From contig CAZPIG010000004.1 in assembly GCA_964586205.1 (NCBI GenBank), forward strand, positions 1 to 44,664: a stretch of DNA of 44,664 bases, written 5' to 3'. Both the position numbers and the translations under genes were made by a program. Each line of letters begins with the position of its first letter. Positions within the stretch are counted from its first letter, which is position 1. The DNA comes from an uncultured Halobacteriales archaeon (GTDB taxonomy: Archaea; Halobacteriota; Halobacteria; Halobacteriales; CAZPIG01). This document shows, piece after piece, positions 1-44,664 of the stretch. The notes below the pieces were generated by a model. It was given only the letters and a program-made list of their open reading frames with translations. It made no database searches and was not told where the DNA came from.

Positions 1-59
1 TGGTTGCAGGCCTTCGCCGTCTGGCACAATCGATGCCAAAGTTAACACCACCGTCGCGG

Positions 60-467
60 GGCGGTGTTTAGATACGATATCCAGAAGCGACCGCACTGCA
101 GCTTGGCGGTCGGAAGCCCCGGGCCGTTCACGGCGGCTTTAGTGATAGACGTGACTTTTGAATCGGTGGAGTCGGCATCAGGGGTGCAGTTCAGTGTGTC
201 TCGTCAGTGCAGCGGGGCCAGAAAGCCCCCGCGTGCTCGACCACCCGCGGCTCGCTGCGCTCCTCGCCTCGCTCCCTTCGGTCGCTCGGCTGCGGTGCTT
301 GCCGTGCGAGAGCCGTCGGCTCTCGCTGGCCTTCGCTCGCTCCCTCCAGTCGCTCGCGAAGACGTCGCCGGGGGTGGATCGAGCGCGCGGCCCCTTTCAG
401 TCCCACCCGACAGTAGTTGGTTCACTGGCTGTAGCGTGCCAGCTGGGTCGCTTATCGCAACGCCACC
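60..467. repeat. MITE-like palindromic intergenic repeat, copy A (longest copy, left arm internally duplicated)
   Basis: Ends GGCGGTGTTTAGATACG (60-76) and CTTATCGCAACGCCACC (451-467) resemble the inverted termini of copy B. It contains CGGAAGCCCCGGGCCGTTC, the arms AGAAAGCCCCCGCG..GCTCGACC and GGATCGAGC..GGCCCCTTTCAGTCCCACCC, and the CGCTCGCT-rich core shared with copies B, D and E. Boundaries are approximate. Confidence 0.6.
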
Positions 468-515
468 GTCCCGGGAGTCCACACTTTCTTGCAGCCGCCG
501 CGCGAACGGACCGCC

Positions 516-1499
516 ATGTCGTCCCCGGGCGGGCGCGACGAATCCGAGGGAGATAGTGAGCGCAGCGACTCCCCCGTGCCCGACCACTCCGCCGAACGCG
601 ACGATTCCACCGACCGGACCACCCCATCACCCCCGGGCCCCCGCGCCGTCCGGCGGCGGGCCTCCGTCGCCGCCATCCAGTGGGGACTGATCTACGGCTA
701 CGTTCTCGACACGGTCGGCCGACTCTTCACGAACTACTATCGCGCGACAGCGGGGGCGGCCGTCCCGCCGGACTGGGTGAACACGGTCCGGCTCGCGATC
801 CCGCTCGGCCTCCTCGTCGGGGGCGTCGGCGGCTACCGCTGGGTGGTCGGCGGCCGCGGCTCCGCCACCGCGGCGGCCCACCGCAAGCGGTGGGTCTTCG
901 TCGGCGCGCTCCTCGCGGGCGGCGCGTTCTCGTGGGTCCCGACGGTGGTGCTCGGCGACCGGCTGTACGCCGTACCCTACTTCCTCGTCCCCACGCTCGT
1001 CGCCGTCGCCGTCTTCGCCGTCGCCGTCGCCCTCGGCTACCGCGTCGACCGGGCGTGGTACCGCCGTCGCCGTCGGAAGCTCGGCGGGGCCGTCCAGGGA
1101 GCCCTCGGGGGGTTCCTGGTCCTGCTGTTCGGGGGCTTCGCCTACGGGGTCTACACCGCCGCGGCGCGGGTCGAGCGACCGTCCGTCGCCGTCGGACTCG
1201 ACGGCAGCCTCGTGGTCCCGCTGGCGGTCGGCGTCGGGGCCGTCGCCGGCTACGCCGCTGCCGACAGCGAGGCGAGCGGCGACCGTGCCGCCGAGTTCGT
1301 GACGGTGGTGCTGCTGGCGTTCTTCGGGGCCACCCCCGTGCTGGCGCTGGTCGCCCTCGTGGTCGGCGTGCTCGGGGTACCGGTCGGTGGGGTGGTGGCC
1401 TCGGCGGTCCTCGCGGCCGGGCCGTTCGTGCTGTCGGTCGGGGTCGCGGGGTACCTGACGTGGGGCGCACGGACGGACGTCCACCGCCTGTTCGTCTGA
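516..1499 (+). CDS. polytopic membrane protein of unknown function
   Basis: ORF 489-1499 with the first ATG at 516. Acidic, Ser/Pro-rich N-terminus followed by several long Ala/Val/Gly/Leu hydrophobic segments. Third codon positions are GC-rich. No family recognised. Confidence 0.5.
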   Translation: MSSPGGRDESEGDSERSDSPVPDHSAERDDSTDRTTPSPPGPRAVRRRASVAAIQWGLIYGYVLDTVGRLFTNYYRATAGAAVPPDWVNTVRLAIPLGLLVGGVGGYRWVVGGRGSATAAAHRKRWVFVGALLAGGAFSWVPTVVLGDRLYAVPYFLVPTLVAVAVFAVAVALGYRVDRAWYRRRRRKLGGAVQGALGGFLVLLFGGFAYGVYTAAARVERPSVAVGLDGSLVVPLAVGVGAVAGYAAADSEASGDRAAEFVTVVLLAFFGATPVLALVALVVGVLGVPVGGVVASAVLAAGPFVLSVGVAGYLTWGARTDVHRLFV

Positions 1500-1660
1500 C
1501 GGCCCCTCCGACGGTGCTCCGTGACCACGTCCGACCGCGCTCGGTCCGCACCGCCGCACCGCGGCCACGACGACACCGGACCAAGCCCCGACACTTCCGC
1601 CGCCGTCGGCATAAGCCTGCTGGAGGTAGCTTTTTGCCGACGCCCGGGAAACCACCGGAC

Positions 1661-2257
1661 ATGGAGGGGACGACCACCGTCGGGGACGTGATGACCCGCG
1701 AGTTCCTCGGCGTCAGCGAGGGCGACCCGGTCGCCGGCGTCGTCTCCCTGCTGGTCGACGAGGGCAGCGACTGCGCCGTCGTCCTCCGCGGCGACGACGC
1801 CGTCGGCCTCGTCCGTGACCGGGACGTGCTCGCCGCGGTGGCCGACGACGCCGACCTCGCCGCGACGACCGCGGACAGCCTCGCAGTCGAGCCGGGGCCG
1901 ACCGTCCCCGCCCAGGGAGCCCTCGCCGAGGCGGCCGCTGCGATGGCGGCCGCCGGCCGGCGCGTCCTCCTCGTCACCGAGGACGGCTCCCCCGCCGGCG
2001 TGGTCACGGCCCGCGACCTCGCGACCGCGCCGGCGGCGCTCGGGCCCGCCACCCCCGGCGCGAACGACCCCGCGGGCTCCCCGGACCCCGACGCCGCTCC
2101 GGACCCCGCGCCCACCGACCCCGCGAGCGGGCTGGCGGCCGGCGAGGACCCGGCGGCCTACTCCACCCAGAGCGTCTGCGAGCGCTGCGGGGCCCTCGCT
2201 GGCGACCTCCGAAACTTCAACGGCCAGCTAGTCTGCGCCGACTGCCGCGAGGCCTGA
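1661..2257 (+). CDS. CBS-domain pair protein with C-terminal zinc ribbon
   Basis: In-frame ATG at 1661 inside the run-on ORF 680-2257. VGDVMTREFLGV.. and ..RVLLVTEDGSPAGVVTARDL look like two CBS repeats. A Pro/Asp-rich linker precedes CERCG..(15)..CADC. Confidence 0.8.
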   Translation: MEGTTTVGDVMTREFLGVSEGDPVAGVVSLLVDEGSDCAVVLRGDDAVGLVRDRDVLAAVADDADLAATTADSLAVEPGPTVPAQGALAEAAAAMAAAGRRVLLVTEDGSPAGVVTARDLATAPAALGPATPGANDPAGSPDPDAAPDPAPTDPASGLAAGEDPAAYSTQSVCERCGALAGDLRNFNGQLVCADCREA

Positions 2258-2286
2258 CTCCGGGCGACGGCCACTCCGGCGACCCC

Positions 2287-2391
2287 CTCGGGCCACCACC
2301 CGAGGTAACTGCCAGTTCCACGCTCGACATCGAGGCCGCCGACGTCGACGACCTCGCTGCTCGGGCCACCACCCGAGGTAACTGCCAGTTC
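2287..2391 (+). promoter_or_regulatory. two perfect 32-nt direct repeats upstream of the livJ-like gene
   Basis: CTCGGGCCACCACCCGAGGTAACTGCCAGTTC occurs at 2287-2318 and 2360-2391 (73-nt period). Each copy contains the hairpin TCGGG-CCACCA-CCCGA. Confidence 0.5.
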
Positions 2392-2422
2392 GACGGCCCG
2401 ACGCGGGAATACAGCGATAGGA

Positions 2423-2430
2423 TTTATAAA
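2423..2430 (+). promoter_or_regulatory. TATA-box-like element of the livJ-like gene
   Basis: TTTATAAA lies about 20-30 nt upstream of the ATGs at 2448 and 2457. This spacing is typical of leaderless haloarchaeal transcripts. Confidence 0.5.
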
Positions 2431-2447
2431 CCCCCAATCAAAACCTT

Positions 2448-3746
2448 ATGACAGCCATGGTCCGTGGTACTAACAGGCGGAAGTTACTCAAAGGCATGGG
2501 CGTCGCAGGCACGGCCGGTCTCGCCGGCTGTCTCGGGAGCATCGGGGGCGGGTCCAGCGGACCCGACCTCCTCGTGGTCATCGGGTACCCGCAGTCCGGG
2601 ACCCAACTGTTCCGGGACTACTACAGCGACACGGACGCGAACCACGACGTCATCGTCCCCGACGGGCTCCGGGACGACGACCTGCCGAACCAGGTCGGCA
2701 ACGCGATGTCGAACGTGGTCGGGACGGCCCCCGGCGCGGCCGGGCCGAACCGGGACGCGTTCACGCAGATGTTCAACGAGCAGTACGGCAACGACCCCGG
2801 CGTGTTCACGCCGCACACGTTCGACTCGATGGCGGTGCAGATGCTCGCCAACGCCATGGCGGGCGAGAACAGCGGGCCCGCCATCAAGGGGTACATTCGC
2901 CAGGTGGCCCAGTCCGGCGGCACCGAGATCGGGCCGAGCAACCTCGCCGAGGGCGTCCGGCTCGCCGCCAACGGCGAGAACGTCCAGTACGAGGGAGCCT
3001 CCTCGGTCGTGGACTTCGACCAGCGCGGCGACCCCGCCTCCGCGACGTACAACATCTGGGAGTTCCAGGAGGGCGGCGGCACGACCAACACCGACTCGCT
3101 GGACTTCAGCGGGTCGCCGGGCGGCCCGATGGAGGGCGTCGGCCCCGGCGGCACCGACCGCACCATCCGGGTCGGCGTGCTGCTGCCGGAGACCGGCGAC
3201 CTCGGCTCGCTGGGCGGTCCGATGATAAACGCCGCGCAGCTGGCCGCCGACCAGGTCAACAACGGCGACGCACCGGTCGACGTGGACATCCAGGTCGAGG
3301 ACACCCAGACCGACCGGCAGGCCGCGCTGTCGGGGGCGAACGCGCTGGTCAACGCCGGCTACCCGTCGGTCTGCGGGACCGCCTCGTCCGGTAACAACGT
3401 CCCGGCGTCCCAGCAGGTGTTCATCCCGAACCAGGTCGTCGGCTGCTCGCCGTCGAGCACGGCGCTGAGCGTGTCGTTCTTCGAGGACGACGACTACATC
3501 TTCCGGACCGCGCCGAGCGACCTCCTGCAGGGCCAGGTCATCGCGCAGGTCGGGGCCGACAACCTCGGCGGGTCCACGGCGGCGACGCTGTACGTCAACA
3601 ACGACTACGGCCAGCAGCTATCCGAGCAGTTCACGACGACGTTCCAGGAGGAGTACGACGGCACGGTCTGGCGGGAGACCGCGTTCAACATGAACGAGTC
3701 GTCGTACACGTCGGTCATCGAGCAGGCGCTGGCCGAGCCGGAGTAG
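2448..3746 (+). CDS. livJ: LivJ-type (type I periplasmic binding fold) branched-chain amino acid ABC substrate-binding lipoprotein, apparently circularly permuted
   Basis: Tat motif NRRKLL and lipobox LAGC. Residues about 39-205 (PDLLVVIGYPQSG..FTPHTFDSMAVQMLANAMAG..YEGASSVVDFDQRGD..YNIWEF) look like the C-terminal half of LivJ-like proteins. Residues about 239-432 (TIRVGVLLPETGDLGSLG..AAQLAADQVN..IFRTAPSD..ATLYVNNDYGQQL) look like the N-terminal half. Confidence 0.8.
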   Translation: MTAMVRGTNRRKLLKGMGVAGTAGLAGCLGSIGGGSSGPDLLVVIGYPQSGTQLFRDYYSDTDANHDVIVPDGLRDDDLPNQVGNAMSNVVGTAPGAAGPNRDAFTQMFNEQYGNDPGVFTPHTFDSMAVQMLANAMAGENSGPAIKGYIRQVAQSGGTEIGPSNLAEGVRLAANGENVQYEGASSVVDFDQRGDPASATYNIWEFQEGGGTTNTDSLDFSGSPGGPMEGVGPGGTDRTIRVGVLLPETGDLGSLGGPMINAAQLAADQVNNGDAPVDVDIQVEDTQTDRQAALSGANALVNAGYPSVCGTASSGNNVPASQQVFIPNQVVGCSPSSTALSVSFFEDDDYIFRTAPSDLLQGQVIAQVGADNLGGSTAATLYVNNDYGQQLSEQFTTTFQEEYDGTVWRETAFNMNESSYTSVIEQALAEPE

Positions 3747-3896
3747 GTTTCGTCGGCGGGTCAGTTTCCGCGGTTTCTTTCGGGTGTGCGTCAGTAGGTG
3801 CGAGTGTCGTGTACGTGCGCGTCGGGAGTGGTCGTGCGCGCCACGGCTGAGTGCGAACATCGCGTGCGCGCAGGAGTGGAGGGGAGCGTGACGCCT

Positions 3897-4601
3897 TCAG
3901 CCCCCGAGGAACTCCTGGCGCACCTCCTCGTCCGAAAGCAGCGCGTCGCCGGTGTCCTCGTAGCGGTTCTGGCCCTGCGCGAGCACGTAGCCGCGGTCGC
4001 ACCGGCGCAACGCCTCGCGGGCGTTCTGCTCGACCATCAGCACCGCCGTCCCCGCCCCGTTTATCTCGTCTATCTTGTCGAACACCTCGTCGACGAGGTC
4101 CGGGGCCAGCCCGGCGCTCGGCTCGTCGAGCAGCAGCAGGTCCGGCGACAGCATCAGCGCCCGCCCCATCGCCAGCATCTGCTGCTGGCCGCCGCTCATC
4201 GTCCCGGCGCGTTGGTCGCGGCGCTCCTCGAGGATGGGAAAGCGCGCGAAGACCTCCGCGAGGGCCTCGTCGGGGACCTCGTCCAGTATGTACGCGCCCA
4301 TCTCGAGGTTCTCGACGACCGACAGCGTCGGGAAGACGTTGTCGCTCTGGGGAACGTAGCCGAGCCCGAGGTGGATTATCTCCTCGGGTAGCATGCCGGT
4401 GATGTCCTCGCCGTCGAAGGTGATGGTGCCGCCCATGTGGGTGGTCAGCCCGAAGACGGACTTCATCACGGTGGACTTGCCGGCCCCGTTCGGACCCACG
4501 AGGGCGACGTACTCCCCCTCCTCGACCGCCAGGTCCACGCTATCGAGTATCTGGAGGTCGCCGTAGCCCGCGTCGAGGTCCGCGACGGAGAGGAGCGTCA
4601 T
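3897..4601 (-). CDS. livF: branched-chain amino acid ABC transporter ATP-binding protein LivF
   Basis: MTLLSVADLDAGYG.., Walker A GPNGAGKST, signature SGGQQQ, Walker B LLLLDEPS. The ATG at 4601 overlaps the livG stop (ATGA). Confidence 0.9.
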   Translation of the reverse strand: MTLLSVADLDAGYGDLQILDSVDLAVEEGEYVALVGPNGAGKSTVMKSVFGLTTHMGGTITFDGEDITGMLPEEIIHLGLGYVPQSDNVFPTLSVVENLEMGAYILDEVPDEALAEVFARFPILEERRDQRAGTMSGGQQQMLAMGRALMLSPDLLLLDEPSAGLAPDLVDEVFDKIDEINGAGTAVLMVEQNAREALRRCDRGYVLAQGQNRYEDTGDALLSDEEVRQEFLGG

Positions 4602-5656
4602 TCCATCCCCCCGCCGAGGTAGGCCTCGAGGACGCGCTCGTCGTCGCGGACCTCCGCCGGCGTCCCGCTGGTGAGCACCCTGCCCTGGTGCATCACCACC
4701 ACGTGCTCGCAGTGGTTCATCACCACGTCCATGTCGTGCTCGACCAGCAGGAAGGTGTAGCCCTCGTCGACGAGCGCGTGGAGGTGCTCCAGCAGCTTCT
4801 TCTCCAGGGTGGGGTTGACGCCCGCGAGCGGCTCGTCGAGCAGCAGCATCGACGGGTCGGTCATCAGCGCGCGGGCCATCTCCAGCAGCTTCCGCTGGCC
4901 GCCGGAGAGGTTCTCGGCGTACTCGTCGGCGAGGTGGTCTATCTCGAAGAAGTCGAGGACCTCCCACGCCCGCTCGAGGACGGCGGTCTCCTCGGAGACC
5001 ACGCGGTCGCGGGCCACCGGGAGCACCGACCGCCAGAGCTGCTCGCCGCTCTGGTGCTTCGGCGCGAGCATCATGTTCTCCAGTACCGTCATCCCGCCTA
5101 GCTCGCGGGCTATCTGGAACGTCCGGACGAGCCCGCGGTCGGCCACCTGGTGGGGCCGCAGGTGGGTGATGTCCTCGCCGTCGAAGTACACCGCGCCGCC
5201 GTCGGCGCGGTGGATGCCGGTGACGAGGTTGAACGTCGTGGACTTGCCGGCCCCGTTCGGGCCGATGAGCCCGGTCAGCGTCCCGCGCTCTATCTCGAAG
5301 GTCGCGCCGTCCACGGCGGTGATGCCCCCGAAGCTCTTCCGGAGGTCCTCGACCCGGAGCGGCGTCTCCGACAGCGACGGGGCCGCCCCCTCGACCATCG
5401 AGAGCGACGCCGACCCGTCGGTCGCCGCACCGTCGCCCTCGCTCGCCGCGCCGCTCTCGCTTGCCGTTCCGCCGTCGGTCACTGGTGGGACGCCGTCGTC
5501 CGTCGCTCCGCCGTCGCTGGCGGTCCCGTTCTCGCTCGTCGCTCCGCCGTCGCTCGCTGCTCGGACAGCGTCGTCCGTCCTTCCGCTCTCGCTGGCGGTG
5601 CCGCCGTCGTCCGTCCCCTCGCCGTCGCGCGCCGCCCCGCCGTCGCTCGCCGTCAC
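4598..5656 (-). CDS. livG: branched-chain amino acid ABC transporter ATP-binding protein LivG with Asp/Gly/Ser/Thr-rich N-terminal extension
   Basis: GPNGAGKSTTFN, LSGGQRKLLE, LLLDEPLAG. A GTG at 5656 overlaps the livM stop (GTGA). An alternative internal ATG lies at 5398, before the conserved core. Confidence 0.85.
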   Translation of the reverse strand: MTASDGGAARDGEGTDDGGTASESGRTDDAVRAASDGGATSENGTASDGGATDDGVPPVTDGGTASESGAASEGDGAATDGSASLSMVEGAAPSLSETPLRVEDLRKSFGGITAVDGATFEIERGTLTGLIGPNGAGKSTTFNLVTGIHRADGGAVYFDGEDITHLRPHQVADRGLVRTFQIARELGGMTVLENMMLAPKHQSGEQLWRSVLPVARDRVVSEETAVLERAWEVLDFFEIDHLADEYAENLSGGQRKLLEMARALMTDPSMLLLDEPLAGVNPTLEKKLLEHLHALVDEGYTFLLVEHDMDVVMNHCEHVVVMHQGRVLTSGTPAEVRDDERVLEAYLGGGME

Positions 5657-7647
5657 GGCTGCTCACCCCCGCCGCTCGTCGCTCCGTCGTCGCTCGCCGC
5701 CGCGCCCCCGTCGGCCGCGACCTCGCCGCCGACGGGCGCGCCCGCGGGCGCGCGGTCGCGGCGGCCGAGCGGCACGCTCGCGGCCTCCTCCTTGCGGTGG
5801 CCCAGCAGCCCCTCGGGCCGGAAGCGTATCAGGACGACGAGCACGCACCCCATGAACACCAACTGGAGGGCGTTGATGGACCCGAAGGCGTACGCGAAGA
5901 AGGGCACCGGGTCGCCGCCGGCGGCGACGAGCACGCCGACCACCGCGAGGACCGCCAGCGTCCCGCCCGCGCCGACGGCGACGTCGGCCGCCTCGATGCC
6001 CTCGTGGTCGACGAGGAAGCGCTCGACGAGGTAGGTGCCGGCCGCGCCGACCGCGAGCAGCACGACGGCGAGCGCGAACCCGCCCAGCGCCGCCGCGACG
6101 GCCGCGACGACGAGGACGGCGGCCAGCGCCCCGCCGCGGCGGGCCGGGCGGACGGGGAGGCCCATCCGGCGCTCGATGCCGACGCCGGCCCCGTAGGCCA
6201 GCACCCCGCCGACGGCGAGCAGCGCGGTCGCGACCAGGGGGCTGCCCACGCCGGCGGCCACCAGCCCGTCCACCAGCAGGACCGCGACTGTCACGACCGC
6301 CCCGAGGCCCGCCGCCGCCCGGCCGTCCCGCCGGGCGGCGACCCGGTCGGTCCCGTAGGCGACGCCGCCGAGCACGCCGAGGACCGCGAGTATCGGCACG
6401 GCGTTGGCAACGCCGCCGAACGCGAGCACGGGGTCGAACAGCGGCGCGAGCGCGGCCGCCAGCGTCGGCGGCGCGTCGGGCAGCGACACTAGCTCCGTGA
6501 CGACGTTCTTGACGTAGCGCGGCCCCTCGAACAGCACCGCGGCGAACAGGGCCGCCCCGAGGACGCTGCCGGTGTTCGACCCCGCGCCGCCGATGACCAG
6601 CGCGACCCAGACGTAGAAGGTGAACTTCGGCCGGAAGGAGTTCGGCGTCACCGCGCCCTGGCGCATCTGCCAGAGGATGCCCGCCAGCCCCATCAGCGCG
6701 CAGCCGAGCATGAACGCCTTTATCTTGAACCGCGCGGTGTCCTTGCCGAGCGAGTTGGCGACCTGCTCGTCCTCGCGGATGGCCTTGAGCACCCGCCCGA
6801 ACGGCGACCGGCCGACGCGGGCGAGCAGCCAGTAGTAGGCCGTCACGAAGACGACCAGCAGGATGGCCGCGTAGGTCAGGCCGTCGACGATGGGGCGGAT
6901 GGACTCCGCGAAGTACGGGTCCAGCGCCGCGACCAGCGCCGCGTAGGGCGTGAAGTCGGTGAACGGGACCGTGAAGTTGAACAGGGGCGCGAGCGGGTCC
7001 GGGTAGTTCAGGATGAGCCCGCGGCCGCCGCCGGTCCCCAGCGGGACCCCGTCGCCGAGCAGCCGCGAGAACAGCGTGAACTCGACCGGCCCGAGGGCGA
7101 TGGTGACGGGCCGGACGGTCACCGACTGGAACTGCGAGGACAGGTAGAAGAAGCGGACTATCTCGGCCATGGCGATGGTCGTGATGGCGAGGTAGTCCGC
7201 CCGCATCCGGAGCGCCGGCAGCGCGACCACGAGTCCCAGGAGCGCGGCGACGAGGACGCCGGCGAGGATGCCCACCGGCAGCGGCAGGCCGAGCCCGGAT
7301 ATCTGGGCCGCGCCCTGGCCGGTGACTGCGGGCTTCGAGACCATGGCCATCGTGTAGAGGCCGACCGCGACGAAGCCCGCGATGCCGATGTTGAACAGGC
7401 CCGTGTACCCCCAGTGGAGGTTCAGCGCGAGCGCGAGCAGCGCGTAGATGGCCACGAGGAAGGTCAGCCGCGACAGCGAGTTCAGTTGCCCCCGCAGCGA
7501 GTAGCCCAGCACGGAGCCGACCAGCAGGTAGCCCGCGTACATGACCGCGAGCGCGACCAGCAGCTTCACCCAGTCGTGGTCCCACGCGCTCCGGAGCCGG
7601 TCACCGTAGCGCTCGGTGGCGTCGCCCACCGCTTGCAGCCCGCTCAT
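5653..7647 (-). CDS. livM: branched-chain amino acid ABC transporter permease LivM (enlarged, extra TM-rich insertion near the C-terminus)
   Basis: ATG at 7647 inside the run-on ORF 5653-8994. LALNLHWGYTGLFNIGIAGFVAVGLYT is the LivM signature region. An insertion of about 200 aa of additional hydrophobic segments precedes the final ..IRFRPEGLLG helix. Confidence 0.85.
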   Translation of the reverse strand: MSGLQAVGDATERYGDRLRSAWDHDWVKLLVALAVMYAGYLLVGSVLGYSLRGQLNSLSRLTFLVAIYALLALALNLHWGYTGLFNIGIAGFVAVGLYTMAMVSKPAVTGQGAAQISGLGLPLPVGILAGVLVAALLGLVVALPALRMRADYLAITTIAMAEIVRFFYLSSQFQSVTVRPVTIALGPVEFTLFSRLLGDGVPLGTGGGRGLILNYPDPLAPLFNFTVPFTDFTPYAALVAALDPYFAESIRPIVDGLTYAAILLVVFVTAYYWLLARVGRSPFGRVLKAIREDEQVANSLGKDTARFKIKAFMLGCALMGLAGILWQMRQGAVTPNSFRPKFTFYVWVALVIGGAGSNTGSVLGAALFAAVLFEGPRYVKNVVTELVSLPDAPPTLAAALAPLFDPVLAFGGVANAVPILAVLGVLGGVAYGTDRVAARRDGRAAAGLGAVVTVAVLLVDGLVAAGVGSPLVATALLAVGGVLAYGAGVGIERRMGLPVRPARRGGALAAVLVVAAVAAALGGFALAVVLLAVGAAGTYLVERFLVDHEGIEAADVAVGAGGTLAVLAVVGVLVAAGGDPVPFFAYAFGSINALQLVFMGCVLVVLIRFRPEGLLGHRKEEAASVPLGRRDRAPAGAPVGGEVAADGGAAASDDGATSGGGEQP

Positions 7648-8783
7648 GCTGTCGACCTCCCGGCGAACAGCCCCTCCGGTCTGAACAGGAGGATGAGTAT
7701 CATCACCGCGAACGCGGTCGCGCGGGCGAAGTCGGTGGGAATCCAGAGCGTCGAGAGGTTCATCGCGAGGCCGATGACGACGCCGCCGAAGATGGCCCCG
7801 TAGATGGAGCCGATGCCGCCGAGGATGACGGCGGCGAAGATGAGCAACAGCAGCACCCAGCCGAACTGGAAGGAGATGGTCCCCGTCCAGAGCACGAGCA
7901 CGTAGCCGGCGACGCCGGCGAGGCCGCCGCCGATGACCCACGTCCACGTGACCACGCGCTCGGTCGGGATGCCGGTGACCCGGGCGAGGTCCTCGTTGTC
8001 CGCCATCGCCCGCATCGCCTTGCCCAGCTTGGTGCGCTGGAGCAGCAGGTGGACGCCGACCATCAGGCTCACCGTCACCGCCACCAGCGTGACGTCGTGG
8101 GCGCTGACCCCGACCGTGCCGTCGATGAAGACCAGGTCGACCCCGGCGATGGAGCCGAGGGCGGTAGTGCCGCGCCGCGCCGTCGTGTAGGCGAAGACGA
8201 CGAGGTATCGGAGCGCGAACGCCACCCCGACGCTGGCGATGAGGAGGGTGATGCCGGTCTGGGCGCGCATCGGCTCGTAGACGAGGCGGTCTATCGCGAG
8301 CGAGAGCGCGACGGCGGCGACCCCGGCCACCACGACGCCGGCCAGCACCGCCAGCGGCGTCGACGTGGCGGTGATGCCCAGTTGGCTGCCGAAGATGTCG
8401 CCCGCCGCGCCGACGAGCAGCAGGTCGGCCGCCGGCGCGGTGCCGAGGCCGGCTATCAGGTAGGTGACGCCCCAGCCGGCGAACGCGCCGGTCGTGACGT
8501 AGTCGCCGTGCGAGAAGTTCGCGAAGTTGAGGATGCTGTAGGTCAGCGACAGGCCGACGCCCGCGAGCCCGATGACCAGCCCTCGCATGAGCCCGTCCCA
8601 GAGCAACTCGGCGAGGTTGGAGAACGCCAGCGACCCGGTCGCCAGGCCCACCAGCACGTCGAACACCATCCAGAGTGCGACGAGCCCCACGACCACCTGT
8701 CCGAGTGCCGTGCGGGGCTCGCTTGCGAGCGCACCGCGCGCCCGCGCGAGCGTCCCGCCGCGACCGACCGATGTCAGGTCCAT
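7644..8783 (-). CDS. livH: branched-chain amino acid ABC transporter permease LivH
   Basis: ATG at 8783 inside the run-on ORF 7644-10166. GLSLTYSILNFANFSHGDYVTTGAF is a LivH-type motif. The stop overlaps the livM ATG (ATGA). Confidence 0.9.
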   Translation of the reverse strand: MDLTSVGRGGTLARARGALASEPRTALGQVVVGLVALWMVFDVLVGLATGSLAFSNLAELLWDGLMRGLVIGLAGVGLSLTYSILNFANFSHGDYVTTGAFAGWGVTYLIAGLGTAPAADLLLVGAAGDIFGSQLGITATSTPLAVLAGVVVAGVAAVALSLAIDRLVYEPMRAQTGITLLIASVGVAFALRYLVVFAYTTARRGTTALGSIAGVDLVFIDGTVGVSAHDVTLVAVTVSLMVGVHLLLQRTKLGKAMRAMADNEDLARVTGIPTERVVTWTWVIGGGLAGVAGYVLVLWTGTISFQFGWVLLLLIFAAVILGGIGSIYGAIFGGVVIGLAMNLSTLWIPTDFARATAFAVMILILLFRPEGLFAGRSTA

Positions 8784-8806
8784 CACCCGAACGAAACTGC
8801 GACGCG

Positions 8807-8815
8807 ATATTAAAA
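8807..8815 (-). promoter_or_regulatory. TATA-box-like element of the livHMGF operon
   Basis: The minus strand reads CTTTTAATAT, centred about 28 nt upstream of the livH ATG (8783). Confidence 0.5.
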
Positions 8816-8951
8816 GCTTCCGTGCCCCTCGCCGCTCTATTCGGACACCGTATCGATGCAACGAACGGTCGCGGCGTGGGGAACGAACGACCGCGGGGCG
8901 GGAGCGGGTGGTCGCCCTCGCGCGGCCGACGACCGTTCCCCCGGCCCGTGG

Positions 8952-9010
8952 TCGGCGCAGTCGGAACGCGGTCCGGCGCAGTTGGGAGGCACAACCCGGC
9001 GCAGTTGGGA
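8952..9010 (+). promoter_or_regulatory. three phased repeats in the livH/pgk divergent intergenic region
   Basis: CCGGCGCAGTTGGGA occurs at 8973-8987 and 8996-9010 (perfect copies). A degenerate copy TCGGCGCAGTCGGAA lies at 8952-8966. Start-to-start spacing is 21 and 23 nt. Confidence 0.5.
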
Positions 9011-9044
9011 AATACCTTTCACGGGCCCTGTTGGAGTTCGACGC

Positions 9045-10244
9045 ATGTCCGTCCCGACCCTGAACGACCTCGCCGTCGACGGGGCCACCGTGGGGGTACG
9101 CGTGGACGTCAACAGCCCGCTTTCGCCCTCGGGGGCCATCGCCGACGACGCGCGCCTGCGGGCCCACCTCGAGACGCTGGACGAACTGCTCTCGCGAGGG
9201 GGCCGCGTCGCGGTGCTGGCCCACCAGGGCCGTCCCGCCGGAGAGGAGTTCGCCGGGCTCGCGCCCCACGCCGAGCGCTTCGGGGAGCTGCTCGACCACC
9301 CCGTGAGCCACACGGACGCCCTCTGGTCGGCCGACGCCCGGCGGGCCGTCGACGACCTCGGGGACGGCGAGGCCGTCGTCCTCGAGAACACCCGCTTCTA
9401 CAGCGAGGAGTACGTGGAGTTCGAGCCCGAGCGCGCCGCCGAGACGGCGCTCGTCGAGCGCCTCGCCCCGCACTTCGACGCCTACGTGAACGACGCCTTC
9501 GCGGCGGCCCACCGCTCGCAGCCCTCGCTGGTGGGCTTCCCGGTGGTGCTGCCGGCCTACGCGGGCCGCGTCGTGGAGCGCGAGCTGGCCGAGCTCGGCG
9601 ACGTCGCCGGGACGCCGACGCCGCGGGCGTACGTCCTCGGCGGCGCGAAGGTCGACGACGCCGTCGACGTGGCCCGCTACGCCCTCGAGAACGGCCTCGC
9701 GGACCGCGTGCTGACCGCGGGGCTGGTCGGGAACGTCTTCCTGCTGGCCGACGGCGTCGACCTCGGGGACGCGAGCGCCACCGTCATCGGCGACCGGGGG
9801 TTCGCCGACGCCGTCGGGCGGGCCGCCGACCTGCTGGCCGACCACGGTGACCGCATCTCGCTGCCCGTCGACCTCGCGCTGGACCGCGACGGCGAGCGCG
9901 TCGAGGTCCCCGTCTCGGACCTGCCGCCCGACCCCGACGCGCCCGCGAAGGACGTCGGCGAGCGGACCGTGGCGGCCTACGCCGACGTGCTGGAGGACGC
10001 CGGGACCGCCGTGCTCAACGGCCCGGCCGGGGTGTTCGAGGAGGCGGCGTTCGCCACCGGCACGCGGGACCTGTTCGCGGCGGTGACCCGTGCCGGCCAC
10101 AGCATCGTCGGCGGCGGCGACACGGCGGCGGCCATCCGCCAGTTGGGGATCGAGGGGTTCGACCACGTCAGCACCGGCGGCGGCGCGGCGCTCCGGCTGC
10201 TCAGCGACGGCACGCTGCCGGCGGTCGAGGTGCTCCGGCGGTAG
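9045..10244 (+). CDS. pgk: phosphoglycerate kinase
   Basis: MSVPTLNDL..VRVDVNSP.. and ..VLAHQGRP.. are N-terminal PGK motifs, with ..STGGGAALRLL near the C-terminus. ATG at 9045 in ORF 8856-10244. Confidence 0.95.
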   Translation: MSVPTLNDLAVDGATVGVRVDVNSPLSPSGAIADDARLRAHLETLDELLSRGGRVAVLAHQGRPAGEEFAGLAPHAERFGELLDHPVSHTDALWSADARRAVDDLGDGEAVVLENTRFYSEEYVEFEPERAAETALVERLAPHFDAYVNDAFAAAHRSQPSLVGFPVVLPAYAGRVVERELAELGDVAGTPTPRAYVLGGAKVDDAVDVARYALENGLADRVLTAGLVGNVFLLADGVDLGDASATVIGDRGFADAVGRAADLLADHGDRISLPVDLALDRDGERVEVPVSDLPPDPDAPAKDVGERTVAAYADVLEDAGTAVLNGPAGVFEEAAFATGTRDLFAAVTRAGHSIVGGGDTAAAIRQLGIEGFDHVSTGGGAALRLLSDGTLPAVEVLRR

Positions 10245-10249
10245 CCCCG

Positions 10250-10801
10250 ATGCGCATCGAGCGCCCGGACTTCGACGACGTGGACGCCATCGCCGACCGC
10301 TGGGTGGAACTCGCTCGCGGCCAGCGCGCCCACGGCTCGCGCCTCGCGGCGGACGCCAATCGGACGCGTGCGCGGGAGGCGGTGGCCGGCCACCTCGCCA
10401 CCGACGGCGTGCTGGTGGCGCGGGACGGCGACGACAGGCTCATCGGCTTCGTCACGTACGGGCTGGCCACGGGGGCCTACGAGTCGGACGCGACGCAGGG
10501 GATGGTCCACAACGTCTGGGTCGCGCCGGAGCGGCGCGGGGAGGGCATCGGCGCGGCGTTGCTGTCGCGGGCCGAGGCCGACCTCGCGGAGCGCGGGGCG
10601 GGCGTGGTGGCCCTGGAGGTGCTGGCGGACAACGAGGCGGCGCGGCGGTTCTACCGGCGCGAGGGGTATCGGGAGCACCGGGTGGAGATGGAGAAGCGCG
10701 TGGCCGGCGGGTCGTCGGACCGTGACGAGGAGGCTTCGGAGGATGCGGATTCGTCGGCCGTGGGGTCGGGAGAAAGCGATACTGATTCAAGCGGGGATTG
10801 A
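10250..10801 (+). CDS. GNAT family N-acetyltransferase with acidic Ser/Asp-rich tail
   Basis: ..VWVAPERRGEGIGAALLSRAE..(acetyl-CoA binding Q/RxxGxG/A motif)..NEAARRFYRREGY. Confidence 0.85.
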   Translation: MRIERPDFDDVDAIADRWVELARGQRAHGSRLAADANRTRAREAVAGHLATDGVLVARDGDDRLIGFVTYGLATGAYESDATQGMVHNVWVAPERRGEGIGAALLSRAEADLAERGAGVVALEVLADNEAARRFYRREGYREHRVEMEKRVAGGSSDRDEEASEDADSSAVGSGESDTDSSGD

Positions 10802-10815
10802 CAACTTGGCGGTGG

Positions 10816-10889
10816 GCCAGGGTAGCTTAGTTGGCCAGAGCACTCGATTTGTAATCGAGGGGTCGTGGGTTCGAATCCCACCCCTGGCT
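10816..10889 (+). tRNA. tRNA-Thr: tRNA-Thr (anticodon UGU)
   Basis: Manual cloverleaf: acceptor GCCAGGG/CCCTGGC, D stem GCTT/GAGC, anticodon stem CTCGA/TCGAG with loop TTTGTAA, variable loop GGGTC, T arm GTGGG-TTCGAAT-CCCAC, discriminator T. 74 nt, CCA not encoded. Confidence 0.9.
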
Positions 10890-11046
10890 CCTCTCGGCGC
10901 GAACGGACGTGAGCGCCGTGAGTGCCTTTGGTGGGATTCGAACTAGACGAGACGCAGCCCGCACAACGAGGCGAGCGAAACGAACGGAGTGAGTGAAGCG
11001 AGCCGAGTGAGCAGGACCGTCTCGGCGTAATTCGAATCCCACCCCT
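10890..11046. repeat. mosaic repeat next to the tRNA: GGCGC hairpin module plus a short element bounded by inverted tRNA T-arm copies (copy F)
   Basis: GGCGCGAACGGACGTGAGCGCC (10896-10917) is nearly identical to 44321-44341. GGTGGGATTCGAAC (10930-10943) is the reverse complement of tRNA positions 10869-10882. TTCGAATCCCACCCCT (11031-11046) is a perfect 16-nt direct copy of 10870-10885. The core between them is rich in GCGAGCG, as in the MITE family. Confidence 0.7.
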
Positions 11047-11123
11047 ACTTCGTGTCCGCGCAGTCGAGGAGTTGTCATCACTCCGCCCCAACACCTATTA
11101 CTTTCTATTGCGATCTATTACAC

Positions 11124-11441
11124 GTGCCCATCAGCATCGACCAATTCGACGACGAGCCCGCAGAGGCACTTGACCTCCAGGAGGGAACCCAGCCCTATCG
11201 CATCCTCCAGTTCCTCGCCGAACACGACGACCAGGCGTTCACACAGACCGAGATTCACGAGGCGACGGGCATCAAGCGCGGGAGCGTCGGCGCAGTGCTG
11301 TCGCGACTAGAGGACCGCGGGCTGGTCCGGCATCGGGGTCGGTACTGGGCTATCGCCGAGGACGACCGGCTAGCCTCGTACGCGGCCCAGACCGGGGCCA
11401 GTTCGGAATCGACGAACGACGATTACTACGGAGACGAGTGA
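11124..11441 (+). CDS. winged-helix DNA-binding protein, probable antitoxin/regulator of the downstream PemK/MazF-like gene
   Basis: ..[53 protein letters not shown] is a classic wHTH. The start is uncertain: GTG at 11124 is preferred and the ORF opens at GTG 11052. The stop lies 3 nt before the next ATG. Confidence 0.6.
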   Translation: MPISIDQFDDEPAEALDLQEGTQPYRILQFLAEHDDQAFTQTEIHEATGIKRGSVGAVLSRLEDRGLVRHRGRYWAIAEDDRLASYAAQTGASSESTNDDYYGDE

Positions 11442-11444
11442 CCG

Positions 11445-11774
11445 ATGGCGTACGAGCGCGGCACCGTCGTGAAGGGCCCGGACCTGCTGGCCGACCACGA
11501 CTACCGTCCATACGTCAGTCTCAACGACGACACGCACCCGTTCAGCGACGAGGAAGGGCTCTACGCGGCAGTCACGACGACCCGGCGAGCAGTCGCAATT
11601 CCGTTGACTGACGACGACTTCGTTGCCGGCGGATTACCCCGCGAGAGTTACGTCAACCCTTGGACCATCGTTCCGATTCGGCACGCCGACGTTCGAGACG
11701 AGGAGGGTCGGCTGGTCGATGCGACGACCGAAACAATCGCTCGGGAAGCAGCCGGGTATCTGGGTGTCCGGTAA
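11445..11774 (+). CDS. PemK/MazF-like type II toxin family protein
   Basis: YERGTVVKGPD..RPYVSLNDD..LYAAVTTT..AIPLTDDDFVAGGLPRESYVNPWTIVPI..EGRL follows the SH3-like PemK layout (G-x-V-V, RP-x-V-x-L, hydrophobic-TT, SYV..W). About 60% G+C by eye, lower than the flanks. Confidence 0.6.
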   Translation: MAYERGTVVKGPDLLADHDYRPYVSLNDDTHPFSDEEGLYAAVTTTRRAVAIPLTDDDFVAGGLPRESYVNPWTIVPIRHADVRDEEGRLVDATTETIAREAAGYLGVR

Positions 11775-11854
11775 CAGCTCTTCTACAACTATCCGACGCG
11801 GGGAAAACTGCTACCGAGAAAGGCTGGTTTCACCACGCCATCCTCCCGGAACGG

Positions 11855-12868
11855 TCACTTCCGCCCCTCGGGAACCCCGAGTTCGTCGGCGAGGTCCTCG
11901 AAGATGGACTCCTCGCGGTCCGCGATAGCCCCCACCAGGCTGGCGGCCTCCTCGAACGTCACCGGTCGGGGCTGGTCCTGCTCCAGGACGTCGTCCAGCC
12001 GCTCCACGACCGTCCGCCACTCGTCGGCGACGGCCGCCATCCGGTCGGCGAGGTCGACGGGGAGTCCGGTCCGCTGGCCCAACTCCCCGAGCGCGTCGGC
12101 GTAGAGGCCCCTGTAGGCCGCGCCCTCGCCGTGCTCGTCGACGCTCCGGCGGGCGGCCCGCACCGGCCTGGCCGGGTCGGGGAGGTCCGGCCACGCCCCG
12201 AGATAATCCGCGAACGCCCGCAACGCCGGGAGGCCCTCCTCGCCCGGCCCGCGGGCGTCCCGCTTCACGTGGAGGGGCTCCAGCATGTACGTCGCGGCCT
12301 GCCGGAGGCCAGCCGCGGCCGCGTCGGTTCCGTCCTCGGTCCGGGCCGCCCGGGTCACGACGAGGTACTCGTTGTCCAGCGCCAGGAACCGGTCGTGGGT
12401 CCACGCCTCCGCCAGCGTCGAGCGCGACACCGTCTGTCGACCCTCCATCGCGCCGTCCGACAGTTGCACCGTCCCGTCGTCGTACCCCACCGCGACGGCG
12501 ACGTGCGGCGGGACGTGGCTCTCCGGGAGGTAGTCGAGCGGCTCCGGGTCGAGAAAGAGCACCACCGGGTCGTCGCCGTCGACGCGCTCGGCCACGTTCC
12601 CCCACGCCGTCTCGAAGTCGTCGCCCTCCCGGAACAGGTGGGGAACGCCGAGTCGCTCGAGGAAGGCCCGCTCCAGCCACGCCGGGGTGGTCCGGGCGAC
12701 GACCCACGGCTCGTCGGGGTGCTCGTAGAGGACGAACGCCGGGCCGCCGCCGACGCCGAAGCACGTCGCCTCGCTGTAGTTCCAGTCGTAGTACGCGGTG
12801 AGGTTCCGGAGCGCGGCCGCCCCGCAGTGGACGCCCGGCTGGTGGTTGTAGCCTTCGACGACCTCCAT
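11855..12868 (-). CDS. BtrH_N-like (papain-like fold) plus DUF4872-like protein
   Basis: N-terminus ..GYNHQPGVHCGAAALRNLTAYYDWNYSEATCFGVGGGPAFVLY.. matches my memory of the butirosin BtrH N-terminal domain pattern (HC..., SE..fG.G.G..F.Y). The rest is helical and Ala/Asp/Glu-rich. Confidence 0.55.
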   Translation of the reverse strand: MEVVEGYNHQPGVHCGAAALRNLTAYYDWNYSEATCFGVGGGPAFVLYEHPDEPWVVARTTPAWLERAFLERLGVPHLFREGDDFETAWGNVAERVDGDDPVVLFLDPEPLDYLPESHVPPHVAVAVGYDDGTVQLSDGAMEGRQTVSRSTLAEAWTHDRFLALDNEYLVVTRAARTEDGTDAAAAGLRQAATYMLEPLHVKRDARGPGEEGLPALRAFADYLGAWPDLPDPARPVRAARRSVDEHGEGAAYRGLYADALGELGQRTGLPVDLADRMAAVADEWRTVVERLDDVLEQDQPRPVTFEEAASLVGAIADREESIFEDLADELGVPEGRK

Positions 12869-12916
12869 ACGACCTAGACGGCCCGCGGACAGTTAACTCC
12901 CCGCGAGGGCGGGCGG

Positions 12917-13140
12917 GGCAGTGTTCAGATAAGGCGTCGAAACGGCCCGCACTGTCGCTTGGGCTCGGAAGCCCCGGGCCGTTCGGCTCCCGCGGCTCGC
13001 TGCGCGCTTCGCTCCCTGCGGTCGCTGCAGTGCTTACTTCGCCGGGGTTCGCCGAACGGCCCGCCCCTTCCGGAGTCCCGCCCATGGTGGTTCGGTGGCC
13101 GGCAACAGCCGCCGGCTGGCCAGCTTATCTGAACACTGCC
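12917..13140. mobile_element. MITE-like non-autonomous element, copy B (224 bp) with perfect 17-bp TIRs and 9-bp flanking direct repeats
   Basis: GGCAGTGTTCAGATAAG (12917-12933) is the exact reverse complement of CTTATCTGAACACTGCC (13124-13140). GGCGGGCGG immediately flanks both ends (12908-12916 and 13141-13149). Inner arms are CGGAAGCCCCGGGCCGTTCGG and CCGAACGGCCCGCCCCTTCCGG. No ORF. Confidence 0.8.
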
Positions 13141-13208
13141 GGCGGGCGGCTCCCCGGTTCGTCCCGTCCCGGTGGGCGGTTCGCCGTCGCGAACGAGGCC
13201 GCCGGCGG

Positions 13209-13526
13209 TCACCCGCTCCGGTCCCGCCTCGGTTCGCGTCCGAGCACGCTCGCGACGGACTCGACGCGGTCCTCGGCGTCCTGGTCGCGGTTCCGCAGCT
13301 CGTCGAGCTCCAGGGAGGTGATGACGCGGTCGCCGCCCACCGCGTCGTGTGCCGCCCGGACGGCCTCGAACACCTCGTCTACGTCCTCGGCTTCGACGAC
13401 CGTGTCGGCCGCCGTCAGTTCGTACGAGACGTCGAACTCGTCGAGCGCTTCGACCGCCGCTGCGACGTCCTCCGAGAGGCTCCCGTCGTGGACCGGGATG
13501 ACCTCGAATCTAGCGATGACTGTCAC
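13209..13526 (-). CDS. MTH1187/YkoF-like thiamine-binding family protein (DUF77)
   Basis: (V)TVIARFEVIPVHDGSLSEDVAAAVEALDEFDVSYELTAADTVVEAEDVDEVFEAVRAAHDA..GGDRVITSLELDE. GTG start at 13526 inside ORF 13209-13682. Confidence 0.7.
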   Translation of the reverse strand: MTVIARFEVIPVHDGSLSEDVAAAVEALDEFDVSYELTAADTVVEAEDVDEVFEAVRAAHDAVGGDRVITSLELDELRNRDQDAEDRVESVASVLGREPRRDRSG

Positions 13527-13731
13527 CGTTGACCCCCTCCGTAGCCCCCACTCGGCGTTCTCACGTACGGCGACGAGCGGCATAGTGATTCCGGCGTCTC
13601 CAGCGAGCACTGTTCGGGTCGGGGACAGCGACTCGGCGGTCCGGTACGTAGGTCCCGTGGGGAGAGACCATGGCCACAACACAGCGACTCGTCCGGACGG
13701 GAATCGTCGACCGCTCGGAGGGCCACGACTC

Positions 13732-13971
13732 GTGACCGGGCCTGCACCGTCGAAGCACCGCCTGGAGGGGGCGACCGTCTACGTCCACCGGGCCGACGAC
13801 GCGTCCGGCGCGACGGTCACGCACGTCGACGTCGAGCACCCCGACCTGAACCGCATCGTCGAACCGGGAGAGAGCACGTACGTCGGCGGCAAGGAGGGCG
13901 GCGTGTTCGTCGGCCTGAAGCGCGAGATGATAGCGCGCGCCGAGGCGTACCTCGACGAGCGGGAGGGGTGA
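13732..13971 (+). CDS. small acidic hypothetical protein
   Basis: Tail of the run-on ORF 13030-13971. GTG at 13732. Nearly every codon ends in G/C and the composition is acidic (..VDVEHPDLNRIVEPGESTYVGGKEGGVFVGLKREMIARAEAYLDEREG). The start is uncertain. Confidence 0.35.
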   Translation: MTGPAPSKHRLEGATVYVHRADDASGATVTHVDVEHPDLNRIVEPGESTYVGGKEGGVFVGLKREMIARAEAYLDEREG

Positions 13972-14105
13972 CGGAGCGAGGCTGGGCGTCACCACGTCGT
14001 CCGTCTGCCCAGCACGAACACCAGCAGCGCCATCGGTAGCGCGCCGACGGGAGGGTCCACTGGCGACACGACCGGAGAGCCAATCATGAGAGCATGAGCG
14101 AACAA

Positions 14106-14190
14106 CCGATGGTTGATTCGAACGTAGCTAGAGGCAACTAACGCAACAGCGCGACAAGACCGTCTGCAACGTTGTTCGAATCGCCTTCCT
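14106..14190. repeat. short T-arm-like inverted-repeat element at the left edge of the OLD islet (copy O)
   Basis: GATTCGAAC (14115-14123) and GTTCGAATC (14174-14182) form an inverted repeat. AAGACCGTCTGCAACGTTGTTCGAATCGCC parallels CAGGACCGTCTCGGCGTAATTCGAATCCCACC of copy F (11013-11044). Confidence 0.4.
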
Positions 14191-14371
14191 GGCTGTTCTC
14201 TGGGCATCTCTTACTGGGCAGGCGAAAATCCGGATGTTGGCGCTGAACTAGACAAAAGATATCCGTGCCAAAAAGGGCAGCCAGGGGTTGCCAGACTGTA
14301 GTTTCAGGAATTCAACTGTTGGTTTGTTATTGGCGACTATACTCTCGACGCGAATATTTTAATACACCAAA

Positions 14372-14380
14372 TTTATATAT
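14372..14380 (+). promoter_or_regulatory. TATA-box-like element of the OLD nuclease gene
   Basis: TTTATATAT is centred about 27 nt upstream of the ATG at 14403. Confidence 0.5.
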
Positions 14381-14402
14381 TGGGAGTTATTTGATACAAA
14401 CC

Positions 14403-16364
14403 ATGGCAGATATTGTGAGTGTTAGAATTGAAAATTACAAATCAATCGTTGATACAGAATGGGTTGATATCCACCCTGAAACGACAGTATTAATCGGCCC
14501 AAATGAAGCAGGAAAAACTAACTTTTTAGAAGCCCTCGGAAAATTCCCGCCAGGTAAGACCATCCGCTCAAGAGATTTAAGTGAGTACATTACTGAAGAG
14601 GGTGAACAGACACCGGATTGTAGGATATCGATAGAGGTTGAAGATCTTCAGGTAGACGTAACAGCAAGTATAGGCCAAAGACGGTATAGGGAAATTGCAG
14701 GAGAATTCTCAGGCATTATTCATAAATATAGAGGAGGAACCTATGAGTTCGTTGCAAAAAACGACATATCCCCACTAGCTGACTACCAATCCTCACGGAA
14801 TCAATTCATTGACCGCCTTATTGCAAAGTGGTCAGAAAGATTTAGAGAAACTCCAGATCTCCCAACTATCCCAGGTCGTAGGCTCCAAGCGACAGGTGCG
14901 GATAGGGACACAGATGAAAAATATGAACTTCTTATGAGGACCTTTGAAAACGTTCAGGATACACTGAATCAACAAGAGGAATTGGATGATGATCTGGACC
15001 ATCAACTATCTCAGATTGAAAGTGATTTAACTAAACTTAGAAATATGGAGCCAATCGGCAAAGTGCTCGCCAAACAGGCATTTAACCCCATTTTCTATAG
15101 GGAATTCGACTCTGTTCCGGATCGAGTTGCGTACAGTGATCTCTCCAGCTCCCAAGGGAAATATAGAACTATTTTGAACTTCATTGGTATCCCGCCTGAT
15201 GAACTCCAGGAGATGCCATCACCTGAAAGACGGGAACGTATACAGAGAGGTATTAAGAGATTTGAGGAGATTTTTAATAACTACTGGCCAGGAGACGATA
15301 TTGGATTTAATTTAGACCTAGTCGGCGAGAATATTGAGTTGTTAGTGTCCGATTCATGGGGAACAGAGCAATTCCTATCCCAACGAAGCCAAGGATTCCA
15401 GCATTTTCTATCATTTGTTATAGAATATGTTCAATACAGTGGAATGACCGAAAATATGGTATTGGTTGACGACCCTGATCTGCATCTTCATCCTGAGGCA
15501 CAGAAAGAGTTCCGAGCAGCACTGAATAATATAGCCGAAGAACAACAAATGATATATTCGACACACTCTCCGTACATGGTGGACAAATCCGAACTTAGTA
15601 TGCTGAGACTTGTGGAAAAAGATGATGAATCTAAAGGAACAGAGATTGTCGCCAACTTTTCCTTGTCGGATAGAATTAAAGATGACGTTCTAAGTCCTAT
15701 TAGAGCATCACTGGGAGCCACTTTTGCGGATTCGTTGTTTGCTAGTAAACACACTATTCTCGTGGAAGGATATACTGATAGAGTTTATATAAATAGAATT
15801 GATAAATACATAAAGAAGCAAAATGGGGAGAGCGCCTTAGACTACGATGTCACCATATTAGATGTTGGAAGCGCTTCAAATCTGCTCAAGTATGCTCGGT
15901 TACTTGAATCTGAAGGTTATGAATATGCAATATTCGCCGATACAGATAATGCCGGGAGAAGAGCTGTTGAGAAGATAAAATCCAGTGAAACTGTCTCTGA
16001 AGACAAAATTGTAACACCCTCGGATATTCTTGTGGATGAATATGGAAATGAAGAGGACAAAGAAATTGAAGATCTCTTTGCTCCAGAATTCTATAGCGAA
16101 CAAGTAGCAGATTGTTATAATATAGAGATTGACGAAGTCCATGATGCCCTAAATGGGCCAGAGTCGCCTCCGGAAGAGTCAATAAAGGGCCTTTTTAAGT
16201 GCTTACAGAATAAAGAGGAACGTGAATTAGAACCCTTCGATAAGTCTAATGTTGCCGATGCTATAGATGAAGGAATATATAGTGGGAATGTTAACGTCGA
16301 TGATAATACATTGGGGAACTTCATAGAATTATTCGCCGAATTCAACGATGCGATGAATTCTTAA
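14403..16364 (+). CDS. OLD-family ATP-dependent nuclease (ABC-type ATPase plus C-terminal Toprim), stand-alone
   Basis: Walker A GPNEAGKTNFLEAL, a long helical insertion, Walker B MVLVDDPDLHLHP, H-loop-like YSTHSPYM. Toprim motifs HTILVEGYTDRVY (Glu) and YAIFADTDNAGRRA (DxD). About 32-35% G+C on sampled lines. Confidence 0.85.
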   Translation: MADIVSVRIENYKSIVDTEWVDIHPETTVLIGPNEAGKTNFLEALGKFPPGKTIRSRDLSEYITEEGEQTPDCRISIEVEDLQVDVTASIGQRRYREIAGEFSGIIHKYRGGTYEFVAKNDISPLADYQSSRNQFIDRLIAKWSERFRETPDLPTIPGRRLQATGADRDTDEKYELLMRTFENVQDTLNQQEELDDDLDHQLSQIESDLTKLRNMEPIGKVLAKQAFNPIFYREFDSVPDRVAYSDLSSSQGKYRTILNFIGIPPDELQEMPSPERRERIQRGIKRFEEIFNNYWPGDDIGFNLDLVGENIELLVSDSWGTEQFLSQRSQGFQHFLSFVIEYVQYSGMTENMVLVDDPDLHLHPEAQKEFRAALNNIAEEQQMIYSTHSPYMVDKSELSMLRLVEKDDESKGTEIVANFSLSDRIKDDVLSPIRASLGATFADSLFASKHTILVEGYTDRVYINRIDKYIKKQNGESALDYDVTILDVGSASNLLKYARLLESEGYEYAIFADTDNAGRRAVEKIKSSETVSEDKIVTPSDILVDEYGNEEDKEIEDLFAPEFYSEQVADCYNIEIDEVHDALNGPESPPEESIKGLFKCLQNKEERELEPFDKSNVADAIDEGIYSGNVNVDDNTLGNFIELFAEFNDAMNS

Positions 16365-16771
16365 CAAAAGGTATCAAACGCTGATAAGAGGTGAGGTTGA
16401 CTAAATAATGTCTCTAGCGTTGTTATCGTCTACTCAGCACTATGATTATCCGCTGTTTGTATTTCTGACACAAAACCCGTTTCCCATATGTGCTATACCT
16501 TCCCACACCACCGAAATCGACCACAATCGTTTGAAAGCGCTTTTATGGGGTGGCACACTACCAGCGAGCACCGACCCGCGCGGGGTCGATGACGTCCGCC
16601 GCCGCAGGGACTCCGGGGCGCACGAAACCGTCAGAAGCGCGACGAGGCGCGACGAAAACGGACGACGCGACGCACGCGTCGTGCGAACGCCGCGAGACGT
16701 CGACGGCGCGAAGCGACGAACGATGCACCCCCGGCGGCGGGACGCGAGCCAGCGCGCGGGAGGAGACCACC

Positions 16772-17134
16772 ATGCCAGTCTACGTCGAATTCGACGTCCC
16801 GACGGACCTCCAGGAGGACGCCCTCGAGGCCCTGGAGGTAGCGCGGGACACAGGGAGCGTAAAGAAGGGAACGAACGAGACGACCAAGGCCATCGAACGC
16901 GGCAGCGCCGAACTCGTGTTCGTCGCCGAGGACGTCCAGCCGGAGGAGATAGTGATGCACATCCCCGACCTGGCCGACGAGAAGGACGTCCCGTTCGTCT
17001 ACGTCGACAGCCAGTCCGACGTGGGCCACGCGGCGGGGCTCGAGGTCGGCAGCGCCGCCGCGGCCATCGTCGACCCCGGCGAGGCCCGGGGCGACGTCGA
17101 GAACATCGGCGAGAAGCTCGCCGAGCTACGGTGA
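16772..17134 (+). CDS. rpl7ae: 50S ribosomal protein L7Ae
   Basis: [48 protein letters not shown].. ATG at 16772 in the run-on ORF 16550-17134. Confidence 0.95.
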
Positions 17135-17145
17135 GGTGAGGAGAG

Positions 17146-17370
17146 ATGAGTGCAGAGGAAGGCGAGGAGGGCTCGACGCCCGCCGAGGTCATCGAGGTCG
17201 TCGGCAAGACCGGGATGCACGGCGAGGCCATGCAGGTCAAGTGCCGCATCCGCGAGGGCGAGAACAAGGGGCGGATAATCACGCGGAACTGCCTCGGACC
17301 CGTCCGCGAGGGCGACGTCCTCCAGCTCCGCGAGACCGCCCGCGAGGCCGACACCATCGGAGGGCAGTGA
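17146..17370 (+). CDS. rps28e: 30S ribosomal protein S28e
   Basis: ..[58 protein letters not shown]. Confidence 0.95.
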
Positions 17371-17372
17371 GG

Positions 17373-17867
17373 ATGGTCCAGACCCGCGAGTGCGACTTCT
17401 GCGGCGACGACATCGAGCCCGGGACGGGGACGATGGTCGTCCTCGCCAACGGCGCGACCGTCCACTACTGCTCGTCGAAGTGCGAGAAGAACGCCGACCT
17501 CGGCCGCGAGCCCCGCGACGTCGAGTGGACCGCGGAGGGCCAGGCCGGCGAGCAGCGTGCTGCCGCGGCGACGGAGCCCGAAGCGGGCGAAGAGCCCGGT
17601 GGGACCGAGGCGGGCGAAGTCGAAACGGAGGCGGACGAAGCCGAGGTGGCCGACGCCGAAGACGAGACGACGGAAGCCGAAGAGGAGGAGCCGGAAACCG
17701 AAGCCGAGGTGGCTGACGCCGAGGCCGAAGACGATGCGGCAGGAGCCGAGGACGAGGGGGCCGAGGCCGAAGACGAGGCGGCCGAAGCGGCAGACGCGGA
17801 CGACGCCGAAGCGACTGACGCGGACGCCTCGGACGACGCCGACGAGGCCGAGGAGGTCGAGAGCTGA
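17373..17867 (+). CDS. rpl24e: 50S ribosomal protein L24e with an acidic C-terminal tail of about 100 aa
   Basis: [40 protein letters not shown] is the L24e zinc-binding core. An Ala/Glu/Asp/Thr tail follows. The stop overlaps the ndk ATG (TGATG). Confidence 0.9.
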
Positions 17868-18331
17868 TGGCCGACCGCGAGCGCACCTTCGTCATGGCCA
17901 AGCCGGACGCCGTCCAGCGCGGCCTCGTGGGCGAGCTGATATCCCGCCTGGAGGACCGCGGGCTGAAGCTCGTCGGCGCGAAGATGACGTGGATAGACGA
18001 CGAGATGGCCGAGCAGCACTACGAGGCCCACACGGACGAGCCCTTCTTCGACGACCTGAAGGCGTTCATCACCTCCGGGCCGGTCCTGGCGATGGTCTGG
18101 GAGGGCCAGGACGCCGTCCGGCAGGTCCGGCGGACGATGGGCGAGACCGACCCCCTGGAGTCCGAACCGGGGACCATCCGCGGCGACCTCGGGCTGGACC
18201 TCGGCCGCAACGTCGTCCACGGGTCGGACCACGAGGTCGAGGGCGACGCCGAGCGCGAGATAGCGCTGTTCTTCGACGACGACGAGCTACACGACTACGA
18301 GCGCGCCGACGAGACCTGGCTGTACGAGTAG
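17867..18331 (+). CDS. ndk: nucleoside-diphosphate kinase
   Basis: [36 protein letters not shown]....NVVHGSD (active-site His). Confidence 0.95.
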
Positions 18332-18479
18332 GGCCGGAGCGATAGAGTCTGCTGTTAGGACTGATTGCACGGTTGCTGGACATCCGAAAGCCGCGGCCTG
18401 CTCGCATTTCAGGTTCCGGTGGACTCGTGGCGTCACCCTCCGGGTTACCTAGGAACAGAGGTTGAGGGTGAAGACCAAG

Positions 18480-18487
18480 ATTATTTT
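18480..18487 (+). promoter_or_regulatory. TATA-box-like element of the islet wHTH gene
   Basis: ATTATTTT is centred about 28 nt upstream of the ATG at 18511. Confidence 0.4.
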
Positions 18488-18510
18488 GTGCCCCAGACTA
18501 ATCATCCAAT

Positions 18511-18801
18511 ATGACGGAAAACGAAGTCTGGTCTCCTCGAATTGGTGTGAGAAGAACGGAAAGAGAAAGCATTCTCTTGTTCCTTTCACAGGAGGAAGCG
18601 GCTGAGAAGAGAGAACTGAGGAATGAAATTCGCATGACTCGAGATGGGGCCGAACAGCATCTGAAATATTTAGAAGAAAATGGTTTCGTGGATAAAACGC
18701 TGGTCAGTACAGGGATGAAATCTCAGTATTCCCTTACCGAGGAAGGTAAACGCCTAGCAGCAGAAATTCGATGGGGTGATGACTCTCAAAGAAAGCCTTG
18801 A
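18511..18801 (+). CDS. small winged-helix transcriptional regulator
   Basis: ..ILLFLSQEEAAEKRELRNEIRMTRDGAEQHLKYLEENGFVDKTLVSTGMKSQYSLTEEGKRLA is a wHTH of ArsR/PadR/MarR type. AT-rich codon usage. Confidence 0.6.
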   Translation: MTENEVWSPRIGVRRTERESILLFLSQEEAAEKRELRNEIRMTRDGAEQHLKYLEENGFVDKTLVSTGMKSQYSLTEEGKRLAAEIRWGDDSQRKP

Positions 18802-18807
18802 ACGAGA

Positions 18808-19593
18808 TCATGATAATGAGTTGATCATGAAGAGCACCTCAAATTGAGGTGTCACTCTATCATTTCGATACTTCACATTCCTTAGAATGCCGGTGAGATA
18901 TACATGTCCATCAGTCTTGGTTAGTTCCTCATATTTCCTGTCTTTAGGGTATTTTCCTGCAGTAACGCACTCAATTGTGTTGTCGTCAAAAGTGACTTCA
19001 AAATCAACAACGGGCACAGTGGTCGTTCCTTGGCTAACCTGGATCGCGCTATTCGCACAGCCGTTTTGACCACATATCTCAATTGTTTCGTTTGTATATA
19101 TCGGTTGTGCAATACGAGAAGTGTGTCCTTCCGGACACCGGTAGCCTATCGTTCGAGCTTTTCGTTCCCTTACAATGTCTTCTCCAATTGGAACATGAAA
19201 AGAAACCAATCTGTTTGGTTTCTTGACCAATGTGTCAAAGGTATTTATCTCGAATCCAGGGTGTCCAATTGATCTACTCCTAGAGGAGCAGACGTGGAGA
19301 AACAGTAAATCGTAATCACGACCTTTCGCTGTATCAATACCTTCTTCGTCCACGAAGTCAGCAAACCCCTTCCTTGCGTCTCTGAGGACTTGATCTGGGA
19401 ATCTACGAAGATGTTCAGTCTCGATATTGAAATCATACTCGCCACTGGCAGGGTTTAATTCGCCTACACGGAGGGTCAGAGAGTTGTAGATTGGCTCTTC
19501 TGCAGCTGATTTCAGACTCCGGTACCCCGAGCTGGCATACTTCGCAGACCAGTAGTTCTTCCAATCGCTAGTATAATCTGGAGGTTCGGGCAT
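18808..19593 (-). CDS. orphan MCM N-terminal-domain-like protein (helical subdomain, zinc motif, OB fold; no AAA+ module)
   Basis: The order of elements parallels archaeal MCM N-domains. (1) ..FNIETEHLRRFPDQVLRDARKGFADFV (helical A subdomain). (2) LVSFHVPIGEDIVRERKARTIGYRCPEGHTSRIAQP...EICGQNGC (strand, C-x3-H...C-x4-C zinc motif). (3) VVDFEVTFDDNTIECV.. (OB strands). (4) ..DGHVYLTGILRNV (the GD-x-V-x-V-T-G-I-x-R-like end). The ORF itself is confident; the domain call is by eye only. Confidence 0.45.
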   Translation of the reverse strand: MPEPPDYTSDWKNYWSAKYASSGYRSLKSAAEEPIYNSLTLRVGELNPASGEYDFNIETEHLRRFPDQVLRDARKGFADFVDEEGIDTAKGRDYDLLFLHVCSSRSRSIGHPGFEINTFDTLVKKPNRLVSFHVPIGEDIVRERKARTIGYRCPEGHTSRIAQPIYTNETIEICGQNGCANSAIQVSQGTTTVPVVDFEVTFDDNTIECVTAGKYPKDRKYEELTKTDGHVYLTGILRNVKYRNDRVTPQFEVLFMINSLS

Positions 19594-19692
19594 AAACGAC
19601 CAAGAGCCTGTTACTTGAAGTAGGTTCCGATGGTTCTACCCTTCTACTCCTAAGAGAATGTCTTCGGAAACATTTTACCAGTAACAACCTCA

Positions 19693-20376
19693 ATGGATAC
19701 CAAACGAACCAGAGGTTACCAGTCCATGTCAGACCAAATTTTCATATCCCACAGTAGGGAGGACAAGGATCTCCTCGACGAGCTTGATCGGGTTTTCGGG
19801 AAAGTAGGTCTAAAGCAGTACAGAGCTAGCTTTGAGGATCAATCTCCAGCAGTCAGCGAAGACCTAAAATCCCAGATAAATGACTCAGTAGGGATGTTTG
19901 TCGTATTAGGCAGACGAGCACAAGCGAAAACGCATACGATGATTTGGATTGGCTGGGAGGCCGGGATTGCCATCCAAGCTGGAATTCCAGTTTGGATTTT
20001 AGAGGATATGCAATCGAATGTGACGCAGCCTATTCCGAGCTTTACCGATTATGTTCTTTGGAACTCTCAAGAAAATAAACAAAAAAGGATTTTGAGAGAC
20101 GTGATTGAGAACGAATTCGTCAACTCCCGTTCTCGTGATGTAACAGAGTACTTCGAACCCCAAACAAAGGACTCAAATAGCCTTGTGGGTCAAAATAGAA
20201 ATAACGCCAACGTTCGGAATAGTCAAGTCAACAAGGAGACACAGGGGATTAGGTGTCCATACGATGACTGTGGCGAGAAATTTGTCATCCGGTTTGAAGG
20301 CCCCAGCGAATTTAATTGTCCATCCTGTAGACAAGCCGTTGTGTTAGAGGAAGAATCAGATCCATATTCGTGGTAG
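19693..20376 (+). CDS. ThsB/DUF1863-type TIR-like domain protein with C-terminal zinc ribbon
   Basis: QIFISHSREDKDLLDEL.. then ..SVGMFVVLGRRAQAKTHTMIWIGWEAGIAIQAGIPVWILED (TIR-like layout with a W..E helix). C-terminal CPYDDC..(16)..CPSC. An alternative ATG lies at 19726. Confidence 0.55.
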   Translation: MDTKRTRGYQSMSDQIFISHSREDKDLLDELDRVFGKVGLKQYRASFEDQSPAVSEDLKSQINDSVGMFVVLGRRAQAKTHTMIWIGWEAGIAIQAGIPVWILEDMQSNVTQPIPSFTDYVLWNSQENKQKRILRDVIENEFVNSRSRDVTEYFEPQTKDSNSLVGQNRNNANVRNSQVNKETQGIRCPYDDCGEKFVIRFEGPSEFNCPSCRQAVVLEEESDPYSW

Positions 20377-20553
20377 TTCACTACATGACTAAGATCATCG
20401 CCGCATAGTTGTTGTTTTCCTCTCCAGCCTCGCCCATCAGTAGTTCGAGCTCCAATCAAAGCGAATGGCGACACTCACGTCGCCGATAATGGGCATATTC
20501 CACAGTTGCCCGGAGCATGACGTTTTACGTCCCCCGACCCGAACCCACGTGGT

Positions 20554-22965
20554 ATGGATTACGAAACCACCCGGCGGGCCCTGCTGGGGCTCGCCGCTGC
20601 CGGCGGCGCGGCCGCGACCGTCACCGGGCCGGTGGCCAGCCTCGTCGAGCAGTTCGCCCCGCTGTCGGGGTCGGCGTGGGACGCCGCCGGCCGGGCCCCG
20701 GCGGGCACCGTCGAGAGCCCGCACGGGCCGGCGGAGGTACGTTACGACGACCACCACGTCCCGCACGTGTCGGCGGACTCCGAGGCGGCGGCGTACTTCG
20801 CCGTCGGCTACGTCCAGGGGTTCGACCGCCTGTTCCAGATGGACCTCGTCCGCCGGCTGATGGACGGCCGGCTCTCGGCGGTGGTCGGCGAGGCGACCGT
20901 CGACTCCGACGTCTTCCACGCGAAGATGGACTTCCGCGGCGGCGCGGACGCCTCGGTGGCGGCCCTCTCGGACACCCGGACCGAGCGGCTGGCAGAGGCC
21001 TACGCCGACGGCGTCAACGCCGCCATCGAGGGCGAGGAGCTGCCCCTGGAGTTCCGGCTGCTGGGCTACGAGCCGGAGCCGTGGAGCGTCGCGGACACGC
21101 TGCTGGTCGGGATGCAGATATCGTGGGGGCTGACCGGGAGCTTCAACACGCTCCGGCGGGCGGTGCTGCGCGAGCAACTCGGCGAGGAGACCTACCGGCG
21201 GCTGTACGGCCGGCCGTTCGACCACGGCGCGCCCATCGTCCGCGAGGGCCGGACCGGCGGCGAGGTCCACGGCACCGGCGAGCGCGAAGGGGCCGACGAG
21301 GACGCCCTCCGAAACGTCGACGCCGACTTCGTCGACTGGCTCGCACGCCACGAGCCCCCGCCGCTTCTGGGGTCGAATAGCTGGGTCGTCTCCGGGGAGT
21401 TCACCGACAGCGGCAGCCCCATCGTCTGCAACGACCCGCACCTGACGCTGATGGCCCCGCCGGTCTGGTACGAGCAACACATCGACGCCGGCGACGTGAA
21501 CGTCCGCGGGGTCTCCTTTCCGGGCGTCCCGTTCGTCATCATCGGCGAGAACGACCACGGCGCGTGGGGGTTCACCAACACCGGCGCGGACGTCGTCGAC
21601 TTCTACACCTACGAGACCCGCGAGCGGAGCGACGGCCCCGACCAGTACCGCTACGACGGCGAGTGGCGCGACTTCGACGTCGAGACCCGGACCGTCGAGG
21701 TGTCGGGCGGCGACGACCGCGAGGTCGAGGTGAAGAAGACGGTCCACGGGGCGTTCGTCGACCGGGAGGTGAACGGGCGGACCCGCCACGTCGGCGTCTC
21801 GTGGACGGGGATGACCGGCACCCGCGAGTCCGAGGCCGTCTACGAGTTCAGCCGCGCGGAGGGCATCGACGACTTCACGGCGGCCATCGAGAAGTTCGAC
21901 GTGCCGACCCAGAACGCCGTCTACGCCGACCGGGACGGCAACACGCTCTACTACGTGACCGGGAAGATACCCGTCCGCCAGGTCGACGGGCAGGTCGTCC
22001 GTGGCGACCGGGTGTTCGACGGGTCGGCGGGCGAGGCCGAGTGGGCGGGCTTCACGCCGTTCGGCCAGTCGTCGTGGGAGGGGTTCGTCCCCTTCGAGGA
22101 CAAGCCCGGCGTGGTGAACCCCGACTACGTCGGGACCGCGAACCAGCGACTGGTCGACGACCCCACCTACCCCATCGGCCAGGAGTACGCCTCGGGCTTC
22201 CGCGGGATGCGCATCTACGAGCGCCTCGACGGCGCGGTCGAGGCCGGCGAGGCCATCACGCCCGACCTCCTCGCCGACCTGCAGGCCGACACCCTCGACG
22301 TCCGGGCGCGGATGCTGGTGCCGGCCATCCTCGAGGCCCGCGACCGGATGCCCGACGCGGCCGACCGGTGGCTCGACGCCATGGCCGACTGGGACTTCCG
22401 GATGGACCGCGACTCCGGGGCGGCGCTCGCGTTCCGGTGGTTCTACGAGTACTTCCGCGAGGAGACGTGGGCCGACGACTACGAGGCCGCCGGCCTCGAC
22501 GACGGGTGGTGGCCCCAGGAGTGGGTGCTGACGACGCTGCCGGCCGACGACGAGCACTTCGGCGGCGACCGCGCGGCCGTGATGGCGACGGCTATGGAGC
22601 GCGCCGTCCAGCGCATCGACGAGGAGGGCTGGGAGACCTACGGCGACTTCAACCGCACCGCGCTGGACCACCAGTTCGGCTCGCAGGTCCCGGCGCTGAA
22701 CTACCCGCGGTACCCGACCGACGGCTCGTCGTACACGGTCTCGAACTTCCGACACACTTCCTCGGTGGGCAGTAGCTGGCGGATGGTCGCGCCGATGGAC
22801 GGCGACTCGCGGGGAGTCCTCCCGGGCGGCAACTCCGGGGACTACTTCTCCGAGCACTACAGCGACCAGCTACGGACGTGGGCCGACCACGACTACAAGT
22901 CGATGGCGCGCGAGGCGGCGGGCGACCTCGCTATCACCTTCGAGTCGGGAGGTGACGGCGGATGA
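20554..22965 (+). CDS. penicillin acylase family (Ntn-hydrolase, S45) protein, Tat-exported
   Basis: Tat signal TRRALLGLAAAGG. ..PPLLGSNSWVVSG.. carries the Ser nucleophile of the beta chain. Length of about 800 aa is typical. Confidence 0.9.
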   Translation: MDYETTRRALLGLAAAGGAAATVTGPVASLVEQFAPLSGSAWDAAGRAPAGTVESPHGPAEVRYDDHHVPHVSADSEAAAYFAVGYVQGFDRLFQMDLVRRLMDGRLSAVVGEATVDSDVFHAKMDFRGGADASVAALSDTRTERLAEAYADGVNAAIEGEELPLEFRLLGYEPEPWSVADTLLVGMQISWGLTGSFNTLRRAVLREQLGEETYRRLYGRPFDHGAPIVREGRTGGEVHGTGEREGADEDALRNVDADFVDWLARHEPPPLLGSNSWVVSGEFTDSGSPIVCNDPHLTLMAPPVWYEQHIDAGDVNVRGVSFPGVPFVIIGENDHGAWGFTNTGADVVDFYTYETRERSDGPDQYRYDGEWRDFDVETRTVEVSGGDDREVEVKKTVHGAFVDREVNGRTRHVGVSWTGMTGTRESEAVYEFSRAEGIDDFTAAIEKFDVPTQNAVYADRDGNTLYYVTGKIPVRQVDGQVVRGDRVFDGSAGEAEWAGFTPFGQSSWEGFVPFEDKPGVVNPDYVGTANQRLVDDPTYPIGQEYASGFRGMRIYERLDGAVEAGEAITPDLLADLQADTLDVRARMLVPAILEARDRMPDAADRWLDAMADWDFRMDRDSGAALAFRWFYEYFREETWADDYEAAGLDDGWWPQEWVLTTLPADDEHFGGDRAAVMATAMERAVQRIDEEGWETYGDFNRTALDHQFGSQVPALNYPRYPTDGSSYTVSNFRHTSSVGSSWRMVAPMDGDSRGVLPGGNSGDYFSEHYSDQLRTWADHDYKSMAREAAGDLAITFESGGDGG

Positions 22966-23423
22966 GCGACGCCGACGCGTCTTCCGAGGGCGCGACGCCG
23001 TCCTCGGACGACGGGGTCGCGTCCGCGGAGGACGGCGTCGCGGGTGGCGAGCGCCGACCGGCGGGGGGCGAGGCGAGCACCGTTACGGACGCGCGCCGCC
23101 GTCTCGACGCGATACGCGCGGACGCGGACCGCCGGCGGACCGCCCAGGCGGCCGGGGCCGTCGCGGGGCTGGTCCTCGCCGCGGTCCACCCGGTCGGACT
23201 GGTGGTCGGCGGCGCGCTGGTGGGCCTGTTCGCCGCCGACCTCCGCCGGGCGGTGGCCGCGGGCGCGGCGTTCGGCGTCCTCGCGCTGGTCGCGTTCGCC
23301 GCGACGCTCGCCGTCGGGGGCGGCCTCGGCGGCTACCTCGCCATGGGGATGCTCACCGCCGTGAGCGTCGGCGCTGGACTGGTGCTCCCGGTTCTGGGGT
23401 CGCTGGTCCGCGGCGCGGTGTAG
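22962..23423 (+). CDS. small membrane protein of unknown function, translationally coupled to the acylase gene
   Basis: The ATG overlaps the acylase stop (ATGA). Acidic N-terminus followed by 3-4 hydrophobic segments. Confidence 0.55.
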   Translation: MSDADASSEGATPSSDDGVASAEDGVAGGERRPAGGEASTVTDARRRLDAIRADADRRRTAQAAGAVAGLVLAAVHPVGLVVGGALVGLFAADLRRAVAAGAAFGVLALVAFAATLAVGGGLGGYLAMGMLTAVSVGAGLVLPVLGSLVRGAV

Positions 23424-23699
23424 GCCCGGTTCCGACCCCGCTTCGTTCCGTCTCTCGCCTCGGCCCCTTGCGGACGCACTTCACTTCCTCGGTCACTACG
23501 ACGAGATGCCACGTGATCGGCCACCACGTCGCATCCATTCGGGCAGTTTCCAGTCACTATCCGTCGCCAAAGGACGCTTCCCGGACGCCAAGGGCAATTG
23601 TTCGGGAATCGATGTTTTTCGCCCCGGACGGCGTATCCCCCGGACACGGACGGCGCGGGTCGTGTCCAGTCGGACCCCCGCGCCCATCCGGGACCTACC

Positions 23700-24299
23700 A
23701 TGAGCACTGAAACTGCAACTGGAGACGCGTACGTATCGGAGGCCGTGGAGGACAACTGGGGGTACCTCGTCGGGGGCGGCATCGTCCTCGGCGTCCTCGG
23801 GGTGCTGGCCATCGTCTTCCCGTTCGTGACGGGCGTCGCCCTCTCGCTGCTGCTGGGGGCGCTGCTGGTGGTCGGCAGCCTCGTGTACTTCGCGTCGGCG
23901 TTCTCCGCCCAGGGGTGGCGCGGGTTCGCCTGGCACGTGGTGCTGGGGCTGGTGTACGCCGTCGCGGGCATCACGCTGATGGCGAACCCCGTCGTCGGGC
24001 TGGCGACGCTGACCGTCCTGGTGGTGGCGTACTTCCTCGTCGACGGCGTCGTCGAGATAGTGATGGGCGTCCGCCTGCTCGGCCAGCGCGGGGCGTGGTG
24101 GGCCATCGCAAGCGGGGCCGTCTCGCTGGTGCTGGCGGGCCTCGTCTGGGTCGAGTGGCCGTCCAGCGCGCTGTGGGCCGTCGGCCTGCTGTTCGGCGTC
24201 GGCCTGCTGACCTCCGGGCTCTCGATGGTCGCCATCGGCGTGGGCGGCCGCCGGGTCGAGGAGCCGACCGAGACGATGGCCGGTGCCGGCGAGGTGTGA
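23700..24299 (+). CDS. HdeD/DUF308 family membrane protein
   Basis: ATG at 23700 in ORF 23598-24299. Repeated pairs of TM helices with the W..L.G...I..G......P pattern (..NWGYLVGGGIVLGVLGVLAIVFP.., ..GWRGFAWHVVLGLVYAVAGITLMANP..). Confidence 0.75.
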   Translation: MSTETATGDAYVSEAVEDNWGYLVGGGIVLGVLGVLAIVFPFVTGVALSLLLGALLVVGSLVYFASAFSAQGWRGFAWHVVLGLVYAVAGITLMANPVVGLATLTVLVVAYFLVDGVVEIVMGVRLLGQRGAWWAIASGAVSLVLAGLVWVEWPSSALWAVGLLFGVGLLTSGLSMVAIGVGGRRVEEPTETMAGAGEV

Positions 24300-24510
24300 T
24301 CCGACCCGCTCGACGTGTGGTGGCGTCGGCCCGCCGTGTCGGCGCGCCACAGCCCGGTCGCGACGATAGTGCCGATGCCGATAGCGACGACGCCGACGGC
24401 GGCGGCAACGGCAATGCCGACAGCGGTAGCGGCGACGCCGACGCCGTTCGGGACCGCGACGGCGAACGACGACTCTGCGACACCGACCACACCGCCCGCC
24501 CCCGCGACAC

Positions 24511-26079
24511 ATGGCCCAGCTAGAGTCGGTCGACCGCAAGCGGGCTACGCTCTGGGTGATAGCCGCGATACTGTTCGGCGTGCTGGCGTTCGTCGCGGTG
24601 CGCTACGCCGGGACCGTCGTGCTCGGACTGTTCCTCTACTACATCACCCGCCCCACCTTCGAGCGCATCCGCTCGCGGGTCGGCAACCGCACGCTCGCCG
24701 CGCTGCTCGCGCTGCTCGTGCTCGCGCTGCCAGTGCTCGTGCTGTTCACGTGGACGATGACGGTTGCCGTCCGCCAGACCGCCGACTTCCTCGCCTCGGA
24801 CGCCTTCGCCGAGTATCGGACCCTCCTCCAGCCCTACGTCGACGTCTCCGCGGTGGTCGGCGACCTCCAGGAGACGGGCCGGACCATCGTCGACAATCCC
24901 CAGAGCATCCGGGACCTCCAGCTAGACGAGGTCGTCGGGGGCGCGCTCGGCACGGCGGTGGCCTCCGTCGGCTTTCTCGCCACCGGCCTCCTGCACCTGT
25001 TCATCGCGCTCGTGGTCGCGTTCTACCTGCTGCGCGACGACCACCGCCTCGTGGGGTGGGCCCGGTCGACGTTCGTCGACGAGGACGACGGCGTCGTCGC
25101 GGCCTACGTCGCGCTCGTCGACCGCGACTTGGAGCGCGTCTACTTCGGCAACATCCTCAACGCCGTCGTGACGGCCGTCCTCGGGGCGGTCACGTACAAC
25201 CTCCTCGCGATGGTCGCCCCCGCGAGCGTCACCATCCCGCGGCCCACGCTGCTGGGGCTGCTGACCGGCGCTGCGAGCCTCATCCCCGTCATCGGGATGA
25301 AGCTGGTGTGGATACCGGCCTCGGTCATCGTCTTCGTGGACGCCGCCGTCGCCGGGCCGACGACGGTGTGGTTCCCGGTGGTGTTCGTGCTCGTCTCCGT
25401 GGTCATCGTGGACTACATCCCCGACCAGTTCCTCCGGCCCTACGTCTCCGGGCGGTCGCTGCACGTCGGCGCGGTGATGCTCGCGTACATCCTCGGGACG
25501 CTGCTGTTCGGGTGGTACGGCATCTTCCTCGGTCCGCTGCTGCTGGTCCTCGTCTTCGAGTTCGGTCGCGTGGTCGTGCCGTGGCTCGTCGACCCCGAGG
25601 AGTGGCAGCCGCCGCCGGCCTTCCTCGAGGGCGAGCCGGTCGAGGAGCCGGGGGCGGTGCCCTCCGTGGGCGACCGCGTGCGCACCGCGTCGGTCAGAGC
25701 CGCGACGGCCGGCCGGATGGGGATAGACAAGGTCCTCCACGTCCGGGAGCACGAGGCCGGCGACCCCGCGGCGGACGGCGAACCGGAGGTGAGCAACGAA
25801 TCGACTGGCGAGGCCGGAGCGGACGGCGATGCCGGTCCCGATGGCGACGCCGCAGCGGACGACGGGAACCCCGGCGGGGAGGGCGACGCCGGACCCGATG
25901 GCGACGCCGGTCCCGGTGGCGACGCCGGACCGGACGGCAAGCGGAGCGGGGACGACGACTCCGTGGTGGGCGACGGGGGTGCGGCCACGGACAGAGCACC
26001 CCCGGAGGACGGGACGGACGACGGTCGCGAGGTGGACGAGAGTCGCGGGACGGGCGACGGAAGCGAGACGGACCGGTGA
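24511..26079 (+). CDS. AI-2E (PerM/UPF0118) family transporter with Asp/Gly/Ala/Pro-rich C-terminal tail
   Basis: Multiple TM segments and ..SLIPVIGMKLVWIPASVIVF... The tail GDAGPDGDA..GDAGPDGDAGPGGDAGPDG is encoded by roughly 18-nt tandem repeats around 25830-25940. Confidence 0.8.
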   Translation: MAQLESVDRKRATLWVIAAILFGVLAFVAVRYAGTVVLGLFLYYITRPTFERIRSRVGNRTLAALLALLVLALPVLVLFTWTMTVAVRQTADFLASDAFAEYRTLLQPYVDVSAVVGDLQETGRTIVDNPQSIRDLQLDEVVGGALGTAVASVGFLATGLLHLFIALVVAFYLLRDDHRLVGWARSTFVDEDDGVVAAYVALVDRDLERVYFGNILNAVVTAVLGAVTYNLLAMVAPASVTIPRPTLLGLLTGAASLIPVIGMKLVWIPASVIVFVDAAVAGPTTVWFPVVFVLVSVVIVDYIPDQFLRPYVSGRSLHVGAVMLAYILGTLLFGWYGIFLGPLLLVLVFEFGRVVVPWLVDPEEWQPPPAFLEGEPVEEPGAVPSVGDRVRTASVRAATAGRMGIDKVLHVREHEAGDPAADGEPEVSNESTGEAGADGDAGPDGDAAADDGNPGGEGDAGPDGDAGPGGDAGPDGKRSGDDDSVVGDGGAATDRAPPEDGTDDGREVDESRGTGDGSETDR

Positions 26080-26106
26080 CCGACGCTCGCGTCACCCACA
26101 CGACGC

Positions 26107-27057
26107 TCACGCGCCGAGCGCGGCCCGGATGCGCGGTAGCTCGTCGGCGATGGCGTGGCGCTTCAGGAGCGCGAACCCCGCGAACACCACCAGGAAGCCG
26201 CCCAGCGTCGCGCCGGTGACCGTCTCGTCGATGAGCGCCCACCCGACGACCACGGCGACCACCGGAACGACGTAGGAGACGAGGTTTATCTCCAGGGGCC
26301 CGAAGCGGTCGAGCAGGTGGAAGTAGACGACGAACGCGCCCGCGGTGGCGACGACGGCGAGGTAGACGAGCGCGCCGACGACCGCCGGCGACGGCGACGC
26401 CGGCAGCGGCTCGCCGACGGCGAGGCTGGCGGCGTGCAGCAGGAGCGCGCCGACGGCCATCGCCCACGCGGTCAACCCCGCCGTCGAGAGCGTCGGCGAA
26501 CTCCGGCGGACGAGCACGCTGCCCAGCGAGACGCTCGCCGCGGCGAGCACTATCAGCGCCGCGCCGACCACGTCCGCCGCGAGGAGGTTCGCGGGGTCGG
26601 GCTGGACGACGACGGTCACGCCGACCAGCCCGAGCGCCACGCCCACCAGCCCCGCCGCCGACCGGCGCTCGTCGGGCAGCAGCGGCCACGCGAACGCGGT
26701 CGTGAGGATGGGCACGAGGCTGTAGAGCACCGCCGCGACCCCGCTGGGGACGTGCTGCTGGCCGACGAACAGCAGGCTGTTGCCCGCGACGAGGAAGGCA
26801 CCCGCGGCGAGCACGGCCCAGCCGTCGGTGAGCGTGCGCGGCCGCCACTGGGCGGTCGCGACGGCGTACGAGAGCAGGAGGACGGCAGCCACGTCGTACC
26901 GGACCGCCGCGAACAGAACGGGCGGTAGCTCCTCTAGGCCCACCTCGATGGCCGGGAACGACCCGCCCCACGCCGCGGCGAGGCCGACGAACAGCGCGAG
27001 GGCTCGGTAGCGGGACACGGGTGGGCTGACGGTCCGGTGTGGTATGAGGGTGTCCAT
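26107..27057 (-). CDS. EamA/DMT superfamily transporter
   Basis: Ten hydrophobic segments in two EamA-like halves (..AAAWGGSFPAIEVGL.. and ..LTAWAMAVGALLL..). Confidence 0.8.
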   Translation of the reverse strand: MDTLIPHRTVSPPVSRYRALALFVGLAAAWGGSFPAIEVGLEELPPVLFAAVRYDVAAVLLLSYAVATAQWRPRTLTDGWAVLAAGAFLVAGNSLLFVGQQHVPSGVAAVLYSLVPILTTAFAWPLLPDERRSAAGLVGVALGLVGVTVVVQPDPANLLAADVVGAALIVLAAASVSLGSVLVRRSSPTLSTAGLTAWAMAVGALLLHAASLAVGEPLPASPSPAVVGALVYLAVVATAGAFVVYFHLLDRFGPLEINLVSYVVPVVAVVVGWALIDETVTGATLGGFLVVFAGFALLKRHAIADELPRIRAALGA

Positions 27058-27072
27058 GTCGGCACGGCTTGG

Positions 27073-27210
27073 GAGTGGTGTTCGGAATCGGTCGTGCTAT
27101 CGCTTGGCGCTCGGAAGCCCCGGCACTTCCGGAGTCCCCCCCCCCCGGAGTGAACGGTCGGCCGGCAACAGCCCGACGGCTGGCCGGCTCCTACGAGCGG
27201 AATCCCACCC
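27073..27210. repeat. MITE-like repeat, copy C (short, central part deleted)
   Basis: GAGTGGTGTTCGGAATCGG...CTCGGAAGCCCCGG-CACTTCCGGAGTCCC...GGCCGGCAACAGCCCGACGGCTGGCCGG...CGGAATCCCACCC. The right end resembles the tRNA-Thr T-arm/acceptor (GAATCCCACCC). Confidence 0.6.
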
Positions 27211-27267
27211 GCACCGAGCTACCGCACCCTCGCCCGTTCGTCGGCCTACAGATACCCCGTCGTTCGC

Positions 27268-28302
27268 TTACAGATACCCGCGCGCCACCAGCAGCTCCGC
27301 GTTCAGCACGCTCGCACCCGCCGCGCCGCGGAGCGTGTTGTGCGCCAGACAGTCGAACTGCACGCCGGCCGGCGCGTCCTCGAAACCGCCTGCCGCGACC
27401 GCCATGCCGCCGCCGACGCCGCGGTCGAGGCGGGGCTGGGGCCGCCCCGGCTCGTCGAAGACGTGCACGAGCGGGTCCGGGGAGCTGTGCAGGTCCGCCG
27501 AGGGCGTGGCGGCGACGGCGTCCGCCGCCGCGTCGGCGGCGACGTCCTCGGTCGTCTCCACCCAGACGTTCTCCAAGTGGCCGTCGAGCGTCGGCACGCG
27601 GTTGCACGACGCCGAGACGGTCATCGGGTGGTGGGACACGCTCGCGCCGTCGAAGGTGCCCAAAAGCTTCCGGCTCTCGGTCTCCATCTTCCCGGCCTCG
27701 CCGGGGATGTGCGGCAGGACGTTGTCGAGTATCTCCATCGACGCCACGCCGTCGTAGCCCGCGCCGGAGACCGCCTGGAGCGTGGCGACGTGGACGCGCT
27801 CCAGTCCGTACTGCCGGAGCGCCGCCAGCGGCGGGACGAAGGTGACCGTCGAGCAGTTGGGGTTCTTCACGAGCCCGCCCGCCCAGCCGCGCTCGTCGCG
27901 CTGGCGCTCCACGAGCGCGAGGTGGTCGGGGTTGACCTCCGGAATCACGAGTGGGACGTCCTCGGCCATGCGCTCGTTGGAGGCGTTCGAGCAGACGACG
28001 AAGCCCGCCTCCGCGAACGCCGGCTCGACCTCCGCCGCGACGCCGCTCGGGAGCGCGGAGAACAGCAGCGGGACGTCGTCGGAGATGGCCCCCGGCGCTG
28101 TCACCCGGACCGTGCGGTCCGCGACGGCGTCGGGGATGGGCGCGTCGGCCCGCCACTTCGCCGCCTCGCGGTAGGACTTGCCGACGCTGTCCTCGCTGGC
28201 GGTGAGGGCGACGAGGTCGAACGTGGGGTGGTCGGTCAGTAGCTGGACGAACCGCTGGCCGACTGCGCCGGTGGCTCCGAGGACGCCCGCGCGTACACTC
28301 AT
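27268..28302 (-). CDS. asd: aspartate-semialdehyde dehydrogenase
   Basis: VGVLGATGAVGQRFVQLL.., the active-site region ..VCSNASN.. and ..ANCSTV-like NPNCSTV. 344 aa. Confidence 0.95.
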   Translation of the reverse strand: MSVRAGVLGATGAVGQRFVQLLTDHPTFDLVALTASEDSVGKSYREAAKWRADAPIPDAVADRTVRVTAPGAISDDVPLLFSALPSGVAAEVEPAFAEAGFVVCSNASNERMAEDVPLVIPEVNPDHLALVERQRDERGWAGGLVKNPNCSTVTFVPPLAALRQYGLERVHVATLQAVSGAGYDGVASMEILDNVLPHIPGEAGKMETESRKLLGTFDGASVSHHPMTVSASCNRVPTLDGHLENVWVETTEDVAADAAADAVAATPSADLHSSPDPLVHVFDEPGRPQPRLDRGVGGGMAVAAGGFEDAPAGVQFDCLAHNTLRGAAGASVLNAELLVARGYL

Positions 28303-28375
28303 CTATTGTCGTCGGGAGGGTGGAGGGCATGGAGCAAAACCGTTTGGATACTTCGGTGGGTGGATGGCTTCTAGG

Positions 28376-28600
28376 ATTGGTGTTTGTGTCCGGTCTAGCT
28401 ACTGCTGTGGCTTCGGAAGCCCCGCGGCGCTCGACTCCCGGGCCTCGCTGCGCGCTTCGGCGCTCACTTCGTTCGCGCCTGCAGTGCTTACGTCGTCCGG
28501 GTTCGCCGAGAGCGTCGCCCCTTCCGGAGTCCCACCCGTAGAGTGATTGGTCGGTTGGCTACCGCTCGTGGATTGTCGCGGAGCTACCGCTCGTGGGCTG
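28376..28600. repeat. MITE-like repeat, copy D
   Basis: ATTGGTGTTTGTGTCCGG...CTTCGGAAGCCCCGCGG..GCCTCGCTGCGCGCTTCGG..CTGCAGTGCTTACGTCG..GCCCCTTCCGGAGTCCCACCC, then a duplicated GCTACCGCTCGTGG (28558-28571 and 28583-28596). Same orientation as copy C. The right boundary is approximate. Confidence 0.6.
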
Positions 28601-28629
28601 GTGCGCCCGGTTCCCGACTCGCTTTCCTG

Positions 28630-28911
28630 TCACCCCCAGTCGTCCGCCATCGGGTGGCCGCTGTCCTCGATGACGCCCATGGCGGCCTCGAAGGCGGCGT
28701 CGGCCGTCCCGAACTCCCCGTGGTGGGTCCACTCGCCCGACTGCTGGTCCGTGGTGTACACGTCGAACGCCCCGCCACGGTACTCGTGGGACTCGACGTA
28801 GAGCTCGTTCGCTACCTGTCCGTCGTGCTCGTCGTCTTCTGTTTCGTCGACGAGGAGGTAGACGCCCAGTTCTTTCCCGCCTTCGAGGTCGCGCCGGCGG
28901 TGCCACTGCAT
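28630..28911 (-). CDS. small acidic hypothetical protein
   Basis: 93-aa ORF with GC-rich third positions and acidic, His-rich composition. No family recognised. Confidence 0.5.
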   Translation of the reverse strand: MQWHRRRDLEGGKELGVYLLVDETEDDEHDGQVANELYVESHEYRGGAFDVYTTDQQSGEWTHHGEFGTADAAFEAAMGVIEDSGHPMADDWG

Positions 28912-29102
28912 GGCTTCTAGGGGTACGGGGGCCTAGTGGGTATAGGTGAGGGGGGATAGAGTGATCGTCGATGCTGATCCTAAAATTCACGTTTGTTAAT
29001 ATAGTTGAAAGGCATGGCCTTCTGGGGAAGTACCTCGATTCCTCGCTGCATGCCAAGTGAAGGACTGGACATGTGAACGGATTTTCTCTGGAGGATGCGT
29101 AG

Positions 29103-29110
29103 AATTAAAA
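29103..29110 (+). promoter_or_regulatory. TATA-box-like element of the OGG-fold gene
   Basis: AATTAAAA is centred about 29 nt upstream of the ATG at 29136. Confidence 0.4.
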
Positions 29111-29135
29111 GGTACTCGCTTTCTTGTCTTCTTCA

Positions 29136-29753
29136 ATGGCCATCAACTGGAATCGATGGGTCAAAATATACGAGTTTACAGTGGACGACCCATCAATAGA
29201 ATACAAGGATCCAGACATTCGAAATTGGACTGAGGAACGCGACCCACGTTTTAGCAACATCTCTTTAGAAATCCAGCAGCGGTCCTCTCCTCGTATTGGC
29301 CCTTTTGAACTTGCCAACATTACCAAATGGTTAATAGGAACTGACATTCTGAAAGGGCACGTAATGGATAATAATACAAGCACAGTGAAACGACAAACAG
29401 AGATAGCTTTCAGCCAATGTTCAAATCCAGCAGAAAGGATTGAGGAGCTAATCGCACTCAAAGGGGTGAGCGTGCAAGTAGCCTCAGCAGTTCTAACCGT
29501 ATACAATCCGGGTCGATTCGCTGTTATCGACCATCGCGTCCTTCGAGGATTAGCTGCTATTCGCCCAAGTCTTACCGACCCTGCAAACTATTCTCGATAT
29601 GCTGGATTCATTCAGTCACTAATAGATTACAACCAGAATCCGCAGACGTATCAGTTCTACATGGATGAGGTTCGCCAGATCGCGAATGCCGAAAATCTCC
29701 AACCAAGAGAAGTCAACATGGCACTATGGGCATTCGACCGCGATAACGTATAG
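29136..29753 (+). CDS. helix-hairpin-helix protein resembling the '8-oxoguanine DNA glycosylase OGG fold' family
   Basis: ..ELANITKW...(N/S-rich).. and ..ERIEELIALKGVSVQVASAVLTVYNPGRFAVIDHRVLRGL resemble the HhH motif (L..L.GVg...AS.iL.....P..f.i.D.r). ATG at 29136 (the ORF opens at TTG 29124). About 43% G+C on a sampled line. Confidence 0.45.
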   Translation: MAINWNRWVKIYEFTVDDPSIEYKDPDIRNWTEERDPRFSNISLEIQQRSSPRIGPFELANITKWLIGTDILKGHVMDNNTSTVKRQTEIAFSQCSNPAERIEELIALKGVSVQVASAVLTVYNPGRFAVIDHRVLRGLAAIRPSLTDPANYSRYAGFIQSLIDYNQNPQTYQFYMDEVRQIANAENLQPREVNMALWAFDRDNV

Positions 29754-29761
29754 CTTCACGT

Positions 29762-29818
29762 GTAGTGGGATGGTTTGTTGGACTATTAGTTTATGATTTG
29801 TGAACCGGCCCCCACTAC
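29762..29818. terminator. hairpin with T-tracts between convergent islet genes
   Basis: GTAGTGGG (29762-29769) pairs with CCCACTAC (29811-29818). The intervening loop is T-rich (TTTGTT, TTTATGATTT). Confidence 0.3.
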
Positions 29819-29828
29819 TTATACGCCA

Positions 29829-30305
29829 TCAGACCTTTTCTGGCTGTTCAACCACATAGACGACCCGATAGGGGAGGGTATTGAATGTAGAAGTCCACCT
29901 CAACTGGGACTCCCGAAGCCCATCGTTAACTGATTTCACTTCGACAAACAGATACTCAAATTCCTGTCTCGAGTGACATTGATACAGGAAGAAATCCGGC
30001 TTCCCATCTTGGGTGATCGCTGTCAATGGATGGATAGAATACAGTGGACCGAGCGAATAGTTATCCCTCAGGTGCTCTCTGAGTTCTTCTTGGAGTGCTT
30101 CTGGAACGCTACTATCATTCTGGAGTGCCCCCGATTCTATGGGAGAATCAAGCCCTACAACCTCATAGCCAGCGTCTAAATAATAGTCTGCAACAATACG
30201 CTCTGACTCGGTATTCTCGGTAGAGTATTCTACTGTCTGGCTATTTGAACCCACTTCACTCCCAAGCTCAACAAGAAAATAATCCTTCACATCGTCTGAA
30301 ACCAT
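29829..30305 (-). CDS. VRR-NUC (PD-(D/E)xK) nuclease domain protein
   Basis: ..ERIVADYYLDAGYEVVG.. then ..DGKPDFFLYQ....YLFVEVKSVNDGLRESQLRW..YRVVYV. This matches the VRR-NUC hallmark G-x-PD-hydrophobic ... hydrophobic-E-V-K-x-x-x-D-x-L-x-x-x-Q-x-x-W. Confidence 0.65.
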   Translation of the reverse strand: MVSDDVKDYFLVELGSEVGSNSQTVEYSTENTESERIVADYYLDAGYEVVGLDSPIESGALQNDSSVPEALQEELREHLRDNYSLGPLYSIHPLTAITQDGKPDFFLYQCHSRQEFEYLFVEVKSVNDGLRESQLRWTSTFNTLPYRVVYVVEQPEKV

Positions 30306-30498
30306 ACGTTGAAATCTATTTCGTCATCCAGGTATATGAACGTTGAATACAAATACTCTCATCTGATTGATAACAGTCCCAAACAGCGACTAGTCCTCGG
30401 GTAAAAAGCATTAGCTATTTTGATTGACCGCGATTGCGAAACTTCCTCGGATCACGATGTAATGGAATTGGCCAGTGTAGTAAAACGATGAATAGAGA

Positions 30499-31113
30499 CT
30501 ACTCATCAATTTCAACGGACTCATAGACGGCTAGCGCACGTCCATCAATATCATGATAGTACTTCGTAGAATCGTCACTCCTGAGGCCTCGTACAAACAT
30601 CCGGATGTCGTCTCCTGACGTCACTGTATTCACCACTAAGACAACTTTTCCCAGGACAGTGGCGATTGGAGAAACGGCCATGATGACCAGAGATGCTGCA
30701 AAAAGGTTGATGACGAACAAAGGAGCGAGCGTTATAAGCTGGTATTCTCCGACGTCGATCCAATTGCCTGAGATATAGTTATAAGGATTCTTTCCGTGAA
30801 GCATTGGTTTGAGTTTGACCTCAGAATGGTATCCAACCATCCCCGATGCAATCTCGTGGACCTTCTCATGAATGACTGTGTTAATGAATGCGATAAAGAG
30901 AACAATTATGATAGGAAAGAGGAGCTGAATCGGGTCTTCGAATTCGAGTATGACACCAATACGGCTCACTATCAGACTCTGCCTGATTCCTGGCGTATAG
31001 ACGAGAAGTGAGCCCCCGGCGACCAAAATCATCCAGACTACGGAACTCAGAAGACTCCGAGGCACAGCCTTCGGTTCAGTATATCCATTTGGAGACTCCG
31101 GCAGTTCACGCAT
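30499..31113 (-). CDS. DUF3267-like putative membrane zincin metallopeptidase
   Basis: HExxH (IHEKVHE) sits directly after a TM helix, with 3-4 further TM segments. ATG at 31113 (the ORF opens at TTG 31143). Confidence 0.5.
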   Translation of the reverse strand: MRELPESPNGYTEPKAVPRSLLSSVVWMILVAGGSLLVYTPGIRQSLIVSRIGVILEFEDPIQLLFPIIIVLFIAFINTVIHEKVHEIASGMVGYHSEVKLKPMLHGKNPYNYISGNWIDVGEYQLITLAPLFVINLFAASLVIMAVSPIATVLGKVVLVVNTVTSGDDIRMFVRGLRSDDSTKYYHDIDGRALAVYESVEIDE

Positions 31114-31317
31114 GTACAGGACTCCGTAGCGGCATCCCTTCAATCATGTCGCCATTCGCGTTTTCTATGTATTTCTAGAATGGTATAGAAACCATGCTGG
31201 TCGCTCCATTGGATAGGGGGCTCGACTTTATCTATTTCACAATCATCGGAACGGTCTACGTGAGTCTGGAGCTTTGCTGAAAAGCGCGTTCCTCAGTACC
31301 TATCCGCAAAGTGCCCG

Positions 31318-31890
31318 TCAATCCGAGATGAACTTGTTGTCCCGCCAATCCACACCGCTATCCCCGGCACCGGCGGCACCGGGGCCCTCTACGACCTCCA
31401 CAGTAGCCTGCCGGGGCTCGCCCTCCACGATTCGCGTCGCCACTAGCTCGCCGTCCTCCGCGGTTATCGCGGTCAGCGTCCCCTTCTCCGACAACAGCGC
31501 GATGTCGCGCAGCACGAGGAACATCTCGTACTGCAGCGCCGAGTTCTGCAGGACCGTCTCGCGGTCGCCCTTGAACGCGGCGAACTCGACCAACTCCGAG
31601 GGTATCTCCTCCTCTTCCTCCTCGCCCCACTGCGGCCCCGCGGGACCGGGCTCGGGCTCCTCCTCGTAGACCCGGTTCTCGGTCACGCTGGCCTTCAACT
31701 GGGCGGTGGGGGTGTACTTGCTGATGCTGTCGTCCTCGGAGACGGCCTTGATGATGAGCGTGTTGTTCCGACGGGTGACGTCGACGTCCGCGACGCCCTC
31801 CGGGAAGTTCGCGGCCTCCGCGAGGTGCTCCTCGACCGTCTCCAGGGGGAGTTCGAGCGTCGAATGCAGCCTGTATACGCGGCCTGTCAT
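31318..31890 (-). CDS. conserved-looking acidic hypothetical protein
   Basis: ATG at 31890 inside the run-on ORF 31318-32202. MTGRVYRLHSTLELPLETVEEHL.. with a poly-Glu linker. High GC3. Confidence 0.65.
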   Translation of the reverse strand: MTGRVYRLHSTLELPLETVEEHLAEAANFPEGVADVDVTRRNNTLIIKAVSEDDSISKYTPTAQLKASVTENRVYEEEPEPGPAGPQWGEEEEEEIPSELVEFAAFKGDRETVLQNSALQYEMFLVLRDIALLSEKGTLTAITAEDGELVATRIVEGEPRQATVEVVEGPGAAGAGDSGVDWRDNKFISD

Positions 31891-31973
31891 GATTTCCGTG
31901 GGAGCGCCCGGTGGTGGGTCCGTAGGGCCTGCGTGCTTAAATGGCCTGTCTTTCCGTGGCTTTCCCGACGACG

Positions 31974-32318
31974 CTACGCCGTCGCCAGCCGGTCGCCCAG
32001 CTCGCCGCGCTCGTCGAGCTCCGCGACCACGTCGCTGCCGCCGACGAACTCGCCGTCGACGAACACCTGCGGGATGGTCTCCCAGCCGCTGCGGGCCTCG
32101 AGGGCCTCGCGGTACTCGGGCAGCGCGTCTAGGACGTCCACCGTCGCCACGTCGTCGCGGTGCTTGGTGAGGATGCCCAGCGCGCGCCGCGAGTAGCCAC
32201 ACTGGGGCATCAGCTCGGTGCCCTTCATGAACAGCACGACGTCCTCCTCCTCGATGGCGCTCTCGACGCGCTCCTCTACGGCGGACTGGCTGAGTTCCTC
32301 GCCGGGCTGGAACGTCAT
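31974..32318 (-). CDS. monothiol glutaredoxin (Grx4-like, CGYS active site)
   Basis: ..VVLFMKGTELMPQCGYSRRALGIL.. and ..WETIPQVFVDGEFVGGSD are glutaredoxin motifs. ATG at 32318 inside the run-on ORF. Confidence 0.85.
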   Translation of the reverse strand: MTFQPGEELSQSAVEERVESAIEEEDVVLFMKGTELMPQCGYSRRALGILTKHRDDVATVDVLDALPEYREALEARSGWETIPQVFVDGEFVGGSDVVAELDERGELGDRLATA

Positions 32319-32393
32319 GGGGTCCACTAGGAACGGACGGGGCAAAGAATTTGTGCCGGAACGTTGAAGCCGGCGGCCCGCCACCCGCCGTCC

Positions 32394-32645
32394 ATGGCGG
32401 GGCTGTCGGACGCCGCGACCGGGCGGCTCGTCGGCGCGGGCCTCGTGGCGGCCGCGCTGGCGATGTTCGCGCTGGTCGACGCCCTCGGGCTCACGGGGAC
32501 GGCGCGCGCGGTGGCGTTCCTCCTGCTGTCGCTGCTGCTCGTGCTGGTCGCGAGCGCGGGGCTGGTCGTCTGGATACTGCGCCGCCAGCGCCAGCCGCTG
32601 ACCGAGCGCCCCGAGCCGTGGGAGATGGACGAGGACTGGGAGTGA
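32394..32645 (+). CDS. small two-TM membrane protein
   Basis: ATG at 32394 (the ORF opens at TTG 32364). Two hydrophobic helices and an acidic C-terminus [11 protein letters not shown]. Confidence 0.4.
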
Positions 32646-32722
32646 GTTCCGGGAGCGCCGCGCTGCCGGTCGCCTCGCGCACCGCCCGCCGGGCCGGGGT
32701 GCTCGCCGTGCCGGCCTGCTCG

Positions 32723-32770
32723 CCGCACCGTCCCCGCGCCGCACCGTCCTCGCGCCGCACCGTCCCCGCG
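32723..32770. repeat. three tandem 16-nt repeats
   Basis: CCGCACCGTCC(C/T)CGCG occurs three times at 32723-32738, 32739-32754 and 32755-32770. It is bracketed by GCCGGCCTGCTCG on both sides. Confidence 0.8.
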
Positions 32771-32859
32771 CCGCGCCGGCCTGCTCGTCGGCCCGGCCTG
32801 TTCGCCGGGCCGGCAGAACCGTAGCTTTAGTGCGAGATCGCTCCGTAGCGCCGCCCGAG

Positions 32860-33507
32860 ATGGAGCCCGACGGTCCCCCTCCGGAGGCGCTCGCGGCTTC
32901 GCCGTCTGCTCGCGGCCTCCAGCCGCTCGCACGGTATGCGGGCCGTCGGCCCGCACTACTCGCGCGCATCGCGGCGCTCCCTCGGTCGCGCCGCGCGCTC
33001 GCCGCCCGCGACGGCGTCGAATCCGATGTCGAGCGCCGCGAGGCCGACGCGGAGACGTTCGCGGAGGCGCGGGCGTTCGACGAGGCCGTCGCCGGCCTCG
33101 TGGCGGCCGCCGTCGCCACCGACGCGGGCGCGGTGCTGTTCGTCCACCACGAGGACTACGGCGGGTGGGTGCTGCCCGGCGGCCGGGTCGAGGCGGGCGA
33201 GTCCCTCCGCGCCGCGGCGGTCCGGGAGGTCCGCGAGGAGAGCGGGGTCGTGGCGACCGTCACGCGACCGCTGCTGGTCGTCGAGTTCGTCACCGCCCAC
33301 GACGGCCGCGAGACCTCGACGCACTTCGTCCTCTTCGCGGCCAGCGCGGAGGACGCGACGACCGCCGACGACCCCGGGCTGGACGACGAGCCCATCACCG
33401 ACGTGCAGTGGTTCGATTCCGTTCCGGAGGCCGTGGGCGGCGACGAGACGGTGCAGCGGTCGCTGGCGGTCGTGGTAGAGCAGTTCGATTGGTTCGATTG
33501 GTCGTGA
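32860..33507 (+). CDS. NUDIX hydrolase
   Basis: Nudix box [24 protein letters not shown]. The start is uncertain (ATG 32860 or GTG 32830). Confidence 0.75.
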
Positions 33508-33517
33508 TTCCGGCGAT

Positions 33518-34585
33518 TCACTCCACGACGTAGATGCTCCCTTCCTCGGTCAGCGCGACGAACCGCTCGCCGTCGGTGCGGACCGGGCCCGCCGTCTGGC
33601 TGTCCAGGGGCCACCGGTCGCGGATGGTCCCGTCCGGCGAGAGGACGACTAGCTCCTCCGAGCGGATGGTCCCCACGGCGAGGCGGCCGTCGTCGGCGAC
33701 GGCGGGGCTTCCCCTCACTCCGCCGGAAAATTCCGTACGCCACTGCTCGGTTCCGTCGGCTGGGTCGACGGCAGCGAGGGTACCGGTATCCCACCCCTCG
33801 GTCACGCCAGCGAGATAGACCGTCCCGTCGACCGAGACAGGGGGTTCTGCGAACGGCCGCCCGAGCGGGTATCGCCACCGCGGCTGCAGGTCTCCGTCCA
33901 CGAAGTACGACCACGACCCGCCCAGCAGAACACCGTCGTCGAGTACGGTCGGGGTCACCCGAACGCTGAACGACCGGCGGGCCCGGACGCTTCCATCCGA
34001 CGGGTCGAGAACGGCGGTCGACCCGCCGGACGTGCTCGCGACGGTCGCCCACGCGTTGCCGTCCCAGCTCTCCATCGGTCGGGACCCCACGTCGGCGGTC
34101 CACTGCACCGAACCGTCGGTCCGGTCGAGGGCGGCGAACTCGCCGGTCTCCAGTCCGAACGACACGCGCTCGGAGCGGAGAATCGGCGGGCCGGCCGAAC
34201 CGACGTGGGTCCCGAAGCGGTCCCGGAGCGAGAGCCGCCACACCGACCCCGACTCGAAAGAGAGCCGCTGGCAGGACCACCCGCAGACGAACGCCCCGTC
34301 GTCGGTGACGACCGGCGGATGCGTCGACTTTACGACCCCGGGAACGGTCACGACGCGCTCGCCCGTGTCGAGGTCGACACCGACTAGCGACCGCTCCGGC
34401 TCGCCCGGGTCGAGGCTCTCGGGACCGGTCGTGAGGTAGACGACGCCGTCGCGGAGCGTGGGTCCGGTCGTGGCGGTGACGCCGAGGTCGTGCGTGGGCT
34501 CGCGAGGGCCGCCGGCGAACGCGGAGCAGCCGGCGGTGGCGGTGGTTCCGACTGCGACCGCTCGAAGCAGTTGCCGCCTTCTCAT
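33518..34585 (-). CDS. PQQ-like beta-propeller repeat lipoprotein (Tat signal plus lipobox)
   Basis: MRRRQLLRAVAVGTTATAGCSAF, followed by repeated ..G.vy..t.dG.l.ald...G...W strands. The second ATG (34585) is preferred because of a TATA-like CTTTAAG about 28 nt upstream. Confidence 0.8.
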   Translation of the reverse strand: MRRRQLLRAVAVGTTATAGCSAFAGGPREPTHDLGVTATTGPTLRDGVVYLTTGPESLDPGEPERSLVGVDLDTGERVVTVPGVVKSTHPPVVTDDGAFVCGWSCQRLSFESGSVWRLSLRDRFGTHVGSAGPPILRSERVSFGLETGEFAALDRTDGSVQWTADVGSRPMESWDGNAWATVASTSGGSTAVLDPSDGSVRARRSFSVRVTPTVLDDGVLLGGSWSYFVDGDLQPRWRYPLGRPFAEPPVSVDGTVYLAGVTEGWDTGTLAAVDPADGTEQWRTEFSGGVRGSPAVADDGRLAVGTIRSEELVVLSPDGTIRDRWPLDSQTAGPVRTDGERFVALTEEGSIYVVE

Positions 34586-34641
34586 CCATCCCATTATTTC
34601 GTAGCCTCGCTTAAAGAACTTGGCTCTAAAACCGAATCGAA

Positions 34642-36150
34642 TTATGAATCGGGGTCGTTGATACTCGTATATTCACAGTCCAGCCACGTGGAGAGGTCCG
34701 TCGTAGTTTTGAGTGTGGTGTTGAACGACTCGCAGGGGCAATCGGTTCCCAGATACTCGTAGTAGCTCCATTGGAATCCGCCTCTCGTCTCCAGTTCGGG
34801 GGTAAGCCCGTCACCGGCTGGATTTTCGACCTGGATGGCAACACCAGCGGTGTTGTCAGTGGTGTCGGGAAAGTAATCACTGCCGGGACTATCCTCATTG
34901 AGACCAGTGAGCGGAAGATCCCAGTGCCATTGTGTTTGGTCCCCGTCCTGATTCTTCTGCACATCGTCACTCGTCATGGCATCCCCGTTCAGGGAGTATT
35001 CCACAATTATACTCGCGACACCACCCAACGGTCCAGTCACAGAATTGACAAGGTCGAGAACGAGCCCAATCATGTCGTCGTCGGGCGATGTATCGTTGTT
35101 TTGGCCATCCGGACGAGGGTTGTTTAGTTCGGTATTGAAGTTACTGTTATTAGGACCATGCTCAATGAAAGCCTCCACACCAGCCTGGTGGGGGAAACCA
35201 GATTTCTGGTCGCAGGGCATCAGCAGGGAGTCCGGAATCTCTTCGAAAAATCCATCCATATGCCATGGTTTCTGACTCGACTGGATGATCTCGTCGTAGT
35301 CAGATTCCACGTTCCCACTACTATCGTAGCGGACTTTCGCCGAAGTGCTGAACTCGTAGTCCCACGTCATGTTCACGAAGTCGTCGTCGCATCTGTCCGG
35401 GAGAGTGTGCGTTATCCCTCCTTCCATTGACGTTCGGTTCAGGATTCCCACATCGCCTCCATCTGCGTTCGTCGTTACGGAGTCCGTGGTCACCGATTCG
35501 GACAAGTCCTCGCCTTTGGCATCGGAAGTCGAAGTCTCCTCACTCGAAGCCATCCGCGAGACGTTCCGGATACTGTTATCCCGAGGAATCCCGGTCGCGG
35601 GGATCTGGATCTGGTCGAAGCCCGGGACCTGACCCCTGAAGCGCTCCGGATGGAGCGCAGAACCGATGGCCTCTTTGGTGAACCCACGGTCGGTCGCGCC
35701 CAGCGAGAACGCAATCTTCCCGTACCCCGGGGACGGACGCGTGAGCGTCCCGGTGGCTGTATCGCCGTCCGTTTCGAGATAACCCTTCAGGTGGAGGTCC
35801 TCTCCGTCCTCCTGAACGACGTGCTCCGGACGCCGCGACTCGAAGTAGTACCTCGATGCCGTAGGATGGGAATCCACGTCCTCGAGCGGTTCGTCCTCGC
35901 CGACCGGAACGACGAACCCCGCGAGCTTCAACGTCCCGGTAAGGCCGTTTTCGGTCAGCTCCAGTGTGGCAGTTGCGTCGCCTTGCTCCTTGTCCGTGAC
36001 CGGGTCGTAGCTCTTGCCGACGAACCGTCGCTTTCCTAGCTTCTCCGCCCCAGCGGACGAAGTGGCGAGGGTCGCGGCCCCGAGAACCCCGACAGTCTGG
36101 TTGAGTAGCGTTCGCCGTCTGATGGTCACCCCAACGCCTTCTTCCGGCAT
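34642..36150 (-). CDS. Tat-secreted protein of unknown function (lower-GC gene)
   Basis: TIRRRTLLNQTVGVLGAATLATSSAGA is a twin-arginine signal. The mature part is rich in Asp/Thr/Ser/Asn/Gly, with Cys residues clustered near the C-terminus (..TDCPCESF..WLDCEY). Composition is mixed, about 45-65% G+C on sampled lines. Confidence 0.7.
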   Translation of the reverse strand: MPEEGVGVTIRRRTLLNQTVGVLGAATLATSSAGAEKLGKRRFVGKSYDPVTDKEQGDATATLELTENGLTGTLKLAGFVVPVGEDEPLEDVDSHPTASRYYFESRRPEHVVQEDGEDLHLKGYLETDGDTATGTLTRPSPGYGKIAFSLGATDRGFTKEAIGSALHPERFRGQVPGFDQIQIPATGIPRDNSIRNVSRMASSEETSTSDAKGEDLSESVTTDSVTTNADGGDVGILNRTSMEGGITHTLPDRCDDDFVNMTWDYEFSTSAKVRYDSSGNVESDYDEIIQSSQKPWHMDGFFEEIPDSLLMPCDQKSGFPHQAGVEAFIEHGPNNSNFNTELNNPRPDGQNNDTSPDDDMIGLVLDLVNSVTGPLGGVASIIVEYSLNGDAMTSDDVQKNQDGDQTQWHWDLPLTGLNEDSPGSDYFPDTTDNTAGVAIQVENPAGDGLTPELETRGGFQWSYYEYLGTDCPCESFNTTLKTTTDLSTWLDCEYTSINDPDS

Positions 36151-36398
36151 GGGGTCAGTTTTGAATCACCATGAAAATGAATTTTTCCTATATACAGTTA
36201 GTGAAAATGGCCGCCTGGTATCAAATGACATAATGGTGTTCAGGCCCACGTGCTTCGAGCCGCCTCCGTCGGGCTGACCGTGGGGCGAGAGCGGAGCGGG
36301 ACGGTCGGGATACGATTTCACCGTCGGTTACCCGGTCTAAATTTGCGGATACAAATGACTGTCCGTATAGCTGCCGGTCGTCCACCGCCACGCCACCC

Positions 36399-36734
36399 TC
36401 AGTCGTCCGCCGTCGCACTCCCGCCGCCCGCTTCCACGTCGGCGTCGGCCTCGATGGACGGCGGGTACTTGCCGCGGTCGAGCTTCAGGTCCGACTGGGG
36501 ACGGGCCATGCAGGTCAGCGCGAAGCGCTCCTTCTCCTCCTCCGTAAGGGCGTGGGCCGCCGGCTGGACGACCTCGCCCTCCACTATCTCCGCCGAGCAC
36601 GCCAGACACATGCCGACGCGACAGGAGTACTCCTGGGCGATGCCGGCGTCGAGGCAGGCCCGCAGGATGGTCTCCTTCTCGGAGACCGCCAGGGTCTCGC
36701 CCGTGTTGACGAACTCGACGGTGTACTCGGTCAT
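36399..36734 (-). CDS. plant-type 2Fe-2S ferredoxin
   Basis: MTEYTVEFVN.., cluster motif C-x4-C-x2-C (SCRVGMCLACS) plus the distal Cys (LTCMARP). ATG at 36734 is preferred over the TTG at 36761. Confidence 0.9.
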   Translation of the reverse strand: MTEYTVEFVNTGETLAVSEKETILRACLDAGIAQEYSCRVGMCLACSAEIVEGEVVQPAAHALTEEEKERFALTCMARPQSDLKLDRGKYPPSIEADADVEAGGGSATADD

Positions 36735-36759
36735 GGTCGCCCCTTGCACGGACCCTGCC

Positions 36760-36776
36760 AAAACTCTTTATGCCCG
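36760..36776 (-). promoter_or_regulatory. 17-nt promoter-proximal motif upstream of the ferredoxin gene
   Basis: The minus strand reads CGGGCATAAAGAGTTTT and ends exactly 25 nt before the ATG at 36734. It is identical to 38209-38225. Confidence 0.6.
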
Positions 36777-36808
36777 ATTCGGGTCGTCGACGAGGGGACA
36801 GAACCCCG

Positions 36809-37906
36809 TCATCCTTCGTCGGGGGCGACGACAGTCCCGCTGTCGAGCGGGTCCTCGATGTCGCCCGTGACCGACTCGAGGAGGTCGGTCACGGTCACCA
36901 TCCCGACGACCTCGCCGTCCTCGATGACGAGTGCGAGCTCCTGGTTCTCGGCCTGGAACCGGTCGATGGCGTCGCTCACGTCGACGTCCGGGGACATCGT
37001 CATGGGTGGAGCCGCCAGCTCGGTGAAATCGACGTCGCCGTCGGTCACCCCGTCGCGGTACTGGGTGATGATCGGGAGATAGACGATGCCCCGGAAGTCG
37101 GTCGTATCCTCGCCGACCAACGGGTACCGCGTGTGGGGGTTCGCTGCTATCCGCCGGAAGTTCTCGTCGGTGTCGACTTCGGTGGAGAGAGCGACGACGT
37201 CCTCGGCCGGAACCATCACCTCCCGGACCGGTCGCTCCCCGATCTGGAGGGCGTTCATCACCTCGTCGCGGCGTTCCGCGGACAGGTCGCCCTCCTCTAG
37301 GACCGACCCGAGGCGGTTCCGCAGGTCGGCCCGCGATTCGATGACGTCCTCCTCGGTTTCGAGCCACGCCCCGGTCATCTCGACCCCGAACAGTCCCAGC
37401 GTCAACTTCGCGACCCAATCGCCGAGCGTGATGAGCGGCGAGATCAGCCAGTTGAACCAGTACAGCGGCGTCGCGCCGTACCGACACACCATCTGGGACC
37501 GTTCGACGCCGAGGTAGGTCGGCGTCTGCTCGCCGTGGGTCAGGTGGACGAGGTTGATCACGAGAAAGGCGAGGATGGCACCCGACCCGATGGCCGCCAG
37601 CGCAGTGTCCGCGAACAGCGGCTCGAACAGCGCCGCCAGCGCGGGTTCGGCGACGATACCGACCGCGATACTCGACGCCGTGATTCCGACCTGGCAGGTC
37701 GTGAGGTAGATCTCGAGGTTCTGGGTCATCTCCCACGCCCGCTGGAGGGCCCCGTCGCCGTCGCCGACGAACTCCTCCTCGGTGAACTGCCGCGCTCGCG
37801 TCAGTGCGAACTCGATGGCGACGAAGAACCCGTTCGAGAGTATCAGCAGGACTCCGGCGACGAGACGGACCCCTGCTTCGAGCGTGTTCATTGCCACCAT
37901 ACTCAC
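36809..37906 (-). CDS. CNNM/DUF21 transmembrane domain plus CBS-pair protein (hemolysin/CorC-related family)
   Basis: ..LLILSNGFFVAIEFALTRAR.. is the DUF21 start. ..VREVMVPAEDVVAL.. and ..LALVIEDGEVVGMVTVTDLLE are CBS repeats. Confidence 0.85.
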   Translation of the reverse strand: MSMVAMNTLEAGVRLVAGVLLILSNGFFVAIEFALTRARQFTEEEFVGDGDGALQRAWEMTQNLEIYLTTCQVGITASSIAVGIVAEPALAALFEPLFADTALAAIGSGAILAFLVINLVHLTHGEQTPTYLGVERSQMVCRYGATPLYWFNWLISPLITLGDWVAKLTLGLFGVEMTGAWLETEEDVIESRADLRNRLGSVLEEGDLSAERRDEVMNALQIGERPVREVMVPAEDVVALSTEVDTDENFRRIAANPHTRYPLVGEDTTDFRGIVYLPIITQYRDGVTDGDVDFTELAAPPMTMSPDVDVSDAIDRFQAENQELALVIEDGEVVGMVTVTDLLESVTGDIEDPLDSGTVVAPDEG

Positions 37907-38208
37907 TCACGCACGGACGGGTCGGCGAGGGGTGGTACCCCCAGTTCTCTTCGAGAGCGCGACCTTCCCAGCCGGAACGTCCCGGCGGGTCGCCGTCTCC
38001 CGGGCTACCCCACCGGAGAGCTCACCCAGTGACATCGCCTCCCAATAGCGTCTTCAATCGGAAAAGGTGCGGGTCGGTGCGGCAGGTGGTGCCGAGACGC
38101 GGCGTGGAGAAGCGACGGTACTGTCGCCACCCGGAAGCCCCGGTGGGCGACGAGCAGGGGCGTTCGAGGAGCCAGTTTCGCGTGGAATCCGAGCAGCGCC
38201 GACCGGCA

Positions 38209-38225
38209 CGGGCATAAAGAGTTTT
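38209..38225 (+). promoter_or_regulatory. 17-nt promoter-proximal motif upstream of the geranylgeranyl reductase gene
   Basis: CGGGCATAAAGAGTTTT ends exactly 25 nt before the ATG at 38251. It is identical to the ferredoxin copy. Confidence 0.6.
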
Positions 38226-38250
38226 CCCCCCGGCCCATGGAGCCCCCGAC

Positions 38251-39621
38251 ATGGCCACCCACGAGTACGACGTAGTGGTCGTCGGAGCCGGGACCGGCGG
38301 CTGCTACGCCGCGGCGACCGTCGCCGACGCGGGCTACGACGTCGCCGTCGTAGAGCGCAAGAGCGAATCGGAGGCGGGCCACATCGCCTGCGGGGACGCT
38401 CTGAAGGGCTCGGACGCCTTCCCGGACGCCATCCCCGAGTCGAAGCTCGAGCCGGCGATGACCAACACCGGCGTCGACCACGGCCGCTTCGAGATCCCCC
38501 AGGCCGACACCGTCCTCGACATCCCCGTGCCCGGCGAGCTAGCGGTCGTCGACCGCTTCCGGTACGGCCGCCAGATAATCGAGGGGGCCGACGAGGCGGG
38601 CGCGGACCTCCACTACGACGTGGTCGTGACCGAGGTCACCCAGGACGACGACGGCCGCGTCACCGGCGTCCGCGGCAAGCGGAACGGCGACGTCGAGATC
38701 TTCGACGCCGACGTGGTGATAGACGCCGCGGGCGCGATGTCCGTGCTCCAGGACGACGTGGACTTCGACGGGACGACCTTCGACACGAACGTCGACTACT
38801 CGCAGTTCTGCTCGGCCTACCGGGAGATACTCACCGTCGACGAGCCGGTCGAGTGGTCCGACGCGCTCGTGTTCAAGCCCACCGAGCGCGCGGCGGGGTA
38901 CCTCTGGTACTTCCCGCGGACCGACACCGAGATAAACGCGGGCCTCGGCTTCCAGATGACCGAGGAGCCGATGCACCTCGTGGAGGACCTGAAGCGGGAC
39001 GTCCGCGCCCGCCCGGAGTTCGCGGGCGCGGAGGTCGAGGACAAGCTCGGCGCGGCGCTGCCGACCCGCCGGCCGTACGACTCGGCGGTGGCCCCGGGCT
39101 TTCTCGCGGTCGGCGACGCGGCGGGCCACGTCAACCCCACCACGGGCGGCGGCATCGCGGGCGCGGCGTACGCGGGCGCGTACGCGGGCGAGCAGGCCGT
39201 CGCGGCCATCGAGGACGGCGACGTGGGCGAGGCGAACCTCTGGCGGTACAACGAGCGCGTGATGGACCACTTCGGCGCGCGCTACGCGGGGCTGGACGTG
39301 TACAACGTCTTCACCACGGCCGTCGACGTGGACGACCTGATGAGCCTGCTCGCCGCGCTCCCGACGGCGAAGCTCTCGGAGGCGCTCTACTCCGGCAGCG
39401 CCGCCATCGGGCTCGGCCTGAAGCTCCGCATCGCCGTCAAGTCGCTGGGTCACCTCGGGGTGGTCACGGACCTCTACCGGACGAAGGGGCTCGCGGACGA
39501 GATAATCGACCACTACGACGACTACCCGGACGACCCCGCCGACTTCCACGGCTGGCAGTCCCGGCGCGACGACCTGATGGACCGGGTGTACGCCGCCACC
39601 GGCGCGGACCCGAAGTACTGA
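38251..39621 (+). CDS. geranylgeranyl reductase family FAD-dependent oxidoreductase (digeranylgeranylglycerophospholipid reductase-like)
   Basis: YDVVVVGAGTGGCYAAATVADAGYDVAVVERK (Rossmann GxGxxG), ..IACGDAL.., ..LAVGDAAGHVNPTTGGGI... Confidence 0.85.
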   Translation: MATHEYDVVVVGAGTGGCYAAATVADAGYDVAVVERKSESEAGHIACGDALKGSDAFPDAIPESKLEPAMTNTGVDHGRFEIPQADTVLDIPVPGELAVVDRFRYGRQIIEGADEAGADLHYDVVVTEVTQDDDGRVTGVRGKRNGDVEIFDADVVIDAAGAMSVLQDDVDFDGTTFDTNVDYSQFCSAYREILTVDEPVEWSDALVFKPTERAAGYLWYFPRTDTEINAGLGFQMTEEPMHLVEDLKRDVRARPEFAGAEVEDKLGAALPTRRPYDSAVAPGFLAVGDAAGHVNPTTGGGIAGAAYAGAYAGEQAVAAIEDGDVGEANLWRYNERVMDHFGARYAGLDVYNVFTTAVDVDDLMSLLAALPTAKLSEALYSGSAAIGLGLKLRIAVKSLGHLGVVTDLYRTKGLADEIIDHYDDYPDDPADFHGWQSRRDDLMDRVYAATGADPKY

Positions 39622-39685
39622 GAATCGAACACCGCACTCCACTCCGACTCGCTCGCCGTCGCTCGCGTCACCGTCGCTCGCGTCA
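39622..39685. repeat. truncated MITE-family remnant plus tandem 15-nt duplication
   Basis: The reverse complement of 39622-39650 reads ..GGAGTGGAGTGCGGTGTTCGATTCTCA, similar to the left end of copy C (GGGAGTGGTGTTCGGAATCGG). CCGTCGCTCGCGTCA occurs twice at 39656-39670 and 39671-39685. The second copy contains the halocyanin stop codon. Confidence 0.4.
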
Positions 39686-40312
39686 GTTCTCCGGCTCGGT
39701 CGCCTCGCCGTACTTGATGAACACGAACGCGAGCCCCAGCGTCGCCAGCATCGCCACGAGGGCCGCGACGGTGAGGCTCCGGGCCGCGTTCGGGACGAGC
39801 GGACCGGTCGGCCCCTCGCCGCCGCCGTTCTCGCCGCCGTCGCTCCCGGGCTGGCCGACGACGACGGCACCCTTCATGCCGAGGCCGAGGTGGGGCTGGC
39901 AGTAGTACCGGTAGATGCCCTCGTCCTCGAAGGTGAACTCGTAGGTCGCGCCCTCCTCGGCCAGCAGGTCCGACCCGAAGCGGTCGCCGCCCTCCTGGAG
40001 GACGTTGTGGCTGCCGCCCTGGCCGGTCCACTCCCACACCACCGTGGTGCCGGGGTCGACCTGCACCGCGGGCGGACCGTACGCGAAGAAGTTCGTGTTG
40101 CCCTCGACGCCCACGTCGACGGTGACCTCGCTCTGGCCGGTCATGTCCGCGGTGGTGCCGTCGAAGTTCGAGACGTCGCTGAACCACCCGCCGTAGTCGA
40201 TGCCGTCCTGGGCCGCGGCCGGGGCGGCCGCGCCCGTCGCGGCGGTCGCCCCCGCCGCAGCCAGCAGGAAGCCGCGCCGGTCGAGGTCGCCCGAGGGGTC
40301 CGCGCCTGTCAT
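39683..40312 (-). CDS. halocyanin (type I blue copper protein), Tat signal and C-terminal membrane anchor
   Basis: DRRGFLLAAAGATA.., WEWTGQGGSHNV, copper ligands YYCQPHLGLGMKG, and the C-terminal TM segment LTVAALVAMLATLGLAFVFI. Confidence 0.9.
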   Translation of the reverse strand: MTGADPSGDLDRRGFLLAAAGATAATGAAAPAAAQDGIDYGGWFSDVSNFDGTTADMTGQSEVTVDVGVEGNTNFFAYGPPAVQVDPGTTVVWEWTGQGGSHNVLQEGGDRFGSDLLAEEGATYEFTFEDEGIYRYYCQPHLGLGMKGAVVVGQPGSDGGENGGGEGPTGPLVPNAARSLTVAALVAMLATLGLAFVFIKYGEATEPEN

Positions 40313-40456
40313 GCGAGGGGCTTTCCGCGCCCCGATACTGAATACTTTGGTTTGGCGTCGGGGCGATGCTCCGGTCCGCGGTCGGAAGTGTCGGGTCCGG
40401 GCCCGCCAGCAACGGGGACCGAACCGACCCCACGCGTCCGTTCAGCGGGCGCAGTC

Positions 40457-41899
40457 TCAGCACGCGCAGTAGTACTCGCGGGCGCTGAACTCCGTCCGCA
40501 GCAGGTCGAGGGCGGGGTCGGGGTCGGCGGGCCGGTAGACGCCGGCGACGAGGTCGTCGCGCTCCTCGACGGCCCCCGACAGCAGCGCCGTCCACTGCTC
40601 GTCGTCCAGCACGTCCGCGAAGTCGGGGGCCTCGCCGAGCAGGGCGAGGTAGTCCCGGAGGTAGACCCACCGCGTGGGCGAGGGGGTGGCGTCGGTGCCG
40701 GCTGGGTCGGCGATGCCAGTCGCGTCCGCGGACGCGCGGGAATCGGCCTCCCCATCGTCGCCGCCCGTGGCGCTAGAGTCCGCGTCCACCTCCGGCCGCC
40801 CCGGCTCCACGCGGGGCTCGTAGTCCGCGCCCGTGACCGAGGCGTAGGCGGCCATCGGGAGGTTAGCGCCGGCGGCGACCGGCATGGCTATCCACTTCCA
40901 CGGCCGGGTGTTCACGTCCAGCAGGACGAACGTCTCCCGCTCGTCGTCGTAGACGAACTCCGACTCGCTGATGCCGTGGTAGCCGGAGGCGTCGAGCACG
41001 GAGAGCGCGCGCTCGGCGAGGGCGGGCCGCTCGACGCGGTCGACGACGCAGGAGGTGCCGTAGCCCCGCGGGTACCGCACCGCGGCGTTGCCGACGACCC
41101 ACAGCGGGTCGCCGTCGGGCGGGACGTACGAGGCCAGCGAGCAGTCCTCGCCCGTCGCGACGGCCACCTTGCGCTGGGCCATCACCCGCACGTCCGCCGC
41201 GCGGGCTTCCTCGAGCATCTCGTCGAACTCCTCGCGGCTCCCGACCTCGACGACGTTGGTCCCGACGGCCTCCTCGAACTCCCGCTTCAGCGCGGGCTTG
41301 ACGACGAGGGGGAAGCCGAGCGTCTCGGCGGCCTCGTCGGGGGCGACCACCGGGAGGGGGTCGCCGGTGGCCTCGGACGTGTCCGTCTTTCCGGCGACCT
41401 CCCCGCCGTCGGTTCCGACCCGACCGTCGCGGCCTGGGCCGGCGATGCGGTAGGTCTCGGGCACCGGCACGTCGAGGTCGCGGGCGAGCGCGTACAGCGA
41501 CTCCTTGTCGAGGACGGCGTCCACCGCGTCGGCGTCGAACGGCAGCGCCACGCCCTCCGGGCGGGCGCGGACGAAAGCGTGGACCCACTCGTCCATGCAG
41601 CCGAAGGCGACCGGCTCGTGGTCCACGGCCGCGGCGAGCGCCTCGACGTCCTCGCGGAAGCTGTCGAGGTCGTCGAGCGGGTAGGTGACGCGGCCGGCGA
41701 GGTCGACGGCGGTCGAGCCCGGGGCCACGCCGTCGCCGACGCGGTCCAGCGCGACGACGGGCACGTCGTGTCGGTCGAGGGCGCGCGCGACGCCGAGGCC
41801 CGTGACGTGGGCGTTGGCGACGAAGGCGGGCGGCCGGTCGAAGTCGCGGGCTTCGACGGCGTCGAGCAGGCCCTGGAACGACCGGAAGCGGTCGGTCAT
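40457..41899 (-). CDS. ATP-grasp domain protein (carboxylate-amine ligase-like)
   Basis: A pre-ATP-grasp Rossmann-like N-terminus (..AFVANAHVTGLGVARAL..VPVVALD), ..FPLVVKPALK.. and ..GISESEFVYDDERETFVLLDVNTRPW are typical ATP-grasp strands. An acidic insertion lies near the C-terminus. Confidence 0.7.
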   Translation of the reverse strand: MTDRFRSFQGLLDAVEARDFDRPPAFVANAHVTGLGVARALDRHDVPVVALDRVGDGVAPGSTAVDLAGRVTYPLDDLDSFREDVEALAAAVDHEPVAFGCMDEWVHAFVRARPEGVALPFDADAVDAVLDKESLYALARDLDVPVPETYRIAGPGRDGRVGTDGGEVAGKTDTSEATGDPLPVVAPDEAAETLGFPLVVKPALKREFEEAVGTNVVEVGSREEFDEMLEEARAADVRVMAQRKVAVATGEDCSLASYVPPDGDPLWVVGNAAVRYPRGYGTSCVVDRVERPALAERALSVLDASGYHGISESEFVYDDERETFVLLDVNTRPWKWIAMPVAAGANLPMAAYASVTGADYEPRVEPGRPEVDADSSATGGDDGEADSRASADATGIADPAGTDATPSPTRWVYLRDYLALLGEAPDFADVLDDEQWTALLSGAVEERDDLVAGVYRPADPDPALDLLRTEFSAREYYCAC

Positions 41900-41921
41900 G
41901 GTGTCGTTGCTACCGCTGGAC

Positions 41922-41955
41922 GGTGTAAAAATCTCCCGACGGAGGTTTTTTACAC
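41922..41955. promoter_or_regulatory. near-perfect palindrome carrying two divergent A/T boxes
   Basis: GGTGTAAAAATCTCC-CGAC-GGAGGTTTTTTACAC lies between the divergent starts at 41899 (-) and 41968 (+). Confidence 0.45.
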
Positions 41956-41967
41956 ACTCTCAGTTAC

Positions 41968-42600
41968 GTGTATCCCACAGTGGCTCCCGCTCGCCGCCGT
42001 CTCGCCGTCGGAGCAGCGTACGTTCTGGGCGTGCTCGGCCCAGTGGTCGCGTTTTCGGAGCTGCGGAATCCGGACGTCTGGTTCGCGGTCGGGGCCGTCT
42101 ACGCGCTCACACTCGCACTCGTGGTCGCTGGATGGTACCTGCGCCCGCGCTCGCTCGGGTTCCCGGCGGCCGTCGGCGTTGCCGGCGTGGTCGTGCTCGC
42201 CCTCGCTCCGCTCACGCCACGGCTGTTCGTGGTGGGCAACGCCCCCGCGCCGCTGCTCCCGGGTTGGTCGGGGGTCGCGCTCCACCTCCAGCGGTTCGTC
42301 CCGGTGGCGTTCATGCTGCCGCTCGGCGTTGCGACGAGCCGTCGCCGCCGAGTCGGCGTCGTGGCCGTCGTGGTCCTGCCGGTGGTGTACGAGCTGGTCG
42401 AGTGGTTCGTCGTCCACCCGGAGCGGTTCAGCCCCTACTGGACGACGCCGCTGACGCTGGTCGTCGGTCAGGGGTTCTGGCTGCTGTTCCTCGCCGGCCT
42501 CGGCGGCCCCCTGTTCCTGCTCGGCCGTCGGCTAGCCCGCCGCGAGGGTGGGTCACCTCCGGGCGACCGCGGCGTGAGGACCGCTCCCGACCCGGCGTGA
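41968..42600 (+). CDS. polytopic membrane protein of unknown function
   Basis: GTG start. Six or so hydrophobic segments. High GC3. No family recognised. Confidence 0.45.
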   Translation: MYPTVAPARRRLAVGAAYVLGVLGPVVAFSELRNPDVWFAVGAVYALTLALVVAGWYLRPRSLGFPAAVGVAGVVVLALAPLTPRLFVVGNAPAPLLPGWSGVALHLQRFVPVAFMLPLGVATSRRRRVGVVAVVVLPVVYELVEWFVVHPERFSPYWTTPLTLVVGQGFWLLFLAGLGGPLFLLGRRLARREGGSPPGDRGVRTAPDPA

Positions 42601-42739
42601 ACGGTCCGGCGGGCCGGGCAGAGTATCGGACCCCGACCACCACGACCTTTTTGACCGCCGCGACCGCCCACGGAGTCGTGCCCGACCCAACCCTACCACC
42701 GGACCGCGACCGTCCCGTCCCACCGTCGAAGGAGGCCGC

Positions 42740-44188
42740 GTGACCGTGGACCTCGCCGTCACCGACACGTGGCTCGTCACGATGCGGGGCGACGGCCCCG
42801 ACGGCGTCGAGGATGGCCCCGGCGTCGTCGAGGACGGGGCCGTCGGTATCGTCGACGGCGAAATCACCTACGTCGGCTCCGCCAACGGCTTCGACGCGAG
42901 CGCCGCCGACCGCGTGATAGACGGCAGCGGCCGGGTGACGCTGCCGGGGCTCGTGGACGCCCACGCCCACACCGGCCTGACGCTGCTGCGCGGCACGGCC
43001 CAGGACGTCCCCGAGATAGAGTGGATGAACCGCGCGCTCGGGCCGCTCGCCGACCGCGTCACGAGCGAGGACCGAATCGCCGGCGCGCGCCTCGGCGTCG
43101 TCGAGGCGCTCCGGTCGGGCGTCACCACCGTCGGCGAGTACGCTCGCGATGTAGGGGACCTCGTGGAGTCGGTGTACGAGCCACTCGGAGTCCGCGTCGC
43201 GCCAGCCGAGACCATCAACGCCGTCGTTGACCGCCGCGAGGACGCGGGCCCCCGCGAACCCTACGTCTTCGACGCCGAGAAGGGCGAGCGGGGACTGGGG
43301 CGGGCCGACGCCCTCCTCGACCGCTACGGCGACGCCGACCGCGTCCACCCGATGTACGGGCCCCAGGCGCTCGACATGGTGCCACTCGACCTCCTGGAGC
43401 GGATCGACGACCGCGCCCGCGAGCGCGACGCCACGCTCCACGTCCACGTCGCGCAGGGCCGCCGCGAGCGCCTCCAGATAGAGGGCCGCTTCGGGGCCGA
43501 CGCCTCGACGGTGTCGGTGCTCGACGACCACGACCTCCTCGGGCCGCGCCTGCTGGCGGCCCACTGCCACGGCGCGACGCCCGCGGAGCGCGAGCGCCTC
43601 GCCGACAGTGGAGCCCGGTTCGTCGGCTGTCCCTCCTCCATCGCGGCCATCGACGGCGTCGTCCCGCCCGTCGCGGAGTTCCGGGGCTACGGCGCGCCCG
43701 TCGGAATCGGTACGGACCAGGCACCCGGGCCGGGCGGCCACGACATGCCGCGGGAGGTGCGGACCGCCGCGATGCTCGCGAAGGCCGACGCCGGCGACCC
43801 CACCGCCCTCCCGGCGTGGGCCGCGCTCGCTACCGCCACCCGCGGCGGCGCGGCCGCGCTGGACCTGCCCGTCGGCCGTCTCGCGGAAGGTGCGCCGGCG
43901 GACCTCGCGGTCGTGGACGTGACGGACCCCGGCGTCGCACCCGTGGTTCCGGGCCCGCCGCGGACGCTGGTCCCGAACCTCGTCTACGCGGGGACGCGCG
44001 CGACGGTGGAGACGGTGGTCGTGGACGGCGAGGTGCTCGTGGACGAGGGGGAGGTGCTCGGTGTCGACACGGACGCGGTGGTCGCGGAGGCGAACGAGCG
44101 GGCGGAGCGGATCGTGGCTGAAGCGGAGGCCGACTGGCGCGCGGCGGGGTCGAAGCTAGTGACGGATTCGGACGACGGGCTGTTGTGA
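42740..44188 (+). CDS. amidohydrolase family protein (MTA/SAH or nucleoside deaminase / chlorohydrolase-like)
   Basis: ..VTLPGLVDAHAHTGLTLLRG.. (HxH metal motif), ..LHVHVAQ.., ..VGIGTDQ... GTG start at 42740. Confidence 0.85.
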   Translation: MTVDLAVTDTWLVTMRGDGPDGVEDGPGVVEDGAVGIVDGEITYVGSANGFDASAADRVIDGSGRVTLPGLVDAHAHTGLTLLRGTAQDVPEIEWMNRALGPLADRVTSEDRIAGARLGVVEALRSGVTTVGEYARDVGDLVESVYEPLGVRVAPAETINAVVDRREDAGPREPYVFDAEKGERGLGRADALLDRYGDADRVHPMYGPQALDMVPLDLLERIDDRARERDATLHVHVAQGRRERLQIEGRFGADASTVSVLDDHDLLGPRLLAAHCHGATPAERERLADSGARFVGCPSSIAAIDGVVPPVAEFRGYGAPVGIGTDQAPGPGGHDMPREVRTAAMLAKADAGDPTALPAWAALATATRGGAAALDLPVGRLAEGAPADLAVVDVTDPGVAPVVPGPPRTLVPNLVYAGTRATVETVVVDGEVLVDEGEVLGVDTDAVVAEANERAERIVAEAEADWRAAGSKLVTDSDDGLL

Positions 44189-44194
44189 GGTCGG

Positions 44195-44440
44195 TTCGGC
44201 TACTCCCGCTATCCACCGTCGGGCGGGACTGAAAGGGGCCGGTCGCTCGACCCTCCCCCGACGAAGTAAGCACCGCAGAGAGCGAGCGTAGCGAGCGAAC
44301 GAGGAGCGCAGCGAGCGCGTGGCGCGAACGGAGTGAGCGCCACGATACGCGCGAGCGGCCGGAGGCCGCGAGCGTCGCGGGTGGTCGAGCGACCGGGGGC
44401 TTTCTGGGACGATGTAGCCGGTTCGTCGTGCGCGCAGGAT
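44195..44440. repeat. MITE-like repeat, copy E (reverse orientation relative to A-D)
   Basis: GTCGGGCGGGACTGAAAGGGGCC..GCTCGACC...GTAAGCACCGCAG..(AGCGAGCG)n..GGCGCGAACGGAGTGAGCGCC..GGTCGAGCGACCGGGGGCTTTCTGG. This is the reverse complement of the inner part of copy A. Confidence 0.65.
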
Positions 44441-44479
44441 CCTCGACGGTGGGTTTTTTCTAACAGCCGCGACCTTCGA

Positions 44480-44664
44480 CTACACGCTCCCCGCGTCCGC
44501 CAACTCCGCCACTTCCCCCAACAGCGCCTCGTCGTACAGCTCCCTCGCTTGCTCCGGCACCCGCGTCTCCATCGCAGCGACCATCCGGACGACGTTCCGG
44601 AAGGTCCGCGCCGTCGCCTCGTCGACCATCCGGCCGTCCACCGTCACCGCGCCGGTGCCCTCCG
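44480..44664 (-). CDS. 3' end of an unidentified gene running off the window
   Basis: My manual reverse translation gives ..GAVTVDGRMVDEATARTFRNVVRMVAAMETRVPEQARELYDEALLGEVAELADAGSV-stop (TAG at 44480-44482). High GC3, acidic. Product not recognised. Confidence 0.4.
   Translation of the reverse strand, partial: EGTGAVTVDGRMVDEATARTFRNVVRMVAAMETRVPEQARELYDEALLGEVAELADAGSV

Follow-up and report, generated by a model that had tools for sequence, protein, structure and literature searches.

A TIR-zinc-ribbon protein and a motor-less homologue of the MCM N-terminal domain form a divergent gene pair on a low-GC haloarchaeal islet: a possible antiviral module

The low-GC islet described here occupies positions 18450-20450, approximately and with no strand assigned, of a 44,664-nucleotide stretch of DNA from an uncultured Halobacteriales archaeon, which is referred to below as the window. 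The islet is bordered on the left by an NDK gene (17867-18331; Pfam PF00334, E=7e-53) and on the right by a penicillin amidase (acylase) gene (Penicil_amidase, 20554-22965; Pfam PF01804, E=9e-190), the same two neighbours that were named in a preliminary description of this DNA. In 300-nt windows the G+C content is 0.66-0.73 up to 18449, 0.42-0.50 across 18450-20399 and 0.67-0.75 from 20400 on. The islet is foreign in composition, and the reported drop between ndk and the acylase gene is real (from about 0.70 to 0.42-0.50). The three main ORFs all lie where they had been placed and encode a winged-helix (wHTH) protein, a 261-aa protein and a TIR-zinc-ribbon (TIR-ZnR) protein, while the remaining ORFs of the islet are short and overlapping. 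No integrase or transposase was found in the islet, as the preliminary description had noted, and searches for Rfam RNAs and tRNAs gave no match within it. The islet edges show no bracketing direct repeats and no convincing target-site duplications or terminal inverted repeats. A relative with an empty ndk/amidase site was sought by looking up the exact NDK and S28e proteins, which returned no match.

The 96-aa wHTH protein is encoded on the + strand (18511..18801), and its domain assignment is confirmed by two Pfam profiles that score above their cut-offs, HTH_34 (27.2 bits, cut-off 27) and HxlR (25.0 bits, cut-off 20.8). An archaeal TATA-like A/T box, ATTATTTT, can be read at 18480..18487 (+ strand), centred about 27 nt before the ATG at 18511 as had been described, and by analogy with known haloarchaeal promoters it probably serves as a promoter element. 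The wHTH had been counted among the components of the module. It recurs in only one of the six other loci of the gene pair described below, L003, where a wHTH-homologous N-terminus (65% over 26 aa) lies at a different position, downstream of the TIR gene. The wHTH is an accessory and not a core component, and may be either an optional regulator or simply a passenger.

TIR-ZnR is encoded on the + strand at 19726..20376 and is most likely 216 aa in length. The longest ORF begins at 19693 and would give the 227-aa product of the preliminary description; this start is corrected to the ATG at 19726 on the basis of the homologues, 23/23 of which begin at the equivalent M-x-[DE]-Q-I-F. Profile matches and the structural model point to a ThsB/TIR-type domain with a four-Cys zinc ribbon behind it, and the peptides originally quoted (IFISHSREDKDLLDEL, WIGWEAG and CPYDDC..CPSC) are all found in the translations. 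The PADLOC ThsB model PDLC00436 matches the window protein with E=7.7e-9. The Pfam profiles TIR_2 (20.7 bits, gathering cut-off 28) and ThsB_TIR (16.8 bits, cut-off 21.2) both score below threshold for this protein, and within the family they match 19/24 (best E=3.6e-6) and 18/24 members (best E=3.8e-8), respectively. The AF2 model (pLDDT 85.5, pTM 0.83) predicts alternating strand-helix units over residues 4-132, consistent with the flavodoxin-like TIR fold, and Foldseek aligns it to the TIRs of SARM1, Roq1, RPV1, RPP1, SPARTA (8i87, 8spo) and SfSTING with E=2e-4 to 2e-3, the range for SARM1, Roq1, RPV1 and SPARTA being 2e-4 to 1e-3. This match is only moderate because PurE structures are interspersed among the TIRs. 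The profile and structure matches together uphold the TIR/ThsB-like call of the preliminary description.

The C-helix WxxxE motif, as defined by W204 and E208 of AbTir (PMC10641520), corresponds to W74-I-G-W-E78 (19945..19959, + strand) and falls in a predicted helix spanning residues 69-84. W74 and E78 are invariant in 24/24 sequences, and by motif register rather than superposition E78 (E89 in the 227-aa numbering) is the putative counterpart of the catalytic Glu; TIR-ZnR may accordingly be placed among candidate NADases. The zinc ribbon that had been recognised behind the TIR-like domain, C177-x4-C182 ... C198-x2-C201 (20254..20328, + strand), has 4/4 Cys invariant in the family alignment and is modelled as beta strands with a block-mean pLDDT of 84-94. 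Comparison of the TIR-ZnR profile with PDB sequences yields nothing significant, the weak matches being to zinc fingers of the CSL/Kti11 type (E=0.2-0.5). An alternative to NADase activity, in which the TIR-like domain would be a nucleoside/nucleotide N-glycosidase or a 2-deoxyribosyltransferase-like enzyme and would work with its OB-fold partner on nucleotides or nucleic acid, is very unlikely. One of the 24 members does weakly match Nuc_deoxyrib_tr (E=6e-3), the Foldseek matches include PurE and other flavodoxin-like folds alongside TIRs, and an OB-fold partner suggests a nucleic-acid context; against this, TIR_2 and ThsB_TIR dominate the family matches, WxxxE is a TIR signature and the partner is devoid of conserved basic DNA-binding residues.

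The partner, a 261-aa protein encoded on the - strand (18808..19593), comprises a helical subdomain A, a Zn subdomain and an OB fold and has no AAA+ motor. Family profile and predicted fold show it to be truly homologous, over its whole length, to the MCM N-terminal domain. The family profile matches PfuMCM-N 4pof with E=8.4e-9 (profile 24-248 to chain 28-252) as well as 4me3 (E=7.4e-8) and 8x7t (E=1e-3), with weaker matches to MCM6 and MCM7, and hhalign aligns the family to MCM-N over 199 columns with 96.4% probability and E=1.1e-9. Foldseek returns 393 PDB matches to the partner model at E<=1e-3, and the best 50 of the 393 are all MCM (E about 1e-8 to 1e-7), including the isolated N-domains 1ltl and 4ywl; the model itself is of low confidence, with a pLDDT of 62.8 from a 5-sequence alignment and below 50 in the zinc region, and its TM against MCM structures is just 0.26-0.35. 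MCM_OB is matched in 3/33 family members, and apart from this weak match the partner finds nothing in Pfam, PADLOC or NCBIfam. Profile searches recognise no SLOG, Macro, SAVED, CARF or toxic domain in it, and the viral structures of BFVD give weak generic OB/SSB matches and nothing else.

The preliminary description had regarded this protein as an orphan, and a single-sequence word-index search of 5.8 billion proteins matched only the protein itself. The claim is overturned by the neighbour genes of the TIR homologues and by an exhaustive profile search of 1.84 billion representatives, which recovers 30 partner clusters of 232-282 aa. This calls for caution with 'orphan' assignments, as the word-index search was blank where neighbouring genes and exhaustive profile searching brought a family to light.

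The partner shares with PfuMCM-N (4pof/4pog) and MthMCM-N (1ltl) the order of the subdomains, aligned zinc ligands and an aligned Arg in the TGILR strand. Its predicted zinc site, C153-x3-H157 ... C174-x4-C179 (19057..19137, - strand), aligns to the zinc-site Cys/His of PfuMCM and has C153, H157 and C179 invariant and C174 present in 32/33 members. Unlike MCM, the partner has a C-H-C-C site, its chain stops at the OB fold and so carries neither an AAA+ ATPase nor a C-terminal WH domain, and its family is tiny and islet-borne. At 261 aa, in a family whose 30 representatives all span 232-282 aa, the partner is therefore not a helicase. The arginines of the MSSB, which bind ssDNA in MCM (PMC3970758), correspond in PfuMCM to R124 and R186; at these positions the partner family has mainly E/S/D and D/T/E/S, mostly acidic or polar residues, with a basic residue in 1/33 members at the first and 3/33 at the second, and the window protein has E138 and E199. 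DNA sensing by the partner is unsupported because both MSSB arginines are lost and just two basic columns are conserved in the family. Of the DNA-binding MCM-N ring domain that had been proposed for this protein, the MCM-N homology stands, and the DNA-binding ring is not supported by residue conservation. In real MCMs the N-terminal domain drives ring formation (PMC3970758), and by analogy the partner may oligomerise.

The two genes lie head-to-head in 7 independent loci with differing flanks (the window, L001, L002, L003, L007, L037 and L039), which for these two genes answers positively the co-occurrence test suggested in the preliminary description: the divergent pairing is conserved in different genomic contexts. 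In the window the core genes share a divergent intergenic region of 132 bp (19594..19725, no strand), which has AAACATTTTACCAGTAAC in common with that of L037, and across the 7 loci the spacer measures 63-140 bp. The lower-GC patch of L002 consists of the pair alone, and in both the window and L002 the pair stands alone between housekeeping genes. Identity among the paired loci is about 75% for TIR-ZnR and about 42% for the partner, and these sequence differences fit a conserved effector paired with a sensor that diversifies. No co-phylogeny signal was detected between the two proteins (Mantel r=0.04), in a test limited by partial sequences. TIR genes without the MCM-N-like partner occur in L004, next to an unrelated 259-aa protein, in L005, next to an unrelated 449-aa protein, and in the L011/L013 clade, next to two small TM proteins. 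A degraded partner gene was looked for upstream of the L011-clade TIRs and not found, the two TM-protein genes lying there instead.

In GTDB species representatives TIR-ZnR has only three distant relatives. TIR-ZnR and its partner are without a match in PLSDB (72,556 plasmids) and INPHARED (50,697 phage genomes), and IMG/VR (2.9 million contigs) contains no match to TIR-ZnR, the partner or the wHTH; on these grounds an origin from a plasmid, virus or provirus was rejected. The islet sits in no larger provirus or plasmid context, which the preliminary description had listed as contrary to its reading, and none of the other contrary findings on that list that could be computed turned up. A small circular element was suggested by TIR contigs of 1716-1751 bp and by the wHTH on the other side in L003, an idea that was dropped because L037 and L039 are fragments cut inside the partner gene. 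In L039 an ORF start downstream appears integrase-like by eye alone.

Archaeal mobile elements are known to capture MCM genes, and recombinases are found near several copies. In L001 the pair is adjoined by a resolvase and an OLD/AriA/GajA-like ATPase, a tyrosine integrase adjoins the partner in L006 and another lies in the TIR islet of L011, while in L040 a distant partner homologue adjoins a phage-tail-tube-like gene fragment. It is nonetheless unlikely that the pair is ordinary mobile-element cargo with a part in replicating, maintaining or regulating the remnant of an integrated plasmid or virus, given the lack of matches in the three collections above, the absence of an accompanying helicase, primase or Rep gene and the isolation of the pair between housekeeping genes in the window and L002. 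No replication role is known for TIR proteins whose catalytic motif is intact. OLD-type nucleases lie near the pair in 2 loci, which is thin guilt by association for a defence role.

A tight two-gene unit that persists on mobile islets without other genes could also be a toxin-antitoxin or addiction system that stabilises the islet, in which TIR-ZnR would be the NAD+-degrading toxin and the MCM-N-like protein the antitoxin. Toxins that degrade NAD+ and are countered by protein antitoxins are known, and parallels to TIR NADases have been pointed out. Such a role appears improbable since the genes are divergent and not co-transcribed, the putative antitoxin is bigger than the toxin and the TIR persists without the MCM-N-like partner in several lineages; in addition, toxin-antitoxin and abortive-infection functions can coexist.

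The favoured though tentative reading is that the islet carries a two-gene TIR-based antiviral module of the abortive-infection type, which would spread among haloarchaea on small islets of low G+C. TIR-ZnR would be the NAD+-cleaving enzyme and the MCM-N-like protein its obligate partner, which would have kept the oligomerising scaffold of A, Zn and OB subdomains and lost the motor. As the fast-evolving member, the MCM-N-like protein may act as both infection sensor and assembly platform. Upon a viral cue it would form or rearrange an oligomer that docks TIR-ZnR, probably via the zinc modules of the two proteins, and thereby brings the TIR domains together. The gathered TIR domains would then switch on as NADases, leading to the depletion of NAD+ and the arrest of the infected cell. 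The recombinases and OLD-type genes near several copies, and the lack of a separate effector gene in the islet, are in keeping with this reading. To our knowledge a divergent, non-operonic arrangement is unusual among TIR systems. TIR NADase immunity does work in haloarchaea, as antiviral activity has been demonstrated for TIR-SAVED, a CBASS effector, in H. volcanii challenged with HFPV-1 (bioRxiv 10.1101/2025.06.19.660554). The islet differs from that system in containing neither a SAVED domain nor a cyclase, and its sensor and partner are wholly different.

Thoeris (types I-XI and further predicted ones) resembles the islet in its small ThsB-like TIR with intact catalytic motif, its two-gene unit, its location on mobile or defence-type islands and the swapping of the neighbour gene within one TIR family. 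The preliminary description found no partner of a known TIR system nearby, and this holds among the genes scanned: SIR2/SLOG, CD-NTase, pAgo and STING are absent, there is no separate effector gene in the islet, and no recognised Thoeris effector, including Macro-TM, lies beside TIR-ZnR among the window genes scanned. The islet thus lacks a ThsA (SIR2-SLOG), Macro, caspase-like, DUF2270 or DUF6650 effector and has instead an MCM N-terminal-domain homologue that matches no PADLOC model. It further differs from Thoeris in that its genes are divergent, its TIR is the conserved and not the variable member and its host is an archaeal halophile.

The pair could still be Thoeris-like with the roles reversed, which seems rather unlikely. 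TIR-ZnR, with its zinc ribbon as sensor, would produce an ADPR-derived signal and the MCM-N-like protein would be the effector, an oligomer that binds the signal and arrests the cell, for instance by disturbing replication. The best TIR-ZnR profile matches are of the ThsB type, and the neighbour is swapped within one TIR family, being MCM-N-like in 7 loci and different in L004, L005 and L011/L013. Neighbour swapping was used by Yirmiya et al. to predict new Thoeris effectors, one of which, ThsG (DUF6650), has none of the known domains and forms a homo-hexamer in an AF3 model (bioRxiv 10.64898/2025.12.03.692087). Against reversed roles, the TIR including its zinc ribbon is the conserved protein of the pair and the partner the fast-diverging one. 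ThsB varies more than ThsA in Thoeris type I. No ligand-binding or toxic domain can be recognised in the partner, and a 2025 survey of 29 Thoeris-type architectures mentions no MCM, OB-fold or zinc partner in its main text.

The proposed module, with TIR-ZnR as executor, is also comparable to SPARTA, whose TIR is matched in Foldseek and in which a non-enzymatic partner derived from nucleic-acid machinery controls an oligomerisation-dependent NADase, as is suggested here. Profile searches detect no Argonaute or APAZ domain in the islet, the TIR bears a zinc ribbon instead, and the N-terminal domain of a helicase gave rise to the partner, which has lost the ancestral DNA-binding arginines.

A more specific and quite unlikely version is that the motor-less MCM-N homologue mimics the N-terminal tier of the host replicative helicase, either as a decoy or guard or as a poison subunit. 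In the former case the mimic would be bound by factors with which viruses or plasmids hijack or inhibit the host MCM and would then trigger the TIR NADase, whereas in the latter the activated mimic would co-assemble with MCM rings and block replication. Mimicry would explain the conserved scaffold and zinc site, the lost DNA-contacting arginines and the fast-evolving surface. If true, this would give archaea their first replisome-mimic immune component and a stand-alone MCM N-domain its first assigned function.

TIR-based immunity is common to bacteria, plants and animals, while its archaeal versions are barely explored. If the proposed module is real, it would be a TIR system whose partner derives from the core replication helicase, and the apparent recruitment of an MCM N-terminal domain into a conflict system is a testable case of domain exaptation. 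No paper joining a TIR with an MCM N-domain was found in a literature search, PADLOC-DB v2 does not contain the combination, and the 2025 survey does not mention it in its main text. A test bed already exists in Haloferax volcanii infected with HFPV-1, together with NAD+ assays. Haloarchaeal defence genes appear to spread as integrase-less low-GC islets of 2 kb between housekeeping genes; the window has four low-GC islets, the ndk/penicillin amidase islet among them, and its neighbouring islet carries a stand-alone OLD nuclease.

The TIR-zinc-ribbon protein (TIR-ZnR) is encoded on the forward strand at 19726-20376, within a low-GC islet of the window. Its gene probably starts at 19726, giving 216 aa, and not at the 19693 first described (227 aa), because every homologue opens at the equivalent M-x-[DE]-Q-I-F. 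Taken alone, the window protein reaches 20.7 bits against Pfam TIR_2, under the cut-off of 28, and matches a PADLOC ThsB model with E=7.7e-9. Across the family of 24 clusters TIR_2 matches 19 (best E=3.6e-6) and ThsB_TIR 18 (best E=3.8e-8). AlphaFold2 models the protein with confidence (pLDDT 85.5, pTM 0.83), and Foldseek aligns the model to the TIRs of SARM1, Roq1, RPV1, RPP1, SPARTA and SfSTING at E=2e-4 to 2e-3, with PurE, which has a flavodoxin-like fold too, interspersed among these matches. A TIR-like domain with a non-NADase glycosidase activity is a lesser alternative. W74-x3-E78 is invariant in the family alignment and sits in a predicted helix (69-84), and is followed by a variable linker, an invariant R158-N159 and a four-Cys zinc ribbon, C177-x4-C182 ... 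C198-x2-C201 (CPYxxCGExFxIRF...NCPSCRQ; residues 177-201, 20254-20328). By register, W74 and E78 match the C-helix WxxxE motif as defined for AbTir (W204/E208; PMC10641520), with E78 (E89 when counted on the 227 aa form) as the putative catalytic glutamate. The ribbon gives weak, non-significant profile matches to CSL-type zinc fingers (Kti11/Dph3, E=0.2-0.5). The preliminary description had proposed a TIR-like domain with a zinc ribbon, and the family-level, PADLOC ThsB and fold matches support the TIR-like domain.

The partner of TIR-ZnR is a 261 aa protein encoded on the reverse strand at 18808-19593 and is by profile and fold a homologue of the MCM N-terminal domain (MCM-N). Scans of this protein alone against Pfam, PADLOC and NCBIfam gave no match, and among 5.8 billion proteins a word-indexed search retrieved only the query itself. 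It had at first been taken for an orphan, a view refuted by the divergently transcribed neighbours of TIR homologues, which are 37-56% identical to it, and by exhaustive HMM searching, which recovered 30 partner clusters, all of 232-282 aa, among 1.84 billion representatives; a profile built from 4 partner sequences had found just 4 further members. Orphan calls from word-indexed searches are unreliable for fast-evolving families.

A profile of 33 partner-family members matches the isolated N-terminal domain of Pyrococcus furiosus MCM (PfuMCM, 4pof) over its whole length with E=8.4e-9, with further matches to 4me3 (E=7.4e-8), 8x7t, MCM6, MCM7 and 1ltl. In hhalign the family aligns to MCM-N with a probability of 96.4% (E=1.1e-9), and three of the 33 members touch Pfam MCM_OB. 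The structural model, made from an alignment of five sequences, is of low confidence (pLDDT 62.8); Foldseek returned 393 PDB matches for it at E<=1e-3, of which the best 50 are all MCM proteins (E ~1e-8 to 1e-7). The resemblance is genuine homology, and because of the profile, hhalign and Foldseek results the early guess of an MCM-N-like protein proved correct. When PfuMCM-N is aligned to the partner profile the zinc ligands are seen to be kept, with C153, H157 and C179 invariant and C174 present in 32/33. In MCM, the motif for ssDNA binding is defined by two arginines, R124 and R186 of PfuMCM (PMC3970758). Their equivalents in the partner family are mostly E/S/D and D/T/E/S respectively (basic in 1/33 and 3/33; E138 and E199 in the window protein), and across the whole family conservation of a basic residue is confined to two columns, R74 and R238. 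The partner thus lacks both the motor and the ssDNA-binding motif of MCM helicases; judged from its sequence it is not a helicase, because the protein stops at the end of the OB fold. Nor do the residues support DNA binding in the canonical MCM manner, since both arginines are lost and just two basic columns are conserved, and the proposal that the protein forms a DNA-binding ring is likewise unsupported. This new family of motor-less MCM-N homologues is the notable new element of the module. No model in PADLOC-DB v2 matches the partner, no paper connecting TIR with an MCM N-domain was found in a literature search, and partners of the MCM, OB-fold or zinc kind go unmentioned in the main text of a 2025 TIR survey. 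On one short contig (L040, 1-1003) a distant family member, P0040, lies immediately downstream of part of a gene whose product looks, by eye, like a contractile-tail tube protein.

The pairing of TIR and MCM-N-like genes envisaged in the preliminary description recurs elsewhere. TIR-ZnR has 23 other clusters, every one from metagenome or SRA assemblies. The upstream side was inspected at seven TIR loci with at least 67% identity to the window protein, and six of them (L001, L002, L003, L007, L037 and L039) carry a partner gene head-to-head, which together with the window makes seven loci. The spacers between the paired genes are 63-140 bp, and the flanking genes differ at every locus: a resolvase and an OLD/AriA/GajA-like ATPase at L001, a polysaccharide deacetylase and a glycosyltransferase at L002, a 490 aa protein of no assigned family at L003 and the start of an ORF that is integrase-like by eye at L039. 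At a further locus, L006, a tyrosine integrase adjoins the partner and the contig end cuts off the TIR side. That the pair is ordinary mobile-element cargo is a lesser alternative. The G+C content of the module is under that of its surroundings wherever flanks existed (the window, L001, L002 and L003); at L002 the lower-GC patch is the pair alone (0.55-0.57 against 0.62-0.69), and at L001 the islet is larger than the pair.

Other TIR homologues have different neighbours. L004 (TIR 69% identical; region 1349-2811) and L005 (49%; region 195-3134) have upstream, co-directional and unrelated genes of 259 aa and 449 aa, neither with a family match. A TIR clade of 53% identity (L011 = L012 = L016; L013 = L014; L015) is without the partner; on the upstream side of the TIR gene, L011 and L013 have two divergently oriented genes for small TM proteins. 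The L011 copy (7000-11500, identical in L012 and L016) occupies a 4.5 kb low-GC islet after aIF5B in another 70%-GC genome; this islet also encodes a 104 aa TM protein, a 355 aa tyrosine integrase and a 192 aa acidic protein. The module is rare and patchy, because neither TIR-ZnR nor the partner has a match among PLSDB plasmids, INPHARED phage genomes or IMG/VR (where the winged-helix protein of the islet is also without a match), and the 185,579 GTDB species representatives contain only three distant relatives of TIR-ZnR (24-32% identity). One of these, a Bathyarchaeota protein, keeps the zinc ribbon and has no partner-like gene among its neighbours.

TIR-ZnR and its partner are best read as a candidate conflict or defence module, given the immune-type TIR with its intact putative catalytic motif, the obligate and fast-evolving partner, the small mobile islets, the patchiness and the nearby OLD-type nucleases, which are found at two loci (adjacent to the pair at L001 and in a neighbouring islet in the window). 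An addiction module is a lesser possibility. By analogy, the module would work like the TIR two-gene immune systems; it is not Thoeris as currently defined, having no recognised effector, nor SPARTA, having neither a pAgo nor an APAZ domain. Our tentatively preferred model is that the partner, which would retain from the helicase N-tier a scaffold able to oligomerise, would serve as sensor and assembly platform, and that TIR-ZnR would be the conserved NAD+-depleting effector, switched on by induced proximity as in SPARTA. This model is favoured by the asymmetry in evolutionary rate, the mean identity among the seven pairs being 75% for TIR and 42% for the partner, and by the lack of any other effector. 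The same pairs gave no signal of co-phylogeny (Mantel r=0.04), in what is a weak test as some sequences are partial. The main rival, which we consider rather unlikely, is a Thoeris-type arrangement in which TIR-ZnR would detect infection and produce a signal, with the partner as a new effector. In its favour are the ThsB-like profile matches and the fact that members of a single TIR family have different neighbouring genes, a pattern from which Yirmiya et al. predicted 29 Thoeris types, among them one with a hexameric effector of unassigned mechanism (bioRxiv 10.64898/2025.12.03.692087). Decisive experiments on the module are feasible because TIR NADase immunity is functional in Haloferax volcanii (bioRxiv 10.1101/2025.06.19.660554).

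The window has a background of ~70% G+C with four low-GC islets. In 300-nt windows G+C is 0.66-0.73 up to 18449, 0.42-0.50 over 18450-20399 and 0.67-0.75 thereafter. The islet is flanked by ndk (nucleoside-diphosphate kinase, 17867-18331; PF00334, E=7e-53) and a penicillin-amidase gene (20554-22965; PF01804, E=9e-190), and 5' of ndk the ORF translations, read without a profile scan, look like an archaeal L7Ae-S28e-L24e cluster. Other scanned genes of the window are housekeeping (PGK, ABC transporter, Asd, AI-2E transporter, DUF7110). No Rfam RNAs were found in the islet and no repeats bracketing it, and the sole tRNA of the window lies outside it (10816-10891). ORF calling recovers the three ORFs originally described in the islet.

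The third of these encodes a 96 aa winged-helix protein (wHTH; 18511-18801, forward strand) that exceeds the Pfam cut-offs for HTH_34 and HxlR, in agreement with its first annotation, and scores slightly under those for HVO_A0261_N and HTH_45. The A/T box reported ~27 nt before its ATG was located as ATTATTTT at 18480-18487, centred 27 nt ahead of the ATG. The wHTH was found again only at L003, downstream of the TIR gene; it is accessory to the module and not a member as had been supposed. A 12-mer, AGGTTCCG(G/A)TGG, is present upstream of the wHTH gene (18411-18422) and again ~30-40 nt upstream of the partner start codon (19622-19633), with a near copy, AGTTCCGGTGG, at the equivalent place in the L037 intergenic region; it could be an operator or else chance. 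The wHTH also weakly matches Pfam 'wHTH-PRTase associated' (E=1.5e-3) and PADLOC PRTase_III-A (E=4e-3), and at L005 a phosphoribosyltransferase gene precedes the 449 aa gene, which may indicate a link to PRTase conflict systems.

The second islet (14100-16400, G+C ~0.38-0.42) is 2 kb from the main islet across the L7Ae-S28e-L24e-ndk cluster. Its single gene encodes a 699 aa OLD-family nuclease (14265-16364, forward strand) with AAA_15 and OLD-like TOPRIM domains (PADLOC Old E=2.9e-33), a stand-alone gene of defence type without an integrase. The fourth patch (34600-36200) has a reduced G+C of 0.54-0.58 and encodes a very acidic 502 aa protein with a signal-like N-terminus (34642-36150, reverse strand) that has no match in Pfam or PADLOC. 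The third islet (28900-31300, G+C ~0.45) encodes a 209 aa protein of no assigned family (29124-29753, forward strand) and, on the reverse strand, a VRR-NUC nuclease (29829-30305, E=3e-7) and a DUF3267 zincin-like membrane protein (30499-31143). PADLOC gave no match to these proteins, and the islet could be another small conflict module.

What the first reader, a model, noticed from the sequence alone, without database searches (positions are those of the whole stretch)
28930..31270. Low-GC islet encoding an OGG-fold HhH protein, a VRR-NUC nuclease and a membrane HExxH protein as a candidate base-excision/nuclease defence module
**Position.** About 2.3 kb of roughly 43% G+C sequence (sampled line) sits between a small native gene (28630-28911) and a conserved acidic protein gene (31318-31890).

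**Gene content:**
- 29136-29753 (+) carries ..ERIEELIALKGVSVQVASAVLTVYNPGRFAVIDHRVLRGL. This is the helix-hairpin-helix region of the family commonly annotated '8-oxoguanine DNA glycosylase OGG fold protein'.
- 29829-30305 (-) has the VRR-NUC hallmark GKPDFFLY...FVEVKSVNDGLRESQLRW.
- 30499-31113 (-) is a multi-TM protein with HEKVH, DUF3267-like.

**Interpretation.** Pairing a glycosylase-like DNA-base reader with a PD-(D/E)xK nuclease suggests recognition and cleavage of modified or foreign DNA. DNA glycosylases have recently been shown to act in anti-phage defence in bacteria. I know of no described system with this three-gene composition, in archaea or elsewhere.

**Caveat.** The genes are not one operon. 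The HhH gene converges on the nuclease gene, so functional linkage is inferred only from co-residence in a tiny foreign islet.
Basis: partly seen in the sequence, partly recalled or inferred. Interest (0 to 1): 0.7.

Follow-up and report, generated by a model that had tools for sequence, protein, structure and literature searches.

The report
AT-rich islet with three unlinked genes
A 2.4-kb AT-rich insert in a GC-rich haloarchaeal chromosome carries three real but apparently unrelated imported genes; only the DNA-glycosylase-like one has traceable relatives (mobile elements, a haloarchaeal virus, bacterial restriction-modification clusters), and it never sits with the other two, so the proposed three-gene defence module is not supported.

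Summary
Window 28912-31317 is about 46% G+C (GC3 45-51%) between native genes with GC3 of 89-95%. It holds three intact ORFs: a helix-hairpin-helix (HhH) glycosylase-like protein (AlphaFold2 pLDDT 96; all top PDB fold matches are Ogg/MutY/OGG1), a VRR-NUC nuclease and a DUF3267 HExxH membrane protein, the last two above Pfam thresholds.

The three-gene module is not supported.
- The OGG-like protein belongs to a family of about 1,440 cluster representatives. In haloarchaea its homologues lie beside tyrosine integrases at the edge of AT-rich islands. They also occur in pleolipoviruses HHPV3 and HHPV4, and as a single-gene islet.
- In bacteria, four of eight contexts place it next to restriction-modification genes.
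- Across 55 loci (446 kb, 1,569 ORFs) no VRR-NUC or DUF3267 relative accompanies it. Those two window proteins have no detectable homologues at all. PADLOC finds nothing.

The closest described analogues are the single-gene, mobile, AT-rich defence-associated HhH glycosylases (Dag) that attack 7-deazaguanine phages.

The window copy keeps the HhH Gly and catalytic Asp132. It uniquely lacks four family-invariant residues (K66L, R71I, P114Q, D194N), so its activity is doubtful.

Verdict: imported accessory genes, with a new and possibly degenerate member of a known kind. Interest is low to moderate.

The parts
28912..31317 (.). AT-rich islet (about 46% G+C) lying between the 5' end of a native 93-aa gene and the 3' end of the DUF7110 gene
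   Evidence: Composition profile. GC3 is 45-51% inside against 89-95% outside. No flanking direct repeats, integrase or tRNA. It is absent downstream of DUF7110 in all 80 related genomes fetched.
29136..29753 (+). OGG-like HhH-GPD-fold protein of 205 aa. It is a divergent member of a mobile family of about 170-205-aa proteins. It keeps G110, P125/G126...D132, R134, R191 and W198. It has L66, I71, Q114 and N194 where the family has K, R, P and D.
   Evidence: 1,440 representatives; PF21790, NF002305, and profile alignment to MutY and MjaOgg over the HhH and Asp; pLDDT 96.4; only glycosylases among the top 50 PDB fold matches; residue census; 39% identity to HHPV3/HHPV4 ORFs; phrog_24538, E 1.9e-27.
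29829..30305 (-). VRR-NUC (PD-(D/E)xK) nuclease of 158 aa with an acidic N-terminal region of about 95 aa. It converges on the HhH gene with 75 bp between the stop codons.
   Evidence: PF08774 at 30.8 bits against a cut-off of 23.8, profile positions 62-110 of 116. Motif GKPD103...E122-V-K124...SQLRW read from the sequence. Weak hit to phrog_5702 'Holliday junction resolvase', E 8e-4. No homologue in 5.8 billion proteins, phages, plasmids or IMG/VR.
30499..31113 (-). DUF3267 putative membrane zincin of 204 aa with about four hydrophobic segments and HEKVH. It lies upstream of the VRR-NUC gene on the same strand, across a 193-bp spacer of 40% G+C.
   Evidence: PF11667 at 28.8 bits against a cut-off of 27.1. 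Sequence. No tblastn hits in phages or plasmids and no pattern-scan match in IMG/VR. No PDB relative.
28630..28911 (-). Native 93-aa acidic protein gene forming the left flank. It is not part of the islet.
   Evidence: GC 67%, GC3 89%. No Pfam hit.
31318..31890 (-). Native DUF7110 gene forming the right flank. It is paired with a glutaredoxin-like gene across Halobacteria.
   Evidence: PF23422 at 315 bits. The grx-DUF7110 pair is conserved in most of the 80 loci.

Best explanation
The islet is a small patch of horizontally acquired DNA carrying three independently acting accessory genes. It is not one system.

**The HhH gene (inferred function).** It belongs to a widespread, self-contained, single-gene family of OGG-like HhH-GPD proteins that travels on mobile elements. 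By analogy with the experimentally shown Dag glycosylases, the family most likely flips out and excises a non-canonical base, such as a 7-deazaguanine-type base, from invading DNA. The resulting abasic sites are left to host AP endonucleases or block replication. No dedicated nuclease partner is needed. The family has Pro at the Ogg2 Schiff-base lysine position, so a monofunctional chemistry is inferred.

**The window copy.** It keeps the HhH hairpin Gly, the Gly/Pro...Asp132 catalytic motif and the stacking Trp198. It has uniquely replaced four family-invariant residues (K66L, R71I, P114Q, D194N). It is either re-specified or, about equally likely, catalytically impaired.

**The other two genes.** The VRR-NUC gene most likely encodes a structure-specific recombination or replication nuclease of the donor element. 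The DUF3267 gene encodes a membrane metalloprotease-like protein. They may form their own co-directional pair, but nothing links them to the glycosylase.

**Shown:** fold, family, contexts, residue states and lack of co-localisation. **Inferred:** substrate, antiviral role and activity.
For: **Fold and family.**

**Single-gene mobility in haloarchaea.**
- Homologues sit in 43-52% G+C patches in 60-70% G+C haloarchaeal contigs. One case is a one-gene islet of about 1 kb (L100/L103).
- A tyrosine integrase lies directly upstream in L085, L087, L088 and L089 (PF00589, E 4e-17).
- An HHPV4-like integrase is adjacent in L113 (45% identity).
- Phage_integrase is the commonest neighbour family.
- Homologues occur in pleolipoviruses HHPV3 and HHPV4 (39% identity, 97% coverage, E 5e-40). 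In HHPV4 the gene lies two genes from HHPV4I. HHPV4I is a proven virus-borne m6A-dependent restriction enzyme proposed to exclude other viruses (PMC10101028). Both genes sit in the integrase-containing accessory block (PMC5867852).

**Bacterial members.** They abut Type III mod/res genes (L135), a Type ISP-like methyltransferase at a 23-28 bp gap (L129, L131/132), or lie two genes upstream of an N6_N4 methyltransferase plus ResIII helicase in a co-directional gene run (L125/L126). They also lie near an AAA_15 ATPase, a KAP NTPase and transposases.

**No partner.** There are 0 VRR-NUC or DUF3267 relatives in 55 loci.

**Local context.** Two other AT-rich islets in the same window carry defence-type genes. 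One is an OLD-family ATPase-TOPRIM (PADLOC Old, 2e-33). The other is a TIR-like protein (ThsB, 8e-9).

**Precedent.** Nineteen integron-borne HhH-superfamily Dag glycosylases act alone against 7-deazaguanine phages. They are AT-rich and associated with mobile elements, and PSI-BLAST finds 135 homologues in Methanobacteriota, among them three listed haloarchaeal proteins, two of them with an integrase gene in the surrounding 20 kb (bioRxiv 10.1101/2025.10.29.685425 and its supplement).

**A plausible target exists.** Halovirus HVTV-1 DNA has dPreQ1 at about 30% of its guanines (PMC6884629).
Against: - No activity data exist for any member of this family.
- Sequence-level membership in a named Dag family could not be tested.
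- Fold matches are significant as a class but weak individually (E about 0.01, TM 0.41-0.46).
- The window copy lacks K66, R71, P114 and D194. The family has these in 228/234, 220/235, 199/234 and 201/232 (D; Glu in a further 26) of sequences. In Dag1, D184 lies four residues before the stacking W188, the same D-x-x-x-W spacing as family D194...W198, and D184A abolishes defence; that these positions correspond is inferred from the spacing, not from an alignment.
- PADLOC has no model that hits it.
- One bacterial member lies in a housekeeping-looking context (L127).
- With no homologues for the VRR-NUC and DUF3267 proteins, their independence from each other cannot be tested.
Confidence: 0.55

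Rival explanations
1. The three genes form one defence module: the glycosylase-like protein recognises a modified or foreign base, and the VRR-NUC nuclease (with the membrane zincin) then cleaves the DNA or executes the response.
For: The three genes co-reside in one 2.4-kb foreign islet of uniform composition. A family that appears monofunctional (Pro or Gln at the lyase lysine position) could in principle profit from a nuclease. Neighbouring islets in the window carry defence-type genes.
Against: There is no co-occurrence in 55 loci and 1,569 ORFs, nor in the eight bacterial family members' contigs examined. The OGG-like gene occurs alone (L100) or with an integrase. The HhH and VRR-NUC genes converge, with spacers of 75 and 193 bp. 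VRR-NUC is not an AP-endonuclease family (established knowledge). PADLOC finds nothing. Known defence glycosylases (Brig1, Dag) work as single genes (PMC11078745; bioRxiv 10.1101/2025.10.29.685425).
Confidence: 0.06
2. The islet is a decaying remnant of an integrated mobile element, such as a pleolipovirus-like provirus or an integrative plasmid, that has lost its integrase. The OGG-like gene is degenerating and none of the three genes has a current function for the host.
For: In relatives the OGG-like gene is the first cargo gene next to an integrase at the edge of larger AT-rich islands, and it occurs in HHPV3 and HHPV4. The window islet has no integrase or att repeats. The window protein uniquely lost four invariant residues. 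Another copy (L113) even lacks Asp132. The VRR-NUC and DUF3267 genes are orphans.
Against: All three ORFs are intact and full length. The OGG-like protein models at pLDDT 96 with every helix in place. Two proteins still score above the Pfam gathering thresholds. No stop codons or frameshifts are seen. Nothing else from HHPV3 or HHPV4 is detectable in the islet (tblastx).
Confidence: 0.25
3. The HhH protein is an ordinary DNA-repair glycosylase (Ogg2-type 8-oxoguanine removal) that happens to be horizontally acquired.
For: The best structural matches are archaeal Ogg enzymes. Some family members hit NCBIfam NF002305 'N-glycosylase/DNA lyase' (best E 1e-8).
Against: The window protein gives no NF002305 match (searched to E<=1; cut-offs for that model were not shown). 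The Ogg2 catalytic Lys position is Gln here and Pro in 199 of 234 family members. The gene distribution is patchy, mobile and virus-borne rather than core. Housekeeping glycosylases are not AT-rich islets.
Confidence: 0.07

Closest known systems
Defence-associated HhH glycosylases Dag1-Dag17 (Getz et al., bioRxiv 10.1101/2025.10.29.685425)
   Same: They are small single-gene proteins of the HhH glycosylase superfamily that cluster structurally near the archaeal Ogg enzymes. They are carried in AT-rich, mobile-element-associated DNA and are undetectable by ordinary annotation. PSI-BLAST homologues are reported in haloarchaea, some with an integrase gene within 20 kb. A D-x-x-x-W motif (Dag1 D184/W188) has the same spacing as the family's D194-M-A-L-W198.
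   Different: Sequence relationship to any named Dag family was not testable here. The window family has Pro or Gln where a bifunctional HhH lysine would sit, whereas Dag1 K118 is essential. The window copy has Asn at the D-x-x-x-W aspartate. The hosts here are archaea and an archaeal virus rather than Vibrio integrons. No activity is shown.
Archaeal Ogg2 8-oxoguanine glycosylase/lyases (MjaOgg 3KNT/3FHF, SsOgg 3FHG; NCBIfam NF002305, Pfam PF22175)
   Same: These are the best PDB fold matches. The size is the same (about 205 aa). The HhH hairpin, the catalytic Asp and the C-terminal stacking Trp all align.
   Different: TM-scores are only 0.41-0.46 and identity is 14-17%. The lyase Lys (K129) is replaced. 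The window protein does not reach the family models. The genomic context is mobile rather than core.
Pfam PF21790 'OGG-like' and Cap11 of type IV CBASS (bioRxiv 10.1101/2025.04.06.647259)
   Same: Cap11 is an OGG-related protein of about 23 kDa found in defence operons (bioRxiv 10.1101/2025.04.06.647259). Separately, 11 of 50 family members give weak PF21790 hits (best E 2.8e-4); that PF21790 covers Cap11 was not checked here.
   Different: The window protein itself has no PF21790 hit. No CD-NTase, QueC or TGT genes appear in the islet or in any homologue neighbourhood examined. Cap11 is dispensable for defence and is proposed to be a regulator.
HHPV3 ORF17 and HHPV4 ORF8 (Betapleolipovirus) and PHROG 24538
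   Same: These are direct homologues (39% identity over 97% of the protein, E 5e-40). They are also AT-rich (40% against about 60% G+C) and lie in the integrase-containing accessory block that also holds the antiviral restriction enzyme HHPV4I.
   Different: They are uncharacterised 'putative proteins'. The viral copies keep K66, R71, P114, D132 and D194. The window islet shares no other virus gene.
VRR-NUC nucleases (PF08774; FAN1 C-terminal domain and phage stand-alone forms)
   Same: The Pfam hit is above threshold. The PD...ExK core and the S-Q-x-x-W motif are present.
   Different: Only the C-terminal half of the profile aligns. The protein has an acidic N-terminal extension of about 95 aa. 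No sequence homologue is detectable anywhere that was searched.

Membership tests
HhH-GPD DNA glycosylase superfamily | Helix-hairpin-helix with a hairpin Gly, followed about 20 residues later by a Gly/Pro-rich stretch and an invariant catalytic Asp | tested here: met
   The window has L108-K-G110-V-S...P125-G126...V-I-D132-H-R. G110 is conserved in 232/235 and D132 in 230/234 family members. The profile aligns these positions to the MutY and MjaOgg HhH and Asp.
HhH-GPD DNA glycosylase superfamily | Two-domain all-alpha glycosylase fold | tested here: met
   The AlphaFold2 model has pLDDT 96.4 and pTM 0.93. All top 50 Foldseek PDB hits are Ogg, MutY or OGG1 (best probability 0.99, TM 0.41-0.46, E 0.013). 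The match is divergent but consistent.
Ogg2 (NF002305 / PF22175) bifunctional 8-oxoG glycosylase/lyase | Schiff-base Lys in the second HhH helix (MjaOgg K129) | tested here: not met
   The aligned position is Q114 in the window and Pro in 199 of 234 family members.
Ogg2 (NF002305 / PF22175) bifunctional 8-oxoG glycosylase/lyase | Scores above the curated family cut-off | tested here: not met
   The window protein has no NF002305 or PF22175 hit. Its only NCBIfam hit is TIGR01084 mutY at E 0.1 (12 bits against a cut-off of 286).
Pfam PF21790 OGG-like (Cap11-type) | Sequence match to the model | tested here: not met
   The window protein has no hit at E<=1. Eleven of 50 relatives hit weakly, best 2.8e-4. 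The window family is therefore a distant relative, not a member.
Pfam PF21790 OGG-like (Cap11-type) | Type IV CBASS operon context (CD-NTase, QueC-like Cap9, TGT-like Cap10) | tested here: not met
   The islet holds only three ORFs and none is of these types. No such Pfam families occur among the neighbours.
Defence-associated glycosylases (Dag) | HhH-superfamily fold in a single-gene unit within AT-rich or mobile DNA | tested here: met
   
Defence-associated glycosylases (Dag) | Essential Lys, Asp and stacking Trp (Dag1 K118, D184, W188) | tested here: inconclusive
   W198 is present. The Asp four residues before it is Asn194 in the window (Asp in 201 and Glu in a further 26 of 232 family sequences). 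There is no Lys at the HhH position. Family K66 is Leu in the window. Equivalence to Dag1 residues is inferred from spacing only.
Defence-associated glycosylases (Dag) | Sequence homology to a named Dag family | not testable with these tools
   Dag sequences are not in the accessible collections. Accessions of family members were not found in the stored, truncated supplement.
Defence-associated glycosylases (Dag) | Protection against phages or viruses with modified guanine | not testable with these tools
   This needs an experiment.
VRR-NUC (PF08774) | Profile match above the gathering score and a PD-(D/E)xK catalytic triad | tested here: met
   The score is 30.8 bits against 23.8. D103 (in GKPD), E122 and K124 (in VEVK) are read from the sequence. 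Only profile positions 62-110 align.
DUF3267 putative zincin (PF11667) | Profile match above the gathering score, HExxH, and a multi-pass membrane protein | tested here: met
   The score is 28.8 bits against 27.1. HEKVH and about four hydrophobic segments are read from the sequence.
Known anti-phage systems (PADLOC-DB v2) | Any component model matching any of the three proteins | tested here: not met
   There are 0 hits at E<=1 for all three.

The most novel reading that the evidence does not exclude
The OGG-like family may be an uncharacterised class of HhH 'restriction-type' glycosylases. In bacteria, members would work with adjacent methyltransferases (Type ISP-like MTase-TRD proteins that lack their own nuclease, and Type III mod/res genes). 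In haloarchaea, members would be carried by pleolipoviruses and integrative elements as single-gene superinfection-exclusion factors. The window copy, with K66L, R71I, P114Q and D194N, would be a re-specified variant that recognises a different base or acts as a non-catalytic base reader.
Probability: 0.15. Interest if true: 0.6.

Novelty: new member of a known kind. Interest (0 to 1): 0.3.

Why it matters
If members of this OGG-like family are active antiviral glycosylases, glycosylase-based immunity (Brig1, Dag) would extend to archaea and to archaeal viruses that use it against competitors. It would also give haloarchaea a counter to 7-deazaguanine-modified haloviruses such as HVTV-1. The recurrent bacterial pairing with methyltransferases that lack a nuclease hints at restriction systems whose restriction arm is an HhH glycosylase. 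For this particular window the practical message is more modest. The islet is a mixed bag of imported genes, and its glycosylase-like copy is an atypical and possibly disabled variant. It is not a good starting point for experiments. The consensus copies in HHPV3 and HHPV4, or the integrase-adjacent homologues, are better ones.

Tried and rejected
1. **Single-sequence searches for the HhH protein.** Pfam and NCBIfam gave only sub-threshold hits. The PDB gave no glycosylase match, only a chance E 1.2 hit. The word-index protein search gave a single homologue. A two-sequence AlphaFold model was poor (pLDDT 53). The profile route was needed.
2. **VRR-NUC homologues.** None were found in 5.8 billion proteins, phages or plasmids, IMG/VR or the PDB. 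DUF3267 gave none in phages, plasmids or IMG/VR or the PDB. Their neighbourhood conservation could therefore not be analysed.
3. **Presence/absence in close relatives.** The best DUF7110 relatives are only 67-76% identical. Downstream of DUF7110 none of the 80 fetched genomes has asd or the 93-aa gene within 10 kb, so the window's gene order is not shared there. No empty-site comparison was possible. Two of 66 relatives have an unrelated AT-rich patch at the same position; in L049 it holds HTH regulators.
4. **Integration signatures.** The islet has no convincing flanking direct repeats, tRNA or integrase. The window's AT-rich islets share no sequence with each other. Rfam finds only the tRNA-Thr at 10816.
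5. **Provirus-remnant test.** tblastx of all four islets against HHPV3, HHPV4 and every homologue locus found nothing outside the OGG-like gene.
6. **PADLOC census of neighbour ORFs.** It was uninformative because it was swamped by UvrD/GajB models from two ORFs.
7. **Link to named Dag families through the preprint's supplementary tables.** The accessions did not match and no sequences are held.
8. **Compensated frameshift.** This was rejected as the cause of the aberrant W-L-I-G-T-D-I segment. Alternative frames of 29322-29375, read by eye from the sequence, contain stops and no W-K...R motif. An independent assembly is identical.


Full report
**1. What is there**

The window is haloarchaeal-type DNA of about 70% G+C. 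Between 28.9 and 31.3 kb the G+C fraction drops to 0.44-0.49. At gene level the contrast is extreme. GC3 is 95%, 89% and 89% for asd, the 93-aa gene and DUF7110. It is 45%, 47% and 51% for the three islet genes.

The three ORFs exist as described:
- 29136-29753 (+), 205 aa.
- 29829-30305 (-), 158 aa.
- 30499-31113 (-), 204 aa.

The VRR-NUC and DUF3267 assignments pass the Pfam gathering thresholds: 30.8 against 23.8 bits, and 28.8 against 27.1 bits. The PD...ExK residues and the HExxH motif are visible in the sequence. A Logan assembly contig is 100% identical across the whole islet.

**2. The HhH protein**

Alone it gives only sub-threshold hits: HHH at E 0.079 and mutY at E 0.1. The word-indexed search finds a single homologue. 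A full HMMER pass over 1.84 billion representatives finds 1,440 proteins at E<=1e-3 and 164 at E<=1e-10, most of them 165-210 aa.

Of 50 aligned members, 11 hit Pfam PF21790 ('OGG-like') and NCBIfam NF002305 (N-glycosylase/DNA lyase). A few hit nth, mutY or ogg. The family profile aligns its L-x-G-V-x-V-P-x-A-S...V-I-D-x-R block to the HhH and catalytic Asp of MutY and M. jannaschii Ogg. It aligns its D-M-A-L-W block to the C-terminal L-D-L-Y-I-W of MjaOgg.

With the 50-sequence alignment AlphaFold2 gives pLDDT 96.4 and pTM 0.93. All top 50 Foldseek PDB matches are HhH-GPD glycosylases. The best are MjaOgg 3KNT (probability 0.99) and SsOgg 3FHG (TM 0.46). The 'OGG-fold HhH' call is therefore right at superfamily level. 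The protein is not a member of Ogg2 or PF21790 by their models.

**3. Catalytic residues**

I aligned 235 family members. The window protein keeps:
- W65.
- N79.
- The hairpin G110-V111.
- A116-S117.
- P125.
- D132 (230/234 members).
- R134.
- R191.
- W198.

The Ogg2 lyase-lysine position is Pro in 199 of 234 members and Gln in the window. A bifunctional mechanism through that lysine is therefore excluded for the whole family.

The window copy alone departs at four of the most conserved columns:

| Position | Family residue | Family count | Window residue |
|---|---|---|---|
| 66 | K | 228/234 | L (the only Leu) |
| 71 | R | 220/235 | I |
| 114 | P | 199/234 | Q |
| 194 | D | 201/232 (D), plus 26 E | N |

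Among 21 haloarchaeal-type sequences, only the window and one other copy deviate. That other copy is L113, which also lacks D132. The virus copies keep the consensus.

In Dag1 the essential D184 sits four residues before the stacking W188 (preprint). This is the same spacing as D194...W198 here. The equivalence is inferred, not shown. The window copy may thus be re-specified or impaired.

**4. Where the family lives**

I recovered 36 metagenomic and 2 IMG/VR loci.
- The homologue typically sits in a 43-52% G+C patch in 60-70% G+C haloarchaeal contigs. In L100/L103 it forms a one-gene islet.
- A 396-aa tyrosine integrase lies directly upstream on the same strand in L085, L087, L088 and L089.
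- An HHPV4-like integrase (45% identity) is adjacent in L113.
- Phage_integrase is the commonest Pfam family among 120 neighbour ORFs.

tblastn against GenBank phages finds the gene in Haloarcula hispanica pleomorphic viruses 3 and 4 (39% identity, 97% coverage, E 5e-40). There it is annotated only as a 110-aa C-terminal fragment. It is AT-rich there too (40% G+C).

In HHPV4 it belongs to the integrase-containing accessory block (PMC5867852). It lies two genes from HHPV4I, a proven virus-borne m6A-dependent restriction enzyme proposed to exclude competing viruses (PMC10101028).

I looked up eight bacterial members on long contigs. Four are next to restriction-modification genes:
- directly downstream of Type III mod/res genes (L135);
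- 23-28 bp upstream of an ISP_coupler/N6_Mtase/Type_ISP_C protein of about 1,026 aa that lacks nuclease and helicase domains (L129, L131/132);
- two genes upstream of an N6_N4_Mtase followed by a ResIII helicase, in the same co-directional run (L125/L126).

Others lie near transposases, a KAP NTPase or an AAA_15 ATPase. One context looks housekeeping.

**5. The linkage test**

No VRR-NUC or DUF3267 relative accompanies any homologue.
- tblastn finds none at E<0.01 in 40 loci.
- phmmer --max over 1,569 ORFs from 55 loci (446 kb) gives a best E of 0.92.
- No VRR-NUC motif match is found.
- Neither family appears in the precomputed Pfam lists.

The VRR-NUC and DUF3267 proteins themselves have no detectable sequence homologues. 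PADLOC gives no hit for any of the three.

The HhH and VRR-NUC genes converge, with 75 bp between their stops. DUF3267 and VRR-NUC are co-directional with a 193-bp AT-rich spacer.

**6. Origin of the islet**

The islet has no integrase, tRNA or flanking repeat. It shares nothing else with HHPV3, HHPV4 or the homologue loci.

The grx-DUF7110 pair is conserved in most of the 80 genomes fetched. The genes found downstream of DUF7110 in the window, islet included, are absent within 10 kb in all 80 genomes. The closest are only about 75% identical. An empty-site comparison is therefore impossible.

The same window has two further AT-rich islets of similar size with defence-type cargo. One carries an OLD-family ATPase-TOPRIM (PADLOC Old, 2e-33). 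The other carries a wHTH protein, an unknown protein and a TIR-like protein (ThsB, 8e-9). This genome seems to accumulate small defence-flavoured AT-rich cassettes.

**7. Comparison with what is known**

The closest functional analogues are the Dag proteins (bioRxiv 10.1101/2025.10.29.685425).
- Nineteen validated single-gene HhH-superfamily glycosylases from Vibrio integrons restrict 7-deazaguanine-modified phages.
- Ordinary annotation does not detect them.
- They lie in AT-rich regions close to mobile elements.
- Their PSI-BLAST homologues include 135 in Methanobacteriota. Among them are listed proteins from Natronorubrum and Halovenus with an integrase gene in the surrounding 20 kb.

I could not test sequence membership because no Dag sequences are accessible.

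Cap11 of type IV CBASS is another OGG-like defence accessory, but the operon context is absent here.

A plausible target class exists in haloarchaea. HVTV-1 DNA carries dPreQ1 at about 30% of its guanines (PMC6884629).

**8. Verdict**

- Observation: confirmed.
- Interpretation: partly supported. The domain calls, the foreign origin and a plausible defence flavour for the glycosylase-like gene stand. The three-gene base-excision/nuclease module does not.
- Best reading: three independent imported genes. The HhH gene is a divergent and possibly disabled member of a mobile, virus-borne and restriction-modification-associated OGG-like family that probably acts alone.
- Novelty: a new member of a known kind.
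- Interest: about 0.3. The more interesting lead is the family as a whole, not this islet.

Noticed in passing
window 14265-16364 (+), within the AT-rich islet at about 14.1-16.5 kb (39-44% G+C): A stand-alone OLD-family ATPase-TOPRIM protein (Pfam AAA_15 and OLD-like_TOPRIM; PADLOC Old 2e-33, AriA 5e-30, GajA 4e-28). It sits alone in its own AT-rich islet upstream of ribosomal protein genes. No GajB or AriB partner ORF was seen.
   Followed up: partly
window 18511-20376, within the AT-rich islet at about 18.3-20.4 kb (44-47% G+C): A second islet, just after ndk, carries three genes. They are a wHTH protein (18511-18801), an unknown 261-aa protein (18808-19593, -) and a TIR-like protein with a C-terminal zinc-ribbon-like CxxC...CxxC (19693-20376; PADLOC ThsB 8e-9, Pfam TIR_2 sub-threshold). 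This is possibly a Thoeris-like or novel TIR module.
   Followed up: partly
window 34642-36150 (-): A region of about 55% G+C encodes a 502-aa protein with a Tat-like signal (RRRTLL...). It has no Pfam or PADLOC hit.
   Followed up: no
L123 (HHPV3, NC_047928.1) 10936-11532 (-); L124 (HHPV4, NC_047943.1) 4089-4685 (-): The deposited annotations call only a 110-aa ORF (ORF17 in HHPV3, ORF8 in HHPV4). The homology to the OGG-like family runs over about 196 aa within an intact 223-aa ORF. The viral gene is therefore under-annotated, and PHROG 24538 (109 positions) inherits the truncation.
   Followed up: partly
L129 5001-8607; L131 and L132 5001-8618; L135 1-5516; L125 and L126 5001-10137: Bacterial members of the family sit 23-28 bp upstream of a protein of about 1,026 aa with ISP_coupler, N6_Mtase and Type_ISP_C domains but no nuclease or helicase. 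This occurs in two unrelated contigs. Another member sits directly after Type III mod/res genes, and another lies two genes upstream of an N6_N4_Mtase and ResIII helicase. This may be an R-M-like system with an HhH glycosylase as its restriction arm.
   Followed up: partly
L113 8001-8633 (+) with an integrase at 8797-9801 (-): This copy of the OGG-like gene lies next to an HHPV4-like integrase (45% identity). It has lost the catalytic Asp132 (Ser), K66 and P114. It is a second, independently degenerate or re-purposed variant.
   Followed up: no
L049 (Natronorubrum sp. FCH18a) 10600-12900: At the same position downstream of DUF7110 this genome carries a different patch of about 2 kb at 49% G+C. 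It encodes HTH-type regulators (119-aa and 222-aa ORFs). The site may be a recurrent landing place for AT-rich DNA. Only 2 of 66 relatives show such a patch.
   Followed up: partly
window 31318-32300 and loci L003-L082: A glutaredoxin-like gene directly upstream of DUF7110 is conserved in nearly all Halobacteria sampled. This suggests a functional pair for this family of unknown function.
   Followed up: no
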